In this document: piece by piece, positions 1 through 64,000 of the stretch
Layout of the letters: the number at the start of each line of letters is the position of its first letter
Position numbering within the stretch: position 1 is the first letter of the stretch
Source: an uncultured delta proteobacterium
GTDB lineage: Bacteria; Myxococcota_A; Polyangia; Polyangiales; B10-G4
Reading direction: 5' to 3'
NCBI GenBank assembly: GCA_963727445.1
Contig: CAVSGI010000010.1
Coordinates: 1,344,001 to 1,408,000 of the forward strand
DNA: 64,000 bases
The notes under the pieces: model-generated
Told to the model about the DNA's origin: nothing
The model's input: only the letters and a program-made list of their open reading frames with translations
Database searches by the model: none
Program-made: the position numbers and the translations under genes

Positions 1-1537
<1,537 letters not shown>

Positions 1538-1638
1538 GCTGAAGCAGGGCGCGGGTTGAAAACCGCCCTGTTTGGGGGCCTACTTCGCGATCCCGGGAGG
1601 CCGCTCGTCTCGGCCGCCCCACAGCCTCAGGGAGAACC

Positions 1639-3225
<1,587 letters not shown>

Positions 3226-3246
3226 GCGCCGCACCCGCCCGAGCGC

Positions 3247-3753
3247 TCAGAAGTAGAAGCCGACGCCGCCGCCGAGGGTTCCGGCGACGGTGAAGGGCAC
3301 GACTGTGAGGACGCCGAAATCGGTCTCGCCGAAGGGGACGTACGCAGCGGCTTCGAGCTCGAGGGCGAGCCAGGGGAGCGGGCGGTAGCGGACGCCGAGG
3401 GAGAGGAACATCGAGGCGCCGAAGCGGCCAGGGCGCGCGTTGGTCTCGCCGCGCGCGTGCATCGCCACGCCGAGGCGTGAGAAGGGTTGGATGACGTCGG
3501 AGGCGAAGAAGGCGCCCTCGACGTAGGGGACGAAGTCGGCGCTCCGGATCGCGCCTTCGATCGAGGAAAAGCCGTAGCCGACGCCGAGGCGGGTGATGCC
3601 GAGGGTCAGGTTGGGCGTGATGACCACCCCCAAGGTCAGGCCATAGGCGAAGAAGCCTCCGACGCCTGAGTCGCGGTCGTCGGCGAGACCGCCGTGCGTG
3701 CCGATCGCCAGGTGGATACGTCGCTCCCGAATCGGCACCTGCAGTCCGGTCAT
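3247..3753 (-). CDS. Small outer-membrane beta-barrel-like protein
   Basis: Alternating amphipathic strands, LGVRYRPLPWLALELE, C-terminal GVGFYF beta-signal; no clear signal peptide. Confidence 0.55.
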   Translation of the reverse strand: MTGLQVPIRERRIHLAIGTHGGLADDRDSGVGGFFAYGLTLGVVITPNLTLGITRLGVGYGFSSIEGAIRSADFVPYVEGAFFASDVIQPFSRLGVAMHARGETNARPGRFGASMFLSLGVRYRPLPWLALELEAAAYVPFGETDFGVLTVVPFTVAGTLGGGVGFYF

Positions 3754-3773
3754 TGCGGTAGACTTCGGGCCGC

Positions 3774-6700
3774 GTGGAGGAGACGGGGCCTGGGTCGGGT
3801 AGCGACGTGGAAGAGCGGATCGCCGGTCTCCGGGCGGAGCTCAAGTCGGGCGGGGATCGCGCCATCAAGGCCACCCTCCACTACGAGCTGGGGCACCTGC
3901 TCGAGAGCTCGGGGGACGTCGATGCCGCGCTGACGGAGTACGACACCGCGCGCAAGGCCGACTCGAGCTTTCGGCTGCCGATCTTCGCCCTGGTGAGGCT
4001 CTACCGGGAGCGCAAGGACGCGGTGAAGCTCGCCGACCTCCTCGCCACCGAGGCGAAGGTGGCGAAGAATCCCGCGGAGGAAGCGTCGGCCCTCCTCGAG
4101 CACGCGGCGCTCCTCGAGGACGAGCTCGGACGCGACAAGCAGGCGAAGGCACTCTACGAGCGCGTCCTCGGACGCGACCCGGGAAACCTCACGGCGTCAC
4201 TCTCCCTCGAACGCATGTTCCGCGCCGGCGGCGACGCGCGCAGCGCCGCCAAGATCGTCCACGACCGCGCCGAGCACGAAAACAATCCCGTCGCCAAGCG
4301 GGTCTTGATCCTCGAGGGCGCGTTGGATCGGGAAAAAGCGGGGGACGTCGAAGGCGCGATCGAGGAGCTCCGCGGTGCATCCAACGCGCCGCACCTGCAG
4401 GTGCGCTTCCTGCGCGAGCTCGAGCGGCTCTCCCGCAGCACCGGCCTCGTCCACGACCGCATCGAGGTGATGGAGCGTTTGTCGAAGCTCGCGGAGCGCC
4501 GCGCCAAGGGCGAGTCGGTGAGTCAGGGCCTCTCCGCCGGATCGCTGCCGCCCTTCGCCGACGAAAAGGAAGCGGTGGGCGCCGCCTGCGTCCTGCTCCG
4601 CGAGATCGCGCAGCTCAAGCTCTCGGAGGACGACGCGCGCGGGGCGCTCTCCGCCCTCGACCGCGCCGTCACCCTCGCACCCGACGACCTGCTCCTGCGC
4701 TACGAGCGCCTCGCGCTCTACGAGCGCCTCGACGACTTCGGCAGCGCTCAGAAGGACGCGCGCGAGCTCACCTCCGCGGGCGGGCCCACCAGCGCCGCCA
4801 TCCTGCTCCGCATGGCGGATCTCGCCGCGCGCAAGAACAACCGGCGCGCGCGCCGCGACTACCTCGAGCAGGCCACCGAAGCCGATCCCAGCTCGGCGAT
4901 CGCCACCGCGCTCCTCGAAGAAGAGCTCCTGTCCAACGCCGAGCCCTCGGAGCGGATCACCTGGCTCACCAACACCGCGCGCGACAAGAGCGCGGGCGAG
5001 CGCCAGAAGCTCTTGTGGCGCGCCGCCCGCATGGCCGCGTACGACATCGAGAACGAGTCGCGGGCGCGCGCTCTGTACATGGAAGCGGTGGGTGCCGCGG
5101 GCGGCGCCGGCGCCGTCTCCATCCTGCGCGACTGCTACGGCGCGGCGCTCTATCTCGGCTCCGATGTGCTCGTGAACGAAGCGATCGTGCGCCTCCTCGA
5201 GGTGGACTCCCTCGACCCCCGCGAACGGAGCGCGCTCGTCTACGAACGCTACCGGCGCCTGCGCGCCAAGGACCCGGACGGCGCCACGCGCCTGCTCGCC
5301 GATCTGCGCGACGAGCCCTCCTCGCCTCCCTGGGTCTGTCACGTGCTGCGCCTCGCGAGCGCGAGCCGCAAAGACCTTCGCGGGCTCGCCGCCGCGCACC
5401 TGGCCCTCGCCGATCGCGCCTACGAGGGAGCGGACGACGAGCTGGGTGTGGCCCACGCGGGCGCGGCGGGGCGCGCCCTGGGCCGCGTGGGCGACCTCGA
5501 TCGCGCCGCCGAGGTGCTCGAGACGGCGATGGGCCGCGCCCCGGACTCCGAGTACGTGCGAACGCTCCTCGAAGAGGTGCTCACCGCCCGGGGCGCGGAC
5601 ACCGATCTGGCCTCACTCCTCTTGTCGGCGGGGGACAACGCCGAGGACGCGCGCCACGCCGAGCCGTTGCTCCTGCGCGCGGCCTACGCCGCCCAGGAAG
5701 CGGGAGACATCGAGCGCGCCTTCGAAGCCTGCCGGCGGGCCGCCGCCAAGAGCCCGAGCTCGGTCGCGCCGCGCTGGGCCATGTGGCGCATCGCCACCGA
5801 GGCTCGCGACGAGGAGCGCGCCCGCGAAGGGCTCGAAGCCCTCGCCGAGCGCGAAGCTGCGACCGGCCACCCATCGGTGGCGACGCTGGCGCTGGGCGAG
5901 CTCCGCGCTTTTGGCGGTGCGGGCCCCGAAGCTGGTCTCAAGGAGCTCTCGGCCGCGGCGAAGCACGACGTGGTGGGCGCCGCCGCCGCGGTGGCGATGC
6001 TCGTCACCACCTCCGACGAGGGCTCCCTGACCCGCGCTCTCGAACGGCTCCTCGAGGAAGCCCACGGCCCCTCTGCGCGCGGGCTGACGCGCACCCTCGG
6101 TGGCATGCTCCTCGACGGAGTCGGGGCCGCCGACCGCGTACAGCAGATCATCCGCCGCGTCCTGTCGATGTCGCGCGAGGATCGATGGGCGCTCTGGGCT
6201 TCGCTCAAGCTCGCCGGCAGCGACGCGTCGAGGGCACGCGAGCGCAGCGCGGCCTTCGAGGGGCTCGGCGCGGCCACCGGCGATCCGGAGATCGGGGCCG
6301 AGCTGCTCCTGTACGCGCTCTTCTCGGATCCCGACACCGCGGACGACGAGCGCCGGCAGAAGATCGTCGAAGAGATCGAGTCGCTCGACGGTGACGGGAT
6401 CTTCTCGGCGATGGCGGCCGAGGGCGCGGTGACCTCGGCGGAGACCGCGGCGTCGGCGCTGTCGGCGCGCCTGGGCAAGTCGGGCGCATCCGGGGGTGGG
6501 TCGGTGGAGACCGCCACTGGGCGCGCGCTGGTGCTGGCCGGCCGTTACGCCGAAGCGCTCCCGGTCCTGAAGAAGGCGACCGAGCACGCACCGGAGGATC
6601 TGTCGGCCTGGGAGGCGCTTCGTGTCGCGGCCAAGGCTGAGCAGGACTTCGACGCCCTGGTGGCGGCCGTCGATCGGCTCGCACCCATCGCCCCCGCGGA

Positions 6701-9700
6701 GCTGCGCGCAGAGCTCCTCGCAGAGGCGGGCCTCGGCCTCGCCAAGCACGCCGATCGCCCCGCCGACGCCGAGAATCGCCTCCGCCGCTCCCTGGGCGAG
6801 AACCCCGAAAACCTCGACGCCTATCAGGCGCTCCACGAGATCGTCGCCGAACGGGGCGATCGCGGCGCGCTCGTGGACTTGGTCGAAGCGCGCATCTCTG
6901 TCACCGACGAATCGGACGAGCTCAGCCAGCTCTTCTGGGAAGCGGCCGAGCTCTATCACGCGCTCAGACGCGATCAGGAAGCGATCGACTCGCTGAAGAA
7001 TCTGATGGTGTTGACGCCCGACCACGCGCCGGGCCTGTCGCTCCTCGCCGCCTGTCACGTCGCCCGGGGCGAGTTCGAGGCCGCGATCGATTCCCTGCGC
7101 TCCCTGGCCTGCGTGGACGTCCCGGTGGAAGAGCGTCGCGACGCCCGCCTCGCCGCCGCGCGCTACCTGGTGACCGAGCTCGACGATCCCGCCGGCGCCT
7201 ATCAGGAGCTCAAGGTCATCGAGAACATGGGGCAGGCCGACGAGGCGCATTACGCCCGGATGGCGATGCTCGCCGAGCGCGCGCAGATGCACGAAGAGGC
7301 GGTGCAGGCGCTCGAAGAAGCCGCCGCCCTCACCGAGGGCGCCGACCGGGCGCGCTACGAGTCGCGTGCAGCGGTGATCCACCGCGCGGTGCGAAACGAC
7401 GAGGCGGCGGCGATCGACGCCTATCGCCGCGCGCTCCAAGCGGTGCCCACGAACGAAACCGCAGCCTCTGCCCTCGCCGACCTCCTCGATCGCGGCGGAA
7501 GGAGGCGCCTCTCGGCCACCTTCGACGCCGCGGTGCGCGCGGAGATGGCGGAGACCGGCACCTCGGTCGCCGCGCTTCGCAAGCTGCAGAAGGCCGCGGT
7601 CTGGGCGCAGGACCTGGACTACGAGCGCCTCGTCCTCGAAGCGATCTTCGTCGTCGGCAGCGGTTCGCCCGAAGAAGAGGAGCGCTGGGAGGAGCTCGCC
7701 GAGGCGACGCCCGAGACCCTCTCGGGCACGCTCAGCGACGAGAGCCTCGCTGGCCTCGGGGCACGCGGCCTCGACTCGTCCGTGGCGGAGCTGCTCAACG
7801 TCGCCACGGACGCCGTGCTGTCGGTGGACGGCACCGATCTCAAGAGCCTCGGCGTGGGCCGCCGGGAGCTCACCAAGGACCGCGACACGTCGCCGGTGCG
7901 CGACGAGGTGATGGCGATCGGCCAGCTCTTCGGCGTGGACGCGGACAAGCTCTACCTCGGCGGCTCGCCACCCGGCGGCGCGGCGCTCTTGGGATCGCGC
8001 CTCGAGCCCGCATCGTGGGTGGTGGACGACAGCGCCGAGAGCCCGCTGTCCGCCGAGCTTCGCTTCCGAGCCGCGACGCTGTCGATGGCACACCACGAAG
8101 GCGGGCTGCCGCTTCTGTCGCGAAACGTCGAGAGCGGAGTCTCCCTCGTCGCCGCCCTCGCCATCGCGACCGACCAACGCCTCGAGGGCGCCGACTCGGA
8201 CGACGGCCTCGCGACCCAGCTCCGCAAAGCGCTGTCGCGCAGCGCGCGCAAGAGCGTGGAGCGCCTCGCAAAGGAGACGGACGTCGAATCGGTTCGCGCG
8301 CACGTCCAGGCGGTGCGCACCGCATGCCTACGCGCCGGCCTCGCGATCTCGGGCGAGCTCTACGCATCGCTGTCGATGGTGTTGGGCGGCGACCTGGACA
8401 ACCTGGGCTCGTCTCCGGCGGCGGTGGACCTGTTGAGCTTCTGGCTCTCACCCGAACACCGCTTCATCCGCGCCGAGCTCGGGATGACCCCGGAGCTCGA
8501 CGAGCAGGATGGGGGCGACGACCTGGAGCGGGCTGCGGCGCGCCTCGAGCGGGCCTCCGGCTTCTTCGCCGCACAGCCGGAGAGCTTCGACTGGATGGTG
8601 GACGCCCAGGGGCTGGTGGGTCGGGTCGACAAGGCGACCCCCGACGAAACCGAGCTGGTGGCGGGAACCCGTCCCGGTGCTCCAGAGGCCGCACTGCCCA
8701 GCCTCGAAGGCCGCCTCTCCTTGGTCGTCGCTCTCGCCGAGGCGAGCGACGACGCGCAGCTCCTGGTGAGCGCGGCCGAGATCGCCGACGCGCAGGGTGA
8801 CCACGACAAGGCGCGGTCACTCACGGCGCGCGCGGGCAAGAGCGGTGGGGGCGACGTGGTGGCCCTTTGGCGCCGGCGCACGGCGGCGATCGCCCGCGGT
8901 GCGTGGTCCGAGGTCGCCGAGCTGCTCGAAGCCGAGGCGGCGCTCCCCATCCCGCCCGAACAGCGCGGGCTCTGCCTGGCGATCCTCTCGGTGGTCGCCC
9001 TGTCGCGGCTCGGTGACGTGACCCGCGCCCGCGACGCCGCGAATCGCGCCCTCAGTCAGCGGCCGAAGTCGGTGGCGGCCGCGCTCCTCTCGGCGCTCCT
9101 CGCGCCGCGCGGCGACGCCGAGGGTTCCGCGGCCGCGCTCGAGCGCGCGGCGCGCGGCTGGAACGACGGCAAGGCGAGCGCAGCGCTGCTGGTCGAGGCC
9201 GCGCGGAAGAAGGCCCGCGCGGGCGACCTCACGCGCGCGCGTTTCCTCTACAAGCGTGCGGCCAGCGAGGACCCCGACGCCCTCGACGCCGCCGTGGGCC
9301 TCGCGCGCGCCGCCTTCGCGCAGCGCGGCTTCGACGAAGCGTCGGACGCGCTGGTGCGCGCCTCCAAGCTCATCAACGATCGCCACCTCGGCGAGGCTTT
9401 CCTGAGGGCCGCGGCGCGTATCGCCCAGGTCGCGGCCAGCAAGCCGGCGCACGCGACGTCGATACTGGCGGAGGTGAGCGACAGCCCGGCGGTCGAGGCG
9501 CTGGCCATCGCCGCGGACGCCGCCCACGATCGCGACAGCCTGATGCGTGCCGTGACGGCGTGCGCCGCCGCCACCCGGCGCACCGCCCGGGCGCTTTGGT
9601 CGGTGCGGGTGGCGGAGCTGCGGAGCGAGGCGGGAGACCAGAAAGGTGCCGCGCAGGCCCTCCGCGACGCCACCCACGCCGACCAGACGCTCGATTTGAT

Positions 9701-12008
9701 CCGCGTGGTCGGTGCCGGCATCGCTCGCCGGTCCGGCGATCGACGGGAGCTCGCGCGGCTGAGCCGCAGCACCGGCCTGAGCCCCCTCGCCGCGAGCGCG
9801 CGCGTGGCCTTCGACAAGAAGGCCTTCGGCTACGAGCTCCGGATGCTCTCGGACGCCGCCGCCGCGGAGGAGCCGGAGATCGCCGCCCTCCTCGTCGCCA
9901 CCGACGCCGCCGCCGAGTCGAACGATCAGGAGGCGCTCGAGCAGGCGGCGCTGCGCGAAGCGGAGCACGACTCCGCGCGGCGCGCCGAGCGCCTTCTGGC
10001 GATCGCCGATCTGGCGGACGCCCGGGGTGATCTGCGGAGCGCGGCGCGCGTGCTGCGGGAGGTCCGTCGCGCGAACGCCGATGAGCTGGCGGCGTCTCGA
10101 CGACTGGCGGAGCTCCTTCGTCCGCGCGCGCCCTCGAAGGCGGCGCGCTTGTGGCAGGAGGAGGCCGAAACGACCCACGGCGATCTCTCGGGCTTCGCCT
10201 TCCTCTTCGCCGCGGACCTCCTCGAGGACGACGGCGAGTCGGGCGCCGCGCTCAAGGCGGCCAGCGAGGCCGCGCCGGGTTATCCGCCGGCGCTCTGGGC
10301 GAACGAACGCCGCGCCCGGACCAAGAGCGACCCGTCGCGACTGCGCGAGCTGGTCCTGGCCCGCGCCGAGGAGATCCCCGATCCGCGCACCGCCGCCGAG
10401 ACCATGATCCGCGCTGCCTTCGCCGCACCGAAGCCCGACGCGGAGCTCCTGGCCCGCGCGAGCGAGCTGATCCCGGAGGACGCAGCCCTCGGCGACGTTC
10501 GGCTGAGGCTCGGCGGTCTTCCGCCGGCCGAGCGCGCCGAGCTCTATCAGAACGCCGCGGTCGGCGCGTCGGTCGCGCTGGCGCGTGCGTTTTCGATCCG
10601 CGCAGCAGAGGCGCTCGCGGAAGCCGGGGAGAACGAGTCCGCGGCGAGACTGGTGAGCGGGCTGGTGACTGACGCGCGAGACGACGCCATCGCGACGCAC
10701 CTCGAGCTCCGCTTCCTGATGGCGGCCGGCGATGCGGACGCGGTGGCCGAGGTCCTGGCGCAGGGCGTCCTCGTCGCGAGCGACGACGTCTCCCGATCGC
10801 TGGCGCTCGAGCGCGTCGCCGAGCACGAGCTCCGGGTACGCAACGACCTGGACCAGGCGCAGGCCATCTACCAGGACATCCTCTCCCACTATCCTTCCCA
10901 CGTCGGGAGCAACCGCGCGGTCGAGCGGCTGGCGATGGAGCGCGGCGACGACATCGCCCTCGCTCAGACCGAAGAGGCCCTCTCCCGCCTCGGCTCTCCT
11001 GCCGACGCCTCGATGCGCGCGCGCCTCGCCGTGCGGCTCTATCGCCGCGCCGGCTCCGCGGAGGAGGAGATCGAGCAGGCCCTCCGCCACACGTTCGATT
11101 ACGGCGAAGTGGACGTGTGGCTCGCGAGAGAGATCGAGGCCCTCGCGCATCGTGCGGGCGACGGCCGCCTCGCGATGCAGGCGTGGGTCGAGCTCACCGA
11201 CCTCCTCGAAGACGCCCGCGAACGCATGGGCGCCGAGCTTCGACTGGCCGAGCTCACCGCGCAGCTCCGCTCGCCGAGCGCGGCGCAGAGCCGCCTGTCG
11301 CGGGCGGCGTCGATCGATCTGAAGTACCCCACCACCGGCGAGATCCTCGGCCGCCTCAAGCGGGCCGCGGGCGACCCCGTGGGCGCGGCGGAAGCCTTCG
11401 AGGACGCGGCTCGCCGCAGTCGCTCCAGCGATCGCAAGGCCGCGCAGTCGATGCTGGCGGGGACTCTCTACGAAGGCGCGGGCGACCCCGAGCGCGCGGC
11501 CAAGGCGTACTTCAGCGCGGCGAAGAGCGATCCCAAGCACGGCGATCTGATCCAACGCCTCATGCGCCTGCTCCCCGTCCACCACCAGCAGAAGCCGCTC
11601 GCCGACCTGCTGACCCAACGCATCACCATGGGCGGCGACAAGGCCACCCTCGCCGACCTTCACCAGATGCTGGCCCGCGTGCGTCTCGAGCTGGGCGACC
11701 CGACGTCGGCAAAGAAGAGCCTGCGCACCGTCACCACCCTCGAGCCGATGCGCATCGACGCACTCGAGGAGCTCGCGCGGATCTGCATCGAGACCGGCGA
11801 CGGCAAGGGCGCAGCAGATGCGCTGCAGAAGATCGTCATCACCACCGACGACCGCCCGGTCCTGCGCCGCAGCTACATGACGCTGGCGAACGTCTTCGAG
11901 TCGCAGCGCGACGTGCGGCGCACCAAGGAGGTGCTCCGAAAGATGGTGCAGCTCTTCCCCGACGACAGCGAAGCGAAGCAGAAGCTCGCGCTCATGGAGG
12001 CGCGTTGA
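3774..12008 (+). CDS. Giant TPR-repeat protein (2744 aa), myxobacterial AgmK-like architecture
   Basis: Continuous Ala/Leu/Glu/Arg-rich helical repeats (e.g. AIDAYRRALQAVPTNETA, AQAIYQDILSHYPSHVGS); no signal peptide. Confidence 0.85.
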   Translation: MEETGPGSGSDVEERIAGLRAELKSGGDRAIKATLHYELGHLLESSGDVDAALTEYDTARKADSSFRLPIFALVRLYRERKDAVKLADLLATEAKVAKNPAEEASALLEHAALLEDELGRDKQAKALYERVLGRDPGNLTASLSLERMFRAGGDARSAAKIVHDRAEHENNPVAKRVLILEGALDREKAGDVEGAIEELRGASNAPHLQVRFLRELERLSRSTGLVHDRIEVMERLSKLAERRAKGESVSQGLSAGSLPPFADEKEAVGAACVLLREIAQLKLSEDDARGALSALDRAVTLAPDDLLLRYERLALYERLDDFGSAQKDARELTSAGGPTSAAILLRMADLAARKNNRRARRDYLEQATEADPSSAIATALLEEELLSNAEPSERITWLTNTARDKSAGERQKLLWRAARMAAYDIENESRARALYMEAVGAAGGAGAVSILRDCYGAALYLGSDVLVNEAIVRLLEVDSLDPRERSALVYERYRRLRAKDPDGATRLLADLRDEPSSPPWVCHVLRLASASRKDLRGLAAAHLALADRAYEGADDELGVAHAGAAGRALGRVGDLDRAAEVLETAMGRAPDSEYVRTLLEEVLTARGADTDLASLLLSAGDNAEDARHAEPLLLRAAYAAQEAGDIERAFEACRRAAAKSPSSVAPRWAMWRIATEARDEERAREGLEALAEREAATGHPSVATLALGELRAFGGAGPEAGLKELSAAAKHDVVGAAAAVAMLVTTSDEGSLTRALERLLEEAHGPSARGLTRTLGGMLLDGVGAADRVQQIIRRVLSMSREDRWALWASLKLAGSDASRARERSAAFEGLGAATGDPEIGAELLLYALFSDPDTADDERRQKIVEEIESLDGDGIFSAMAAEGAVTSAETAASALSARLGKSGASGGGSVETATGRALVLAGRYAEALPVLKKATEHAPEDLSAWEALRVAAKAEQDFDALVAAVDRLAPIAPAELRAELLAEAGLGLAKHADRPADAENRLRRSLGENPENLDAYQALHEIVAERGDRGALVDLVEARISVTDESDELSQLFWEAAELYHALRRDQEAIDSLKNLMVLTPDHAPGLSLLAACHVARGEFEAAIDSLRSLACVDVPVEERRDARLAAARYLVTELDDPAGAYQELKVIENMGQADEAHYARMAMLAERAQMHEEAVQALEEAAALTEGADRARYESRAAVIHRAVRNDEAAAIDAYRRALQAVPTNETAASALADLLDRGGRRRLSATFDAAVRAEMAETGTSVAALRKLQKAAVWAQDLDYERLVLEAIFVVGSGSPEEEERWEELAEATPETLSGTLSDESLAGLGARGLDSSVAELLNVATDAVLSVDGTDLKSLGVGRRELTKDRDTSPVRDEVMAIGQLFGVDADKLYLGGSPPGGAALLGSRLEPASWVVDDSAESPLSAELRFRAATLSMAHHEGGLPLLSRNVESGVSLVAALAIATDQRLEGADSDDGLATQLRKALSRSARKSVERLAKETDVESVRAHVQAVRTACLRAGLAISGELYASLSMVLGGDLDNLGSSPAAVDLLSFWLSPEHRFIRAELGMTPELDEQDGGDDLERAAARLERASGFFAAQPESFDWMVDAQGLVGRVDKATPDETELVAGTRPGAPEAALPSLEGRLSLVVALAEASDDAQLLVSAAEIADAQGDHDKARSLTARAGKSGGGDVVALWRRRTAAIARGAWSEVAELLEAEAALPIPPEQRGLCLAILSVVALSRLGDVTRARDAANRALSQRPKSVAAALLSALLAPRGDAEGSAAALERAARGWNDGKASAALLVEAARKKARAGDLTRARFLYKRAASEDPDALDAAVGLARAAFAQRGFDEASDALVRASKLINDRHLGEAFLRAAARIAQVAASKPAHATSILAEVSDSPAVEALAIAADAAHDRDSLMRAVTACAAATRRTARALWSVRVAELRSEAGDQKGAAQALRDATHADQTLDLIRVVGAGIARRSGDRRELARLSRSTGLSPLAASARVAFDKKAFGYELRMLSDAAAAEEPEIAALLVATDAAAESNDQEALEQAALREAEHDSARRAERLLAIADLADARGDLRSAARVLREVRRANADELAASRRLAELLRPRAPSKAARLWQEEAETTHGDLSGFAFLFAADLLEDDGESGAALKAASEAAPGYPPALWANERRARTKSDPSRLRELVLARAEEIPDPRTAAETMIRAAFAAPKPDAELLARASELIPEDAALGDVRLRLGGLPPAERAELYQNAAVGASVALARAFSIRAAEALAEAGENESAARLVSGLVTDARDDAIATHLELRFLMAAGDADAVAEVLAQGVLVASDDVSRSLALERVAEHELRVRNDLDQAQAIYQDILSHYPSHVGSNRAVERLAMERGDDIALAQTEEALSRLGSPADASMRARLAVRLYRRAGSAEEEIEQALRHTFDYGEVDVWLAREIEALAHRAGDGRLAMQAWVELTDLLEDARERMGAELRLAELTAQLRSPSAAQSRLSRAASIDLKYPTTGEILGRLKRAAGDPVGAAEAFEDAARRSRSSDRKAAQSMLAGTLYEGAGDPERAAKAYFSAAKSDPKHGDLIQRLMRLLPVHHQQKPLADLLTQRITMGGDKATLADLHQMLARVRLELGDPTSAKKSLRTVTTLEPMRIDALEELARICIETGDGKGAADALQKIVITTDDRPVLRRSYMTLANVFESQRDVRRTKEVLRKMVQLFPDDSEAKQKLALMEAR

Positions 12009-12036
12009 GCATTCTCGAGATCTGCTCTCGGGGGAC

Positions 12037-13434
12037 GTGAGCGAGTTTCGCCGCGAAGGCTTGCTCTTCGGCGCTCCGACGCGCGACGTCCGCTACCTGA
12101 GCTTCGCGCGGATCTTCGCCCTCGGCTCGGCCGTCCACCTGCTCCTCCCGGACGCGCTTTCGGACACCTGGCTGATCGCCGACGCCTTCTACTGGGTCGG
12201 CATTCTGCTCCTGGTGGTGAACGGCTCTCTCGCGGGGTGGCTCGCTTGCGCCGCGGGCCTCGCGTGGCCGCTCCTCGCGCTGGGCGATCAGCTGACCCAG
12301 AGCGCGCTCCTTCTCCTGATGGCTCTCTGCGCCATCGTTTGCTTCGCGGGCGACGGAGCGCACCGGCGGGAGCGTCTCGAGCAGAGCCTCCCCGCGGCGA
12401 TTCGCGTGCTGGTCGTATCGACCTACCTGGTCGCCGCGGTTCACAAGACCAACGCCGACTTCTTCGACCCGTCCGTGAGCTGCGCCAACGCCGGCGTGTC
12501 GATCCTCGCCGAGACCTGGACCCTCGACTTCATCGCCGACCCCGCCTTCGCCCCGTTCTGGGCGCCGCTCTTCGTCTGCGTGGAGCTCGCGGTGGCGGTG
12601 CTCCTCGTCGTCCGGCCTGCGCTCGGGATGGTGCTGGCGCTGGCGATGCACATCCCGCTCACCATCATCTTCGCGCCGGCCTTCGCCTTCACCATGATCG
12701 CCGGCTGGCCCTGCTTCTTCACCGACGCCGAGCTCCACTACCTGGGCCTCGTCCTGAGGCGCGAGAGGTGGCCCATCCTCGCCCTCGGCAGCGCCCTCGG
12801 CCTCGGGAGCTTCGCCCTCTACATGCAGCGGCACTCGGTCGTGTACTGGTTCTGGTCGTTCAAGGAGGTCGTGCTCTGGATCGTCCTGATCTGGCTCGCC
12901 GTCGCGCTGCTCTTCCGGCCCGAAGGACTGCTCGGCTGGTGGTCAGCCACCCTGGAGAAGGTGCGACGCCACGGACGAGTGCTCTCGGTGTTGGTGGCCG
13001 CCCTCTGGATCGTGCACGCGCTCGGGCCCTACACGGGGCTGTGGTTCCACCACTCGGGCGCGATGCTCTCGAACCTGCGCATCGACGAAGGCTGCTGGAA
13101 CAGCCTGGTCTTTCCGGAGGGCGCGCGCGTGGTGGAGCCCTTCGTGCGCATCGACGAGGCGCGCGTCACCAGCCCCTCGGGGCAGCGACTCGAAGGCCAC
13201 GAGCAGTACCTGGTCGAGAAGCTGAGGGACCGGCGCGAGCTCGAGCGCGAGCGGCGAGAGCTGTGTGAGGCCGAGGGGCGCGCGGTACGGATCTCGGGCA
13301 CTTATCGGGGGAGCGCCTTCGTGATCGACGACCTCTGCGTCGCGCCGTGGCCCTTCGGCGAGCCGGCATTTCCGGAGGCACGTCCGTTCCAGCAGAACCT
13401 CGACCGGGAGTGCCCACAGGCGTGCATCCACTGA
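12037..13434 (+). CDS. Polytopic membrane protein, HTTM-like
   Basis: About 10 hydrophobic segments; YLVAAVHKTNADFFDPSVSC resembles HTTM-type motif; C-terminal soluble domain ending CPQACIH. Confidence 0.6.
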   Translation: MSEFRREGLLFGAPTRDVRYLSFARIFALGSAVHLLLPDALSDTWLIADAFYWVGILLLVVNGSLAGWLACAAGLAWPLLALGDQLTQSALLLLMALCAIVCFAGDGAHRRERLEQSLPAAIRVLVVSTYLVAAVHKTNADFFDPSVSCANAGVSILAETWTLDFIADPAFAPFWAPLFVCVELAVAVLLVVRPALGMVLALAMHIPLTIIFAPAFAFTMIAGWPCFFTDAELHYLGLVLRRERWPILALGSALGLGSFALYMQRHSVVYWFWSFKEVVLWIVLIWLAVALLFRPEGLLGWWSATLEKVRRHGRVLSVLVAALWIVHALGPYTGLWFHHSGAMLSNLRIDEGCWNSLVFPEGARVVEPFVRIDEARVTSPSGQRLEGHEQYLVEKLRDRRELERERRELCEAEGRAVRISGTYRGSAFVIDDLCVAPWPFGEPAFPEARPFQQNLDRECPQACIH

Positions 13435-13452
13435 TGGGTGTAGCCTGAAGAC

Positions 13453-14265
13453 ATGCTTCGTCTCCTGTTCCTCGCGCTTCTCCTCACCGGCTGCGACTGC
13501 AACGGCACCCTCGCGACGGACGACGGCGGCTCGGGCAGAGGCGACGCGTCCGGAAGCGATGCGTCGGGGAGCGGCGACTCGAGCACGACCGGCGGTGACT
13601 CGAGCACGACCGGCGGCGACTCCGGAGGCGGCGACGATTGTGGCGGGATCTCCGCGGTGGTCCGCGACTTCGACGTCTCACACCCCGACTTCGAAGACGA
13701 GAACCCCGGTTTCGTTCCGGGCCTCGTGCAGGACACGCTCGACGCGGAGCGCAAGCCCCTCTACGCGCACGGGGACATGCACGTCGGCGGCATCGACAAC
13801 GCCGACAGCTTCCATCAGTGGTACCGCGACATCGACGGCATCAACATTCCCTTCGACATCACCCTGCCGCTCACCGAGGTGTCCCCGGGCCAGTTCGTCT
13901 TCGACAACGACCACTTCTTCCCGGTCGACGGCATGGGCTTCGGCATGAGCGGCACCGACGCCGAGGGCGTCGAACGGAACTTCCACTTCACCACCGAGGT
14001 CCACATCGGCTTCGTCTACGAAGGCGGCGAGGTCTTCACCTTCCGCGGCGACGACGACCTGTGGCTCTTCATCGACGGCCACCTGGCGATCGACCTCGGC
14101 GGCGTGCACGGCGCCATGGAGCGCTCGGTGAACCTCGACGACCTCGGCCTCACCCCCGGCGAGCGCTACCCGATGGACATCTTCCACGCGGAGCGCCACA
14201 CCCACGCCAGCAACTTCCGCATCGAGACCACGATCCAGTGCTTCGTCGACCCGGGCCTGATTTAG
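13453..14265 (+). CDS. Fibro-slime (PA14-like) domain lipoprotein
   Basis: Lipobox LLTGC; VRDF..HPDFE, NFHFTTEVH, FTFRGDDDLWLFIDGHLAIDLGGVH and DIFHAERH fibro-slime motifs. Confidence 0.92.
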   Translation: MLRLLFLALLLTGCDCNGTLATDDGGSGRGDASGSDASGSGDSSTTGGDSSTTGGDSGGGDDCGGISAVVRDFDVSHPDFEDENPGFVPGLVQDTLDAERKPLYAHGDMHVGGIDNADSFHQWYRDIDGINIPFDITLPLTEVSPGQFVFDNDHFFPVDGMGFGMSGTDAEGVERNFHFTTEVHIGFVYEGGEVFTFRGDDDLWLFIDGHLAIDLGGVHGAMERSVNLDDLGLTPGERYPMDIFHAERHTHASNFRIETTIQCFVDPGLI

Positions 14266-14427
14266 GGGGTGTCCCTAGTTTTGCTCCCGTCGAATCCCGA
14301 GCATCTCGCGGCCTCCGGGCCGTCCCGCGGCTCCTCAACGATACTCGGCATCGCCTCGTCGGCCGCTGAACACCCCGAAGACCACGATCTACCCGAGCTT
14401 CTCGGTCCGAAAACTAGGGACACCCCC
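14265..14427. mobile_element. MITE-like non-autonomous element, 163 bp
   Basis: Perfect 18-bp terminal inverted repeats GGGGGTGTCCCTAGTTTT (14265-14282) and AAAACTAGGGACACCCCC (14410-14427), flanked by TA on both sides (14263-14264, 14428-14429); no transposase inside. Confidence 0.7.
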
Positions 14428-14514
14428 TAGTGCCTGGTCCAATGCCGTGGAAGGGGAGATCGGCAGGGAGGCGACGAGGACGTCAGCCGGCCTCGGGCCC
14501 AAAGCGGACGCCCG

Positions 14515-15219
14515 CTACCACTTTTCGCCGAAGGGGCGCGCCTCCACCTCGAAGCTCCACGCGCTCTTTGGCTGGGTGGCCAGGTGGTGGACGGTGTGGG
14601 CGATGTCGTCGGGCTTCAGGAAGAAGTCGTCGTCCTTTTCGGGCATCGCTTCACGGGTTCGTTTCAGATCGACGATCCCGTCGATGATCACCACCGAGAC
14701 GTGGATGCCGAGCGGCCAGAGGTGCCGCGCCATCGACTCGGCGAGGTTGCGCTGAGCCGCCTTGGCAGAGGCGAAGGCCGCCGCGCGGGCGCCACCTCGG
14801 CGGGATGCGGTGGCGCCGATGAAAACGATGTTGCCGTGGCCCGCGGCCTTCATGTCGTCGATCACCTGCTTGGCCGTCGCCAGGGCGCCGAAGGTGTTGA
14901 TGCGCCAGGTGGTCTCGAAGGCGCCGAGGTCGATGTCCTCCACCGTTCCCCAGGATCCGGAGCCCGCGTTGTAGACCACCGTGTCCACCGGCCCGAGGTC
15001 CTCTTTGATGGCGGCGAAGGTCTTCTCGATGGCGCCCACATCCGTCACGTCGCACGCATAGGCCTTGGCATCGCCCAGCTCTTTCGCGAGGGCCTCGGAG
15101 CCCTCGGTGCTGCGCGAGAGCATCGCCACCCGATATCCCTCGGCCGCGAACTTCTTCGAAAACGCCGTCCCGTTTCCCGGGCCGAACCCCACCACTGCGC
15201 AAACCGGCTTTGCCATCAT
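14515..15219 (-). CDS. Short-chain dehydrogenase/reductase (atypical SDR)
   Basis: VVGFGPGNG Rossmann motif, VYNAG, GATASRRG..FASAK, IHVSVVIIDG; GAGGAGG RBS. Confidence 0.9.
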   Translation of the reverse strand: MMAKPVCAVVGFGPGNGTAFSKKFAAEGYRVAMLSRSTEGSEALAKELGDAKAYACDVTDVGAIEKTFAAIKEDLGPVDTVVYNAGSGSWGTVEDIDLGAFETTWRINTFGALATAKQVIDDMKAAGHGNIVFIGATASRRGGARAAAFASAKAAQRNLAESMARHLWPLGIHVSVVIIDGIVDLKRTREAMPEKDDDFFLKPDDIAHTVHHLATQPKSAWSFEVEARPFGEKW

Positions 15220-15295
15220 CGCCTCCTCGTACGCGACCTGTAGGACATCGCGACGGGCTCGCCAAGCCCGATGCGGGGACGGCGGGCGCCCGCGC

Positions 15296-16210
15296 TCAGA
15301 AGAGCTGGTCCGCCTGGGCGCGATAGCGTCGCGCGCGCCGCTGGGCGATCTTGTTGGAGAGGCGCATCTCCGGATAGATGTCGCCCGCCGCCAGCACCTC
15401 GGCGATGAGCTCGTCGAAGAGCGCCCGGTCGCCGCGCTCGACCGCGTAGACCCGCGCCATCGTCACCAGCGCCAGGAGATTACGCCGCCCGCTGGCGGCG
15501 AGCGCGCGATCCCACGCCGCGCGCGCCTCGTCGAGGTCGGCCCCGGGGCGCTGGGTCGCGACGAAGGCGAGGACGCCGAGACCCGAGCCGCCGTAGTAAT
15601 CGGGGTCGAGCGCGACCGACCGCTTCACCAGAGCGATTGCGAAGCCGCGCTCGCGGTTCTGCTCCGTCGGATAGCGGGCGTTGATGTAGAGCCCCCAGGC
15701 GTAGCCCACCCAGAAGAGCGCGGGCGCATCCTCTTCATCGTCGAACTCGTCAGCGAGCCAGGCCTCGAAGGCGGGCAGCTCGCCCTCGGCCCGCGTGTAG
15801 AACTCGCCGGTCTCGAGATCGAGCAAGCGTTTCCCGAGGCGCACGGCGCGCAGGTAGAAGTGGATCGCGCGCTCTCTCTGCTTTCGTGCGCCCGCGCTAT
15901 CCCCTCTGGCCTCGCGTCGCTCGGCGTCGTCCTCCACCCAACCGAAGGCGTACGAGGTGTAGGCGCGCACCCCTTGAAGGTGCAGGAGCTCGTTCTGTGG
16001 CGAGACCCTGAGGAGGCCTTCGATCTGCATGACCTGCGCCGGCAGCGCGTCACCGACGAACTCCTGGTCCCAATGCTCATCGACGGAGGGCGCCGCGCGC
16101 TGGTTGACGCTCGCCACCGAGTTGACCGTGAACTTCGCCAGGTCACAGCCGCTGGTGAACGCCAGGATCGCCGCGAACGCGATGAGACCTTTCCTCACGG
16201 CGCGCACCAT
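15296..16210 (-). CDS. TRAP transporter T-component (TatT)-like lipoprotein
   Basis: Lipobox FTSGC; EGLLRVSPQN..AYTSYAFGWVE, PALFW, LDPDYYGG and LSNKIAQRRARR resemble TatT family. Confidence 0.75.
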   Translation of the reverse strand: MVRAVRKGLIAFAAILAFTSGCDLAKFTVNSVASVNQRAAPSVDEHWDQEFVGDALPAQVMQIEGLLRVSPQNELLHLQGVRAYTSYAFGWVEDDAERREARGDSAGARKQRERAIHFYLRAVRLGKRLLDLETGEFYTRAEGELPAFEAWLADEFDDEEDAPALFWVGYAWGLYINARYPTEQNRERGFAIALVKRSVALDPDYYGGSGLGVLAFVATQRPGADLDEARAAWDRALAASGRRNLLALVTMARVYAVERGDRALFDELIAEVLAAGDIYPEMRLSNKIAQRRARRYRAQADQLF

Positions 16211-16240
16211 AGACGATTCTGGCGCGGTGAGAAGGGGTGA

Positions 16241-16768
16241 TCAGCGCGGAAGCTGAATCCGGAGCGTCTCGTCCGGGCTCGGCTGCGGGCCGATGCGCTC
16301 GCCCTCTGCCTTGAGGGCGAAGAGCCAGCTGCGCGCCACGTCGTTGTCGGGCTGCATGTGCAGCACGATCTCGAGGAGCGGCACGGCGCGGGCCTTGAGG
16401 CCGACGCTGATGAAGCCCATCGCCTCTTCGAGGATGGGCTCGGCCCACTCGTCGACCCCGGGGAGGGACGGCGACGTGATGTCGTCGTCGAGCTCGGGCA
16501 GGGCAGGCGCCGCAGCGTTCCGCCGTGCCGTCTGGTCCGGGCTCGCCTTCACCAGCGCCGCAGGATCGAAACCCAGGAGCCACTCGTAGTCCGGCACGTC
16601 CAGACCGAGACGCTTGAGGTTCGCGAGCGCGAGGCGCGCGTCGAGATCCGACGGGTCTTCTTCGACCAGGCGCATCAGAATGCGCGAGCGCTCGACCGAG
16701 CGCGCGTATTCCTCCACCGACATGGTCATCCACGCTGACTCGGGATGTCGCTGGGTGGGGGTGGCCAT
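16241..16768 (-). CDS. Hypothetical protein with TPR-like helices
   Basis: ORF with GC3-type codon bias; EEAMGFISVGLKARAVPLLEIVLHMQPDN TPR-like; start set at MATPTQ (TAGTTT 10 nt upstream). Confidence 0.6.
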   Translation of the reverse strand: MATPTQRHPESAWMTMSVEEYARSVERSRILMRLVEEDPSDLDARLALANLKRLGLDVPDYEWLLGFDPAALVKASPDQTARRNAAAPALPELDDDITSPSLPGVDEWAEPILEEAMGFISVGLKARAVPLLEIVLHMQPDNDVARSWLFALKAEGERIGPQPSPDETLRIQLPR

Positions 16769-16813
16769 GAGCGACCGAAAACTAGCAGCGAATCGCCGCC
16801 CGTCCACCGATTT

Positions 16814-17377
16814 TCAGTCGTCCGAGCCGCTGTCCTTCGACGTCTCGTCCCCACCTTCGTCGAGCCCGGGGCCGCGCAGGCTCACCGTCTCGGCTTCGCG
16901 CCGGCGCGCGCGCGCGGGGACGTCGCCACGCCGCAGGCTCACCGTGGGCTTTTCCGCAGCGCGGCCCGCGGCGTGCTGCGCCCGCTTCGTCTGAGCGGCG
17001 GGATCGTGCGTGAAACGGAGCACAGACCAGGTGTCGTTCAAGGTCACCTCGTTCGTCACGGACCAGCCACGCGCCTCGAGGACGTCCCAGCCGTAGTCGC
17101 GCGAGAGATCGGTGCGCACCGTCCCGCCCTTCTTCGGATACGCCATCCAGAGCGCGCCGTCCGGATCGAGCGCCACCCGCGCGGTGCGAAAGAGCCCTTC
17201 CACGTCGCGCCGCTCGATCGGGAAGGCGAGGATCACTTTGAAAGGGCCCCGACCCGAGGTCGAGACCTGTGCCCCCTTTGGGAGGTCGGCGAGCACCTCG
17301 AGGGCGTCCTTGGGCGCCGCGAGCGCGAGCACCTTCGATCCGGGGGCGATCCCCAGCTTTTCGGCGACAGTGCTCAC
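16814..17377 (-). CDS. DUF3052-like hypothetical protein
   Basis: [32 protein letters not shown] pattern; GTGA overlap with upp stop. Confidence 0.7.
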
Positions 17378-18009
17378 TTCTGCTGAGTCCCGAAGATGCG
17401 GTCGCCCGCGTCACCGAGGCCCGGGACGATGTACCCCTTGTCGTTCAGCTTCTCGTCGAGGGCGGCCGTCCAGATGGGGACGTCGGGATGTTCCTCGTGG
17501 AGCTTCGCCACACCCTCCGGCGCGGCAACCAACGCCATGAACTTGATGGTGCGTGGATGCGTCTCCTTGATCCGCGCGACCGCCGCGGCGGCCGAGTTCC
17601 CCGTCGCCAGCATGGGATCGACCACGATCACGTCCCGATCCTCCATCTCGCCGGGGAGCCGGAAGTAGTATTCCACGGCCTCGAGCGTCTCGTGATCGCG
17701 GTAGAGGCCGATGTGCCCGACGCGGGCGGAGGGAACCACCTCGAGCAGCCCCTCGAGCAAGCCGCCGCCCGCGCGGAGCACGGAGACGCAGACGAGCTTC
17801 TTGCCCTCGATCACCGGCGCCTTCATCGGGCACAGCGGCGTCTCGATGTCGATCTGCACCGTGGGCATGTCGCGCGTGACCTCGTAGGTCATCAGCGTGC
17901 TGATCTCCTTGAGCAGGCGCCGGAACGCGCTGGAGCTCGTGTCCTTCTTCCGCATCAGGGTGAGCTTGTGCTTCACCAGGGGGTGATCGATGACGTGCAG
18001 CTCGGGCAT
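17374..18009 (-). CDS. upp: Uracil phosphoribosyltransferase
   Basis: [35 protein letters not shown] and [17 protein letters not shown] signatures. Confidence 0.97.
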
Positions 18010-18119
18010 GGGGTCGGGAGCCTTCCACAGCCTCCCTCTCAGATCCACCTCTCACGTGTCTTTCCAGTGGCCTTCGCACCCCGACTTGCCCCGCACCGGC
18101 GCCGCGCTATCCCGCGCCG

Positions 18120-19394
18120 ATGCCCCTGCCAGCACTCGCCCTGACGGTCCTCCTTCTCGCGGCATGCGGCGATGACGGCGCGCTGCCGGCCGACGCCGCA
18201 GCGGATGCACCCGCTGATGGCAGCGCGCCGCCCGACGCCGCGCGCGACGCGGCGATGGACGCCCCGGCGGACGCGGGGAGCGACGCAGACGCTGCGATGC
18301 CTTACCCGGGGTGTGAGCGGGAGCCCGCTGCTGCGGATCGCACGCGCTTTGTCGTCGTCTCCCATCCCTTCGGTGCAGGCGGGCCTTCGCCGCGCTTCGA
18401 GGTGCTCACCCTCGACGAGAGCGGGGAGCTCTCGGCCACGGCGACCTTCTTCGATCTCGGAGACCGACCCGCCGGCGGCGGCGAGATCGCGTTCACGCCG
18501 GATGGCCAGGTCGGTCTGGTGGCCCTGGACGATGGCTCCATCGCGGCGTTCACCCTCGACTCCACGGGGAACCCGACCGTGACCCACGCGAGCTTCTCGG
18601 GTGACTTCTACGCCGGGAGCGTGGTGGTCGACCCGTCCGGCGCGCGCGCGTACGTGCTCGACAACGACGTCATGCCGGACCGTGGGGGCGGCGTCTACGA
18701 GCTCGCCATCCGTTGCGACGGCACCCTGGTGGACATGGGACGCGTCCTGCCCGCCGCCGGTCCTCACGTGCTGCGCTTCCGGGGCGACGGCCGCATGCTG
18801 CTGAGCGCGCGCGGCGTCGATGGTGGCGGCAGCGCGGGTGACGACGTCTTCCTCCTGGACCGCGAGCCGCCCTTCGGCTTCTCGAGCGGGGTGGACGCCT
18901 TCGGCGACGACGACGCGATCACCACCGAGATCGCCATCACCGCCGACGACCGCTTCGCCCTGGTGGGCGACAACAGCATCATCACCATCAACCGGGTGGC
19001 CGTCGTCGGGCTCGACGCGGGCGGCCTCAGCGCGGTGCAAGTCCTGTCCGCGATCCCCGACCCAATCGACATCGTCGCCTCGCCTTTCGGCGACAGCGCC
19101 ATCATCGTCAGCGGCGTGGACGGGGACGCCATCATCGCCGTCGACTACGACCCGAGCGCCAATCCCCCGTTCTCGGTGCGAGGCGAGCTCGCCTACGTGG
19201 GCGCTGGACCCCAACTCCCCGCCAACGCCGTGCTCATCGAGCGGGGGACGCTGCGGGGCCTCGTTCTGGTGGCCGAGAACCTCGGCGTCCGCCGCGTCCG
19301 CTTCGCCCCTGGCGCCGAAGTGACCGACCTGGGAGCGTTCGGAACGGGGTCGGGAGTCGAGGCGATCGTGGGAATCCTTGGCGTTACGCCGTGA
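18120..19394 (+). CDS. Beta-propeller lipoprotein (lactonase-like)
   Basis: Lipobox LLAAC; Asp/Ala linker; blade motifs IAFTPDGQ, VVVDPSGARAYV, IAITADDRFALV. Confidence 0.75.
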   Translation: MPLPALALTVLLLAACGDDGALPADAAADAPADGSAPPDAARDAAMDAPADAGSDADAAMPYPGCEREPAAADRTRFVVVSHPFGAGGPSPRFEVLTLDESGELSATATFFDLGDRPAGGGEIAFTPDGQVGLVALDDGSIAAFTLDSTGNPTVTHASFSGDFYAGSVVVDPSGARAYVLDNDVMPDRGGGVYELAIRCDGTLVDMGRVLPAAGPHVLRFRGDGRMLLSARGVDGGGSAGDDVFLLDREPPFGFSSGVDAFGDDDAITTEIAITADDRFALVGDNSIITINRVAVVGLDAGGLSAVQVLSAIPDPIDIVASPFGDSAIIVSGVDGDAIIAVDYDPSANPPFSVRGELAYVGAGPQLPANAVLIERGTLRGLVLVAENLGVRRVRFAPGAEVTDLGAFGTGSGVEAIVGILGVTP

Positions 19395-19459
19395 TACTTC
19401 ATTGGCGTCCTTGATTCGTATGGGGAATTGGCGGTAAGCAGCGCTGCCGGAGGAGCCTC

Positions 19460-21271
19460 ATGAACGAATCGCGGAAAGACCCGCGAGCCTTGATGACCGA
19501 GAAGGTGCGCATGAAGAGCGCAAGTCTCGGTGATTTCGTCGAACACCCCGCCGAAAACCTGTCGGTTGGCGGAATTTTCATCGCGATCGATCCGCCGATG
19601 AAAGCGGGGACGCTCCTGCGCATCGAGGTCGTGGTCGAGGGCGAGAGCATCGCCACCGTCGGCCGCGTGATCTGGGCGCGAGAGACCGCTTCGGCGTCGG
19701 AAGCCGTGGGCGTGGGCGTGAAGTTCGTCAAGATCGATCCCGCGGGCAAGAAGGCCATCGCCGCCTACGTCGAGAAGAAGGGTCCGATGCCCGAAGGCGC
19801 CCCGGCAACGAAGAGCGCACCTGCGCCGGCGGCCGAGGCGAAGAAGGCGGACGCTGACGAGGCCGCGGCGGAGAAGAAGGCCGCGGCGGAGAAGAAGGCC
19901 GCCGACGAGAAGAAAGCCGCCGACGAAAAGGCCGCCGCGGAGAAGAAGGCTGCCGACGAAAAGGCCGCCGCGGAGAAGAAGGCCGCGGTGGAGAAGAAAG
20001 CCGCCGACGAAAAGGCCGCCGACGAGAAGAAGGCCGCCGACGAAAAGGCCGCCGCGGAGAAGAAGGCCGCCGACGAAAAGGCCGCCGCGGAGAAGAAGGC
20101 CGCCGATGAAAAGGCCGCCGCGGAGAAGAAGGCCGCCGACGAAAAGGCCGCCGCCGCGAAAGCCGCCGCCACCGCGAAGGCCGAAGAAGAAGAAGAGTCC
20201 GAAGACGAAGCGTCCGAAGACGAAGAATCCGAAGACGAAGCGTCCGAGGACGACGAGTCCGAGGACGAAGCGTCCGAAGACGACGAGTCCGAGGACGACG
20301 AGTCCGAGGACGACGAGTCCGAGGACGACGAGGACGAGGACGACGAGGACGAAGAGTCCGAGGACGAAGCGTCCGAAGACGAAGAGCAAGAGGACGCGGA
20401 CGAGCCGGCCGAAAAGCCCGCTGCCGCCAAGGAAGCGGAGAAGAAGGACGAATCCGTCGCCGCTGCCCTCGCGAAGGACCGGCCTCAGCGCCGCCGCAAG
20501 AAGGGCCCCAAGTCCAAGAGCAACAGGAAGAAGAAGCGCGGCAAGAAGGGTAAGCGCCAGCGCCGCGCCGAAGGACGGCAGAAGGCCGCGGAGCGCAAGC
20601 AGGCGGAGAAGGCCGCGCGCGCGGCCGAGACGCAGGAACGCACCCAGAAGAAGAAGAGCAAGCCGAAGGTGGCCCAGTCGCTGCCTGAAGCCGAAGCGCC
20701 GCCGGTCACCGACGCCGCCACCAAGCCTCTGCTCATCGCGCTCGCGATCCTCGTGGTTCTCGGAGCCGCTTACTTCCTCACCAAGAACAACGACGACGCC
20801 GCCGACACCTCCGATACCGAGTCGACCTCGGGCAGCGTCGAGGTCCAGGAAGAAGAGATCGAAGAGGTCGAGCTCGGCACCGACGAGGAAGACCTCGGCG
20901 AAGAGGGCCTCGAGGACGATCTCGGCCTCGAGGACGATCTCGGCCTCGAAGAGGAAGAGACCCTCGACGTCGAAGAAGCCGAGCCCGAGCCCGAGCCCGA
21001 GGTCGCCGAGCCCGAGCCCGCGCCGGCGCAACCGGCGCGCATGTGGGTCCCACGTCCGCGCATGACGGAGGAGTCGTCGACCACCACCACCATGGCGAGC
21101 CCGACGATGGACACCGCGATGGCCCCCACCGACATGGCAGCCACCACGATGGCCGCGACCGAGATGGCCGCGACCGAGATGACCGCGACCGAGATGGCCG
21201 CGGCACCCGCACCCGCCGCACCTGCACCCGCACCCGCACCCCCGCCCGCCCCGCCCGCGGGCGAGGAGTGA
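19460..21271 (+). CDS. PilZ-like (TIGR02266-type) single-pass membrane protein with long low-complexity charged linker
   Basis: RKDPR..NLSVGGIFI..GTLLRIE..GRVIW..GVGVKF; AEKK/ADEK repeats, acidic tract, basic tract, TM LLIALAILVVLGAAYFL; GGAGGAG RBS. Confidence 0.85.
   Translation: MNESRKDPRALMTEKVRMKSASLGDFVEHPAENLSVGGIFIAIDPPMKAGTLLRIEVVVEGESIATVGRVIWARETASASEAVGVGVKFVKIDPAGKKAIAAYVEKKGPMPEGAPATKSAPAPAAEAKKADADEAAAEKKAAAEKKAADEKKAADEKAAAEKKAADEKAAAEKKAAVEKKAADEKAADEKKAADEKAAAEKKAADEKAAAEKKAADEKAAAEKKAADEKAAAAKAAATAKAEEEEESEDEASEDEESEDEASEDDESEDEASEDDESEDDESEDDESEDDEDEDDEDEESEDEASEDEEQEDADEPAEKPAAAKEAEKKDESVAAALAKDRPQRRRKKGPKSKSNRKKKRGKKGKRQRRAEGRQKAAERKQAEKAARAAETQERTQKKKSKPKVAQSLPEAEAPPVTDAATKPLLIALAILVVLGAAYFLTKNNDDAADTSDTESTSGSVEVQEEEIEEVELGTDEEDLGEEGLEDDLGLEDDLGLEEEETLDVEEAEPEPEPEVAEPEPAPAQPARMWVPRPRMTEESSTTTTMASPTMDTAMAPTDMAATTMAATEMAATEMTATEMAAAPAPAAPAPAPAPPPAPPAGEE
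19858..20160 (+). repeat. Coding tandem repeats (AAEKK/AADEK)
   Basis: Repeated gccgccgacgaaaag / gccgcggagaagaag units. Confidence 0.85.
20195..20385 (+). repeat. Coding 15-nt tandem repeats (SEDEA/SEDDE)
   Basis: Repeated gtccgaggacgacga / gtccgaagacgaagc units. Confidence 0.85.
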
Positions 21272-21286
21272 GCCGGGCGGCGGCTT

Positions 21287-22891
21287 CTACCGGTTACAAT
21301 CCCGCAAGCAGCGATTCCAGTCCTGGAAGCACTGCATGCCTTCGGCGCCCATGCCGCCGGTGCGCCGATTGCACGCTGCCTGCTCTTGGCTGCAACGGAT
21401 CCGGCACATCTGAGCCTCCGTGCGTCGCATCGCCTCTTCGGCCGCCCGCTGCTCCGCGCGACGCATGGCCGCGCGCCGCTGCGCCGCCGCGCGGGCCGCT
21501 TCCTCTTCTTGCCGCGCCTTTTCCCGCGCCTCGTTCTCGGCGCGGAGCTCCGCGATCTGCGCCTCTAGGTCCTGCACTTCGGAGTGGGCGTCGGCGGCCG
21601 CATCGACGGCAGGCGGGCCCGAGGTCGTGACCACCGCGGGCGGCGGCGTGGCCGTCGCCGCATCCGGCTGGTCGTTCTGCCGCGCCCCGGGGATCAACAG
21701 AAACGCGGCCACCCCGCCCCCGATCAACGCTCCGAGCACCACCACCAGGCCGACGAGGAGATTGGTGGGCGAGCCCTTCCTCTGCTCGACCGGCGGCGTC
21801 TGGGCGACGACCGCCGACGCACCCATGGTGGGTGGGATGCCGCGCTGACCCCCGGTGCTCGAGACCGACGGTGGGGTCTTCGCCGGGTTTGGCTGGGTCG
21901 TGGCGCCGGCAGGGACGTGGGCAGGCATCGAGTGAACGACGGGCGTGCTCGGAGGGACGGCGGGGATGGACGCGTCCGACGCCATGGTGGGCTCGAAGCC
22001 CATCTCCACGGAGGGCGGACGGATGGCCGGAAGGTCGGGACGCGCACACGCTTCGAGCGCCGCCCGCATCTCCAGAGCGCTCGGGAAGCGCGAGCTCACG
22101 TCCGCGGATAGCGCGCGGTCGACGACGGCAGCCAGATCGGGAGGGATCTCCGGACGCACCGCGCGGACCGAGGGCGCCGGGTGGGTCATGATGGCGACGA
22201 TGAGGAGGTTGTAGTTCTCGGCCGTGAAGGGCGGGCGGCCGGTGAGAGCGTAGAAGAGCGTCCCACCCACCGAGTACACGTCGGAACGCGCGTCGACAGG
22301 CTGACCCCGTGCCTGCTCCGGGCTCATGTAATGCGGTGTGCCGAGGATCGTCCCGGTCTGCGTGAGCTTCTCGTCGGTGTCGGAGACCTGACGCGTGATC
22401 CCGAAATCGAGGAGCCGCACGCGCGGCCCGGCGCCCGACGGGCGGCAGAGGAAGATGTTCTCCGGCTTGATGTCGCGGTGAACCAAGCCCGTGGCGTGCG
22501 CCGCGGAAAGTGTGTCGAGAAGCTCGATGCCGATGTCGATCAGAGCGGCGCCGTCCACCGCGCCGCGCTCCACGGCGGCGCCCAGGTCCTCTCCTTCGAG
22601 GAGCTCCAGGACCAGATAGAGGGTGCCGTCCTCCGCGACCCCGGCGTCGCTGACCTTGACGATGCCGGGATGGCCGATCGAGGTGGGCGCCTGGGCCTCG
22701 CGCAGGAAGCGTTCACGCGCGTTCTTGGAGCGGGCGACCCCCGAGTGCATGATCTTGAGCGCGACGTTCGCGCCGGTGAAGGCGTGGCGCGCGCGGTAGA
22801 CCGCGCCCATGCCCCCCTCGCCCAGTACTTCGGCGAGGTCGTACCGGCCCGCAAAACGCGTCCCGACGCGCGACTGAGCAGAGCCATCCAC
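21287..22891 (-). CDS. Membrane Ser/Thr protein kinase with coiled coil and six-Cys C-terminal domain
   Basis: LGEGGMGAVY, VALK, HRDIKPEN, DFG and GTPHYMSPEQ; TM; start placed at GTG 22891 (TACCCT 7 nt upstream). Confidence 0.9.
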   Translation of the reverse strand: MDGSAQSRVGTRFAGRYDLAEVLGEGGMGAVYRARHAFTGANVALKIMHSGVARSKNARERFLREAQAPTSIGHPGIVKVSDAGVAEDGTLYLVLELLEGEDLGAAVERGAVDGAALIDIGIELLDTLSAAHATGLVHRDIKPENIFLCRPSGAGPRVRLLDFGITRQVSDTDEKLTQTGTILGTPHYMSPEQARGQPVDARSDVYSVGGTLFYALTGRPPFTAENYNLLIVAIMTHPAPSVRAVRPEIPPDLAAVVDRALSADVSSRFPSALEMRAALEACARPDLPAIRPPSVEMGFEPTMASDASIPAVPPSTPVVHSMPAHVPAGATTQPNPAKTPPSVSSTGGQRGIPPTMGASAVVAQTPPVEQRKGSPTNLLVGLVVVLGALIGGGVAAFLLIPGARQNDQPDAATATPPPAVVTTSGPPAVDAAADAHSEVQDLEAQIAELRAENEAREKARQEEEAARAAAQRRAAMRRAEQRAAEEAMRRTEAQMCRIRCSQEQAACNRRTGGMGAEGMQCFQDWNRCLRDCNR

Positions 22892-22953
22892 GGGCACGAG
22901 GGTAGACCAGGCGAGGGGCCCCGCGCACCCTCGAGTGATACTCTCCGGCCGAC

Positions 22954-25900
22954 GTGGCAGACGCCGAGAGCGGGAAAGGACCGGGGTCGCCGGTGTCCGA
23001 GCGCGGCGACGACGAAGACGCCGCAGGGCCGACGCGTCCGGCCAAGGGCGGGCGCGCTTTTCATTCCGCGACGACCCACCCACAGCACAGCCCCGTGAGC
23101 CCGCGGATCGCGCCGGAGGTCGCCGAGGAGCGCCCCTCGCAGATGCCCGTCCTGGCCACGGTCGATCGCGACCACTACGAGATCTTCGGCGAGATCGCCC
23201 GGGGAGGCCTGGGACGGATCCTCCGCGCCCGCGACAAGCGGCTGGACCGCGAGGTCGCGATCAAAGAGCTCCACTACCGCATCGGCAACGTCGAGGCGCG
23301 CTTCGGCAGAGAGATGCGGCTGACGGCGCGCCTGCAGCATCCCTCGATCGTTCCCATCTACGAGGCGGGCCGGTGGGAGAGCGGCGAGCCCTTCTACGCC
23401 ATGAAGCTGGTGGAGGGGCGCTCCCTCGCCGAGGTGGCGGAGACCGCCGAGTCACTCCAGGAGCGGCTCCTGCTCCTGCAAAACATCATCGACGTCGCCG
23501 AGGCCATCGCCTACGCGCACAGCGAGCGGATCCTGCACCGCGACCTCAAGCCGGCCAACGTGCTGGTCGGACCCTTCGGCGAAACGATCGTCATCGACTG
23601 GGGGCTCGCGAAGGATCTCGACTCGCCGAGCGCGGAGGTTCCCCCGGAGCCGGACGATCATCCCGACGACGTCCTCGATGCCTCGATGAGCTCTTTCAAC
23701 ACCGGCTCGGGCGCCGTGATCGGGACGCCGGCCTTCATGCCGCCGGAGCAGGCGCGCGGGGAGATCGTCGACCAACGCGCGGACGTCTACTCCCTCGGCG
23801 CCCTGCTCTATCACGTGCTCTCTGGCGTTCGCCCGTACGACGGCATCCCTCGCGGCGAGCTCCTCGACGAGGTGAAGACGGAACCGCCCACCCCCTTGTC
23901 GGAGGTCTCTCCGGAGATCCCGCGCGACCTCGTCGCGATCGTCGAGCGCGCCATGGCACGCGAGGCCGACCAGCGGTACGCGACCGCCAAGGAGCTGGTC
24001 GAGGATCTGCAGCGCTTTCAGGCGGGCCAGCTCGTCGCCTCTCACGAGTACACCCTCGGCGAGCTCGTCCGAAAGTTCGTGCGGCGAGAGAAGCTCGCGG
24101 TCATCACCGCAGCGCTCGGCGCCGCCGCCCTCCTCGCCCTCGGCGTGTGGAGCTTCGTGAGCATCGCCCGCGAGCGCGACCAGGCCGAAGCCAGCGCCCT
24201 CGACGCGACACAGGCCCGCGACCGCGAGGCTGCCGCCCGCGCGCTCGCCGAGGATCGCATCGATTCTCCTGAAGCTCGAGAAGGCGTCCGCGCTCCTCGA
24301 CACCGATCCGACCGCGGCCGTCGCCTGGCTCAAGGAGCTCCGGGCGCCGCTTCCGGGCGCGCCCACCATCGCCGCGGATGCGGCGGGACGAGGCGTCGCG
24401 ACGCGCGTGCGCCGCGGACACACGGATCGCGTCGGGACCGCATCCTTCTCGCCCGACGGCAGGCTGCTCGCGACCGGAAGCAACGACAACTCCGTGCGCG
24501 TGTGGACGCGACGCAGCGACGACTCTCGCATCCTGGACGAGCATCGCGACCGCGTGTCGGCGGTGGCCTTCTCGCCCGACGGGAGCCATCTCGCGACCGC
24601 AGGCAACGACGGTCAGGTGTGCGTCTTCGAGACCCGAGGCAGCGCGCTCGGATGCGTCCGCTCGCATCCGCGGGGCGCCCGCGACGTCTCCTGGTCGCCC
24701 GATGGCCGCGAGGTCGCCAGCATCGGCACCGGCGCGGTCGTCGTTCGTCCGATCACCGAAGAGGAGCCGCGACTGCGTCTCGCTGCCAAGGTCGATCGCT
24801 ACGGGCGCGTCGTCTTCGCGGGTTCGCGGATCGTGTCCGGCAGCCACGAAGGCACGCTCGTGGTGTGGAGCGCCAGCACGGGTCAGCAGCTTCACGTTCT
24901 TTCCGGGCACGAGGGGCCCATCGGCTACTTCGACGTCTCCCCCGACGGCACGCGCGCAGTCTCCGCGGGCGCAGACGGAACCGTGCGGCTCTGGGATCTC
25001 GAAACTGGCGAAGGACGGATCCTCGGAATGCACGAGGCGGAGGCGAGCGTCGCCGTCTTCGACCACGAGGGCACGAGGGTCGCTTCCTCCGGACTCGATC
25101 AACGCGTGATCGTCTGGAGCCTCGAAGAAGGGGAGCACGAGGTCCTCATCGGACACGGAGAGCGGGTCGATCAGCTGGCCTTCCATCCGAACGGCGAGCT
25201 CCTCGCCTCGGGGAGCTGGGATCGGACCGTGCGCCTGTGGAATCTCGTCGACGGCCAGGCGCGCGTGTTGCGCGGGCACGGCGACGTGATCTCCTGGATT
25301 GGCTTTTCGCCTACCGGGGAGACGCTGGTGAGCGCGAGCTGGGATGGCGAGGTTCGCTCGTGGCCCGTGGAGCCGCCCGACGGCTGGATCCTCGGCCGCC
25401 ACGACATCGGTGTGCACACCGTCGACACCTCGCCGGACGGCCGCCACGTCGCGTCGGGCGGGCACGACGACACGGTCCGCCTCTGGGATCTCGAGACGCG
25501 CGGGATGCGCATCCTGGGCCGTCATCAGGATCACGTCTATCGCGTGCGCTTCTCGCCCCGCGGCGTGTGGGTGGCCTCGTCCAGCGACGATCAGACGGTG
25601 CGCCTCTTCTCGCCGGACGGGACGACCACGCACGTGCTCCGTGGCCACTCGGCGGACGTCGAGGAGATCGCGTTCTCGCCCGACGGGCTGAAGCTCGCCT
25701 CCGCAGGGGAAGACAACCGGGTCTTTCTCTGGGACCTCGCCACGATGACCGGCCAGCCTCTCGAAGGACACGAGCAACCGGTGACCGCCGTCGCTTTCGC
25801 GCCGGACGGGGCGCTCCTGGCGTCGGCGAGCCGAGACCGCACGGTGCGGCTCTGGAACGTCGCGGACGCGAGCGCGCGCGCCCGATTCGCCGACCACGCC

Positions 25901-26455
25901 CTGGACGTCTGGGGCATTGCCTTCTCGCCGGATGGACGGATCCTCGCGTCCGCGGGTCTCGACGATCGGGTCGTGCTCTGGGACGTGGCGAGCGGCGAGC
26001 CCAGCGTGCTGAGCGACGAGCTCGACTCGGCGCGCCTCGTCGCCTACGCCCCCGACGGCGAGCGCATCGCCGTCTCCAGCTCCAGCCGCCACCTTTGGCT
26101 CTGCGAGCTCGAGTCGCGCGACTGCCGGGAGCTCCATGGCCACGGCACCACCGTGACCTTCCTCTTCTTCTCCCCCGACGCCCGAGCCCTCGTCACCACC
26201 AGCGGTGATGGGACGATCCGCGTCTGGGACGTGCACACCCGCGAGAGCCGCGTCTATCGCGGACATCGAGCGGCGGTCTTCGAGGCGGCGCTCACCCCCG
26301 ACGACCGCCGCCTGATCTCCGCGAGCGCCGATACCACCCTCAGGGTCTGGTCCTTCGGCTTGCCCCCTGCCCCCGAGGAACTCACCGCTTTTCTGGAGGA
26401 TTTGACCACTGCCACCGTCACCTCCATTGGCGACGAGGGGCCTGACGTGCGATGA
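22954..26455 (+). pseudogene. Ser/Thr kinase-TM-WD40 repeat protein split by a +1 frameshift near 24265 (pseudogene or sequence error)
   Basis: Kinase motifs (HRDLKPAN, DWG, GTPAFMPPEQ) in frame of 22954; coding signal continues in +1 frame from 24266 (LLKLEKASALLDTDPTAAVAWLK) into many GH..WD repeats ending 26455. Confidence 0.8.
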
Positions 26456-26517
26456 ATCACTCTGGTGTCACTTTCGGGGGGAAGAACGGTCCCCCCACCT
26501 CACGTAGACCGGTCGGT

Positions 26518-27853
26518 ATGTCTCGCTTTCTCCCCTTGGGGGCGCTGCCCCTTCTGGCCCTCCCCCTCGTTTCCGCGTGTGGAAACGACGCTTGCGACGA
26601 TCCCGCTTCCGCACTCGCCTCCGCAGCGGAGGGTGACACGGTCGACCTCGGAACCTGCCGCGCCATGGGAGACGTGACCGTCCCCGCCGGCGTGGTCTTC
26701 CGCGGCGACGGAATCCGGCAGCGTCATCGACGGACGAATCACCCTCGAGCCTGGGAGCAGCCTCTCGGGCATCACCGTCGAGTCGGGCGGAGTGCTGGCG
26801 TCGGGGAGCGACGGCATGGTGACCCTCGACAACGTCACCGTCCGTGTGCAGACCGGTGTCGCCGTTCGGATCGAAGGGATCGGTGCCCACTTGAGCGACG
26901 TGACCCTCGAGGGGAACGTGACCGCGGACAACGCAAGCGACGTTCCTCCGATGCCCACCAGCGACGAGTGGCCCACGCACGGCCTGCTCCTGGTGGACGC
27001 CGGCACCAGCGATGCGCCCGTGGTCCTCGACGGCGTCGACGCCTCGGGCTTCGCGCGCTTCGGCGCCCTCTTTCGCAACAGCCACGTGGACTGGCACGGG
27101 GGCGGCGCCTCCGAGAACCTCACCGTCGGCATGATGGCCCTGCAAGGCAGCGCAAACCTCGAGGCGCTCTCCTTCGAACGGAACTATCAGGGCACCCAGC
27201 CCTACCCCGCCTACGGCGCGGTCTTCACCCAGGGGGTGGAGGTCTCGACCACCGACGTTCACGTCAGCGCCAACGAGGGTTACGGGTTGGTTCACGACGA
27301 TGCCACCGCGGCCCACGTGGACCTGGTGGCCATGGACAACGGCGACGCCGCGATCTGGGCGCAGTCGAGCCGCTCCTTCATGCTCGCGGGCGAGAGCTCG
27401 ATGCTCTCCGGCAATCTGCTCGCGGGCGTGGTGCTGGTGGACACGCCGAACGCGATGATTCAGGACGCGACCATCGACACCTCGCGCCTCGCGACCCGCA
27501 TCGAAGGCGAGACGGGGATGGTTCAGGTCGGCGACGGCGTGCACGCGGTGGTCGATAGCGCCTCGGGCCTCGTCTTCGACGGGCTGTCGCTCACCAACAA
27601 CGAGCGCACCGGCATGCTCCTCGACGTGGGCGACGGAAGCGTGGACGGAGCCGTCATGAACGTGACCGTCGACGGCACCGGCACCAGCCTGGGCGCCATC
27701 GCCCAGGGCCCCGCGGGCCTGATCGACTCCGGCACCTGGGACGCCGGCATCACCCGCCTCGGCGCCACCGGAGCGAACGACGCTGCCCTCGAAAGCGCCC
27801 TCGACATCGTCAGCCTCATCGGCCCGATGTTCCTGCCCGCGCCTGCGATGTAG
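26518..27853 (+). pseudogene. Right-handed beta-helix lipoprotein split by a +1 frameshift near 26710 (pseudogene or sequence error)
   Basis: Signal peptide/lipobox LVSAC and AEGDTVDLG..DVTVPAGVVFRG in frame of 26518; continues in +1 frame from 26711 (ESGSVIDGRITL..) with PbH1-like repeats. Confidence 0.75.
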
Positions 27854-27884
27854 TGCCAGTCTACCCGGTGTACCCTCGGGCTCG

Positions 27885-28055
27885 ATGCGCCTGATCTCGA
27901 TCGCGCTCCTCTTCCTTCTCGCCGGCGGATGTAGCCTCGTCTACACCGGGGACGAGTTCCACTTCGCGGACGCGTCGGTCGACTCGACGCCGGGTGATGC
28001 CGCGGGCGACGCCACAGGTGACGCGTCGGACGCCAGCTGCGAGAGCTGCAGGTGA
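27885..28055 (+). CDS. Small lipoprotein (56 aa), not in ORF track
   Basis: MRLISIALLFLLAGGC-SLVYTGDEFHF..DASCESCR*; lipobox; TACCCT 8 nt upstream; GTGA overlap with next gene. Confidence 0.7.
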   Translation: MRLISIALLFLLAGGCSLVYTGDEFHFADASVDSTPGDAAGDATGDASDASCESCR

Positions 28056-28570
28056 GACCTCGGCTCCTCCTCGCCGCCTTCGCGATCGCCTCGCTGTTGT
28101 CGCTGGGCCTGTCCTCCCTCGCCTGCGCTCAGACCCGAGGCGACCCCGACGACGGGGAGGCAGCGACCGTCATCCGGGACGAGGGCGCCGACCGCGCCGA
28201 CGACCCGGTCGAGAGCGAGGACACGCGGGAGCACCGACCCTCCACCGCGAATATCGTCGGCCACGCCACCTCCTTCATGATCGCGGGGCTGACGCTGATC
28301 TCCGGAGTGATCACTGGCATCACGACCGTGAGCCTGCACTCCGATCTGAGCGATCGATGCGGCGACATGGTGCCCTGCACCGATCCCAACGGGCCGGCCG
28401 ACCGCCAGAGGATGCGAAACCTCGCCCTGGCCACGGACATCCTGCTCGGGACGAGCCTCGTCGCGGCGACGGTCGGGCTGATCATCGCGCTCCTCGGTCG
28501 CGCGGGTGACGACGAGGCCTCGCCGGTCGCCTGTGGCGCCGACGGCTGCCGATTCGAAGCCCGCTTCTGA
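28052..28570 (+). CDS. Exported hypothetical protein resembling the C-terminal part of myxobacterial TPR-PEGA proteins
   Basis: Signal peptide, two hydrophobic helices around a C..C loop, C-terminal ACGADGCRFEARF. Confidence 0.65.
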   Translation: MRPRLLLAAFAIASLLSLGLSSLACAQTRGDPDDGEAATVIRDEGADRADDPVESEDTREHRPSTANIVGHATSFMIAGLTLISGVITGITTVSLHSDLSDRCGDMVPCTDPNGPADRQRMRNLALATDILLGTSLVAATVGLIIALLGRAGDDEASPVACGADGCRFEARF

Positions 28571-28576
28571 GCCGGG

Positions 28577-31500
28577 TCAGGGCTCGGCCAGGACCTGGTG
28601 GGAACGCACGTCTTCGAAGAAGCACCGGCGCAGCTCGGCGTCGCTGATGCGCGCCCCAATCTCCTGGATGCGCGCCCAGCCGCGTGCACGCACCTCGCGC
28701 GCCTCGTCCTCGCGTCCGGCCTGTGCGAGCGCTCGGGAGAGGACCGAGAAGACCTCCCCCTCGTCCTCCTCGAGGCCCCCCAGCCAATCGCGGATCGCCA
28801 TCGCCTCGGTCGCGAGCGCGATGGCGGCCTCGGTCGCGCGCGCGCGGATCGCCGCGTAGCCGGCGGTCGCGAGACCCAACGAAGCGAGCTGGAGGAACCC
28901 CGCGGCCTCCGCATCGCGCCCCGCCTTCTCGGCCTCCGCCTGCGCGCTCTCGGGCTCCGCCATCAGATGCGCTTGCGCGAGATAAATCCGCGCGCCGACC
29001 GCGAGACGTGACTCTCCCGTCTCTTCGGCAACCGCCAGGCACTCCTCGAGGATGGGCGCGGCGTCCTGCGAGCGAAGCTGGCGCACCAGCGCGTAGCCGA
29101 GATTGAGCAGCGCGTAGCCTTCCATCAGGCGATTGCCAAGTCGACGCAGCTTCTCGAGCGCGGCCCTCAGGCCCTTCTCGGCTTCGAGGTAGGCACCGAC
29201 GCGGTTGTCGGCGTCGGCCAGATTCATCTCGGCGCCCGCCGCACGGCGGAGGTCCCCCGCGGCTTCATAACCGGCGATCGCCTCGCGATACGCGGTGCGG
29301 CGCTCCGCGAGGTCGCCCGTGACCGAGGTCACCTGTGCCTTCCACAGCCAGAGCGAGGTGTTGATCGAGGCCAGACCCGCGGGCGCCACCGACTGCGCTT
29401 CGGCGAGCGCCTTCGTCGCCGCGTCCACCTCACCCGTGTACGCGAGGATCACCGCCTGGCGGCCGCGCGCGGTAGCCAGGACCTCCGGGTCGCCAGCGCT
29501 GCGCGCGCGAGAGACCGCATCCTCCGACACCCGGATCGCGTCCTCGCTCTTGCCCAGGCGGAAGAAGCACACCGCGCGGTTGGTGAGCGCGCGCGCGCGC
29601 TCGCGATCGTCCGCGGCCGTCGCCAGCGCGCCGTCGAGGGCGTGCCCCTGCTCCTCGAGGCGCCCGAGCATCTCGAGGGCCTCGCTCCGCGCCATCTGCA
29701 GCTCGAACCACTTGGCGCGCGGTGTCCCCAGCTCGAGCGCCTTGTCCGCGCAGGCAAGGGTGCGCGGGGCGTCGCCGAGGAGCGCCGCGGCGGTGGTCGC
29801 GCGCGCGTACCAATCCGCAGCCTCGCCGGAGCGTCCCGCATATTCGTAGTGCTGCGCGACCTCTTCCGGCGAGACGTCGGCCAGCGTCGCCAGATGCTCC
29901 GCGAGGCGGAGATGTAGATCGTCGCGGAGTGCCCGAGCCATCATGCGGTACGCGACGTCGCGGACGATGGTAGAGCGGAAGCGATACTCGCGCCGGCGCG
30001 GTGGACCCGGACGCGAACGCGAGGCGAGGATGTCGCGGCGGCTCAGAGAGACGAGGTGCTTCTTCGAATCGTAGAAGCCTAGGGCCTCGAGATCCTCCAT
30101 GGTGAAGGGGCGCGCGAAGAGCGCCGCGCGCTTGCACAGATCTTTCTCGGCGCTCGGCAGATGATCGAGGCGGCCCTGCACCGCGGCCTCGACGGTCAAC
30201 GGGAGCGGCAGCCGATCGAGCGGCTGGTCGAGGAGCTTCTCCTCCCGCATCGCCAGGACGATCTGTTCGACGAAGAGCGGGTTTCCGGCGGCGCGCTCGG
30301 AGAGCGCACGCACGGTCTCGCTCGGCAGCTTCTTGCCCGAGAGGATGACCTCGACCAGCGCCTCCACCTGGCTCGGGCTGAGGCCGCCGAGGTTCAGCTT
30401 GGTGGAAGAGCCTCCCGCCAAAAACTCCGGGTAGTCCTCGAGGAGCTCGGGCCGCGCCGTGAGGAAGGTGAAGATGGGCGCATCGGCCAGGAGCTCGGTC
30501 ATCTCCTCGATGAGCGAGAGGCTGGCCTCGTCGGCCCAGTGGACGTCCTCGAGGAGCAGCGCGATGGGCGCCTTCTCGGAGAGCGCCGCGAGCCAGTCGG
30601 TGATCCCGAGCCGGAGGCGGTCCTGCATCAGCTGCGGATCGCGCCGCGCGGCGTCGAGGGCGGCGGAGGACTTGACGTCCACGCCGAGGAGCGCCCCGAA
30701 GAAGCCGGTGAGATCCTCCGCGAGGGGCCCGGGCGGGAGCGCGGCCTGCACCAGACGGCGAACGGCGTCCTGACGCTCGGTGGAGGGGGCGGACCGATGG
30801 ATGCGTGGCCAGCCGTGTCGCTCCGAGCCCCAGGTGGCGTAGCCGACGAGCACCGACTCCCAGAGCCCGAGACCGACGCCGCGGCGACTGGGGTCGGCGC
30901 GCGCGGTGAGGACGACGAAAGGCTCCTCGTCATGCTCGTCCGACTCGTCCTCGAGGAGGCGCCCGAGCTCCCACCGGAGGTGGCTCTTCCCGATCCCGGG
31001 CGGGCCCGTGACCAGCACCACCGAGGCGTGCTCCTCCTCGCGCACCGTGCGGAGCGCCGACGCGAGCTGTGCGATCTCGGCCTCGCGCCCGACCGTTCGC
31101 GGCCGCGCGGGCGGCGGCAGGGTGCTGGTGATCGACCCCGACGTGCGATCGGTGATCTCGTAGTCGCCTCCGTCGACCTGTCGGATGGTGTAGACGTTCG
31201 ACAGGGCGCGCGCGCTCGTCGCGTCCACCGCGATGCCGTCCACCTTCATCGCGCAGGCGCGCTCCGCCGCGACCAGGGCCGAACCGGCAATCCCCGTTGC
31301 TCCGCTGTAGGCGGCGCGGCCGGAGGCCACCCCCATGAAGCGCGCTGCGTCGCGCGCCTCGAGGGCCGCCGAGACCGCGCGCTCCACCTCGTCGCCCTCC
31401 CACGCCTCGCCTCCGAAGAGCCCGATGGCGCGGTCCCCCATGACGGGGATCAGGGTGCCGCCCGCCTCCTCGACCGCGGCTTCGAGCCCGTGCCGGTCGG

Positions 31501-32470
31501 TCACCCCGTCCGCCAGGAGGACCGCGACCACGCGCTGCTCCCCGGGCGTGATCGAGGGTGCATGGACCGCCTCGGAGACCGACGTGGCGGCGGTCGCGAT
31601 CTCGCCCTGGCCCGCGGGCGTCTCCGTGAGATCGACCGCGCTGAGCGCCGCGTGAAGCTCCGCGGCGTCCTGATAGCGCTCGGCCGGGCTCTTGCTCAAA
31701 CAGCGGGAGACGACCGCGGCGAGGGTGGGGGGCACGTGCGGCGCCACCATCGTCAGGCTCGGGGCCTGCTCGACCATCACGGCGAGGATGGTGGCGAGGG
31801 CGGTCGAGCGGTCGAAGGGAGAACGGCCCGCGAGGAGCTCGTGCATGACCACGCCGAGGGACCAGACGTCGGTGCGCGCGTCGAGGGTGCTCGCGCCGTT
31901 CGCTTGCTCGGGGCTCAAGTAGGTCGGGGTCCCGAGCACGCTCCCGGTCGCGGTGAGGCGCGTGTGGTCGTCGCTCAGCCGGGCGATGCCGAAGTCGATG
32001 ATCTTGAGCGTGCCGTCCTCGCAGAGGAAGAGGTTGGAGGGCTTGAGATCGCGATGGACCACCTGGGCGCGGTGGGCCGCCGCCAGACCGCTGGCCGCCG
32101 CGAGGGCGAGGCGATGCGCCGTGTGGACGTCCAGGCGTTCTCTCGCGATGCGTTCCGCGAGGGACTCGCCGACGAGGAGCTCGAAGGCGATCCAGGGCAC
32201 CCCCTCGTCCACCCCCGCATCCACCACCTCGACGATGTTGGGGTGGTCGATGCGGATGCGCGCCTCCCGCTCGAAGCGAGCGCGCTCGGCCCGTGTACGG
32301 ATGCCGCTCGAAAGCAGCATCTTCACCGCGACCTCTCGGCCCTCCGGATCGGTGGCGCGGTAGACGACGCCCATGCCCCCGCGACCCAGGACCTCCCCGA
32401 GCTCGTAGTGGCCGACCCGCCCGCGCCCGGGCGCGTCGTCGCGATCCTGAGCGCCCGCGTCGTCGACCAT
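28577..32470 (-). CDS. Ser/Thr kinase - degenerate cyclase-like region - STAND/AAA ATPase - TPR protein
   Basis: HRDLKPSN/DFG kinase; EQRVVAVLL; VGREAE, GPPGIGKS Walker A, LLLEDVHWAD Walker B, GNPLF; C-terminal TPRs; start at ATG 32470 (GATAAT 7 nt upstream) or 32479. Confidence 0.9.
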   Translation of the reverse strand: MVDDAGAQDRDDAPGRGRVGHYELGEVLGRGGMGVVYRATDPEGREVAVKMLLSSGIRTRAERARFEREARIRIDHPNIVEVVDAGVDEGVPWIAFELLVGESLAERIARERLDVHTAHRLALAAASGLAAAHRAQVVHRDLKPSNLFLCEDGTLKIIDFGIARLSDDHTRLTATGSVLGTPTYLSPEQANGASTLDARTDVWSLGVVMHELLAGRSPFDRSTALATILAVMVEQAPSLTMVAPHVPPTLAAVVSRCLSKSPAERYQDAAELHAALSAVDLTETPAGQGEIATAATSVSEAVHAPSITPGEQRVVAVLLADGVTDRHGLEAAVEEAGGTLIPVMGDRAIGLFGGEAWEGDEVERAVSAALEARDAARFMGVASGRAAYSGATGIAGSALVAAERACAMKVDGIAVDATSARALSNVYTIRQVDGGDYEITDRTSGSITSTLPPPARPRTVGREAEIAQLASALRTVREEEHASVVLVTGPPGIGKSHLRWELGRLLEDESDEHDEEPFVVLTARADPSRRGVGLGLWESVLVGYATWGSERHGWPRIHRSAPSTERQDAVRRLVQAALPPGPLAEDLTGFFGALLGVDVKSSAALDAARRDPQLMQDRLRLGITDWLAALSEKAPIALLLEDVHWADEASLSLIEEMTELLADAPIFTFLTARPELLEDYPEFLAGGSSTKLNLGGLSPSQVEALVEVILSGKKLPSETVRALSERAAGNPLFVEQIVLAMREEKLLDQPLDRLPLPLTVEAAVQGRLDHLPSAEKDLCKRAALFARPFTMEDLEALGFYDSKKHLVSLSRRDILASRSRPGPPRRREYRFRSTIVRDVAYRMMARALRDDLHLRLAEHLATLADVSPEEVAQHYEYAGRSGEAADWYARATTAAALLGDAPRTLACADKALELGTPRAKWFELQMARSEALEMLGRLEEQGHALDGALATAADDRERARALTNRAVCFFRLGKSEDAIRVSEDAVSRARSAGDPEVLATARGRQAVILAYTGEVDAATKALAEAQSVAPAGLASINTSLWLWKAQVTSVTGDLAERRTAYREAIAGYEAAGDLRRAAGAEMNLADADNRVGAYLEAEKGLRAALEKLRRLGNRLMEGYALLNLGYALVRQLRSQDAAPILEECLAVAEETGESRLAVGARIYLAQAHLMAEPESAQAEAEKAGRDAEAAGFLQLASLGLATAGYAAIRARATEAAIALATEAMAIRDWLGGLEEDEGEVFSVLSRALAQAGREDEAREVRARGWARIQEIGARISDAELRRCFFEDVRSHQVLAEP

Positions 32471-32548
32471 CGCGCGCATTATCGGATCAACACCCCCGAG
32501 GTGCGAGGATCGTGACCCGCAAATCGGGCGGGCCGCCAAATCCGTGCG

Positions 32549-32719
32549 TCAGGAGACGAGCAGGGCGAGCGAGGCGCTCAGGAGCGCGATCGTCACCAAT
32601 CCGGAGCCGAGGAGCATGGCCAAAAGAGCCCGAGAAATGGGCTCCTCGACCGGCGGGGCCAGGAACGCTGGGGCGACGACGCGAGCGCGAGGATCGAAGG
32701 GAGTGTGGGACGAGCGCAT
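32549..32719 (-). CDS. Possible small membrane protein (56 aa)
   Basis: C-terminal hydrophobic stretch ALLAMLLGSGLVTIALLSASLALLV fills an otherwise empty gap. Confidence 0.35.
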   Translation of the reverse strand: MRSSHTPFDPRARVVAPAFLAPPVEEPISRALLAMLLGSGLVTIALLSASLALLVS

Positions 32720-32860
32720 GAATCGACTACGACGGCGGCGCGGCTTCGGATCGATCGTGCGTGGGTGTCGTCGGGACACCTACATTTCCCAGAAAAAACG
32801 GGAAATATCGCGCAACGACGGACATCGACCCCTTGCAGAAAAGTGGCCTGAACAGCGACC

Positions 32861-34795
32861 ATGGAAACGCTACGGTTAGTCCCCTTGGTCCTCCCTAAGA
32901 ACGAGAGCGCGAAGTCCGGCGAGGTCACGCGGGTCGGACGCTACCAGCTCGCCTTCGAGCTCGCTTCCGGCGGCATGGCGACCGTCTACCTCGCCCGGAC
33001 GGAAGGCCCCGCCGGCTTCGACAAGGTCGTCGCGCTCAAGCGCATCCATCCCCACCTGGCCAAGGAGAAGGCCTTCATCGACATGTTCCTCGACGAAGCG
33101 CGAATCGCGTCGAGGATCAGCCACCCCAACGTTTGTAGCGTCTTCGATTTCGGTGAGGCCGACGGCTCGTTCTTCATCGCGATGGAATACGTGATGGGCG
33201 AGACGGTCTCACGGCTGATCCGTCGCCTGCGCACGGAGAAGGAGCACTACAAGGACCCCCGGCTCCCCGGCCTCGCCGCCAAGATCATCGCGAGCGCCTG
33301 CGACGGGCTCCACGCGGCGCACGAGCTGAAGGGGGACTCCGGCGAGCTCCTGCAAGTGGTCCACCGCGACGTCTCGCCCCAGAACCTCTTCCTCGCGTAC
33401 GACGGCACGGTCCGCGTGGTGGATTTCGGCATCGCCCGCGCCGCCGGCCGCCTCCACGAGACGCGCACCGGCACGGTCAAAGGCAAGCTGGCCTACATGC
33501 CGCCCGAGCAGGCGCGCAAGCTCGCGGTCGATCGCCGGGCCGACGTCTGGGCCCTGGGTGTGGTCCTGTGGGAGATCCTCTGCGCCAAGCGACTGTTCAA
33601 GCGCGCGAACGACGTCGAGACGATCCTGGCGGTCATCAACGACCCGATCCCGGCGCCGTCGGAGGTCCGCAAGACCGTCCCCGAGGAGCTCGACCGGATC
33701 GTGATGAAGGCGCTCGCCCGAGACCGCGACGACCGCTACGCCACGGCACGGGAGATGGGCCGGGAGCTCCACCGCTTCCTCGGCACCCTCGACGAGCCCG
33801 TCACCAACGGCGACCTCGCCGACTGGATGGACGAGCTCTTCCCGGTGGAGAAGAAGCAGCGACTGGAGCTCATCGCCGAGGCACGTCGGACGCGGTCTGG
33901 GGCTGTGCCGCAGCTCGTCGATATCGCCGAGGAGCGCTCCGAGTCCGAGGTTCGGCCGATCATCAGCGACACCGACGTGAAGAGCGACGTCGTGACCGAC
34001 GGGAAGACGAGCCGCATCGTGGATACGCCGTCCGTCGCATTCGACGATGGGCTGGCGACGGACGAGGTCCCGAACGCCGACGAGCCGTCTACGGTCGACG
34101 AAGACGCCCCTCCCCCGATCGCTCAGCCGGCGGCGGCGGTCCCCGAACCCATCGACGCAGCGCTCATCGCCCCCGGCCCCAACAAGAAGCTGATCGCCCT
34201 CGGGCTCGGCGTGGCCGCGCTCCTGCTGATCGGCATCGTCGCGCTCTCCTGGGGCGGTGAGGAGCCGGAGGTGGCGGACGCCGAGAGCACCGACGTGGCG
34301 GAGAGCGAAGCGGAGCGCCTGGCTGCCGAAGACGAGGGCGCCAGCGCAACCGAATCCGAGCAGGAGACCGGATCCGTCTTCGACCCCGAGCCCGAAGATG
34401 AATCGGGGACCGAGGCGGAGACGGAGGCGGAGTCAGAGGCGTCCGAGGACGACGATCCCGTGTTCGGACAGGCCGCGGAGACCGAGACCGAAGCGGAGAC
34501 GGACACACCCGAGCCGGATCCACGACCGACCCACCGCCCCTCGATGCGTTGGCAGAGACCGTCGTCGCAGATGAGCAATTCGCACGCGGTGGGCGACGTG
34601 AACATCAGCACCCCGGGCGGATGGGCCGACGTCTATCTCGACGGTCACAAGCTCGGCCGCGCACCGGGTCGCCTGACGGTCCCCGCCGGCCGGACGGTAC
34701 TGATTTTGCGCCCCTTCGGTGGCTCCGAGTCGCGACGCGTCTCGGTCAACGTGCCCGAAGGGGCCACGCGCCGGGTCATCGTCGACCTGAATTGA
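32861..34795 (+). CDS. Membrane Ser/Thr protein kinase with C-terminal PEGA domain
   Basis: LASGGMATVY, VALKRIH, HRDVSPQN, DFG, KGKLAYMPPEQ; TM; acidic linker; TPGGWADVYLDG PEGA. Confidence 0.92.
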   Translation: METLRLVPLVLPKNESAKSGEVTRVGRYQLAFELASGGMATVYLARTEGPAGFDKVVALKRIHPHLAKEKAFIDMFLDEARIASRISHPNVCSVFDFGEADGSFFIAMEYVMGETVSRLIRRLRTEKEHYKDPRLPGLAAKIIASACDGLHAAHELKGDSGELLQVVHRDVSPQNLFLAYDGTVRVVDFGIARAAGRLHETRTGTVKGKLAYMPPEQARKLAVDRRADVWALGVVLWEILCAKRLFKRANDVETILAVINDPIPAPSEVRKTVPEELDRIVMKALARDRDDRYATAREMGRELHRFLGTLDEPVTNGDLADWMDELFPVEKKQRLELIAEARRTRSGAVPQLVDIAEERSESEVRPIISDTDVKSDVVTDGKTSRIVDTPSVAFDDGLATDEVPNADEPSTVDEDAPPPIAQPAAAVPEPIDAALIAPGPNKKLIALGLGVAALLLIGIVALSWGGEEPEVADAESTDVAESEAERLAAEDEGASATESEQETGSVFDPEPEDESGTEAETEAESEASEDDDPVFGQAAETETEAETDTPEPDPRPTHRPSMRWQRPSSQMSNSHAVGDVNISTPGGWADVYLDGHKLGRAPGRLTVPAGRTVLILRPFGGSESRRVSVNVPEGATRRVIVDLN

Positions 34796-34835
34796 CCCTC
34801 CTCACCGCGCGTCCGAGCGCGTATCATCGTCACCG

Positions 34836-35633
34836 ATGCACTTTCTTCGAGTGGCCATTCCCTGCGCCCTCGTGCTCCTCTGGACGTCATCCGTCGCTGC
34901 GCAAGGGGGCATCGCCGAGGGCGTTCAGCTCCTCGAGCGGGCGGAATTCGAGAGCGCCGTGGCGGCTTTCGACCGCGCCGAGGCCGCGACCGAGGGGCTC
35001 AGCCGCGCCAATCTCATCGCGCTCTACGTGAACCGCGCCGCGGCGCAGCTCGCCCTCCAACAGGGAGGCCGGATGCGGGAGGATCTCCGCCGCCTGGCCA
35101 CCCTCAATCCCGACCACCACTTCGACGCCGCGACGCGGCCCGAGATCGTGGAGGCCTTCCAGGGGCTCCGCGGCCGCGAGGTCGTCGGCCTTCGCGCGGA
35201 GGTGAGCGAAGATCCAGGCGGAGCCCGTGTGTCTGGCGAGGTCACGAACGACGTCGAGGAGCTCGCGCGCTCGGTCCGCGTCCGCGCGCGGATCGGCGAT
35301 GGTGATTGGCAAGAGGGCGACGGCTCGCTGGTGCTCCCCGCAGCGGTGGGAGGAACCGTCGAGTACGTGGTGGAGGTGATCGGCCCCGGCGGCGCGGTCC
35401 TCGCCAACGAGGGTACGGAGTCGGCACCCGCGACTCATGCGCTGGGCGGCGCGACCGCCGGCGCGCCGCAGCCCGATGATCCGCTGGCCGACGACGACGA
35501 CGACGGCAACATCGGGCTGATCGTCGGGATCGTCGCCGGCGTGGCCGCCATCGCTCTGGTGGTCGCCATCATCGCGGTCGCCGCGACCAGCGGCAACGAC
35601 CAGACCGCGCCCGACGCGCCGATGATCTTCTGA
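34836..35633 (+). CDS. Exported TPR protein with C-terminal hydrophobic segment
   Basis: Signal peptide ..SVAAQ; TPR-like AEFESAVAAFDRA; C-terminal LIVGIVAGVAAIALVVAIIAV. Confidence 0.75.
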   Translation: MHFLRVAIPCALVLLWTSSVAAQGGIAEGVQLLERAEFESAVAAFDRAEAATEGLSRANLIALYVNRAAAQLALQQGGRMREDLRRLATLNPDHHFDAATRPEIVEAFQGLRGREVVGLRAEVSEDPGGARVSGEVTNDVEELARSVRVRARIGDGDWQEGDGSLVLPAAVGGTVEYVVEVIGPGGAVLANEGTESAPATHALGGATAGAPQPDDPLADDDDDGNIGLIVGIVAGVAAIALVVAIIAVAATSGNDQTAPDAPMIF

Positions 35634-35646
35634 TCGGCTCTCCGGC

Positions 35647-37338
35647 TCAGAAGAGCGAAGGCCGCCACACCACGCCCGCGAGGACGAGGAGCGCGTCGAT
35701 GTCCCGACTGGTGAGCCCGTCGACGTCGACGGTGACGTCGAGCTCCGGCAGCGGCGTGAGCAGGATGCCGCCGCCGACCATGTGCTCGAAGTAGCGGTCG
35801 ACGTCGGCGCGGTAGCGCGTCAGCGCCGGACGGTAGTGAATGGAGAGGTCGAAGACGCCGGGGATGATCTCGGCGCCGACGCCCGCGCGGATCGCGTAGG
35901 TCTCGATGAGCTCGCCGGTGGTCACCATCACGGTCAGATCGGCGCGCGCCACGTCGAAGAGACGAACGGCTCGTGCGTTGACCCACCCCGCGAGCTGGTC
36001 GAGGCGGTCCTTCTGGCCGACCTGGATCACCGTGCCCCCCGCCGTCACCGCCACCTTTTCGAGCTCGACCCCCACGTCGGCCGCACCGACCATGCGCGGC
36101 TCGAACTGCCCGGTGCAGGTCTCGTTCTCTGTCGGCGTGGCGGGCGCCCCCGGCACACGCACACAGAGCCAGCTCGGCGGCAGGTAGGACGCGAGCCAGC
36201 GCGAGCGCTCCGGCCGGCGCATGTCGAAGCGCGCGCCCGCACGGAAGACGCCGAGGCGAAGCGTCCCGTCGACGCCGGCCGCGGTGAGCTCGACCTGATC
36301 GGCGCCCCAGGGGTTGTCCGCGTCGAAGAGGTTGATCTCCGCGTGCGCACCGACGCGGGACTCGCCGGGAAACATGTCCACAGTGGCCGTGAGGCGGCGC
36401 TCGTCGATGGCGCCGTTGTAGAGCGACCCGTGGCCGACCAGCGCCACCACCGGACGGAGCGGATGCTCGGGCATTCGGAAGATCGCCTCGAGCCCGAAGC
36501 GGCTGGTGTCGAAGTTGGGGGCGCCGTCGATGGGGTTGGGCACGAAGCCGCCGAAGCCGGCGACGGTGATGCCCGAGAAGTTCGGGGACTGAATGCGCAG
36601 GCCATCCAGCTGTCCGATGGTGCTCGCTGCGTAGCGCATGCGACCGAGCGCAGCGTAGAAGTCCGCCGTCTGGCCGTAGGCGATCTGGAGCTCTCGCACC
36701 CTGAGATACGGCTGCGACGGACGCCCGGCGCGCGTGTCGAGGTTCGGCGCCATCCAGGCCTGGAACGCCGCGTCCGCGTCGATGGAGAGCGGCGTCCCCT
36801 GAATGGGCTCGGCGTGGACCTGCGCGCGAACCGCCACGCGACCGATCCCCGTGCCCTGGCCGCCCAGGGGGAGCATGGCCGCGCCTCCGACACCGAGGGC
36901 CAGGTTCAGGCGATGCTCGGCGGTGGTGACGCCCAGAGGCACGTAGTCCGGTTGCTGCTCCGATGCCGGCAGGGTGGCGTCGGGCCACTGACCGCGGAAC
37001 GCGGCGAGCGGCCGCACCGGCGGCAGCGCCACTTCCTCTTCCGTCCCGGCGTCACGCCGCGTGATCGCGACCCCTCGCGCCCCCAGCTCCACTCCCGACG
37101 GCGGGATCTCGATCGTCGCGTAGGAGGAGGTGACGCCGATGACCTCGTAGCGATGGCGCTGGATCAGCACCCGATCGCCGCGCGAGATCCCCTCGTTGGC
37201 GCCGGGCTCGACGTAGGCACGATCGCCGCTCACGTCCACGACCTGCACCCGGACGCGACGACGCTCCTGAGCCTCGGCTTCCGCCGCGGACAACAGGCCC
37301 AGCAGCCAGAGCGCCATCATCGGAAGCAGCCGCGTCAT
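35647..37338 (-). CDS. Outer-membrane beta-barrel protein, candidate porin of a porin-cytochrome complex
   Basis: Signal peptide ..AEAEA; small N-terminal beta domain (VVDVSGDRAYVEPG..GISRGD, FlgT-C-like); many amphipathic strands; ends VVWRPSLF; ATGA overlap with decaheme gene. Confidence 0.75.
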   Translation of the reverse strand: MTRLLPMMALWLLGLLSAAEAEAQERRRVRVQVVDVSGDRAYVEPGANEGISRGDRVLIQRHRYEVIGVTSSYATIEIPPSGVELGARGVAITRRDAGTEEEVALPPVRPLAAFRGQWPDATLPASEQQPDYVPLGVTTAEHRLNLALGVGGAAMLPLGGQGTGIGRVAVRAQVHAEPIQGTPLSIDADAAFQAWMAPNLDTRAGRPSQPYLRVRELQIAYGQTADFYAALGRMRYAASTIGQLDGLRIQSPNFSGITVAGFGGFVPNPIDGAPNFDTSRFGLEAIFRMPEHPLRPVVALVGHGSLYNGAIDERRLTATVDMFPGESRVGAHAEINLFDADNPWGADQVELTAAGVDGTLRLGVFRAGARFDMRRPERSRWLASYLPPSWLCVRVPGAPATPTENETCTGQFEPRMVGAADVGVELEKVAVTAGGTVIQVGQKDRLDQLAGWVNARAVRLFDVARADLTVMVTTGELIETYAIRAGVGAEIIPGVFDLSIHYRPALTRYRADVDRYFEHMVGGGILLTPLPELDVTVDVDGLTSRDIDALLVLAGVVWRPSLF

Positions 37339-38222
37339 CGTCCGCGTCCTCCCGGATGGCAGGAGAGACAGGCGGCGCCGCTGGTCGCGACCGCGCCACC
37401 CCGGTGCTGCTGGCGGATCATGAGGGGCGAGTGCGCGTGGCAGCCGGTGCAGGACACGGCGTTGGTCGCCGGCTCGGAGAGGTGGCAGCTACGGCAAGGC
37501 GCTCCACGGTGCGAGCCGAAGCTGATCGCGAAGCGGATGTCGTGGGTCCGGGGCGCCGTGCTCGTGAGCGGGCTGGTGCGCGGCAGCGCGGTGGGATCGA
37601 CGAACGCCGGCGTCCAGCCGTCCGCGCGGTGACACGCCCCGCAGTCGCGAGGGAAGGGAGGGTTGCCGGCCGTGCCGTCGTGGTTGGGATGGACGCTGCT
37701 GTCGCGGTACTCGCTCTCGTGGCAGGCGTAGCACTCGGCCGGTGTCGCGCTGTACCAGCGCTCGCCGGTTCGCCGGTGGCAATCGGTGCAGGCCGCGAGG
37801 ACGTGCATGCCCGTGAGCGGCAGGCGCGTCTGCCGGTGGATGGTGATGGCGCTCGTCCGGTACCAACCCTGCGCGTTGTGGCAGCGGTCGCAGCTCTGTC
37901 CGAGGCGCCGCTGGTGCGGGTCCTGGTGGCAGCTGTTGCAGTCGCGGCGTACGCGCTGCTCGGGCTGGTGGCAGTTGGTGCAGGCCACCGCGCGGTGGCG
38001 GCCCGAGAGGGGGAAGCCGGTGCGGGAGTGGTCGAAGCCCGATTCGCCGCGCACCGTCCCGGTCACGCCCCACCCCTCGGGGGTGTGGCATGCGCTGCAC
38101 TGGATCCCCTGGGTGATCGACGCGTCGTGTCCCCGGCGTTGCGCCCCAGCGTTCGATCCCAGCACAGCCGCGCCGGCCAGACTGGCGACTGCCGCGAGAG
38201 CGAAGAGTACGCGTCCCCTCAT
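37335..38222 (-). CDS. Decaheme c-type cytochrome (295 aa)
   Basis: 10 CxxCH (CSACH, CTNCH, CNSCH, CDRCH, CTDCH, CYACH, CGACH, CRSCH, CTGCH, CLSCH); signal peptide MRGRVLFALAAVASLAGAAVLG; ATGA overlap upstream. Confidence 0.92.
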   Translation of the reverse strand: MRGRVLFALAAVASLAGAAVLGSNAGAQRRGHDASITQGIQCSACHTPEGWGVTGTVRGESGFDHSRTGFPLSGRHRAVACTNCHQPEQRVRRDCNSCHQDPHQRRLGQSCDRCHNAQGWYRTSAITIHRQTRLPLTGMHVLAACTDCHRRTGERWYSATPAECYACHESEYRDSSVHPNHDGTAGNPPFPRDCGACHRADGWTPAFVDPTALPRTSPLTSTAPRTHDIRFAISFGSHRGAPCRSCHLSEPATNAVSCTGCHAHSPLMIRQQHRGGAVATSGAACLSCHPGGRGR

Positions 38223-40057
38223 CGCTCCGGCTCCTCGTGCGGTGAGGCGTGACAATCGTTGCACTCGTTGTAGCCCAGACGATAACGCACGACCTCGGTG
38301 TCGTTGCGGAGATTGACGGTGGGGTGGCAGCTCGCGCACTCCGCCTGCGCGTGGCGGCCCTCGAGCGCCCAACCCGCCTTGGCCACGTGGTCGAAGCGGC
38401 GGATCTGGAAGATGGTCGTCGTGTGGCAGCTCTCACACGCCTTCTGCGGATCCGTGAGTCGGAACTGACCGGCGTGAACGTCTGCGTGACACCCCTGGCA
38501 CTCCCGCGGCGCGCCGCGGTAGCTCGCGCCGCGCCCCGAACGCCGGTCTTCCTCCGACGGAGAGTGACACGCGTCACAGGTGGTCAGCTCGTGAGCGCCC
38601 GTGAGCGGCCAGGTCGAGTGATCGATGTTCGGGCGATCCCACCCCGCCGCGCTGTGGCAGCTCGCGCATCCCCCCGCTGCCATCTCCCGCGCGAACTGAT
38701 CGCCGTGTGGGTTTTCGTGGCACGTCGCGCATGCCTCCTGGGCGCCGCTCCAAGAGAGGCGCGGGCGATTGTCGTGATGATGGCAGCCGCTGCACGGCAC
38801 GGCCGTGTGACGCCCCTCGAGCGCGAAGCCCGTGGAGGCGTGCATGGTCACGCCGAAGAGGCTGGGCGAGAAGCCTCGCACGGTGTGGCAGCCGCCGCAC
38901 TCGCCGCCCTCGCGGGACGCGAACTCGCCAGAATGCCGATCCTGATGGCACGAGTCGCAGCGGTCGAAGGTCAGCTCGCGATACCGCTCCTGAGGCGGCA
39001 GCCGGCGCTGGTGACATCGGTCGCAATCGACGCTCTCGTGGCGGCCTTCGAGGGGGTAGGCGGTGCGCGCGTGCGCCGCGCGACCGATCCGCTCGGGCAG
39101 CCCCGTCCACTTGATCGACCGGTGGCAGCGCGCGCAGTTGCGGCCGAACTCCGCTTCGTGCACCGGCCGGTGACAGCCGACGCAAGCGCGGCCTGCGCGC
39201 GGTGCGCGGTCGACGCCGGCGTCGTGACATCGTCCGCAGGCGACGCGCGCGTGACCGTTGCGCAAGGAGAGCCCCGGATGGTTGCTGCGCACCGCGCCGA
39301 GGTCGTCCCACCCGCTCTCGTTGTGGCACTGGGCGCAGCGCGGCCCGTACCGGCCGCGGTGAGGATCGGAGTGGCAGCTCGCGCAGGTGCTGAACTCGAT
39401 GCCGCGGTATCGGGGCGGCTCGCCGTGACACTCGCGGCAGGCGACGCTCCTGTGCTCTCCGCGCAGGGCGAAGCGCGAGAGCGAATGATCGAACTCGCTC
39501 ATGCGAACCGTCCGCCAGTTCTGCTCGTTGTGGCAGGTGTTGCATCGATCCCCGAAGCGGCCGCTGTGCGGGTCGTCGTCGGAATGGCAGGAGTTGCAGT
39601 TGGTCCTGAGCCCGAGATAGGTCCGGTTGCCGCGACGGTTGCGGCTATCGTGGCAGCGGCGGCACTGGATCTGGAGGTGACCGCCGCGGAGCGGCCAACC
39701 GGTGTCGTCGTGATTGAGTCGTTCCGGCGATCCGCCGGGCCAGCGCACCAGCGACGTACCGCGCCCGAGGTGCTCAACGTGACAGCTGACACAATCGCGC
39801 CCGCGATATTCGCGCCCGTGAAGCCCGCGATGCGCGCGGATCTGCGCCCCGAGGTCGTTGTGGCAGCGCAGGCAAGCGCTCTCCTCGACCCGCCGGCCGG
39901 AAGCGTGACATCGGTTGCAGTTGTCGTCGCCTTCGAGCTCGCTGTGCGCGCGGCTGAGCGGACCCGGCGAAAGGAGCTGAGCGCGCGCGACGGATGGAGG
40001 TCCCGCCACGACCATGGCGCTGCTGACCAGGAGGAGCGCTATCGTCTGTGGTCTCAC
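38219..40057 (-). CDS. Multiheme c-type cytochrome with 23 CxxCH motifs (612 aa)
   Basis: 23 CxxCH counted; signal peptide ..SVARAQ after GTG 40057 (GTGA overlap); repeated H..T.(F/W)PL.G.H..CxxCH units. Confidence 0.92.
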   Translation of the reverse strand: MRPQTIALLLVSSAMVVAGPPSVARAQLLSPGPLSRAHSELEGDDNCNRCHASGRRVEESACLRCHNDLGAQIRAHRGLHGREYRGRDCVSCHVEHLGRGTSLVRWPGGSPERLNHDDTGWPLRGGHLQIQCRRCHDSRNRRGNRTYLGLRTNCNSCHSDDDPHSGRFGDRCNTCHNEQNWRTVRMSEFDHSLSRFALRGEHRSVACRECHGEPPRYRGIEFSTCASCHSDPHRGRYGPRCAQCHNESGWDDLGAVRSNHPGLSLRNGHARVACGRCHDAGVDRAPRAGRACVGCHRPVHEAEFGRNCARCHRSIKWTGLPERIGRAAHARTAYPLEGRHESVDCDRCHQRRLPPQERYRELTFDRCDSCHQDRHSGEFASREGGECGGCHTVRGFSPSLFGVTMHASTGFALEGRHTAVPCSGCHHHDNRPRLSWSGAQEACATCHENPHGDQFAREMAAGGCASCHSAAGWDRPNIDHSTWPLTGAHELTTCDACHSPSEEDRRSGRGASYRGAPRECQGCHADVHAGQFRLTDPQKACESCHTTTIFQIRRFDHVAKAGWALEGRHAQAECASCHPTVNLRNDTEVVRYRLGYNECNDCHASPHEEPER

Positions 40058-40923
40058 TCGGACCAGATCCAACGATAGCCGTAGAACCAGGCGACTCCGA
40101 TGTGCACCGAAACTGAGAGGATCATCAAGATCGCGAGAAAGCGATGGAGCCCGCGCCAGCTGCGTAGGAGCGCGGTGCCGGCTGCGGTGCCCGCCTCGGC
40201 GCCGGCGAGCTTCGCGGTCTCCTTCGTGATGCGCTTGGCTTCCTCGAGCTCCTCCGGGAGCATCGTCTTCGGGCGCGTGAGCTCGTGAAACGCATCGCGC
40301 ACCACCCTGCGACGCGCGCGCTGCTCCTTCATCCATCGCGGGATGGTCGCGATGGCGCGCATGAGCGAGACGTTGGCCGCCAGGTAGGTGACCTTCTTCG
40401 CGCTCAGCTCTTTTCGGATCATGGCGCCGAGCCCCGGCAACAGCTCGTCCAAGGCCATCAGGTTGTCCGCGATCTGTTGGCTGTCCGGCTTGGGTGCGAT
40501 GGCGTAGAAGTACCGACCGATCACGCCCGTGAGCACCACCATCGAGAGGCTGGCAGATGTGACAGTTGCGATCGGTGTACGCAGTTGGAACGCCGAGTGG
40601 AACAGGATCAGCAGCGAGCCCACGAGCCCCGTCACTACGTGCATGTTCAGCCAGGCTTCCATCGAGCCCAGGAGACGGAGGCGGGCGACGCGCCGGCGAA
40701 CCAGATAGAGCAGATTCGTGAGAATCAAAAAGGTTCCGACGATTCCGTAGCCATGTCCGACGATGCTGCCAGGGCTCAGCACGCGGTAGTCGTCGTGCAT
40801 CACGCGGTCCTGGAGATCCATCGTGTAGAAGTCCCAGCCACGAGCCAGGAGCACCGCCGTCGTCCCCACGAGTATCAACAGGAGCAAGAAGCGGGCCCGC
40901 TTGGGCCGCATCTGTTGCTCCAT
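40054..40923 (-). CDS. Inner-membrane di-heme cytochrome b-like (ferric-reductase-type TM) protein
   Basis: About 5 TM helices; two H-x13-H pairs (WLNMH..LFH and WRGLH..SVH); start uncertain (40962/40950/40923/40911). Confidence 0.75.
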   Translation of the reverse strand: MEQQMRPKRARFLLLLILVGTTAVLLARGWDFYTMDLQDRVMHDDYRVLSPGSIVGHGYGIVGTFLILTNLLYLVRRRVARLRLLGSMEAWLNMHVVTGLVGSLLILFHSAFQLRTPIATVTSASLSMVVLTGVIGRYFYAIAPKPDSQQIADNLMALDELLPGLGAMIRKELSAKKVTYLAANVSLMRAIATIPRWMKEQRARRRVVRDAFHELTRPKTMLPEELEEAKRITKETAKLAGAEAGTAAGTALLRSWRGLHRFLAILMILSVSVHIGVAWFYGYRWIWSE

Positions 40924-41034
40924 CCGCGTGAGACTCCCCGTGTGGCGCATGAGCGGCCCCATGCTGCCGACCGCGCCGCTGGTGTCAACGTGAAAAGTAC
41001 GCTCGCGGCCATTGATTGGCGATAGTTTACGAGC

Positions 41035-42348
41035 GTGACGACCGCGATCATCCTCGCCGCCCTGGTCGGTCTCGCGCTGCTCCTGTCCTTCGCCTGGAAG
41101 AGCTTGGAAGGGGCGCGGGAGCAGAAGTCGGCGGACTTGCTCGCCGACATGGCGTCGATGGGTGATGTCGCCCCGCCAAGCCTCCACCCGTACATCGATC
41201 CTTCGAAGTGCGTCGGCTCGGGCGCCTGCGTTCGCGCCTGTCCCGAGCACGACGTCATCGCCCTCGTCGGCGGTCAGGCCCAGCTGATCAACCCCCTCGG
41301 CTGCGTCGGCCACGGGGCCTGCGCCGCGGCCTGCAGCTTCGATGCGATCAAGCTCGTCTTCGGAACCGAGACGCACGGCGTCGAGCTGCCCAAGACGGAC
41401 AGGAACTTTCAGACGAATCAGCCCGGCGTCTACATCGTCGGAGAGCTCGGCGGCATGGGGCTCATCCGCAACGCCGTGTCACAGGGCTCGCAAGCGGTGG
41501 CGCACATCGCCTCGGGCGGTCGGCGCGGCGGCGGGGATGTCTTCGACGTGATCGTGGTCGGCGCAGGCCCCGGCGGGATCGCCGCCACCCTCGCTGCGAT
41601 GGAGGCAGGCTTGAACGTCGTGTGCGTCGAGCGGGAGGAGCTCGGCGGAACCATCCTCCACTACCCGCGCGCGAAGGTCGTGATGACGGGCACCCTCGAG
41701 CTCCCGCTCTACGGCAAGGTCCGCAAGCGCACCATGAGCAAAGAGAAGCTCGTCGAGCTCTGGGACGACATCCGCGACAAGACGCAGCTGCCAGTGGCGA
41801 CAGGTGAGCTCGTCGAAGCGCTCGTGCAGAACGCGGACGGCACCTGGACCGTTCGCTCGACGACGGGGGATCGCCGTGGCGCCAACGTGGTGCTCGCCCT
41901 CGGGCGGCGCGGCTCACCCCGCAAGCTGGGTGTACCCGGCGAGGATCACGCCAAGGTCGCCTATCGGCTCCTCGAGCCGGAGGTCTTCGAAGGACAGCAC
42001 GTGCTGGTCGTGGGCGGAGGCAACAGCGCCGTGGAGAGCGCGATCGCCCTGGCCGATTACGGCGGCTGCGCCTCGGTGGGGATCAGCTACAGACGCACCG
42101 AGTTCGCGCGCTGTCGCGGCGAGAACAAGGCGCGCATCGCGGAGCTCCTATCGACGGGAAAGGTGCGGGGCTTCTTGCCGAGCAACGTCGCGCGCGTCGA
42201 AGATCGAACGGTGACTCTGCGCTCCGACGATGGACGCGAGGCGCCGCTCCAAAACGACGCGATCATCGTCCAGATCGGCGGCACCAGCCCGGCGAAGCTC
42301 CTCCAGAGCTTCGGGATCCAGATGGTGACGAAGTACGGCGAGCGTTGA
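41035..42348 (+). CDS. Membrane-anchored ferredoxin-FAD/NAD(P)H oxidoreductase (TrxR-like fold)
   Basis: N-terminal TM; CVGSGACVRACP and CVGHGACAAAC Fe-S motifs; VVGAGPGG FAD motif; VVGGGNSA..YRR NADPH motif. Confidence 0.88.
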   Translation: MTTAIILAALVGLALLLSFAWKSLEGAREQKSADLLADMASMGDVAPPSLHPYIDPSKCVGSGACVRACPEHDVIALVGGQAQLINPLGCVGHGACAAACSFDAIKLVFGTETHGVELPKTDRNFQTNQPGVYIVGELGGMGLIRNAVSQGSQAVAHIASGGRRGGGDVFDVIVVGAGPGGIAATLAAMEAGLNVVCVEREELGGTILHYPRAKVVMTGTLELPLYGKVRKRTMSKEKLVELWDDIRDKTQLPVATGELVEALVQNADGTWTVRSTTGDRRGANVVLALGRRGSPRKLGVPGEDHAKVAYRLLEPEVFEGQHVLVVGGGNSAVESAIALADYGGCASVGISYRRTEFARCRGENKARIAELLSTGKVRGFLPSNVARVEDRTVTLRSDDGREAPLQNDAIIVQIGGTSPAKLLQSFGIQMVTKYGER

Positions 42349-42354
42349 AGAACC

Positions 42355-43395
42355 TCACGGGCACGCGCTGGCACCGCCGCCCACGCAGATCGTCAGAGAA
42401 CCGTAGTCGCAACACTGCCCCGAACAGCCACCGCAGGGACAGGCGCTGCACCCGAGCGTCGTGAAGGTCCGGCAGCTCCCGCCGACGCAAACGGCGTTCG
42501 GGGCGCACGGCATGTCACACCCACCGCAGTGTCGGGGATCGGTCGTGATGTCGACGCAGTGATTGGAGCAGTTCGTCATCGTGGTCGTGCAGCGGTCCTC
42601 GCAGGTTCCGCTGCGACACGTGACCTCGCTCCCCGTGTCGCAGGCCCTACCCTCCGAGCCGCAGTTGTTCGGGTCGGTTCGCAGGATGGTGCAGCTCCCG
42701 TCGGAGAGCATGTCGAGCTCCGGGCGACACTCGCAGCTCCCGCCGGTGCAGTACTGCTCGCCGACGGCGCAGGACGAGCCGCAGCCCGGCACGCTGGTGT
42801 CCTCCGTGCTCGTATCCCACGACCCCGTGTCCCAACCCGAGTCGACGCGGGAATCACGTCCGCTGTCCCTGACGTTCGTGTCGGGTCGCGCGTCCATCGC
42901 GGTGTCCGGGGGCGCGTCGGGGAGCGCGTCCATCGCTCCGTCGGGCGCCGTCGCGTCGGGCATACCCGCGTCGTCGGACGTACAGCGCCCCTCTGTGCAC
43001 TCCATCGACGTGCAGGCCGCCTCGCCCGGACCCGGGTCGAGCGTCACGACGAAGGGGTCCACCTCGGTCGGCAGCGTGAGCTCGCGACACCCTTCGACGT
43101 ACCAGTGGCAGCTCTCGTTGCGCGCCCTTCCGCGTACGGCGTAGCTCCCCGCAGGCAGCGCCATCGGCCGCATGGTGCCCGACCCCGAAAGCGGAACCTC
43201 GGCGCTGAAGAGCACGCGCCCGTCGCAGCTCCCCTCGAGGATCGACGCCTCGACGTAGCGCGCCTGCGCCCGCTCGGCCTCGGTTCGAAAGTGAACGCCC
43301 CAATGGAGCGGGTGCGCATCGGCCCGGCACGCCGTGAGCAGGGTCAGCAGGACCCAAGCAGCGCGAATCGTCAGTTGCGACCGTTCGGATGACAT
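42355..43395 (-). CDS. Cys-rich lipoprotein with STIG1-like (DxxNCGxC) repeats
   Basis: Lipobox LLTAC; Asp-rich linker; TDPNNCG and TDPRHCGGCDMPC repeats. Confidence 0.8.
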   Translation of the reverse strand: MSSERSQLTIRAAWVLLTLLTACRADAHPLHWGVHFRTEAERAQARYVEASILEGSCDGRVLFSAEVPLSGSGTMRPMALPAGSYAVRGRARNESCHWYVEGCRELTLPTEVDPFVVTLDPGPGEAACTSMECTEGRCTSDDAGMPDATAPDGAMDALPDAPPDTAMDARPDTNVRDSGRDSRVDSGWDTGSWDTSTEDTSVPGCGSSCAVGEQYCTGGSCECRPELDMLSDGSCTILRTDPNNCGSEGRACDTGSEVTCRSGTCEDRCTTTMTNCSNHCVDITTDPRHCGGCDMPCAPNAVCVGGSCRTFTTLGCSACPCGGCSGQCCDYGSLTICVGGGASACP

Positions 43396-44276
43396 TCGAG
43401 GCAGAAGTTCACGGAGGAGGTGCCGGTTGGATAATCCCGAACCTCACGGTGCTTGCTGTCCATGCGGGAGCGCGAGTGTTCTCCGGTGTGACAGCCGATG
43501 CAGTCGGTGTTCATCCCGCCCGTGCTCGGCCCGAGATCCGGGTTGTGGCAATCGAGGCAGGCGTAGTCGTGAGGCTCCCGCTGGATCGGGAAGCGCGACT
43601 CCGGGTGCGCGGCCTCGAGCGCCGGCGTCCACGCGGTCGTCGTGTGGCACGTGTCGCAGGTCGTCGGGAAGGAGCCGTGCCCCGGATAGGGGCTCGAGTC
43701 GTAGTCTGCGCGGTGACAGCCCACGCAATCGCGCGGCGTGCCCGCGTAAACCGGCGGGCTGCCCACGTGACAGCTCGAGCACGCCGTCGCCGCGTGGGCG
43801 CCGTCGAGGGGCCAGGAGTGATCGAAGGTCGAGGGCCGCCAGGCCGCGTCGTCGTGACACTGGGCGCAGTCCGTGGGGTAGCCGTCGTGCGGCGGCATGG
43901 TGGCGTTGTCGTAGTCGCTCTGATGACAACCGACGCAGGTGTTCGGCGTGTCGCCGGGACGGTAGCCGACCGTATGACACCGGTTGCAGTCGAGCTCCGC
44001 ATGCGCGTTCTGGAGCACGAACCACTCGTGGTTGATCGCCACCGCCGGAACCCACGCGTCCTCGGTGTGGCAGTCGGCGCACTTGGTGTCGAAGAGATCC
44101 TGGTGCACCGGATTGTCAGTCGCCTGGTACTCGGGGAGGTGGCAGAGGACGCAGTCCTCCTCCATCACCGGCACCGCCTCGTGCCGGGGGTCCTGACAGG
44201 CCCCGAGGGCCGCCGCGGCCACGAAAACCAGCCCCAGGACCACACTCCATCCCCGGCGAGACATGACCATACGCAT
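43371..44276 (-). CDS. Lipoprotein multiheme cytochrome c with 11 CxxCH motifs
   Basis: Lipobox ALGAC; CVLCH, CADCH, CNRCH, CVGCH, CAQCH, CSSCH, CVGCH, CDTCH, CLDCH, CIGCH, CLECH; start 44276/44270/44264. Confidence 0.92.
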   Translation of the reverse strand: MRMVMSRRGWSVVLGLVFVAAAALGACQDPRHEAVPVMEEDCVLCHLPEYQATDNPVHQDLFDTKCADCHTEDAWVPAVAINHEWFVLQNAHAELDCNRCHTVGYRPGDTPNTCVGCHQSDYDNATMPPHDGYPTDCAQCHDDAAWRPSTFDHSWPLDGAHAATACSSCHVGSPPVYAGTPRDCVGCHRADYDSSPYPGHGSFPTTCDTCHTTTAWTPALEAAHPESRFPIQREPHDYACLDCHNPDLGPSTGGMNTDCIGCHTGEHSRSRMDSKHREVRDYPTGTSSVNFCLECHPNGRN

Positions 44277-44320
44277 CGTATGTCACCCCGGGCCGATCGA
44301 TTGATCAATCTTTCGGACCG

Positions 44321-47020
44321 TCACCGATCGAGGGGGACGATGACCCGGGTCCGCTGCCCTGCCCTCACCCGGATCGTCGCGGCTTTTTCGGGGCTTCGGC
44401 CGAAAGGCAGGAGCCGCAAGCGGTAGCTTCCTGGCCTCAGGCGCAAGGTCCCTGGGGATCGCCCGACGCGTTGATCCCCGATATACACGTCCGCCCACCC
44501 ACCGGGCGTCGCGATGTTCACGCGACCGCGCCTCGGCTGACGGGTTGTCGTCGGGGCTCGTGCCCCCCCAGGGTCCGGCGCCTCCTCGACGCTGGGGTCG
44601 GACGCCTCCTCGAGAGTGGGATCCGGCTGCGGATCGGGATCGCCGGGACCCAGGAGCTCGAGGCCGTCCTCGTCGCCTGCCTCCACCGCGACAGCCTCGG
44701 GCGCTTCGGGCTCGCCAACGGATGGGGTCACCTCTTCTTCGGTCGTCTCCGTCTCGCCTTGCTCTCGGGTGTCTCGGGTTCCGCGCTCGGGGGTGAAGAC
44801 GTGGGTGCCTGCCCACACGCCGATCACCGCCACCGCGATCACCGCTCCGATCCAGCCGATCGCCCGCAGGGGCGAGTGCGACTCCTCCGAGGGGTAGTGG
44901 CTGATGCGCTGCTCGGGTGGCGGCACCTCGATCAATTCCGAGTCACCGAGATTCTGCGTGTGGTGGGCGTCGTGCTTCTGGGGACCGCGCACGTGCGCAA
45001 TCAGGTCCTCGAGGTGCTTTCGTTCCCGGCCGAAGACCCGCTCCATCCACTCGGCGAGGTCCGCTCGAGAGACGGGCTCGGCCTCCGCCGCCATCACGCG
45101 CGCCAGATCGCGCCCGAGATCGCGCGCCGTCGGGTAGCGCTGGTCGGGGTCTCGGCTGAGCGCTTTGAGGGTGACCCGGTCGAGCTCCGCGGAGACCCGC
45201 GGGTTGAGCTCGGAGGGCGGCGGGATGGGAGCGTCGAGCACCGCCATCAGGGTGTCGGGATCATTGTCGCGCCGGAAGAGCCGCCGCCCTGTGAGCAGCT
45301 CCCAGAGCACGATCCCCATCGCCCAGACGTCGACGCGACGGTCGAGCTTCTTTCGCCGGCACTGCTCCGGCGAGACGTAGCCCAGCTTGCCCTTCATGGC
45401 GCCGGTCTTGGTCTTGTGGAGCCGGCCCGCCGCCCGCGCGATGCCGAAGTCGACGACGGTGACATGGCCCCCGAAGCCGAGGAAGAGGTTCTGCGGTGAG
45501 ACGTCGCGGTGGATCACGTCGAGGGGCTTGCCGAAGTCGTCCTTCGTCTCGTGGGCGGCGTGAAGCCCTTCGCACGCGTCCGCGATGATGTAGGCGGCGA
45601 GGGCGGGCCATGTCGGCGCCTCTCGGTCCTCCTTGCTCTCCGCGATCTTCTTGAACACCGCCCCCAGGGTCTCGCCCTGGATGAACTCCATCGCGATGTA
45701 GTAGCCGCCGTCGACCCGTCCGAAATCGAAGACGCTGCACACGTTCGGGTGGTCGATGCGCGAGGCGATGCGCGCCTCGTCCAGGAACATCTCGATGAAG
45801 GACGCTTCCCTGGCGAGGTGGGGATGGATGCGCTTGAGGGCGACGAGCTTCTCGAAGCCGCCCGGCCCTTCGGCGCGCGCCAAGAAGACGGTCGCCATCC
45901 CGCCCGAGGCCAGCTCCGCGCTCAAGGTGTAACGGCCGAATTTCTGGCCCGGCTGGGCATCGGAAAAGGACGCGCCCGGCGGGCGAATGGGCGTGAGGGC
46001 CTGCCCGTCGGCGCTCGTCACGGCGGTCACGAAGGAGTCGGCATCGCCGAAGTCCTTCAGGCTCAGCTCCGGCCTGATCTCGCCGGTCGGCTCGGCGACG
46101 AAAGAGCTCGGGCCGGGCTTGGGGTGAGGCCGGGTGGTCGCCATGTCGGTCGCGCGCCCGGCGAGCACGTCCCGGGCTGCACGCCCGCCCGCCGCACGTG
46201 CGCGTGCCACGAAGCCCTCGAGCACGTCCGCCACGTCGCGCGCCCGCTCCGGCCGCTCCTTCGGCTCGACCGCCAACATCGAGCGCAACAGTGGTCTCAA
46301 CTCCTCGGGAACCCCATCCCAGGCAACCACCTCCAGATCGGCCTCGGCCGGCAAGGCCCCGGTGAAGGCGCGCACGAGGATGCGACCGAGGGAGTAGAGG
46401 TCCGCTCTCGCGTCCACCGCCCCACGCCGCCACTGCTCTGGCGCCATGTACTCCGGGGTTCCACCGACGAGCGCCTCCTCGTCATCGACGGCGATGGCGA
46501 CGCCGAAATCCGTCAGGCGAACGTCGCCCGCGCGCGAGATGAGGATGTTCCCCGGCTTGACGTCGCGATGGATGATCGGCTGATGCTCGTTGTGGTGTGC
46601 ATAGTCGAGAGCCCGCGCCACCTCCGCCACGACGTGCGCGACCACATCGGGCGCGAGCTGCATCCCGGACTCCTGCGCCTCGTCGAGGATCTGGCCGAGA
46701 TCCGTCCCGTCCACCCACTCCATGGCGAGGAAGTACTCGTCGCCGGCCCGTCCGAAATCGAACACGGGAACGATGTTGGCGTGGGCCAGCCGCATGGAGA
46801 GGCGCGCCTCGCTGACGAAACGGTCGAGCGTCCCCGGTCGCGACAGCCGCTCGGCCTGGATGCGCTTGATGCACAGGTCCTTCACCACCCCGCCGGGCCC
46901 GAACGCCCGGGCGCGATGGACTTCGCCCATGCTCCCGCGACCGAGCGACTCGAAGAGAATGTACTTCCCGACGCGCTCAGGGCCTCTTGCAGGGCTCGCC
47001 TCCGACACGGCGAGGATCAT
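44321..47020 (-). CDS. Tandem dual-domain Ser/Thr kinase with TM and PEGA domain
   Basis: Two complete kinase cores (HRDVKPGN/DFG and HRDVSPQN/DFG); TM; TPGGWADVYIGD PEGA; true start may be GTG 47008. Confidence 0.9.
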   Translation of the reverse strand: MILAVSEASPARGPERVGKYILFESLGRGSMGEVHRARAFGPGGVVKDLCIKRIQAERLSRPGTLDRFVSEARLSMRLAHANIVPVFDFGRAGDEYFLAMEWVDGTDLGQILDEAQESGMQLAPDVVAHVVAEVARALDYAHHNEHQPIIHRDVKPGNILISRAGDVRLTDFGVAIAVDDEEALVGGTPEYMAPEQWRRGAVDARADLYSLGRILVRAFTGALPAEADLEVVAWDGVPEELRPLLRSMLAVEPKERPERARDVADVLEGFVARARAAGGRAARDVLAGRATDMATTRPHPKPGPSSFVAEPTGEIRPELSLKDFGDADSFVTAVTSADGQALTPIRPPGASFSDAQPGQKFGRYTLSAELASGGMATVFLARAEGPGGFEKLVALKRIHPHLAREASFIEMFLDEARIASRIDHPNVCSVFDFGRVDGGYYIAMEFIQGETLGAVFKKIAESKEDREAPTWPALAAYIIADACEGLHAAHETKDDFGKPLDVIHRDVSPQNLFLGFGGHVTVVDFGIARAAGRLHKTKTGAMKGKLGYVSPEQCRRKKLDRRVDVWAMGIVLWELLTGRRLFRRDNDPDTLMAVLDAPIPPPSELNPRVSAELDRVTLKALSRDPDQRYPTARDLGRDLARVMAAEAEPVSRADLAEWMERVFGRERKHLEDLIAHVRGPQKHDAHHTQNLGDSELIEVPPPEQRISHYPSEESHSPLRAIGWIGAVIAVAVIGVWAGTHVFTPERGTRDTREQGETETTEEEVTPSVGEPEAPEAVAVEAGDEDGLELLGPGDPDPQPDPTLEEASDPSVEEAPDPGGARAPTTTRQPRRGRVNIATPGGWADVYIGDQRVGRSPGTLRLRPGSYRLRLLPFGRSPEKAATIRVRAGQRTRVIVPLDR

Positions 47021-47028
47021 ACGCGTCT

Positions 47029-48372
47029 TCAGTCGCGGCGTGATGGGGGCGGCGGTTTGAGGCCGAGCTTCTCCATCCGGTAGAGCAGAGCCCGGCGGGA
47101 GATCCCGAGTCGTTTCGCCGCGTGGGTGCGGTTGCCGCCGCAGGCTTCGAGGGCGGAGAGGATCACGTCGCGCTCCGCGTCGTCCACCTTCTGTACGAGG
47201 CTACCGCCTCGGGCGTTGCTGGGCGAAGCGGAGAGGTCGCCGAGATCTCCTGCTCGCACCAGCTCGTGGGGGGAAGTCGCCACCACGCGCTCCATCACGT
47301 TGCGGAGCTCGCGGACGTTGCCCGGCCATCGATGACTGCGAAGGGCGGCCACCGCGTCGGGGGCCAGCTCGAAGGAACGCGAGGGGCTGAGCTCGGAGAG
47401 GAAGTGCTGCGCCAGCGGGATCACGTCCTCGACGCGCTCCCTCAGGGGCGGCACGAGGATGCGGACGACATCGAGCCGAAACCGTAGGTCCTCCCGAAAG
47501 CTCCCGCGCTCGACCGCTACGTCGAGGTCCCGATTCGTCGCCGCGATGACGCGAACGTCGATTGGGATCTCCTCCGTGTCGCCCACCCGGGTGATGACGC
47601 GCGACTCGAGGGCGCGCAGGAGGCGGGCCTGGGTGGCGAGGCTCAGCTCGGCCACCTCGTCGAGAAAGAGCGTGCCGCCCCCAGCCGTCTCGAAGAGCCC
47701 GGGCCGCCGGTCGCTGGCGCCGGTGAAGGCGCCCTTTTCGTGTCCGAAGAGGGTGGACATGGCGACCCCCTCAGCGATGGCCCCGCAGTTGACCGCCACG
47801 AAGGGTCCTCCGGCGCGCCGGCTTCGGCGGTGGATGCGCTGAGCCAGCACCTCTTTGCCCGCCCCGGTCTCCCCGAAGAGCAGGATCGTGCTGTCGGTGG
47901 CCGCGGCGCGATCCGCGAGCTCCAGCACCTCGTGCATGGCGCGATCGTGCGCGACGAGATGTGCGTCGGCCTGCGGCTCGCGCAGGTCTTGCGCATGGCT
48001 CCGCGCCGCGGTCCCACCGACCACGACCACGAAACGCGCCTCGCCGACCTGCAACTCCGCCCCCGAGGCGACGCGCCGCGTGCCCCGCACGCGCTGTCCG
48101 TCCACCAGGGTTCCGTTTCGGCTTCCATAGTCGACCAAAGTGACCGTGCCGCCGCCGTCCCAGCGGAGCGTTGCGTGAGTTCGGCTGACCAATCCATCGT
48201 CGACGACCACGCCCGAGGAGCGACTGCGGCCGATGCTGAGCTCGGCCCCGCGCGGCAGCTCGGCCAGCGGAGGCGCAGCGGGCCCGGAAACCACGGTGAG
48301 ATAGGCGCGCGGTCCGTCATTCCTCGGTTTGTCGAGGGGGGAATCGAAAGTCGTGCCGTCTCTCGCCGCCAA
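47029..48372 (-). CDS. FHA-domain sigma-54 enhancer-binding protein
   Basis: FHA IGR..VSRTHA..DYGSRNGT; GETGAGKE, GAFTGA, LFLDEV, WPGNVREL; Fis-type HTH; start uncertain (TTG 48372 avoids overlap with next gene). Confidence 0.93.
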   Translation of the reverse strand: MAARDGTTFDSPLDKPRNDGPRAYLTVVSGPAAPPLAELPRGAELSIGRSRSSGVVVDDGLVSRTHATLRWDGGGTVTLVDYGSRNGTLVDGQRVRGTRRVASGAELQVGEARFVVVVGGTAARSHAQDLREPQADAHLVAHDRAMHEVLELADRAAATDSTILLFGETGAGKEVLAQRIHRRSRRAGGPFVAVNCGAIAEGVAMSTLFGHEKGAFTGASDRRPGLFETAGGGTLFLDEVAELSLATQARLLRALESRVITRVGDTEEIPIDVRVIAATNRDLDVAVERGSFREDLRFRLDVVRILVPPLRERVEDVIPLAQHFLSELSPSRSFELAPDAVAALRSHRWPGNVRELRNVMERVVATSPHELVRAGDLGDLSASPSNARGGSLVQKVDDAERDVILSALEACGGNRTHAAKRLGISRRALLYRMEKLGLKPPPPSRRD

Positions 48373-48440
48373 GTCGCCGGAGAAATTATCACGTAAGCGG
48401 ACTTGTCGCCTCCCGGGGACCGCGGTGTACATTCGAGATA

Positions 48441-49634
48441 GTGAGAGCCTCGCTTCTTCTTCTTTCGCTGGTGGCATCCCTGCTCAGCGCCGCCGGCTGC
48501 AACTCCGAGCCGCATCCGCTCCGTTGGGGGTTCAGCTTCGACAGCGACGCGGACCGCATGCGGGCGGTCTTCGTGGATGCGGTCATCGCCGAGGGGAGCT
48601 GTGACGGCACGGTGCAGTACGAGTCGCTGATCCAGGTGAGCACGGGCGTGTCCGCCGAACGGCCGAACACGCTGGACCCCGGGCATTACTGTTTCCGAGG
48701 GCGCGCCCGAGACATCGACTGCAACTGGTTCGTCAGCGGCGAGCTCGAGCTCGACCTGCCCACCGAGCAGTCGCCGATCATCGTCGCCCTGAACACCCCG
48801 GAGACGGGCGCAGCGTGCGCGATGATGGAGTGCAGCGAAGGCCTCTGCACCGGCGAGACGCTCGATGGTGGCATGGACGCCACCCCCGATTCGATGCTTG
48901 ACGGCACCACCGACAGCACGGTCGTGGACAGCGGAACCGACACCCGCGCGGACACGCGTCCACCGGACACGGGGATCACGGACACCTGCGTGTCGATGAT
49001 GGAGACGTGCAACGGACTCGACGACGACTGTGATGGTCGCACCGACGAGGACTTCGACCTCAACACGGACGACGCGAACTGCGGAAGCTGCGGGATGGCA
49101 TGCACGGGCGACCTGAGCTGCATGTCCGGCTCCTGCGACTGTCCTTCGTCGCTGACCTTCGATCCGCCGAACAACTGCATCGACACCACCGCGGACCCGA
49201 GCAACTGCGGGGCCGTGGGTACCGTTTGTCGCGACGATCAGTGGTGCCGGGACTCGATATGCGAGTGTCGTCCTGGGCTCACCGACGCGTCGGGGACCTG
49301 CGTCGATCTCTCCACCGACCCGATGAACTGCGGCTCCATCGGCAACGACTGCAGCACCATGGGGTCGATGGTCACCTGCCGAAACACCTGCGAGGACAGC
49401 TGCAACGCCGGCCAGACGAACTGCAGCAACGCCTGCGTCGACCTCAACTCCGACGACTTCAACTGCGGCCTGTGCGGAAATGCGTGCAGTCGCGACCGCT
49501 TCTGCCGGGCCGGTCGATGCGACCGCTACGTCGTGGCGACCGGCTGCTCGTCGTGCCCCTGTGGCGCTTGCGGAGGAGGAACCTTCGACAACTGCACCAG
49601 CTACGGCAGCGCGACGATCTGCTACAACGACTGA
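48441..49634 (+). CDS. Cys-rich lipoprotein with MopE-like and STIG1-like repeats
   Basis: Lipobox AAGC; ETCNGLDDDCDGRTDE; four DxxNCG repeats; paralog of 42355-43395. Confidence 0.82.
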   Translation: MRASLLLLSLVASLLSAAGCNSEPHPLRWGFSFDSDADRMRAVFVDAVIAEGSCDGTVQYESLIQVSTGVSAERPNTLDPGHYCFRGRARDIDCNWFVSGELELDLPTEQSPIIVALNTPETGAACAMMECSEGLCTGETLDGGMDATPDSMLDGTTDSTVVDSGTDTRADTRPPDTGITDTCVSMMETCNGLDDDCDGRTDEDFDLNTDDANCGSCGMACTGDLSCMSGSCDCPSSLTFDPPNNCIDTTADPSNCGAVGTVCRDDQWCRDSICECRPGLTDASGTCVDLSTDPMNCGSIGNDCSTMGSMVTCRNTCEDSCNAGQTNCSNACVDLNSDDFNCGLCGNACSRDRFCRAGRCDRYVVATGCSSCPCGACGGGTFDNCTSYGSATICYND

Positions 49635-49644
49635 CCCCTCGTCC

Positions 49645-49815
49645 AGAAAAAATGAGGCCGGCGGCCGCCGTCACGGATGTTGGGGGAGGGGAGGGGTATC
49701 CGTGAGCGACGACCGCCGGGTGGGAAGCTCGGACGGCTTGCGCTCGTCCGGGCGTGGTCTGCGGCTCCCACCCAGGTTGGATTGGGGAGGGGGTATGACT
49801 CGGTGACAACCGCCG
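49645..49815 (-). ncRNA. Structured RNA / terminator in lon 3' region (candidate 3'UTR sRNA)
   Basis: Two long hairpins with CCCCUCCCC loops, a GCAA-tetraloop hairpin between them, and a U-tract after the last stem; G-U pairs only work on the minus strand. Confidence 0.5.
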
Positions 49816-49830
49816 ACCCTTGTTCTTTGT

Positions 49831-52194
49831 TCAAGCCGCTGGCAGAGGCATCTCCGTTTCGTGGGAGGCAGCCGCGCTGTCGAGCGGCTCGAGGGCAGCG
49901 TCGAGCACCTGGTGCATGTCTTCGACGAAGACGACCTCGAGCTCGTCGCGCACCGACTCCGGCACCTCGTCCAGATCCGCCTCGTTCTTCTTCGGCAGGA
50001 TCACCCGCGAGAAGCCGGCGCGATGGGCGGCCAGCACCTTCGACTTGATGCCGCCCACGGGCAGGACGCGGCCGCGAAGGGTCGCCTCACCGGTCATCGC
50101 CGTGTCCGGCCGCACGCGCCTGCCGGTGAGCAGTGAGGTGAGCGCGGTGAACATGGTGACGCCGGCGCTCGGGCCGTCCTTGGGCACCGCGCCCGCGGGG
50201 ACGTGGACGTGCAGATCGCTCCCGTCGAGGAAGCTGGCGTCGACGTCGAAGCGAGAGGCGTTACTGCGCACGTAGGCCAGGGCGGCGCGGACCGACTCGT
50301 TCATCACGTCACCGAGCTGGCCGGTGATCTCGAGCTTGCCCCTGCCCGGCATGCGGGTGGTTTCGATGTAGAGGATGTCGCCGCCGACCGGCGTCCAGGC
50401 GAGGCCGGCCGCCACGCCGGGGGCGCTCACGCGCTCGGCGAGGGTGTCCGAGAACCGCGCGCGACCGAGGACCGAGCGCAGGTCGTCGATGGTGATCATC
50501 ACCCGCACTTCGGTGTCGGCGTCGTCGCGCCGGGCCACTTCCAGAGCGGCGTGGCGACAGAGCTTGGCGAGCTGCTGCTCGAGCTTCCGCACGCCCGCCT
50601 CGCGGGTGTACTCGCGGATGGTGGCGACGAGGGCCTCGTCACTGACGCGGAGCTGATCCTCGGTCAGGCCGTGGCGCTTCATCTGCTTGGGGAGCAGGTG
50701 GTCCCGCGCGATCAGCCGCTTCTCCTCGGTGGTATAGCCGGTGACCTCGATGATCTCCATGCGATCGCGAAGCGGCGGCGCGATGGTGGCCAGGTCGTTC
50801 GCGGTAGCGATGAAGAGCACCTCGGAGAGATCGAAGGGGAGCTCGAGGTAGTGATCGGTGAAGGTCGCGTTCTGCTCGGGGTCGAGCACCTCGAGGAGGG
50901 CGGCTTCGGGGTCGCCGCTGTAGCCGCGGGCGAGCTTGTCGATCTCGTCCAGCACCATGACCGGGTTCTTCACCTTCGCCTTGCGGAGCGCGGCGATGAT
51001 GCGGCCGGGAAGCGCGCCGACGTAGGTGCGGCGATGACCGCGGACCTCGGCCTCGTCACGCACGCCGCCGAGGCTCACCCGCGCCAGGGGGCGTCCGGTG
51101 GCTCTCGCGACCGACTGCGCCAGCGAGGTCTTGCCGACGCCGGGCGGTCCGACGAGGCACAGGATCGTGCCGCGCGCCTCGGGGCTGAGCTTGAGCACCG
51201 CCATGTGCTCGAGGATCCGGCGCTTGGCTTCTTCGAGACCGTGATGGTCGTCGTCCAGCGCCTGGCTCACCGCTCCGATGTCCTGACCCACCTCGGCGCG
51301 CTCGTTCCAGGGGAGGTCGGCGACGGTCTCGAGATGCGTGCGGATCACGTTGGCCTCGGCCATCTGACTCGACATGCCTTCGAGGCGGCCCAGCTCGCGG
51401 TCGACGAGCTTTCGCGCATCCTCGTCGAGCTCGAGCGCTTCGAGGCGCTCGCGCAGGCTCGCCAGCTCGTCTTCCTTGCCCTCGCCGAGCTCGCGCTGAA
51501 TGGCGCGGAGCTGCTTGCGGAGCATCGCTTCGCGCTGTTCACGAGTGAGCTCGCTGCGGACCTCGGAGTCGATGCGCGAGCGGAGCTCGGCGCGCGTGAT
51601 CGCGACCTTGAGCATCGTCGCGACGAGCCTGAGGCGCGCCTGCACGTCGAGGTTCTGCAGAACCTGAACCTTCTCCTCGGCGGGTACGTCGAGCCAGGTC
51701 GTGACACGGTCGGCGAAGAGTCCCGGAGCGTCGTCGTCCGAGAGCACTTCACGCAGGCCGCGATCGTCGCTGGCCAGCTCGCCCAGGTGGTCGCGAAGCG
51801 CTTCACGCAGCGCCTCTGCTTCCTCGGTGTCGTCGCCGGTCTCGAGCGCCGGCTGAACCTCGACCTTCCAGAAGGGCTCGTCTTCGAGGATCTGGCGGAT
51901 CTCGACGCGCTCGACCGCCTCGACCAGGAGCAGCATTCCGCGCTCCCCCCGATCGGTCTTGTCCTTGACGATCGCGAGGGTCGCGACGGGGTGAAGGTCG
52001 TGGGTCTTGGGGTTTTCGACCTGCAGCTTCTTCTGCACCCCGACCACCACGAAGCTCCCCGACTCGACGGCGCCGACCAGCGCTCGCGAGCGCGTACGTC
52101 CCACCGGGATGGTGGTCACCCGCCCGGGCAGCACCACCCCACTCCGCAACGGGAGCAGGGGAAGGGTCATCTCGAAGACGCTGTCTGACTTCAT
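49831..52194 (-). CDS. lon: ATP-dependent Lon protease (LonA type)
   Basis: LPLLPLR N-domain; GPPGVGKTS; RGHRRTYVGALPG; DEIDK; PKDGPSAG catalytic Ser; PVGGIKSK; GGGAG RBS before ATG 52194. Confidence 0.97.
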   Translation of the reverse strand: MKSDSVFEMTLPLLPLRSGVVLPGRVTTIPVGRTRSRALVGAVESGSFVVVGVQKKLQVENPKTHDLHPVATLAIVKDKTDRGERGMLLLVEAVERVEIRQILEDEPFWKVEVQPALETGDDTEEAEALREALRDHLGELASDDRGLREVLSDDDAPGLFADRVTTWLDVPAEEKVQVLQNLDVQARLRLVATMLKVAITRAELRSRIDSEVRSELTREQREAMLRKQLRAIQRELGEGKEDELASLRERLEALELDEDARKLVDRELGRLEGMSSQMAEANVIRTHLETVADLPWNERAEVGQDIGAVSQALDDDHHGLEEAKRRILEHMAVLKLSPEARGTILCLVGPPGVGKTSLAQSVARATGRPLARVSLGGVRDEAEVRGHRRTYVGALPGRIIAALRKAKVKNPVMVLDEIDKLARGYSGDPEAALLEVLDPEQNATFTDHYLELPFDLSEVLFIATANDLATIAPPLRDRMEIIEVTGYTTEEKRLIARDHLLPKQMKRHGLTEDQLRVSDEALVATIREYTREAGVRKLEQQLAKLCRHAALEVARRDDADTEVRVMITIDDLRSVLGRARFSDTLAERVSAPGVAAGLAWTPVGGDILYIETTRMPGRGKLEITGQLGDVMNESVRAALAYVRSNASRFDVDASFLDGSDLHVHVPAGAVPKDGPSAGVTMFTALTSLLTGRRVRPDTAMTGEATLRGRVLPVGGIKSKVLAAHRAGFSRVILPKKNEADLDEVPESVRDELEVVFVEDMHQVLDAALEPLDSAAASHETEMPLPAA

Positions 52195-52230
52195 CGCTTT
52201 GGTCTCCCAGGCCCTCGGGCCCAATCGCTG

Positions 52231-52261
52231 TTGAACGTAAATCTGTTCAAACAAGCGTCAA
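52231..52261 (-). promoter_or_regulatory. Putative sigma70-type lon promoter overlapped by palindrome TTGAAC-N8-GTTCAA
   Basis: Minus strand TTGACG (52261-52256), 16-nt spacer, TACGTT (52239-52234); palindrome at 52231-52250. Confidence 0.5.
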
Positions 52262-52426
52262 CGTTGGCCGGCGACCGATCGCGAGCCAAGGCCTGGAAAT
52301 CACATAGCTACCCGCCTAGTAATCGTTGTAACGATTTTTCTGGGGCCACAGACGCGGTCCAGATGCGCAATTCGCTTTAAGGTTCGTTAAGTACCTGTAA
52401 TCAAAGGGACCTCGCATTTTCGAGGT

Positions 52427-54319
52427 ATGGAAAAGCACCTCCCCCTCCCGCTGCTGCCTCTCCTCCTCCTCGGGCTCTGTGGCTGCGCCGATCCGGGCAT
52501 CGACCTCCTGGTCGAGCTCCGCACGGATCTCGAGCCAGGGGTCGATTTCACGTCGATCCGCACGATCCTCGACGACGGCCCGACACAGGAGCGAGCGGTG
52601 TTCATCGGCGAAGACTGGATGACCGCCAACCGCATCGCCGAGTTTCCCAGCCTGCTCCCTGGGGCGCGAGAGGTCCGCGTGGTGCTCCTCGATGACGCGG
52701 GCGCGGTCGTCGTCGATCGCCCCACCACCTTCGTCCAGGACGACGACTACGGCCTGAGGGTCACGATCACGCGTGACTGCGTCGGCGTGGTCTGTCCCGG
52801 GCCGACCGACGCGCGCGACCTCGGTGCGTGTCACGGCGGCGCCTGTGTGTCGACGGACTGCATCCAGACCGGCGACGGATTCTGTCCGGACGCCCAATGC
52901 GCGACCGACGCCGATTGCGGCGCCGATGCTGCCAGCTGCACGAACGTCCGCTGTGTCGAGGGGTTGTGCATGGAGGGGCCCAGCCTCGACTGCGACGAGC
53001 CCCCGCTGGTGATCCCCCCGAGCGGTTGGGTGGGCGAGGAAGCGCCGAACACCACGGTGCTCCCCGTGGTGGATCCACCGGGAACGTGCCTCTCCCAGTT
53101 CCGCGTCCCCTTCGAGAGGGTGCTGGGGCTTCGGACCCTGGCGGACGGAACGCTCATCGTTCACGGCACCTTCCTCGACACGATCACCCTGGGGGACACC
53201 ACCCACACGACCGGCGGCGACTCGTACGCGAATGGCATCGTCGCCGGCTTCGATCCGAGCGGCACTCCGCTGTGGTCGATATCAATCGCCTCGGAGCAGC
53301 ACAACGAGATCGCGGATGTCGCAGAGATCGACGGCGTCCTGTATGTCGCTGGGTACTTCAAAGGCACAGCGAGCCTCGGTCGCTTCGCGATGACCTCGAC
53401 GGCGGACTCCGAGGATGGCTTCATCGCTCGAATCGACACGACCCACGTCGTGGGCGCCGTCCGTACCTTCGGAGGCGACTTCACCGACCGCGCGACCAGC
53501 ATCGCGGCACACGCCGGCAACCTCTTCGTGGGCGGATACTTCCAGGGGCCGGCGGACTTCCTGGGTACGACGCACACCAGCGCAGGCATCGACGGCTTCG
53601 TGCTGCGGGTGCGGAGCAGCGATCTGGCGCGCGTGACCTCCTGGACCTATGGCAGCTCGGCGGATGATCGCGGCTTCGCCATCGACGCAAGCGATGGTTC
53701 GGTCTTCGTCGGCGGCATGTTCCGCGGCGAGCTGCGTTTCGGTGACGACATCCTCTTCACCTCCGAGCTCGACGGCTTCGTGGCGATGTCGGATCTCGGT
53801 GGCGCTTTCTCATGGGGCAGCGCCTTCACCTTTCGCGGAATGGACTACCTCGACGGCGTCATGGCCGACGGCGACTACGTCGTGGCCGGAGGAACGTTCG
53901 CCAACATCCTGGATGAGGGAATGAGCGTCGTCCGGGTTTACCGGCGCAACGGCAGCATGGTCTGGGAGCAGACCATCGGCGACCGCTACATGGCCAACCA
54001 GGGCGCCAACCCCATCCTCGACGATGGCGTCGCCTACATGGCCAGTGTGGTCACGTTTCCCGTCGACGTCGCCGGAGTGACCATCGGCGAGGGTGGTGGC
54101 CCACGGAATCTGCTGGTCACCGCCCAGGATGTCGAGACCGGCGAACTGCTGTGGCACCAGGTCGGCTTCAGCGAGGACGACGTCTTCTCCCCCACCATGA
54201 CCTTCGGCCAAGACGGAGACCTGTGGATGAGCGGCCTCAACCAGGGCGAGCTTCACTGCAGCGATAGCGTGTCCAGTGTGGAAGACGGCGACGTCGCCAT
54301 CATCCACATGCGTCGCTGA
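52427..54319 (+). CDS. Lipoprotein with Cys-rich linker and beta-propeller domain
   Basis: Lipobox LCGC; CATDADC; blades LYVAGYF, LFVGGYF, VFVGGMF and DGF(I/V)xR. Confidence 0.8.
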   Translation: MEKHLPLPLLPLLLLGLCGCADPGIDLLVELRTDLEPGVDFTSIRTILDDGPTQERAVFIGEDWMTANRIAEFPSLLPGAREVRVVLLDDAGAVVVDRPTTFVQDDDYGLRVTITRDCVGVVCPGPTDARDLGACHGGACVSTDCIQTGDGFCPDAQCATDADCGADAASCTNVRCVEGLCMEGPSLDCDEPPLVIPPSGWVGEEAPNTTVLPVVDPPGTCLSQFRVPFERVLGLRTLADGTLIVHGTFLDTITLGDTTHTTGGDSYANGIVAGFDPSGTPLWSISIASEQHNEIADVAEIDGVLYVAGYFKGTASLGRFAMTSTADSEDGFIARIDTTHVVGAVRTFGGDFTDRATSIAAHAGNLFVGGYFQGPADFLGTTHTSAGIDGFVLRVRSSDLARVTSWTYGSSADDRGFAIDASDGSVFVGGMFRGELRFGDDILFTSELDGFVAMSDLGGAFSWGSAFTFRGMDYLDGVMADGDYVVAGGTFANILDEGMSVVRVYRRNGSMVWEQTIGDRYMANQGANPILDDGVAYMASVVTFPVDVAGVTIGEGGGPRNLLVTAQDVETGELLWHQVGFSEDDVFSPTMTFGQDGDLWMSGLNQGELHCSDSVSSVEDGDVAIIHMRR

Positions 54320-54323
54320 TCGC

Positions 54324-56390
54324 TCACTCGCAGGCGCCGGCGTTGCACGTGCCGGCGCCGCAGTCGATCCCGCAGCCGCCGCAGTTCAGGGGATCGCTCT
54401 CGGTGTTCGCTTCGCAGCCCGTGCTGGGGTTCGAATCGCAGTCGGCCCGGCCGGGCTCGCATGCGTCGATGCGGCAATCCCCGCGCGTGCAACCCACGGT
54501 CGTCACCCCGGAAAGCGCCGTGCAGTCCGTACCACAGTCTCCGCAGTTCGCGGCGTCCCCGGTGACGTCGACCTCGCAGCCGTTGGAGGCGGAGCCGTCG
54601 CAGTTGGCGAAGCCAGGGTCGCAGACCGCGATGACGCACACGCCGCTCGAACAGAAGCCCTCCGCGTCGGACGGGTTGCAAACCTGATTACAGTCACCGC
54701 AGTGCTCGAGGCTGTTGATGCTCGCCTCGCATCCATCGGCTGGGTTGTCGTTGCAGTCGCGGCGGCCAGGATCACAGGTGAAGCCGCACGCGCCCGCAGC
54801 GCAGGTCCGGCTCGCGCCGGGCGGTTCGGGGCAGGTCGTGGCGCAACCCCCGCAATGAAGCGGATCGCTGGTGGTGTCGGTGCACGAGCTGCCGCAGGTC
54901 GTTCCCGCGCCGCAGGTCGAGGCGCACTCGAACCCGCCCTCGGCGTGCGGCGAGCAGAGCGGCGTCGGATCGTCGCAGCGGATGCCGCAAGAGCCGCACG
55001 TCTCGGCCTCGGCGAGGCTCACCTCGCAGCCGTCCTCGATGTCGCCGTTGCAGTTGGCGAAGCCCGAGTCACAGCGAAGGACGCAGCGACCGTCGACGCA
55101 GGCAGCGGCCGCGCTCCGTGGGTCCGAAGGGCAGGCGTTGCCACAGCTGCCGCAGTTGTCGACGTCGTCGGCGAGGTCGACCTCGCAGCCATCCACCACC
55201 GTGGCGTTGCAGTCGGCGCTCGAGCCCACGCAGCCCACGATCTCGCAAGTCCCCGCTGCGCACGACGCGACGGCATCGGTGGGTGCGCAGCTCACCCCGC
55301 AGGCGCCGCAGTTCCCGATCTCCTCGAGCGCGGACTCGCAACCGTTGTCGTCCAGTCCGTCACAGTTGCGGAAGCCCGAGTCGCAGGCGAAGCCGCAGCT
55401 GCCTCCGGTGCAGATGGCGCGGGCTCGGGGCGGCGCGCTACAGCCGTTGTCGCATCGGCCGCAGTGCACGGGTGAGGTGGCCAGGTCCACGCAGCTCTGG
55501 GTGCAGTCGGTCGCCGGCGCATCGCAGGTCGCGGTGCAGGCGAAGCCGCTCCCGTCGGGGTTGGCGCAGAACGAATCAGGCGCCGTGCAGGTGGTGCCAC
55601 ACGCGCCGCAGCTCGCGGGCGCCGAGAGGCTCGTCTCGCAGCCGTCGCTCACATCGCTGTTGCAGTCGGCCCACCCGCTGTCGCAGACGAGAGTGCAGCT
55701 GCCCACGCTGCACACGCCCGATCCGTGTGGCGGATTCGTGTCACAAACGGTGCCGCAGCTGCCGCAGTTGTTCGGATCGGTGTTGAGATCGAAGGGCTCG
55801 TCGACCGCGTCGTCGCAGTCGTCGTCCATCCCGTTGCAGATCTCTCCCTTGGGGACGCAGCCGTCCGTGCCCCCATCGGTCCCACCGTCGGGGCCTCCGC
55901 CGCCTCCGTCGATCCGGTCGGGCCGACCCGTCCACTCCTCGTACTCCGACTCTTCGACCAGCGCGCTCCGGCACATGTCTTCCTGCGCCCGGCGGGGATC
56001 GCAGGTCTCTCCCAGGTCGCAGCCGACGCCGACACAGTCGCGCCCGAGGACGATGCGAAGCAGCCTCACCTGGTCTTCCGCGAACGCCGCGCGTGCGCGG
56101 TATTGAATCACGTCCGTCCCGTCGAGACTCCCGGTCACGGTGATGTCGATCGGCGTCAGCGCTCCGCCCCGCCACACGACGCCCAGGGTCGCGGGGAGCG
56201 CCATCTCGCCGTCGAGGGACCCCATCGCGCGACGAAGCTCGCCCTGGGGACCGGTGATGTCGATGGTCAGCCCGTCGAGCTCGGCGGGCACGTTCAGGTC
56301 GGTATCCACCGACACCATGAGCTGGGTCAGATCGGCGGTCCGACAGCTCGAGGCGCAGAGAAGCGCGAGCGCGAAGAGGAGCCTCTTCAT
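54324..56390 (-). CDS. Large Cys-rich lipoprotein (MopE-like plus many STIG1-like/DGCE repeats)
   Basis: MKRLLFALALLCASSC; TQLMVSVDTD; CNGMDDDCD; repeated CDxGxxxC..DGCE..NCGxCG; ATGA overlap. Confidence 0.85.
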   Translation of the reverse strand: MKRLLFALALLCASSCRTADLTQLMVSVDTDLNVPAELDGLTIDITGPQGELRRAMGSLDGEMALPATLGVVWRGGALTPIDITVTGSLDGTDVIQYRARAAFAEDQVRLLRIVLGRDCVGVGCDLGETCDPRRAQEDMCRSALVEESEYEEWTGRPDRIDGGGGGPDGGTDGGTDGCVPKGEICNGMDDDCDDAVDEPFDLNTDPNNCGSCGTVCDTNPPHGSGVCSVGSCTLVCDSGWADCNSDVSDGCETSLSAPASCGACGTTCTAPDSFCANPDGSGFACTATCDAPATDCTQSCVDLATSPVHCGRCDNGCSAPPRARAICTGGSCGFACDSGFRNCDGLDDNGCESALEEIGNCGACGVSCAPTDAVASCAAGTCEIVGCVGSSADCNATVVDGCEVDLADDVDNCGSCGNACPSDPRSAAAACVDGRCVLRCDSGFANCNGDIEDGCEVSLAEAETCGSCGIRCDDPTPLCSPHAEGGFECASTCGAGTTCGSSCTDTTSDPLHCGGCATTCPEPPGASRTCAAGACGFTCDPGRRDCNDNPADGCEASINSLEHCGDCNQVCNPSDAEGFCSSGVCVIAVCDPGFANCDGSASNGCEVDVTGDAANCGDCGTDCTALSGVTTVGCTRGDCRIDACEPGRADCDSNPSTGCEANTESDPLNCGGCGIDCGAGTCNAGACE

Positions 56391-57337
56391 CGGCCCAGCT
56401 CGACGATGGAAGGCTCGAGCGTACCGGCGATGCCTTGCGCAGGCTGGCTCACCGCGATGAACGCCACGACCGAGGCGACCACCACGGCAACCACCACGCC
56501 TGCGCCCACGCCGGTCCAGAACCACGGGTTTTCCCAGACGGTTCCGCTCTCCTCGGCCATGCGCTGTCGGTCGCGTCGCTCGCGCTGCTGGCGCTCGTTC
56601 TGTCGTCGCGCGACCTCGGCAGGATCGGGCGCCACCGTCTCCGGCTCCTCGGTGGGGACCGCTTCCGGCAGCTCCTCGAGGAGGGTGCCGCCGGGGACGA
56701 AGCCCGCGCCCGTCGTCGTGGGCGTGGGTTCCGGTTCGGGCTCGGGCTCGGGCGGCGGCGGGATCTCGAGGGCCAGGACCGCGGAACGCCCCTCGCTCAC
56801 CTCGGCAACGCCCTGCGCCACGATCTGATCGTCGCGCCGGATCACCACCGTGCGCGCGCCGGGATCGACAGGCACGGCCACACCGACCGCGGCGCTCGGG
56901 AGCGCGCGCTGGTCGAGGGTGATCGAGACGCCGGTGGGATCGCCGGTGAGCTCGATCGTCAGCTGCCCCACCTTCGGCTCGGCCTCGTGCATGAGCTGCT
57001 CCGCGGCCTCACGCGCACGGGGCGGCGCCTCTTCGTTCCGAAGCACGCGCTGCAGGTGCTCGACCGCTTCGACGTAGCGCTCGAGGCGGACGAGCGCAGA
57101 CGCGAGGTTGTAGTGCACCACGGGCGACTCACGAAGCTCGAGCGAGCGTTCGAAGTGAGCGGCGGCGGTCGCGAACTGCTCCTCGGCCATCAGCTCCACG
57201 CCCTGCGCGAAGAGGGATCTCGCCATCGCGGTCCGCTGAACCTCCGCTTCCTGTGTCTCGTCTTCCTGGGCTCGGACGCTCGTAGGCGCGACGAGACAAA
57301 GGGAAACGATTCCCGCGATGAGAGCCCCTGACCTCAC
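56387..57337 (-). CDS. TPR-PEGA exported protein
   Basis: Signal peptide; ARSLFAQG..YNLA TPR; VSITLDQ..VPVDPG PEGA-like; VWENPWFW followed by hydrophobic helix. Confidence 0.82.
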   Translation of the reverse strand: MRSGALIAGIVSLCLVAPTSVRAQEDETQEAEVQRTAMARSLFAQGVELMAEEQFATAAAHFERSLELRESPVVHYNLASALVRLERYVEAVEHLQRVLRNEEAPPRAREAAEQLMHEAEPKVGQLTIELTGDPTGVSITLDQRALPSAAVGVAVPVDPGARTVVIRRDDQIVAQGVAEVSEGRSAVLALEIPPPPEPEPEPEPTPTTTGAGFVPGGTLLEELPEAVPTEEPETVAPDPAEVARRQNERQQRERRDRQRMAEESGTVWENPWFWTGVGAGVVVAVVVASVVAFIAVSQPAQGIAGTLEPSIVELGR

Positions 57338-57369
57338 GGTGGCCTGGGAGTATAGTCGAAGCCTCGGTC

Positions 57370-59028
57370 ATGCGGCCCACCCTCGACATGACAGGCGCCA
57401 TCATCGATGGGCGCTATCTCCTCAAGGATCTCATCGGCGAAGGCGGAATGGGCGGGGTTTTTCGTGCCACCGACCAGACGCTCCAGCGCGACGTGGCGGT
57501 GAAGCTCCTCTTTTCGGGGGACGAGCGCGATCGCGAGCAGCGAGTGGACCGCTTCCTCCGCGAGGCGCGGATCGCGGCCGCGGTGCAGCACAAGAACATC
57601 GTCAACATCATCGACTTCGGGAGCACGGACGACGGTCGCCCGTACATGGTGATGGAGTACCTGGAGGGGGAGACCCTCGCCGAGCGCCTCGCCCGCTCGC
57701 CGGCGCCCAGCATCGAAGAGGTGTCGCAGATCATCGCGCAGACGCTCGGCGGGCTCGCGCGCGCACACGATGCCGGCGTGGTCCACCGCGACATGAAGCC
57801 GGAGAACATCTTCCTGGTGAAGGACGCCGACGGCGCCTACCCGAAGATCCTCGACTTCGGCATCTCGCGGAGTGTCGTGCCGGAGTCGGGGCCCAGCTCC
57901 GCGCTCACGACGCGCGAGGGCTTTCTGGTCGGGACGCCCCAGTACATGAGCCCGGAGCAAGCGCGAGGGCTGAAGGACGTCGACCGCGCCACCGACATCT
58001 ACAGCATGGGGGTCATCCTCTACGAGTCGCTCACCGGCAAGCTGCCCTTCGTGTCGGAGCACGTGGGCGATCTGATCATCCTCATCGCCGCGGGAAACAC
58101 CCACACCGTCTCCGAGGTGCGGCCGGAGCTCGGCGAGCCGCTGTCGGAGGTCGTCCGCAAGTCGATGAGGGTGGAGCGCGAGGATCGTTACGAGGACGCG
58201 CGCGCGATGCGCGACGGGATCACCGACGCCCTCGAGCGGATGGAAGAGGACGTCCGCGCCCTCCCCTGCCCCTCCCGCGCACGTCGCTCTCTCATGCCTC
58301 AGAAAGCGACAGCGGACACGGTGGAGGCACGAGGCGCCGGGCGGCTCTCCGAGGAGGAGCGAAAGAGCGCGGGGCACGCGAAGACCCTGCCGGCCACGCC
58401 TTCCAACCCCGAGATCGGCGCGCCGGAGATCCCGCGCAGCAGCACGCCCTCGATCGAGACGCCCAACGCCTGGTCGGTCAACGAAAAGCGTCCGAGCGGC
58501 GGGACCAGCCGCTGGGTGGTGGTGGCGTTGCTCGGTCTGATCCTCGCCACGGGTGCGTGGGTCTTGACGGAGCGCGGCGAGGGCCCCGCGGCGGCGGGAT
58601 CGATCTCCGCGGACGGCCCCGAAGAAGCACCGCCCGAAGCGCCGACGCCCGAAGCACCGCCAGAAACGCCACCGGTCGAGCCACCCGAAGAGGTGGAGCC
58701 CGCAGAGGTCACAATCTCCCTCGAAGGCGTCCCCGACGACGCGACGATCACCGTCGACGGTGAGGAGACCGAAGGCCTCTTCCACACCTTCGAGGCCGAC
58801 GGGCGCGAGCACGTCTTCGGCGTCGTAGCGGAGGGCTTCGAACCCTTCGAAGCGCGGCGCACCGCAGACGCCGACGCCTCGATCGCCGTCGCGCTGGTCC
58901 CCGTCCCGGAGCCGTCGCAGCCCGCCGTCTCACGACCCGCGATGATGTCGACCCGCATGATGGCGCGGGCGATGATGTCGTCGTCGGGCATGCGGCCGCC
59001 CGACGTGTTGAACGAGCTGGACTACTGA
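57370..59028 (+). CDS. Membrane Ser/Thr protein kinase with PEGA-like domain
   Basis: IGEGGMGGVF, VAVK, HRDMKPEN, DFG, GTPQYMSPEQ; TM; VPDDATITVDG. Confidence 0.92.
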   Translation: MRPTLDMTGAIIDGRYLLKDLIGEGGMGGVFRATDQTLQRDVAVKLLFSGDERDREQRVDRFLREARIAAAVQHKNIVNIIDFGSTDDGRPYMVMEYLEGETLAERLARSPAPSIEEVSQIIAQTLGGLARAHDAGVVHRDMKPENIFLVKDADGAYPKILDFGISRSVVPESGPSSALTTREGFLVGTPQYMSPEQARGLKDVDRATDIYSMGVILYESLTGKLPFVSEHVGDLIILIAAGNTHTVSEVRPELGEPLSEVVRKSMRVEREDRYEDARAMRDGITDALERMEEDVRALPCPSRARRSLMPQKATADTVEARGAGRLSEEERKSAGHAKTLPATPSNPEIGAPEIPRSSTPSIETPNAWSVNEKRPSGGTSRWVVVALLGLILATGAWVLTERGEGPAAAGSISADGPEEAPPEAPTPEAPPETPPVEPPEEVEPAEVTISLEGVPDDATITVDGEETEGLFHTFEADGREHVFGVVAEGFEPFEARRTADADASIAVALVPVPEPSQPAVSRPAMMSTRMMARAMMSSSGMRPPDVLNELDY

Positions 59029-59082
59029 CGGCGCACGTCACGGTTGCGGCTCCCCACGCTGCACAGGCATGCTCGCTCCGCG

Positions 59083-60534
59083 ATGGGGGAGACGCTCTTC
59101 AGCCACGATCTCAGGATCCTGACCTGTCAGCGCTGTGGTGCGCCCTTCGAGGCGGGCGTCGAGGGCGGCTCCTTCACCTGCACCTTCTGCCACGCCGAAA
59201 ACCAGCTGCGCCGGCGCGACGAGAGCGCGGACCTCTCCGCCGCGCAGGCGGCGGCCCAGGCGACGGTGAGCGAAGCGGAGCGACACGCCCGGCTGCGCGA
59301 ACAAGACAGCCGCCCCCCGATGCTGCCTCCGGACATCGCCCAACTGACCCACGACGGATATCTCGCCCCGGAGCACGTCGAGCACGCGCGGCAGCTGTGG
59401 CGCTCGCTCCGACAAGAGGTGGGTGTCGGCGCGCCTTTCGCCACCAGTGAACGGCTCTTTCATCTGACGCTCCTGCTCGCGCCGCACCTCGACGTGCGCG
59501 AAAGGCGCGCCTTCCTCGAAACCGCGATCGAGATCCTCGAGGATCCCGGTCACCGGCAGGTCATTCGTGGTGCGCTCGCCCGGGATGCGGTGTTGGCGGG
59601 CGACCTCGGGGCGGCGGACGCCTGGCTCGCACCCATGAATCCGCGCGCGACCGACCTCGCCATGGACACCGCTTACCGCTACGCAGCGGCGATGCTCGCC
59701 ACCGCACGCGGCCAGGACGCACGCGTGACGGAGCTCCTCGGCTGGCGCGACACCGACGTCCCCCTCGCCGACGCCGACGAGGTGGGCTGCGCCATCCTGC
59801 GCGCCAACGTGCTCGAACGGCAGGGTCGGACGCAAGAAGCCGCCGCCGAGCTCACGCGAGCGCTCCACGATCACGGCAAGGCGCCTCTGCGTTACGAGCT
59901 CGCGCGGATGGCGCAGCTCGGGCCGGCCCGCGCCACCGTCGCGCAGGTGCTGGGACAGCACGACGCGCAGGAACGACGACAGATTCAGGCCGGCATCGAC
60001 CAGATGAAGCTACAGCTCGCCGGCATCGAATCGCCGACCTGGCACCCGGTGAACCTGATCGGCGCGATCTTTCTCGGCTTCATCCTGTCGTTGGTTGTCA
60101 CGATCCCCTGGAGCTGCGGCGTGGTGCCGAGCGCCGACATCGATCCCTGGCTCGGCCCGCACGCGAAGACCTTCTGTCCCGCCGTCTGCGACGGCTGCAC
60201 CGACCCTTACAGCTACCTCCAGTTCCACACGTCCAGCAACGGCAGCGAGTCCGATCACTTCTACGTCTACTGCAACGACCCCAACGGCACGGTCATGTCG
60301 ATGCACGAGAACTGGGGCCAGCTGATGAGCGCCCGCGGGACGAACGAAGCCTACGAGCTTCCCGGCGGCGGCTTCACCCTGTGGCTCACCTCCCTTCCCT
60401 GCTGGGCGCCCGTGGGCTTCTTCATCTGGCTCGCGTACCGGGCGTCGACCGCGGGGAAGCGGCGCGCGAAGGCGCGGGACGTGCGGGAACGGATCGCCGA
60501 GTCCGAGCGCCGGCTGGCGTCGATCGGCACGTGA
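59083..60534 (+). CDS. Hypothetical membrane protein with N-terminal zinc ribbon
   Basis: CQRCGA..CTFCH ribbon; helical middle; two TM segments flanking a Cys-containing loop. Confidence 0.7.
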   Translation: MGETLFSHDLRILTCQRCGAPFEAGVEGGSFTCTFCHAENQLRRRDESADLSAAQAAAQATVSEAERHARLREQDSRPPMLPPDIAQLTHDGYLAPEHVEHARQLWRSLRQEVGVGAPFATSERLFHLTLLLAPHLDVRERRAFLETAIEILEDPGHRQVIRGALARDAVLAGDLGAADAWLAPMNPRATDLAMDTAYRYAAAMLATARGQDARVTELLGWRDTDVPLADADEVGCAILRANVLERQGRTQEAAAELTRALHDHGKAPLRYELARMAQLGPARATVAQVLGQHDAQERRQIQAGIDQMKLQLAGIESPTWHPVNLIGAIFLGFILSLVVTIPWSCGVVPSADIDPWLGPHAKTFCPAVCDGCTDPYSYLQFHTSSNGSESDHFYVYCNDPNGTVMSMHENWGQLMSARGTNEAYELPGGGFTLWLTSLPCWAPVGFFIWLAYRASTAGKRRAKARDVRERIAESERRLASIGT

Positions 60535-60545
60535 GACGACCGCCC

Positions 60546-61460
60546 ATGACTGAAGAGCGCCGACGCGGATTGATCGCGCAGCTGATCGCCTATCTCGCGG
60601 CGCTCGCCGTCGGCGCCGTGGTCTTGTCGTACGCCGACCTCGGCTCGCGCTGGCTCGAGATGCTCGCGGCGGACGCCGCCGCCACCGCCGTGGTCTTCGC
60701 CTTCAGCGTGGGCCTCGGAAACTCCAGCCTCTACGATCCCTACTGGAGCGTGGCGCCGCCGGTCATGGGAGCCGTGTGGATCGCGATGGGCACGGACGCG
60801 CTCCGTGCGCGCGCGATCCTCGCCCTCACGCTCACCTTCGTGTGGGGCGCGCGCCTCACCTTCAGCTTCTTCCGCGGATGGCCGGGCCTCGGCCACGAGG
60901 ACTGGCGCTACCGCGACCTCCGGAAGAAGACCGGCAAGGCCTACTGGCTGGTGAGCCTCCTCGGCATCCACTACTTCCCGACGGCGCTCACCTTCGGCGG
61001 CAGCCTCGCCCTCTTCGCGGCCATCGACAGCGACGCCCCCTTTTCGATCCTCGACGGCGTCGCCGCCGCTCTGACCATGGCCGCGATCGCCATCGAGACC
61101 CGGGCCGATCGCGAGCTCCGCGACTTCCTTCGCGCGGGCCCCGGGCCGGGATCGATCCTGAGCGCCGGCCTCTGGGCTCAAAGCCGCCACCCCAACTACC
61201 TGGGAGAGATCCTCTTCTGGTGGGGGCTCGCGCTCTTCGCCGTCGCCGGCGGCGCGACCCTGCCCCTCGCGCTCGGCGGCGCATCGGCGATCACGCTCCT
61301 CTTCGTCTTCGTGAGCGTCCCGATGATCGAACGCCACATGGCCGAACGCCGGCCGGGCTGGGCCGAGCACCGCCGAAAGGTCCCGGTGCTCCTGCCGACC
61401 AGGCTCTTCACTCGCCGAAGCCGCGGAGCTCGCGATCGAGGAGCTTCGCCGCCACGTTGA
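60546..61460 (+). CDS. DUF1295 (steroid 5-alpha-reductase-like) membrane protein
   Basis: NSSLYDPYWS, WGARLT, EDWRY and GLWAQSRHPNYLGEILFWWG. Confidence 0.9.
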   Translation: MTEERRRGLIAQLIAYLAALAVGAVVLSYADLGSRWLEMLAADAAATAVVFAFSVGLGNSSLYDPYWSVAPPVMGAVWIAMGTDALRARAILALTLTFVWGARLTFSFFRGWPGLGHEDWRYRDLRKKTGKAYWLVSLLGIHYFPTALTFGGSLALFAAIDSDAPFSILDGVAAALTMAAIAIETRADRELRDFLRAGPGPGSILSAGLWAQSRHPNYLGEILFWWGLALFAVAGGATLPLALGGASAITLLFVFVSVPMIERHMAERRPGWAEHRRKVPVLLPTRLFTRRSRGARDRGASPPR

Positions 61461-63324
61461 TCAGGTCGCGCTCTGTCAGGATGCCCACCAGCCTGTCGCC
61501 TCGAACCACTGGCAGGCACGCCACCTGATGGGCACGCATCTTCTCGACCGCCTCGAGCGTCGGCGTATCCGGAGAGACGGTGACCGGGCTCTCCTTCATG
61601 ATGTTGCGCACGACCACCGCGCCGCGGGGCTCCCGTCCGCCCTGAGCCAACAGGCGTATCAGCGACCGGAAGGAGACCAGCCCGACCAGACGACCGTCCT
61701 CGTCCTCGACCGGGATGTGCCGGATGCGCTCCCAGTCCATGAGATTGGCCGCAAGGTCGACGAGATCGTCGGGCTGCACGGTGAAGAGGTCGCGCGTCAT
61801 GAACTGCCCGACGGTCTTGTAGCTGTGGCGCCAATCCCGTGCTTCGTCGAGCTCGGCCAGCGGCCACTCGTGAACCGGGTGGCCCTCGACCTGACGCTCG
61901 AGTGACGCGGCCGTGACCGCGCGGAAGCGCTCGCTGCGCGTTCCCTGGTTGTTCATCTTCGCCAGCGAATCGAGGGCCCACTGCGCCCCGGTCCGCCCAC
62001 TCTCGACGCGCTCTTCGATGACGCCGAGATACCTGTCGATGTCCGCCTGCACGATCCCGTGACTCGCGAGGCCCGCGCGCGCACTGGGCAGGAGCTCGGT
62101 GACCAACTCGGCGGCGGTGGCGCTCTTGCCTCCAATCCAGGCGAACTGCGCCCGTAGACCGTGACGCGCCGCCGCGACGAAGTTGGCCTTCGCGTCGTCG
62201 AAGTCCATCACCTCGGTGATGTCGTCGTACTCCTTCGAGAGCGCCGCCAAGAGGCCGTAGTAGAAGGCGGCGTTCGCGACTTCGTCCAGCACCGTCGGCC
62301 CGGCAGGCAGGACCCGATTCTCGATGCGGAGGTGCGCTTTGCCCTCGTTCACGCCGTAGCAGGCGCGATTCCACCGATAGACGGTTCCGTTGTGGTGACG
62401 CAGGGCGGTCAGGTTCGGCGCCTCGCCGCGCTTCACCATCTCGAGGGCGTTCTCGCTGACGTCGGCGGAGAGCATCACCCGGAAACGGGCGATGTCGTCG
62501 CGGAAGATCTCGAGCACCGAGTCGTCGACCCACTTCTCACCGAATTGCACGCGCGGCCTTTGGCCGCGGACGAGCTGAGCGCTCGACCGGTGGTCCACCG
62601 AATGCTGAAAGAGCGCCACGCGCGTCTCGTGCCAGAGGCGATGCTCCGCGAGGAGCGGCGAGTTCACCGCCGCCGCCAGCACCGGAGCGGTCACCGCCTG
62701 GGCGAGGTTGTAGAGCTGCGCGAACTCGGAGGGCCCGACCTGGAAGTGCAGCTGAAAGCTGGTGTTGCAGGACTCCAGCATCACGTTGTCGTGCGTGGTG
62801 TAGAACTCGTCCACACCCTTGATGTGCACCTGGAAGTCGCCCCCACGCGCCTTGACCATCGCCGCGTTGAGGGCAGCGTAGCGAGGCACCGGCGTCATGT
62901 TCGCGAGGGTTAGGTCGCTCAGCTGAAGGGTGGGAAGTATTCCCGTGAGGAGGAGCTCGGCGCCGCACTGCTTCGCCGCTTCGCGCGCGAGCGCGAGGAG
63001 CGCTTGGATCTCCTGCTCGAGGACACTCAGGCAGTCTCCACCGAACTCGTGCGGCGGCAGGTTCGCTTCGAGGTTGAAACGCGCGAGCTCGGTGGTGAAG
63101 AGCGGATGGTCGAGGCGCTCCAACACCTCGGTCGACACCGGGGCGGGCATACATCCGGCGTCGACCAGGAAGATCTCCTGCTCCGCCCCGATACGCCGAA
63201 CGCCCGATTCGATCATCCCGGCGTCGATCATCTGCGAAAGCGCCTCGACGTCGTCGAGCAGAGCGCGAGTGAAGGTTCGCTGCTGCTCGTGATCGGCGAG
63301 CGCCTCTGCGTCCTTGTCACCCAT
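61408..63324 (-). CDS. Glutamate-cysteine ligase family 2 (GCS2-like) protein with C-terminal CBS pair
   Basis: IGAEQE, TELARFNLEAN, ESCNTSFQLH, HLRIENR..PAGPT; CBS pair VGQFMT..IRHIPV and IMKESPVTV..LVGILTERD. Confidence 0.88.
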   Translation of the reverse strand: MGDKDAEALADHEQQRTFTRALLDDVEALSQMIDAGMIESGVRRIGAEQEIFLVDAGCMPAPVSTEVLERLDHPLFTTELARFNLEANLPPHEFGGDCLSVLEQEIQALLALAREAAKQCGAELLLTGILPTLQLSDLTLANMTPVPRYAALNAAMVKARGGDFQVHIKGVDEFYTTHDNVMLESCNTSFQLHFQVGPSEFAQLYNLAQAVTAPVLAAAVNSPLLAEHRLWHETRVALFQHSVDHRSSAQLVRGQRPRVQFGEKWVDDSVLEIFRDDIARFRVMLSADVSENALEMVKRGEAPNLTALRHHNGTVYRWNRACYGVNEGKAHLRIENRVLPAGPTVLDEVANAAFYYGLLAALSKEYDDITEVMDFDDAKANFVAAARHGLRAQFAWIGGKSATAAELVTELLPSARAGLASHGIVQADIDRYLGVIEERVESGRTGAQWALDSLAKMNNQGTRSERFRAVTAASLERQVEGHPVHEWPLAELDEARDWRHSYKTVGQFMTRDLFTVQPDDLVDLAANLMDWERIRHIPVEDEDGRLVGLVSFRSLIRLLAQGGREPRGAVVVRNIMKESPVTVSPDTPTLEAVEKMRAHQVACLPVVRGDRLVGILTERDLINVAAKLLDRELRGFGE

Positions 63325-63340
63325 TTCAGTGGCGAATGTA

Positions 63341-63883
63341 TCAGCCTACGGGGCGGTTCGACATCGGCGCCGCGGCCCTCTGCAGCACCTCGCGCAGGCG
63401 CTCCTCGGGCCAGGAGTATCGCTCGTTCTTGCCGAGGTGGATCGCGAGCCAGCTCACCGTGCTCGGGATGTCCGCAAAGACCTTGGTGGGGTGCGGTGGT
63501 CGGCCGATGAGGATGGTGGTGCTCATGAAGGCGCGGACCGCGCTGCCGACCATTCCGTCGACCAGGATCACGTGCGCGGTGGCGATGTCGCGCTCGTCGA
63601 CGTCGGCTGTCTGACGCGCCGCCTCCTCACGGACCTCGGCAGAGAAGCGTGGGACTCCCTCCACGATGACGTTCGCGAAGGCGCACCCGCCGGTGGTGCG
63701 CCGCCTCACGCCCTTGTAGACACGGTCGATGGTGCGCATGTGCTCCAGCTCGGGCGCGTTGAACCACGTGGCGATCTCCAGATTGTCCACGGTGGCGACG
63801 CGAAGACACTCATCCGAGAATTCGACCTCGTACCCGCCCACCAGACGAGGATACTCGCCCTCGGCCAGCGTCCGAAAGGGCAC
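63341..63883 (-). CDS. Hypothetical protein (STAS/SpoIIAA-like myxobacterial family)
   Basis: Alpha/beta pattern ..SAEVREEAAR..GSAVRAF..PTKVF..AVSWL-like; start uncertain. Confidence 0.6.
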   Translation of the reverse strand: MPFRTLAEGEYPRLVGGYEVEFSDECLRVATVDNLEIATWFNAPELEHMRTIDRVYKGVRRRTTGGCAFANVIVEGVPRFSAEVREEAARQTADVDERDIATAHVILVDGMVGSAVRAFMSTTILIGRPPHPTKVFADIPSTVSWLAIHLGKNERYSWPEERLREVLQRAAAPMSNRPVG

Positions 63884-64000
63884 TGTCGAAGAAGGTGCGA
63901 GCGATCACCTGCCACCGGCGTTCGCCACCGCCGGACGCTCGCCGTCCACGTGCGCCGCGCGTCGAACGTCGGCGAGCGCCCGGGCGAGGTGCGGTGCCTG

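Follow-up and report, generated by a model that had tools for sequence, protein, structure and literature searches.

Putative porin-cytochrome c clusters of the PCC3 type were predicted in 2017 by He et al. (PMC5566968; later PMC9900912, PMC8788666) and, according to the available text, are known from Alpha-, Beta- and Gammaproteobacteria (PMC5566968). The membrane protein of these clusters is likened there to a ferric-reductase/NOX domain, yet quinone coupling is proposed, with quinone exchange argued from a resemblance to the cytochromes b of bc1 and hydrogenase (PMC5566968). In the accessible parts of these accounts, each published cluster, those of Sideroxydans ES-1 and CL21 included, is given four genes, none of which encodes a flavoprotein (PMC5566968; PMC9900912; PMC8788666). 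Down-regulation on Fe(II) is reported in the text at hand for both PCC3 clusters of ES-1 (PMC8788666), a pattern in keeping with some function other than taking up electrons from Fe(II); in CL21, the membrane protein of PCC3 copy 2 is reported as up-regulated when cells could oxidise iron.

The locus analyzed here comprises six open reading frames, all found at the positions given by an initial annotation of the window (the whole 64-kb stretch of DNA that was analyzed). A four-gene operon on the minus strand encodes an inner-membrane protein (40054..40950), a 23-CxxCH exported cytochrome c of 612 residues (38219..40057), a 10-CxxCH exported cytochrome c of 295 residues (37335..38222) and an outer-membrane β-barrel of 563 residues with a signal peptide (35647..37338). 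Its genes are chained by 4-bp overlaps, GTGA at 40054-40057, ATGA at 38219-38222 and ATGA at 37335-37338, exactly as had been read before. A membrane-anchored Fe-S flavoprotein of 437 residues is encoded on the plus strand (41035..42348) and an 11-CxxCH lipoprotein cytochrome c of 301 residues on the minus strand (43371..44276). Our count reproduced the 23, 10 and 11 CxxCH motifs, 44 in sum; the remaining 55,370 bases of the window contain two in a six-frame count, and 100 shuffles of the three cytochromes gave 0.7 on average and 4 at most. Between the flavoprotein and lipoprotein genes lies a gene of about 1 kb (42355-43395) for a cysteine-rich, MXAN_6577-like protein that scores below the family cut-off. 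We considered this gene as a part of the system and rejected it, because about 30 paralog matches are listed in the same genome and only 1 of 44 related loci has a match.

Judged from sequence, the four-gene operon matches PCC3, the named PCC3 proteins, Slit_0867-0870 and those of Leptothrix cholodnii, having been compared by their descriptions only. An adjacent inner-membrane protein, a large periplasmic multiheme protein, a second multiheme protein and a porin occur in identical order; the membrane protein has about 300 residues and five helices, with WX3HX13H motifs on helices 3 and 5; the cytochromes are repeat-built, with 26.6-29.5 residues per heme here and 22-39 in PCC3; the periplasmic multiheme protein has 23 hemes, compared to about 21-27; and the barrel has 22 predicted strands, PCC3 barrels having 22 or more and that of Leptothrix cholodnii a predicted 22. 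As parts, order, motifs, heme spacing and barrel all match, the operon does not appear to be an undescribed system, and the earlier view of the cluster as uncharacterized gives way to the prediction of He et al. 2017 (PMC5566968). The host differs, being a member of the Myxococcota; helix 4 of the membrane protein reads TGxxG here and SGxxG in the PCC3 description. The second multiheme protein of PCC3 is extracellular by description; the 10-heme protein here has an ordinary signal peptide, a lipobox (LGA-C, read by eye) being present only in the 11-heme protein. The locus here has two additions, a lipoprotein cytochrome and a conserved Fe-S flavoprotein that is often found fused, and it is the flavoprotein link that goes beyond the PCC3 accounts, as far as their available text extends. 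A related locus, L098, consists of a flavoprotein, a membrane protein, a 21-heme protein and a second multiheme protein, a set homologous to that in the window. Its 21-heme protein, which groups with a sequence labelled as Gammaproteobacteria, is 34% identical to the 23-heme protein (E 3e-72); further values for the set are 48% (E 1e-131) and 99.9% in HHalign, and four of the five taxon-labelled matches in its membrane-protein clade are Gammaproteobacteria.

The description of the inner-membrane protein as cytochrome b-like held up, with five hydrophobic helices and a WX3HX13H pair that is kept in 44 of 44 aligned homologs. Helix 4 reads TGVIG; among the 44 homologs its first motif residue is Thr in 32, Ser in 10 and neither in two, both Gly residues being invariant, and a five-member alignment of membrane proteins (A5) has strict SG at this point. 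The charge pattern is positive-inside, with a large basic loop on the cytoplasmic side. We predict two b hemes, one at H104/H269 on the cytoplasmic side and one at H118/H283 on the periplasmic side (residue numbers count from the ATG at 40950; the start is uncertain, with ATG codons at 40962, 40950 and 40923). Pfam gave no match to the ferric reductase transmembrane domain (PF01794), only a sub-threshold DUF4405, and a sequence search of solved structures returned no relative.

The 23-heme protein, with 26.6 residues per heme, contains 27 spare His residues, enough for bis-His ligation, and is a candidate periplasm-spanning wire; a sequence search of the PDB gave no relative of it at E≤0.01. 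The 10-heme protein (29.5 residues per heme) is a candidate barrel-inserted or outer cytochrome, and the 11-heme lipoprotein (27.4 residues per heme) may be placed as an accessory part. A homolog of the lipoprotein was found in 26 of the 44 loci (best match, E≤1e-20; repeat cytochromes cross-match), and homologs beside the cassette in relatives bear 5 to 29 hemes. The suggested comparison with Mtr families was negative, with no MtrB match and with the MtrA/DmsE and MtrC/OmcA models far below cut-off (TIGR03508, 28 bits compared to 192.2; TIGR03507, 15 compared to 209.3). Among the matches listed, an ESM Atlas search gave only unnamed or generic cytochrome clusters.

Modeled with AlphaFold2 on a 134-row alignment (pLDDT 94.1, pTM 0.77), the porin candidate comprises, from N to C terminus, a small β domain, a linker and a 22-strand barrel, with no TonB-type plug domain; a single-sequence fold (pLDDT 36) was discarded in favor of this model. 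The strands were counted by hand from the DSSP list. MtrB is a 26-strand barrel, and the lower number here counts against a conduit. Foldseek matches of the model are outer-membrane barrels, in agreement with the initial annotation; those listed by Foldseek and VIA are generic barrels of 12% identity or less, with no Mtr/Pcc or other electron-conduit porin among them. The family has 1570 representatives at E≤0.001, no family match in Pfam or NCBIfam (the latter at E≤0.05) and, by sequence search, no relative among solved structures.

In the flavoprotein, a FAD/NAD(P)H module of Bdr/TrxR type is combined with an N-terminal helix and two Fe-S motifs; the module is circularly permuted, with its C-terminal FAD segment placed N-terminal. 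Both Fe-S motifs have non-Cys second ligands (C59-S62-C65-C69 and C90-H93-C96-C100), and the flavin module carries GGGNSA and YRR, which we take to be NADPH-type motifs. This module matches the Pyr_redox_3/TrxR fold, and its nearest solved sequence relatives are PDB 7A7B, 7A76 and 3AB1 (E 4e-42 to 5e-32). A membrane anchor of its own is present in 38 of 41 homologs. We rejected a thioredoxin reductase identity because the redox-active CxxC is found in the flavin module of none of the 41 homologs, and a YpdA identity because TIGR04018 (YpdA/Bdr) scored 137 with a cut-off of 339.9 and the module is permuted, not single-domain. By its motifs and domain matches, the protein appears to be a circularly permuted Bdr/TrxR-type enzyme without CxxC, not a NOX domain. 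The split NOX/ferric-reductase module envisaged in the initial annotation is reduced to an analogy, given the five helices, the lack of a PF01794 match and a dehydrogenase of TrxR/Bdr rather than FNR fold.

We surveyed the flavoprotein in 301 genomes sampled from the phylum, in which kin are not independent, and found 76 full-length close matches in 68 genomes; outside the phylum, the set is present in Bacteroidota and in sequences labelled as Gammaproteobacteria. The membrane protein lay within 10 kb of 66 of the 76 matches and within 700 bp of 43, and 67 of the 68 flavoprotein-bearing genomes encode both proteins; 34 of 99 membrane-protein matches are without a close flavoprotein within 10 kb. 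Membrane protein, flavoprotein, a cytochrome of at least 20 hemes and a barrel were found together in 36 of 44 loci, such that the neighborhood is conserved as anticipated. Their order varies among the 44 loci, and the earlier reading of gene order as following the envelope path does not extend to relatives. The four-part set is also found adjoining ccsA on a Bacteroidota plasmid, that of the cultured Emticicia oligotrophica DSM 17448 (NC_018749.1), the only full-length match in plasmid searches. Partial sets exist as well: both cytochromes and the barrel with neither membrane protein nor flavoprotein (L108, a 19-kb metagenome locus), the membrane protein with a 21-heme protein but without the flavoprotein (L094, 11-kb contig), and a membrane protein-flavoprotein pair in 20 kb that contain no multiheme gene (L067).

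In 9 of the 44 loci, membrane protein and flavoprotein are fused, forming natural single chains of about 740-800 residues. All six membrane-protein-first fusions have a hydrophobic stretch, then an Arg-rich run, ahead of the Fe-S domain, and all three flavoprotein-first fusions are joined through a soluble linker; the linkers of both orders would thus keep the flavoprotein cytoplasmic. Longer homologs contain Fe-S and pyridine-nucleotide oxidoreductase domains in 10 of 13 cases. Loci that lack the flavoprotein show another fusion: in all 18 examined, the membrane protein shares a chain with a region bearing two CxxCxxCxxxC motifs, and in the nine of these scanned with Pfam at E≤1e-7 no FAD/NAD family was found. 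Since an Fe-S fusion replaces the flavoprotein in these 18 loci, cytoplasmic Fe-S seems to be the constant partner of the membrane protein. NADPH is the likely source in this cluster but, as such fusions occur without the flavoprotein, not everywhere; NADPH input, as originally put forward, is thus retained for the locus and given up for the family. A cytoplasmic Fe-S partner is also compatible with a quinone site on the membrane protein. Distant alphaproteobacterial homologs adjoin FNR-fold FAD/NAD-binding proteins, in one case directly after gnd and zwf; partners of this fold were seen only in the distant loci L076 and L077. Prediction of a flavoprotein-membrane protein complex agreed weakly with an interaction, with a score of 0.39 compared to 0.14 for the best control, contacts agreeing to at least 66% and partner pLDDT of at least 73. 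Among solved pairs, 116 of 157 reached that mark, and among mismatched pairs 2 of 215; scores of 0.60 or under at the mark occurred in only 18 of the 157 solved pairs, but in both mismatches. Co-location and fusions support the connection in function that the initial annotation had drawn between flavoprotein and cytochrome b-like protein.

We propose, with roughly even confidence, that the cluster is an outward, NADPH-fed trans-envelope reductase that would operate without quinones and spend rather than conserve proton-motive force. NADPH would reduce FAD in the permuted Bdr/TrxR-fold domain, with cofactors as suggested by the motifs, and electrons would then pass, in what would be a complex with the five-helix protein, via two Fe-S clusters to the putative cytoplasmic-side heme b and on to the periplasmic-side heme b, the topology being predicted from sequence. 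From there, the 23-heme protein would carry them across the periplasm to the 10-heme protein, which would sit within or at the 22-strand barrel, the 11-heme lipoprotein probably being accessory; metal oxides, humics or partner cells may serve as extracellular acceptors. The parts found support the trans-envelope anatomy originally suggested. Outward flow is favored because the membrane potential helps electrons to leave the negative cytoplasm, and inward flow to NADP+ is disfavored because it would be uphill in both redox potential and voltage. Because electrons driven outward would run down the proton-motive force, as with NOX, disposal of surplus reductant or extracellular reduction seems a likelier function than energy-conserving respiration. 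More tentatively, and at somewhat less than even confidence, PCC3-type clusters at large may be widespread trans-envelope reductases wired directly to cytoplasmic Fe-S and mostly to NADPH, a bacterial NOX analogue that would extend a heme wire as far as the cell surface and bypass the quinone pool.

Following the published PCC3 model, the five-helix protein could instead be a quinone-reactive cytochrome b, and the flavoprotein an NADPH:quinone or NADPH:ferredoxin enzyme feeding the pool. The quinone exchange proposed by He et al. 2017 and the four-gene make-up of the described clusters, both as given in the available text (PMC5566968), speak for this arrangement, and so does the flavoprotein's own anchor. 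We nevertheless regard it as unlikely, as the fusions to the flavoprotein or to an Fe-S domain point to a direct cytoplasmic partner and the two predicted hemes on opposite faces would provide a full transmembrane path. We also doubt, to a marginally greater degree, that the inner module has a narrower job, supplying reductant to the periplasm or surface (for example for reductive iron uptake, detoxification, radical chemistry or charge storage), with a barrel that exports or anchors an outer cytochrome and encloses no wire. Barrel and large cytochromes accompany the inner module in most loci, and 44 hemes would be costly for assimilatory iron reduction. In favor of this reading, members of the membrane protein family are also found beside small periplasmic multihemes where a porin is absent (PMC5566968 Supplementary Table 6; L076). 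The barrel is, moreover, sized like TonB-dependent transporters and has no electron-conduit porin among its listed matches, and the heme-copper oxidases and separate NrfD/DsrP-type multiheme cluster that the host genome also encodes could serve respiration.

Distinctly improbable, in our estimate, is an inward wire from an extracellular donor (an Fe(II) mineral, a partner cell or a cathode) to cytoplasmic NADP+ or ferredoxin. The close solved relatives of the flavin module do include TrxR-type ferredoxin-NADP reductases, some of which work towards NADP+ reduction. PCC3 occurs in Fe(II) oxidisers, according to the available text (PMC5566968), and the behavior of the CL21 copy-2 membrane protein would suit electron uptake. 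By standard bioenergetics, however, this flow would be uphill with respect to the NADP+/NADPH and membrane potentials, with no coupling device encoded, and the reported fall of the ES-1 genes on Fe(II) (PMC8788666, text in part) also argues against it. Matches to Fur, FNR, CRP and Rex consensus boxes in 14 divergent intergenic regions had at least three mismatches, and regulation thus gives no clue to function.

An NADPH-fed wire, if true, would amount to extracellular electron transfer of another kind, and with its own energetics; it would give the putative PCC3 clusters a concrete assay and possibly a compact module linking cellular NADPH to electrodes. The natural fusions and the plasmid set of the cultured E. 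oligotrophica DSM 17448 make the question directly testable. If PCC3-type clusters are widespread reductases, the ability to reduce the surroundings extends to many heterotrophs not deemed electroactive, and the view of PCC3 as a candidate iron oxidase is a misreading.

Beyond the FNR remark in PMC13264449, the literature searched, which included few subscription journals, contained no account of a porin-cytochrome system fed by NADPH. That remark concerns karst MAGs (2026), in which, in the available text, a ferredoxin-NADP+ reductase gene lies near 7 of 11 porin-cytochrome clusters of one group and functional coupling is suggested (PMC13264449). The group differs in being centered on a large decaheme protein of 4-5 kb; the accessible text gives neither a membrane-protein partner nor a mechanism, and its FNR resembles our flavoprotein by description only (PMC13264449). 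PCC4 and porin-less clusters combine a multiheme protein, an HX13H membrane protein and an unnamed redox protein, which the available text does not name as an NADPH enzyme (PMC5566968). They share the membrane-protein motifs, and loci L074 and L076 fit the sizes in Supplementary Table 6, but their cytochromes are smaller (4 to 18 hemes) and they are mostly without a porin. With MtrCAB/PioAB and Geobacter Pcc/Ext, the locus shares a barrel together with periplasmic and lipoprotein multihemes. Pfam, however, found no MtrB/PioB family (PF11854) in the barrel or elsewhere in the genome, NCBIfam, scanned at E≤0.05 with Geobacter OmbB/ExtB-type porins in view, gave no match for the barrel, and no NapC/CymA family gene was found in this 86%-complete genome. 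Cytochrome c maturation genes, which the initial annotation had proposed to look for, are encoded by the host. The flavin module resembles Bdr/YpdA and TrxR-type ferredoxin-NADP reductases in sequence and in having no CxxC, and differs in being permuted and fused to two Fe-S motifs and a membrane anchor. In mode of action, the inner module would work like NOX/FRE and MsrQ-type domains, with two HX13H motifs, two b hemes and a cytoplasmic FAD/NAD(P)H feed. Unlike NOX/FRE, it has five rather than six helices, no PF01794 and a TrxR/Bdr fold with Fe-S instead of an FNR fold, and its electrons would leave into a c-heme wire.

All six genes of the initial annotation, namely a minus-strand operon for a barrel, a 10-heme and a 23-heme cytochrome and a five-helix membrane protein, a divergent flavoprotein gene and the gene of an 11-heme lipoprotein, were confirmed in the sequence, as were all three 4-bp overlaps and the CxxCH counts of 23, 10 and 11. 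The cytochromes contain 26.6 (23-heme), 29.5 (10-heme) and 27.4 (11-heme) residues per heme, with enough spare His in all three for bis-His ligation; the remaining 55,370 bases of the window, read in six frames, hold two CxxCH motifs (mean of 0.7 in composition-matched shuffles). Cytochrome c maturation, marked for checking by the annotation, is available, since three PF01578 proteins and one CcmE score above cut-off in the genome. The nearest loci belong to Sandaracinaceae and Polyangia MAGs, consistent with a myxobacterial host. A cysteine-rich gene (42355-43395) was ruled out as a cassette part, as it comes from a large paralog family and lacks conservation next to the cassette. On either side of the cluster lie several Ser/Thr kinase-like genes (44321-47020, minus; 28577-32539, minus; 32861-34795, plus), the first with two kinase-like catalytic loops in one chain (HRDVKPGN and HRDVSPQN).

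The membrane protein (numbered from the ATG at 40950) has five hydrophobic helices (residues 21-39, 63-81, 99-117, 127-145 and 271-289) and no Pfam match to the ferric reductase transmembrane domain, PF01794. Two WX3HX13H motifs are kept in 44/44 aligned homologs, the invariant residues being W100, H104, H118, G142, G145, W265, H269 and H283. Mean net charges across the alignment (N-terminus, +3.1; loop 2-3, +4.3; loop 4-5, +7.5; other segments, -1.5, +0.5 and +0.2) would, by the positive-inside rule, place H104/H269 on the cytoplasmic and H118/H283 on the periplasmic side, predicting a two-heme transmembrane path.

The flavoprotein starts with a helix (38/41 homologs), followed by two ferredoxin-like motifs whose second ligands are Ser62 (39/41) and His93 (41/41) rather than Cys. 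Its profile positions 169-431 align to residues 3-267 of an S. aureus-type Bdr chain (7a7b_A; E = 4e-42), the next-best solved relatives being thioredoxin reductase (TrxR) and TrxR-type ferredoxin-NADP reductases. Residues ~120-159 match C-terminal residues 298-339 of a 343-residue thioredoxin reductase (E = 0.0016); the FAD domain is thus circularly permuted. CxxC is absent from all 41 homologs; a GGG[ND][SA]A motif and an invariant Arg353 are present, which, from work on the TrxR family, we take to be NADPH-type features.

Membrane protein and flavoprotein form a single chain in 9 of 44 loci. When the membrane protein comes first (6/6), helix 5 leads into a hydrophobic segment (best 19-residue mean, 1.26-1.99) and a run rich in Arg, as a return to the cytoplasm requires; when the flavoprotein comes first (3/3), a soluble link leads to helix 1. 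Fe-S and pyridine-nucleotide oxidoreductase domains also occur in 10/13 longer database homologs. Complex prediction for the two proteins scored 0.39 (best control, 0.14), with contacts agreeing at ≥66% and partner pLDDT ≥73. This mark was reached by 116/157 solved and 2/215 mismatched pairs, but at scores ≤0.60 by only 18 of the 157 solved pairs and by both mismatches; the prediction points weakly to a complex.

The proposed neighborhood is conserved across genomes. Among 301 genomes sampled from the phylum, 87 have the membrane protein and 105 match the flavoprotein profile at E ≤ 1e-60; weaker or partial matches were dropped, leaving 76 that are full-length and exceed 430 bits, in 68 genomes. 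With the source genome included and kin not independent, the membrane protein lies within 10 kb of 66/76 flavoproteins (within 700 bp of 43/76), both proteins occur in 67/68 genomes and, conversely, 65/99 membrane-protein matches have a full-length flavoprotein within 10 kb. In 44 loci picked by membrane-protein match (the 4 nearest and 40 high-ranking from the phylum sample), profiles built partly from these same loci found the flavoprotein in 40, a cytochrome of at least 20 hemes in 40, the barrel in 38 and all four parts in 36, in widely varying gene order. L003, L045 and L070 are cut off by contig edges, the flavoprotein is missing locally from L059, nothing in L069 or L071 matched the barrel, L067 contains no multiheme gene and L074 represents another cluster type. 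Outside the phylum, the 100-kb plasmid pEMTOL02 of the cultured Bacteroidota member Emticicia oligotrophica carries a complete cassette directly after ccsA (L075:8857-20655; membrane protein, flavoprotein, 23- and 40-heme cytochromes, barrel). A metagenome search with the 23-heme protein gave 40 loci; the membrane protein is present in 23, and 15 of those also have a flavoprotein match. The others are mostly short contigs, L094 and L108 being possible exceptions. In one relative the flavoprotein gene occurs twice, at a distance of 2 kb (L035:10535-15178), and in another the barrel gene is broken across three reading frames (L002:13378-15266). The 8-mer ACAAAAGG lies just upstream of the flavoprotein start in 8/14 intergenic regions, all from close kin (L035-L042 and L088 regions), and is absent from the window.

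The NADPH-input reading was tested on 18 (L126-L143) of 34 membrane-protein matches without a close flavoprotein. In 18/18, the membrane protein makes up the C-terminal end of a 670-1150-residue open frame with two CxxCxxCxxxC motifs; 13 adjoin an 18-31-heme cytochrome and 5 a barrel match. Pfam scans of nine of these fusions found 4Fe-4S domains in six, a cNMP-binding domain in one and nothing in two, with no FAD/NAD family at E ≤ 1e-7. These loci form a sister family, with the membrane protein fused behind a 4Fe-4S region (in some with a cNMP-like part), a 25-31-heme cytochrome usually next and in some cases a barrel. Distant alphaproteobacterial homologs have FNR-fold FAD/NAD proteins as well as 2Fe-2S domains as partners; in L074, the partner is a TrxR-fold, cNMP, 4Fe-4S protein. 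What stays constant beside the membrane protein is therefore an Fe-S domain on the cytoplasmic side; coupling to NADPH is usual across the family but no rule, and is likely in the window. A Bradyrhizobium sp. BTAi1 plasmid, with three membrane-protein gene copies, has gnd and zwf directly before an FNR-fold/2Fe-2S protein, the membrane-protein homolog and a cytochrome with 7 hemes (L076:4490-10651).

Electrons would pass from NADPH via FAD and two Fe-S clusters to two b hemes, and then through 23 c hemes to 10 c hemes at the barrel, with the 11-heme lipoprotein as an accessory. An electron leaving the negative cytoplasm is driven by, and discharges, the membrane potential, and a proton stays behind in the cell when NADPH is oxidized; outward flow would be easy, at the expense of proton-motive force. 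Inward flow to NADP+ would need a donor well below -320 mV, which renders this direction quite improbable and favors the outward one. We give about even credence to an outward reductase that serves redox disposal or chemistry outside the cell. A more restricted role in the periplasm or at the surface is unlikely. The barrel model (AlphaFold2, 134 sequences; pLDDT 94) predicts a small N-terminal β domain, a linker and 22 strands, and structure comparison matched it to generic barrels (Occ porins, ushers, TonB-dependent transporters; Z up to 18.6, rmsd 4.0 over 268 residues). The barrel is not an MtrB: neither it nor the genome gave an MtrB family match.

Quinone coupling, with the membrane protein as a quinone-reactive cytochrome b as in the published model of the putative porin-cytochrome c cluster PCC3, is a lesser possibility. 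The source genome (86% complete) has three sites with genes for heme-copper oxidases, no NapC/CymA match and a second multiheme cluster (L078:3865-18739, equal to G000:C2 ~64900-79700) that looks like a quinol-linked conduit, with 29-, 6-, 12- and 10-heme genes, 3- and 8-heme genes, DsrP/NrfD-like and DsrO-like subunits just below cut-offs and an OmcA/MtrC-family decaheme above cut-off; a conventional quinol-type route may therefore exist apart from the cassette. A heme-copper oxidase subunit I match (G000:C10:218241-219538) falls into three pieces in different frames and is possibly frameshifted. A lone 26-heme, 1143-residue protein with a lipoprotein-like start lies beside ATP synthase-like genes (L079:5751-9182, equal to G000:C10:601750-605181), its N-terminus resembling that of the 11-heme lipoprotein (52% over 67 residues).

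The initial annotation had not recognized the system as a characterized one. In the available sections of He et al. 2017 (PMC5566968), however, PCC3 is defined by the same four genes and the same membrane-protein signature, a likeness drawn from published gene order and that signature; there, the membrane protein is likened to a FRE/NOX domain and quinone exchange is proposed. Clear homology to the window's cluster is seen in a Gammaproteobacteria-labeled locus that has a 21-heme protein in PCC3 order along with a divergent flavoprotein. The accessible parts of PMC9900912, 10.1101/2025.02.27.639646 and PMC8788666 likewise describe PCC3 as a four-gene cluster of untested function, down-regulated on Fe(II) in PMC8788666 and with one membrane-protein gene up-regulated in iron-oxidizing cells of CL21 (10.1101/2025.02.27.639646). 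Excerpts of PMC13264449 report an FNR gene near 7/11 clusters of one type, those of PMC13013709 a giant cluster, left unassigned, from a Lentimicrobium MAG, and those of PMC4245776 and 10.1101/2022.03.26.485925 no matching system. The cluster is well conserved and represents a variant of predicted PCC3 in which an Fe-S/flavin module facing the cytoplasm provides the input.

Follow-up and report, generated by a model that had tools for sequence, protein, structure and literature searches.

Introduction

The multiheme cytochromes encoded by PCC3 gene clusters are among the largest on record, and the clusters are listed as candidate genes for iron oxidation; we know of no demonstration so far of their function or of the direction in which electrons flow through them. 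The PCC3 inner membrane protein (IMP) is defined as a protein of ~300 aa with two WX3HX13H motifs and (S/T)GxxG (PMC5566968, in part, a mark used here for sources of which portions are covered), and electron transfer by PCC3 has been called functionally unverified (bioRxiv 2025.02.27.639646, in part). The membrane protein MsrQ was first thought to be quinone-fed, but the case has since been made for cytosolic Fre as its electron donor (PMC12525009, in part). In ferredoxins of the CXX?XXC(X)nCP type, those examined held [3Fe-4S] clusters (Child et al. 2018, PMC6237146).

Results

A flavoenzyme gene divergent from a PCC3-type operon

In the window (the whole 64,000-nt stretch of DNA that was analysed), the gene for a 437-aa Fe-S flavoenzyme is divergent from a PCC3-type operon for an IMP, a 23-heme cytochrome, a 10-heme cytochrome and a beta-barrel (Table 1). 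The flavoenzyme ORF has a GTG start and no internal stops, and occurs once in its own genome. Its product joins a membrane anchor and a two-cluster ferredoxin to a permuted flavoprotein of the TrxR/Bdr type that lacks CxxC. All motifs quoted in the preliminary description were found in it, and an ESM Atlas look-up returned automatic names only.

Table 1. Features of the flavoenzyme locus, with positions in the window.
Feature	Position	Strand	Description
Predicted outer-membrane beta-barrel (porin)	35647..37338	-	563 aa; barrel-type clustering and profile match
10-heme c-type cytochrome	37335..38222	-	295 aa; signal peptide, no lipobox
23-heme c-type cytochrome	38219..40057	-	Periplasmic type of PCC3; ~612 aa with signal peptide; 26.6 aa per heme
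PCC3-type inner membrane protein (IMP)	40054..40911	-	285 aa; two WxxxH-x13-H motifs, TGxxG; predicted di-heme b
Divergent intergenic region, flavoenzyme/IMP operon	40912..41034		123 bp; IMP start at 40911
Fe-S flavoenzyme gene	41035..42348	+	Membrane-anchored, circularly permuted TrxR/Bdr-like body, 437 aa
N-terminal signal-anchor helix	41035..41109	+	Residues ~1-25; predicted N-out/C-in from hydropathy, model and homolog charge pattern
Two-cluster bacterial ferredoxin domain	41176..41364	+	Pfam Fer4_10; PDB two-cluster ferredoxin domains; conservation
Transposed TrxR C-terminal piece (T..PGVYIVGE strand and helix)	41371..41514	+	Precedes FAD Rossmann fold; 7jyp 298-339 match; unpermuted-sibling match
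FAD-binding start (GAGPGG), hinge and NADP(H) domain (GGGNSA..YRR..R)	41536..42345	+	Ends at about TrxR residue 270
11-heme c-type lipoprotein (lipobox LGAC)	43371..44276	-	Candidate for the outer-membrane cytochrome of this system; less certain member

Like PCC3 (PMC5566968, PMC10734462; both in part), the operon combines the IMP motifs with a periplasmic-type 23-heme cytochrome, a second multiheme cytochrome and a beta-barrel, in the order IMP, cytochrome, cytochrome, porin. The IMP, with its motifs at 87 and 252 and the TGxxG variant, matched at E 2e-81 an IMP profile that itself includes it, and the four His and two Trp were invariant in all 56 rows of the IMP alignment. The large cytochrome has 23 CxxCH motifs, within the 21–27 hemes of PCC3 and with their low residue-per-heme ratio, and in BLAST matched cytochromes with 21 and 24 hemes from loci L085–L087 over nearly its full length (E 1e-73 to 2e-89); at these loci, an IMP, 21–24-heme and 17–27-heme cytochromes and a ~740-aa barrel accompany the flavoenzyme. 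The 10-heme cytochrome scored higher against the periplasmic than against the outer PCC3 type which, together with its missing lipobox, leaves the outer end of the conduit uncertain in the window; the gene for the 11-heme lipoprotein sits outside the IMP operon. At two other loci (L001 and L002), an 8-heme ORF convergent with the flavoenzyme gene resembles the 11-heme lipoprotein gene in position.

The barrel ORF had no Pfam or NCBIfam match and fell into unnamed clusters in the ESM Atlas. It groups with 18 barrel-like ORFs adjoining large cytochromes. It is of a shorter, ~550-aa type, and gave a profile match (probability 97%, E 6e-11; controls 0.4% and 0.1%) to the ~740-aa barrels found in proteobacterial clusters whose layout is the published one. 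Within the thresholds used, no FNR-, CRP-, Fur- or Rex-like box (FNR, Fur and Rex as consensus patterns) was identified in the 123-bp intergenic region. The preliminary description had called the protein an FNR-like enzyme, which agrees with its TrxR fold without CxxC and its NADP(H) signature but misses its context of a PCC3-type porin–multiheme cytochrome system.

The flavoprotein body is a circular permutant without CxxC

The circular permutation noticed earlier was borne out by structure alignment, by a match of the transposed piece to 7jyp, by a profile match to an unpermuted sibling family and by the segment order across the family. Residues 168–435 align to just the first ~270 residues of TrxR-family structures: in structural alignment (VIA-align), they fell on residues 2–269 of a Bdr chain (7a7b; Z 21.6, rmsd 5.3, 263 aligned), and the TIGR04018 profile was matched over positions 1–263 of 316. 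The segment that would normally follow lies upstream, where residues 120–159 alone match the C-terminal residues 298–339 of thioredoxin reductase 7jyp (E 0.0015), and a profile built on this piece picks up its C-terminal counterpart in the sibling family (E 1e-16 to 1e-17). The same profile gave no match at E ≤ 1 to the CxxC thioredoxin reductase ORF of its own genome, so that evidence for the origin of the piece comes from 7jyp and the sibling family. Sequence and model agree that the equivalent of the TrxR C-terminal helix (residues 144–160) passes via a short linker into the first FAD strand.

Permuted order was found in 146 of 150 diverse relatives, the remaining four being incomplete, which rules out an assembly or frame artefact; moreover, the architecture is common to 710 clusters (50% identity, E ≤ 1e-30) and is therefore not due to chance. 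The flavoenzyme represents a naturally occurring, circularly permuted form of the thioredoxin reductase fold. The reported loss of CxxC also held: the CxxC of 7jyp aligns with VAYRLLEPE, and the motif was present in none of the 57 representatives (of 150) whose segment was caught by the search pattern. In a flavin-body tree of 122 permuted, 20 sibling and 3 outgroup sequences, restricted, among the representatives, to those with a near-complete domain and two readable motifs, the siblings hold together (support 1.0) and the outgroups are not grouped, and the tree fixes neither the root nor monophyly of the permuted form.

The NADP(H)-type signature is conserved, with Arg353 in 139 and Arg359 in 127 of the 150 representatives and YRG, YRK and YRR as the most frequent variants among 127 matched representatives, pointing to a preference for NADPH. 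The proposed tether is likewise present as a hydrophobic N-terminal helix, extending to residue 41 in the model, with the enzyme on the cytoplasmic side. Among 190 homolog anchors, 189 were richer in Lys/Arg after the helix, a positive-inside pattern that rules out a periplasmic location, and none had a Tat motif.

One of the two non-cysteine ligand sites is family-wide

The ferredoxin motifs read C59-x2-S62-x2-C65-x3-C69 and C90-x2-H93-x2-C96-x3-C100, with Ser62 (41218–41220) and His93 (41311–41313) at the second-ligand positions, and both residues were invariant in the 120 closest rows (the protein itself and 119 relatives, all at least 58% identical). The wider homolog alignment separates the two replacements on which the preliminary description had relied. 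Among the 136 scoreable of 150 diverse representatives, the second position of motif 2 was His in 122, another residue in 14 and never Cys, whereas that of motif 1 was Cys in 70, Ser in 58 and another residue in 8, with Cys also in 37 of 73 scoreable genome loci. The His site thus stands as a family-wide trait; the Ser site, so often Cys, counts in part against the earlier claim and is clade-specific. Ser was accordingly rejected as a family-defining ligand, leaving the His site alone to define the family.

As judged from these motifs, both clusters most likely have three Cys plus Ser or His, as [3Fe-4S] or His/Ser-ligated [4Fe-4S] clusters of raised potential. Some relatives have non-ligating residues (Ala, Val, Ile) at both sites, which favours [3Fe-4S] in those relatives. 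Like the CXX?XXC(X)nCP ferredoxins (PMC6237146), the domain has replaced the second Cys by His or Ser; unlike them, small single-cluster P450 partners, it is a fused two-cluster domain with both sites changed, and offers a two-site test case for non-cysteine Fe-S ligation.

The flavoenzyme is linked and fused to IMP in many bacteria

Linkage, fusion and co-occurrence all tie the flavoenzyme to IMP and multiheme cytochromes. At 80 flavoenzyme loci from many phyla, an IMP homolog lay within 10 kb in 69 and within 1.5 kb in 59, with fusion in four; the other 11 had no IMP in the flanking DNA examined, several of these flanks being short. An ORF with at least three CxxCH motifs was present at 68 of the 80 loci and one with at least ten at 62, compared with 9 of 150 random 21-kb windows of the genome from which the window comes, and cytochromes at these loci reach 20–67 hemes. 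The IMP is part of the same chain in 45 of the 150 representatives (41 C-terminal, 4 N-terminal), nine carry 6–34 CxxCH motifs in the same chain, and fusion state changes 12 times on the flavin-body tree. In a separate clade of ~1000–1400-aa members, fusion is to TPR or unassigned regions and not to IMP.

Across 81 genomes of one family (that of genome G061), both genes occur in 39, the enzyme only in one, IMP only in none and neither in 41; in the window's order (61 genomes, strong-match level) the corresponding numbers were 13 with both, one with the enzyme only and none with IMP only. Every IMP-bearing genome of the two samples (39/39 and 13/13) therefore has the flavoenzyme, although kin are not independent and these counts exceed the number of independent events. 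In the G061-family sample, the enzyme is divergent within 2.5 kb at 39 of 47 IMP loci; the eight without it at that distance are all in two-IMP genomes with the enzyme elsewhere, one of them 5.6 kb away. The module is found in Myxococcota, Bacteroidota, Acidobacteriota, Planctomycetota and others. Lying beside or fused to IMP in so many bacteria, the flavoenzyme probably links the NADPH pool to cross-envelope electron transfer.

Discussion

A proposed cytoplasmic NADP(H) terminal for PCC3

We propose that the flavoenzyme serves a PCC3-type porin–multiheme cytochrome conduit as its NADP(H) terminal on the cytoplasmic side, operating in a NOX/MsrQ-like manner without quinone, a reading to which we give a probability of roughly 0.6. 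Within the permuted TrxR-like body, NADPH would reduce FAD by hydride transfer; single electrons would then go from FAD to the two tethered Fe-S clusters, and these would reduce the cytoplasm-side heme b of IMP directly. From the second IMP heme b, electrons would reach the 23-heme periplasmic cytochrome and, through the beta-barrel, the outer cytochrome and an extracellular acceptor. The dehydrogenase role would be that of NOX or Fre-MsrQ, here taken by a TrxR-fold flavoprotein with a ferredoxin, for which quinone would not be needed. By fusing the C-terminal helix to the first FAD strand, the permutation may have removed the free FAD-capping tail of TrxR-type FNRs and left the chain ends available for anchor, ferredoxin and IMP fusion; it may also place the Fe-S domain close to FAD, as the preliminary description supposed. 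Complex prediction for enzyme and IMP (two hemes and FAD included) scored 0.37 against 0.27 for one control, and we did not count it either way.

Electron export by this chain without quinone is probable. The NADP+/NADPH couple lies near −320 mV, and a membrane potential that is negative inside helps electrons to move outward. Reported potentials of −242 mV for Bdr FAD (bioRxiv 2020.12.02.408641) and of −203 to −85 mV for [3Fe-4S] clusters, with −31 mV for one His-motif ferredoxin (PMC6237146), are ordered FAD then clusters in the outward sense, which supports export.

The same wiring could instead run inward, with donors of low potential outside the cell (reduced minerals, metal, electrodes, partner cells) feeding an enzyme that reduces NADP+ for biosynthesis. 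PCC3 was drawn as an uptake path (He et al. 2017, PMC5566968, in part) and is frequent in iron-oxidizing Gallionellaceae (PMC10734462, in part), and the IMP of one PCC3 copy is up-regulated in iron-oxidizing cells of Sideroxydans CL21 (bioRxiv 2025.02.27.639646, in part); the abundance in iron oxidizers and the CL21 result fit uptake and speak against export, and TrxR-type FNRs are able to run toward NADP+. Such flow would nevertheless oppose both the redox gap and the membrane potential, and the non-Cys ligands suggest higher-potential clusters. Moreover, the module is present in many lineages without known lithotrophy, and both PCC3 clusters of Sideroxydans ES-1 are down-regulated on Fe(II) (PMC8788666, in part; Slit_1443-1445 and Slit_0871 have no entry in one of its supplements). 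We regard inward flow as unlikely.

Rather unlikely, too, is that IMP is a quinone-reactive cytochrome b and the conduit's main input quinol, the enzyme being an accessory NADPH dehydrogenase for IMP or the quinone pool. This agrees with the published PCC3 model (PMC5566968, in part), with second-copy IMPs that have no adjoining enzyme, with co-purification of MsrQ with ubiquinone (PMC12525009, in part) and with weak cytochrome b561 matches in 6 of 41 IMPs, but it sits poorly with the absence of any strong-match IMP genome lacking the enzyme (0/39 and 0/13) and with fusion to IMP in 45/150 representatives.

Alternatively, the chain might deliver reductant at a low rate for maintenance or sensing (periplasmic hemes or thiols, assimilatory metal reduction, redox signalling), and not for bulk extracellular electron transfer. 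Some relatives have regulatory FHA, TPR or tandem cNMP-type regions, 13 of 32 divergent loci have upstream palindromes like those of the CRP/FNR family, and NADPH electrons sent outward would conserve no energy. Cytochromes of 20–67 hemes and a porin are, however, a heavy investment for a trickle, and Fur boxes were not enriched: with consensus patterns, FNR-, Fur- and Rex-like boxes numbered 5, 2 and 4 in the 32 loci versus 2.4, 1.0 and 0.0 in base shuffles. We consider this quite improbable. Least credible is a Bdr-like low-molecular-weight thiol disulfide reductase or stand-alone FNR with merely adjacent cytochrome genes since, for all that Bdr/YpdA gives the top family and structure matches, the TIGR04018 score (137 bits) is below its cut-off of 339.9, Bdr has no anchor, ferredoxin or permutation, and linkage and fusion to IMP are tight.

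If the NADP(H)-terminal reading is true, the reading of PCC3 in metagenomes changes and porin–cytochrome electron transfer extends to myxobacteria, Bacteroidota and other lineages. A wider generalization strikes us as possible but doubtful: that PCC3 is a quinone-independent, NOX-like NADPH-to-surface wire in many phyla, fed by the permuted flavoenzyme, with two native [3Fe-4S] clusters in Ser/His members such as the present one and with the driving force tuned by a switch between Cys and Ser at the first site. Flavoenzyme and IMP together offer a small enzyme with a defined partner, open to assay.

Comparison with known systems

Bdr/YpdA (TIGR04018; PDB 7A76, 7A7B, 7APR) is closest among solved structures in fold and sequence (22–24% identity) and shares FAD and NADPH domains without CxxC, but is a soluble, unpermuted tetramer that lacks an Fe-S domain and has a small disulfide as its substrate (bioRxiv 2020.12.02.408641), and the cysteine of its GGPCG is replaced in the flavoenzyme (GAGPGG). 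Low-Mr thioredoxin reductase (TIGR01292) is matched at 67.8 bits, below its cut-off of 343.45, and the segments are not in its normal order. TrxR-type FNRs (YumC, CtFNR, BcFNR1/2; PDB 3LZW, 3AB1, 6GAR, 6GAS) also combine a TrxR fold lacking CxxC with an NADP(H) signature, and exchange one electron with Fe-S or heme partners, the role we propose for the flavoenzyme. They have a C-terminal subdomain with a residue stacking on the other monomer's FAD (PMC10294844), a tail that the flavoenzyme lacks, whereas it has a fused ferredoxin and a membrane anchor.

As in NOX/ferric reductase domain enzymes and Fre-MsrQ-MsrP, a cytosolic NAD(P)H flavoenzyme would, by analogy, feed a His-ligated heme-b membrane protein and thence an extracytoplasmic acceptor, and the HX13H pairs of IMP are on helices 3 and 5, as in the ferric reductase domain (PMC5566968, in part). 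The dehydrogenase, however, has a TrxR fold with Fe-S clusters and not the FNR/Fre fold, IMP is reported to have five helices, and electrons would be accepted by a porin-associated multiheme wire. Any homology between IMP and the ferric reductase domain would be weak in sequence, with Ferric_reduct (PF01794) Pfam matches in 8 of 41 IMPs (best E 2e-4); a fold search with the model of one IMP (the L032 protein) gave long-helix matches only (best Z 9.4), and a PDB sequence search with the IMP profile nothing below E 0.07, results with which such kinship is still compatible.

The nearest flavin-body relative found is the unpermuted sibling, a ~800-aa TrxR-like/cNMP/multi-Fe-S protein that shares the signature motifs and whose gene forms an operon with those for an IMP-like protein and a 9-heme cytochrome. 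It has the normal N-to-C order in 112 of 120 (8 incomplete), no anchor and C-terminal, all-Cys ferredoxin motifs, and corresponds by size to the 796–805-aa 'other redox protein' of He et al. (Table S6; PMC5566968, in part). When short stand-alone relatives of the sibling were sought, many of the entries returned were labelled partial and look like fragments of its own family.

No flavoenzyme is named in the PCC3 descriptions in the covered parts of the text and supplements of PMC5566968 and PMC10734462. Unlike PCC3 as published, which has four genes and a quinone-linked IMP and was studied in Proteobacteria (same sources, in part), the window has a fifth gene linking the system to NADP(H). With this near-constant NADP(H)-linked fifth component, the model of PCC3 would shift from quinone-linked uptake to a cytoplasm-to-surface conduit, most likely an exporting one.

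A permuted thioredoxin reductase-like flavoprotein

The stop-free frame of the 437-residue iron–sulphur flavoprotein (hereafter the enzyme) is present in one copy in the 9.5-Mb genome. Of the relatives that carry a name, Polyangiales and 'Deltaproteobacteria' records come closest to it, which makes a myxobacterial host probable. Its AlphaFold2 model, from a 65-row alignment, was confident (pLDDT 93.5, pTM 0.85). In structure alignment, residues 168–435 matched only the first ~270 residues of each thioredoxin reductase (TrxR)-family structure listed, the top match being Bdr/YpdA 7a7b (Z 21.6, rmsd 5.3, 263 aligned, chain 2–269). The absent TrxR end lies ahead of the FAD part, since the transposed piece searched alone matched thioredoxin reductase 7jyp (enzyme 120–159 to 298–339, E 0.0015). 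Moreover, the profile of this piece matched the stretch immediately after the FAD-to-NADP(H) part in an unpermuted ~800-aa sibling family (E 1e-16 to 1e-17 at loci L081 and L082). The piece preceded that part in 146 of 150 representatives (the best 150 of 710 clusters; 50% clustering, E ≤ 1e-30), with four incomplete and none in normal order, while sibling matches had the normal order in 112 of 120, with eight incomplete. The circular permutation put forward in the preliminary description is thus real and, as neither the solved relatives nor the sibling show it, the permuted form probably derives from the unpermuted one, the tree itself being unrooted.

The TrxR CxxC, described earlier as missing, aligns with YRLLEP, and none occurs at this position in the 57 representatives (of 150) whose segment was caught by the search pattern. 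Arg353 and Arg359 are conserved in 139 and 127 of the 150 representatives respectively; in the TrxR-type fold, a pattern of this type serves to bind NADP(H) through its 2'-phosphate. Membership of TrxR, Bdr or classical FNR was rejected on the defining features of each, and the enzyme scores below the Bdr (137 vs 339.9) and TrxR (67.8 vs 343.45) cut-offs. In TrxR-type FNRs, as described in PMC10294844, FAD is capped by a residue of the other monomer's C-terminal tail, whereas the permuted enzyme has no such tail, so that its FAD face may be open to the fused ferredoxin. The enzyme is predicted to act as an FNR that carries its own ferredoxin.

Membrane anchoring and Fe-S ligands

Among homologs whose N-terminus is complete, 190 of 202 have a hydrophobic helix there. 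Because Lys/Arg are richer after than before it in 189 of these 190, none of which has a Tat motif, the enzyme is predicted to be anchored N-out/C-in with its catalytic part in the cytoplasm.

Ser62 and His93, the second ligands of ferredoxin motifs 1 and 2, are invariant in the 120 closest rows, the enzyme's own included. Among the 136 scoreable of the 150 representatives, motif 1 had Cys in 70, Ser in 58 and other residues in 8, motif 2 had His in 122, others in 14 and Cys in none, and no member had Cys at both. Likewise, in 73 scoreable of 80 genome loci, motif 1 had Cys (37), Ser (25), Thr (9) or Ala (2), and motif 2 always His. On the tree, motif 1 switches between Cys and non-Cys 12 times, against a mean of 40.9 after shuffling. 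By its own refuting outcome, Cys at these positions in most homologs, the preliminary description fails narrowly for Ser and not at all for His. What it observed is confirmed, the permutation, the CxxC loss and the helical membrane tether included, and its interpretation is supported in part.

In PMC6237146, every ferredoxin examined that has a single cluster and His or Ser at the corresponding position carried [3Fe-4S]. Some relatives have Ala, Val or Ile at the second-ligand sites which, being unable to ligate iron, favour [3Fe-4S] clusters; a His-ligated [4Fe-4S], by analogy with hydrogenases, is a possible alternative. Separately, the last cluster Cys is followed by Pro in 111 of 120 close rows, whereas the enzyme has Ser101 there.

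Genomic association with PCC3-type membrane proteins

Divergent from the enzyme gene, across 123 bp, lies an operon headed by a PCC3-type (porin-cytochrome c gene cluster) inner membrane protein (IMP), a predicted di-heme b protein with WxxxH-x13-H-type motifs as given for PCC3/PCC4 by He et al. 2017 (PMC5566968). Its gene order is that published for PCC3: IMP, periplasmic cytochrome, second cytochrome, porin (PMC11429942). Loci L085–L087, which have the published layout but are not published reference sequences, served for comparison. The 23-heme protein matched their 21- and 24-heme cytochromes over almost the full length (E 1e-73 to 2e-89), and the profile of the barrel found their barrels of ~740 aa with a probability of 97% (E 6e-11; <1% for controls). 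The outer cytochrome in the window is uncertain.

Features of the window and related loci (window positions unless a contig, locus or residue is given)
Feature	Location	Strand	Remarks
IMP	40054–40911		285 aa; two WxxxH-x13-H motifs, TGxxG
23-heme cytochrome			IMP operon
10-heme cytochrome			IMP operon
Predicted barrel			IMP operon; 563 aa
Enzyme gene	41035–42348	+	
Hydrophobic helix	residues 1–25		
Two-cluster ferredoxin	residues 48–110		
Transposed piece	residues 113–160		48 residues
FAD Rossmann start, hinge, NADP(H) domain	residues 168–437		
Ser101 codon	41335–41337	+	
MXAN_6577/STIG1-like	42355–43395	-	Cys-rich
MXAN_6577/STIG1-like	48441–49634	+	Cys-rich
11-heme lipoprotein	43371–44276		
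Kinase-like and FHA/sigma-54-activator-like ORFs	28577–34795, 44321–48477		
Second multiheme cluster, own genome	G000:C2:64867–79759	-	six ORFs, 6–29 CxxCH
26-heme ORF, own genome	G000:C10:601753–605373	-	
Sibling gene	L081:5295–7679	-	~790 aa
Sibling gene	L082:4585–6954	-	~790 aa
Apparently interrupted enzyme gene	G102:C105:1736–3021		
Apparently interrupted enzyme gene	G038:C1:2670082–2671101		

The MXAN_6577/STIG1-like proteins belong to a family with many paralogs in the genome, and the gene of one of them sits between the enzyme and lipoprotein genes. By motifs, the ORFs flanking the cluster are Ser/Thr kinase-like, one with two kinase-like regions, and FHA/sigma-54-activator-like. The genome has 27 ORFs with ≥4 CxxCH.

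The enzyme–IMP link is general. A genome scan confirmed at least 497 enzyme relatives, and the 80 loci analysed span Myxococcota, Alpha-, Beta- and Gammaproteobacteria, Bacteroidota, Ignavibacteria, Acidobacteriota, Planctomycetota, Gemmatimonadota, Nitrospirota, Calditrichota and others. The flanking DNA held an IMP homolog in 69 of the 80 (≤1.5 kb away in 59, fused in 4) and none in 11, several with short flanks. ORFs with ≥10 CxxCH occurred in 62 loci and with ≥3 in 68 (control, 9 of 150 windows taken at random from the own genome). In 28 loci, a large cytochrome has a barrel-like ORF next to it; four of 32 barrel-like candidates proved to be IMPs and were dropped. Among the 150 representatives, 45 have the IMP fused to the enzyme and nine carry 6–34 heme motifs.

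Conversely, 81 genomes from the family (probably Gallionellaceae) of G061, a Nitrosomonadales MAG, had both genes in 39, the enzyme alone in one, the IMP alone in none and neither in 41, leaving out ten weak enzyme matches limited to the FAD-to-NADP(H) part, mostly ~800-aa sibling-class frames. The enzyme lay divergent within 2.5 kb at 39 of 47 IMP loci there, the other eight being in two-IMP genomes. In the window's order (61 genomes), both occurred in 13, the enzyme alone in one and neither in 47, not counting two weak matches to the enzyme and a partial one to the IMP; the two genes lay on one contig within 4.5 kb in 12 of the 13 pairs. As kin are not independent, the counts do not amount to a statistical test.

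Several variants were observed. A clade with P0141, P0143 and P0151 (about 580–1380 aa; Ser/His or Ala/His) has long C-terminal extensions in place of the IMP, with TPR matches in P0141 and P0151; P0188 and P0245 carry FHA domains. In P0206, P0210, P0229 and P0235, apparent fusions, one hydrophobic helix and 20–34 heme motifs follow the enzyme, with no IMP in the chain. Two enzyme genes next to an intact IMP appear to be split or interrupted by a stop codon. The sibling has a body resembling TrxR, a multi-Fe-S domain and, between the two, a region that resembles tandem cNMP-binding domains. Its operon partners are an IMP-like gene and a 9-heme cytochrome, and it is possibly a nucleotide-regulated version of the same conduit.

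Palindromes resembling the CRP/FNR-family consensus GTGA-N6-TCAC (≤2 mismatches) lay 30–170 bp ahead of the enzyme gene at 13 of 32 divergent promoters, including L009, L013, L016, L017, L059, L064, L074 and L045. Dinucleotide shuffles gave an expectation of 2.3, and 91 of 590 other windows had such a palindrome; none lay upstream of the enzyme gene in the window.

Proposed electron path and comparison with known systems

We propose that NADPH would reduce the FAD, which would pass electrons to the two Fe-S clusters, these to the two b hemes of the IMP, and these in turn, through a periplasmic wire, to the porin and outer cytochrome. Linkage, fusion and topology support this wiring well (probability about 0.85). 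Given the wiring, electrons would rather likely flow outward, as argued by the potentials reported for Bdr FAD (-242 mV; bioRxiv 2020.12.02.408641) and [3Fe-4S] clusters (PMC6237146), and by the membrane potential. The membrane potential opposes inward flow to NADP+. Expression data cut both ways: PCC3 was lower on Fe(II) in ES-1 (PMC8788666), and one IMP was up in iron-oxidizing CL21 cells (bioRxiv 2025.02.27.639646).

Our search, with most subscription literature outside its coverage, found no publication on a permuted Fe-S flavoprotein of TrxR-like type or on a porin-cytochrome system linked to NADPH. PCC3 is described as four genes in the main texts of PMC5566968, PMC10734462, PMC11429942, PMC8788666 and bioRxiv 2025.02.27.639646, which neither contain the word 'thioredoxin' nor name the enzyme gene (He Figure 6, Supplementary Figure 4, the Table S4 body and the bioRxiv supplements lie outside this scope); in PMC5566968, 'other redox proteins' are limited to PCC4 and porin-less clusters. 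The enzyme, a permuted TrxR-fold protein, probably forms the cytoplasmic end so far missing from PCC3. The nearest working model for the enzyme–IMP pair is Fre–MsrQ, whose electron source has been argued to be a cytosolic flavin reductase, against a model with quinone as donor (PMC12525009).
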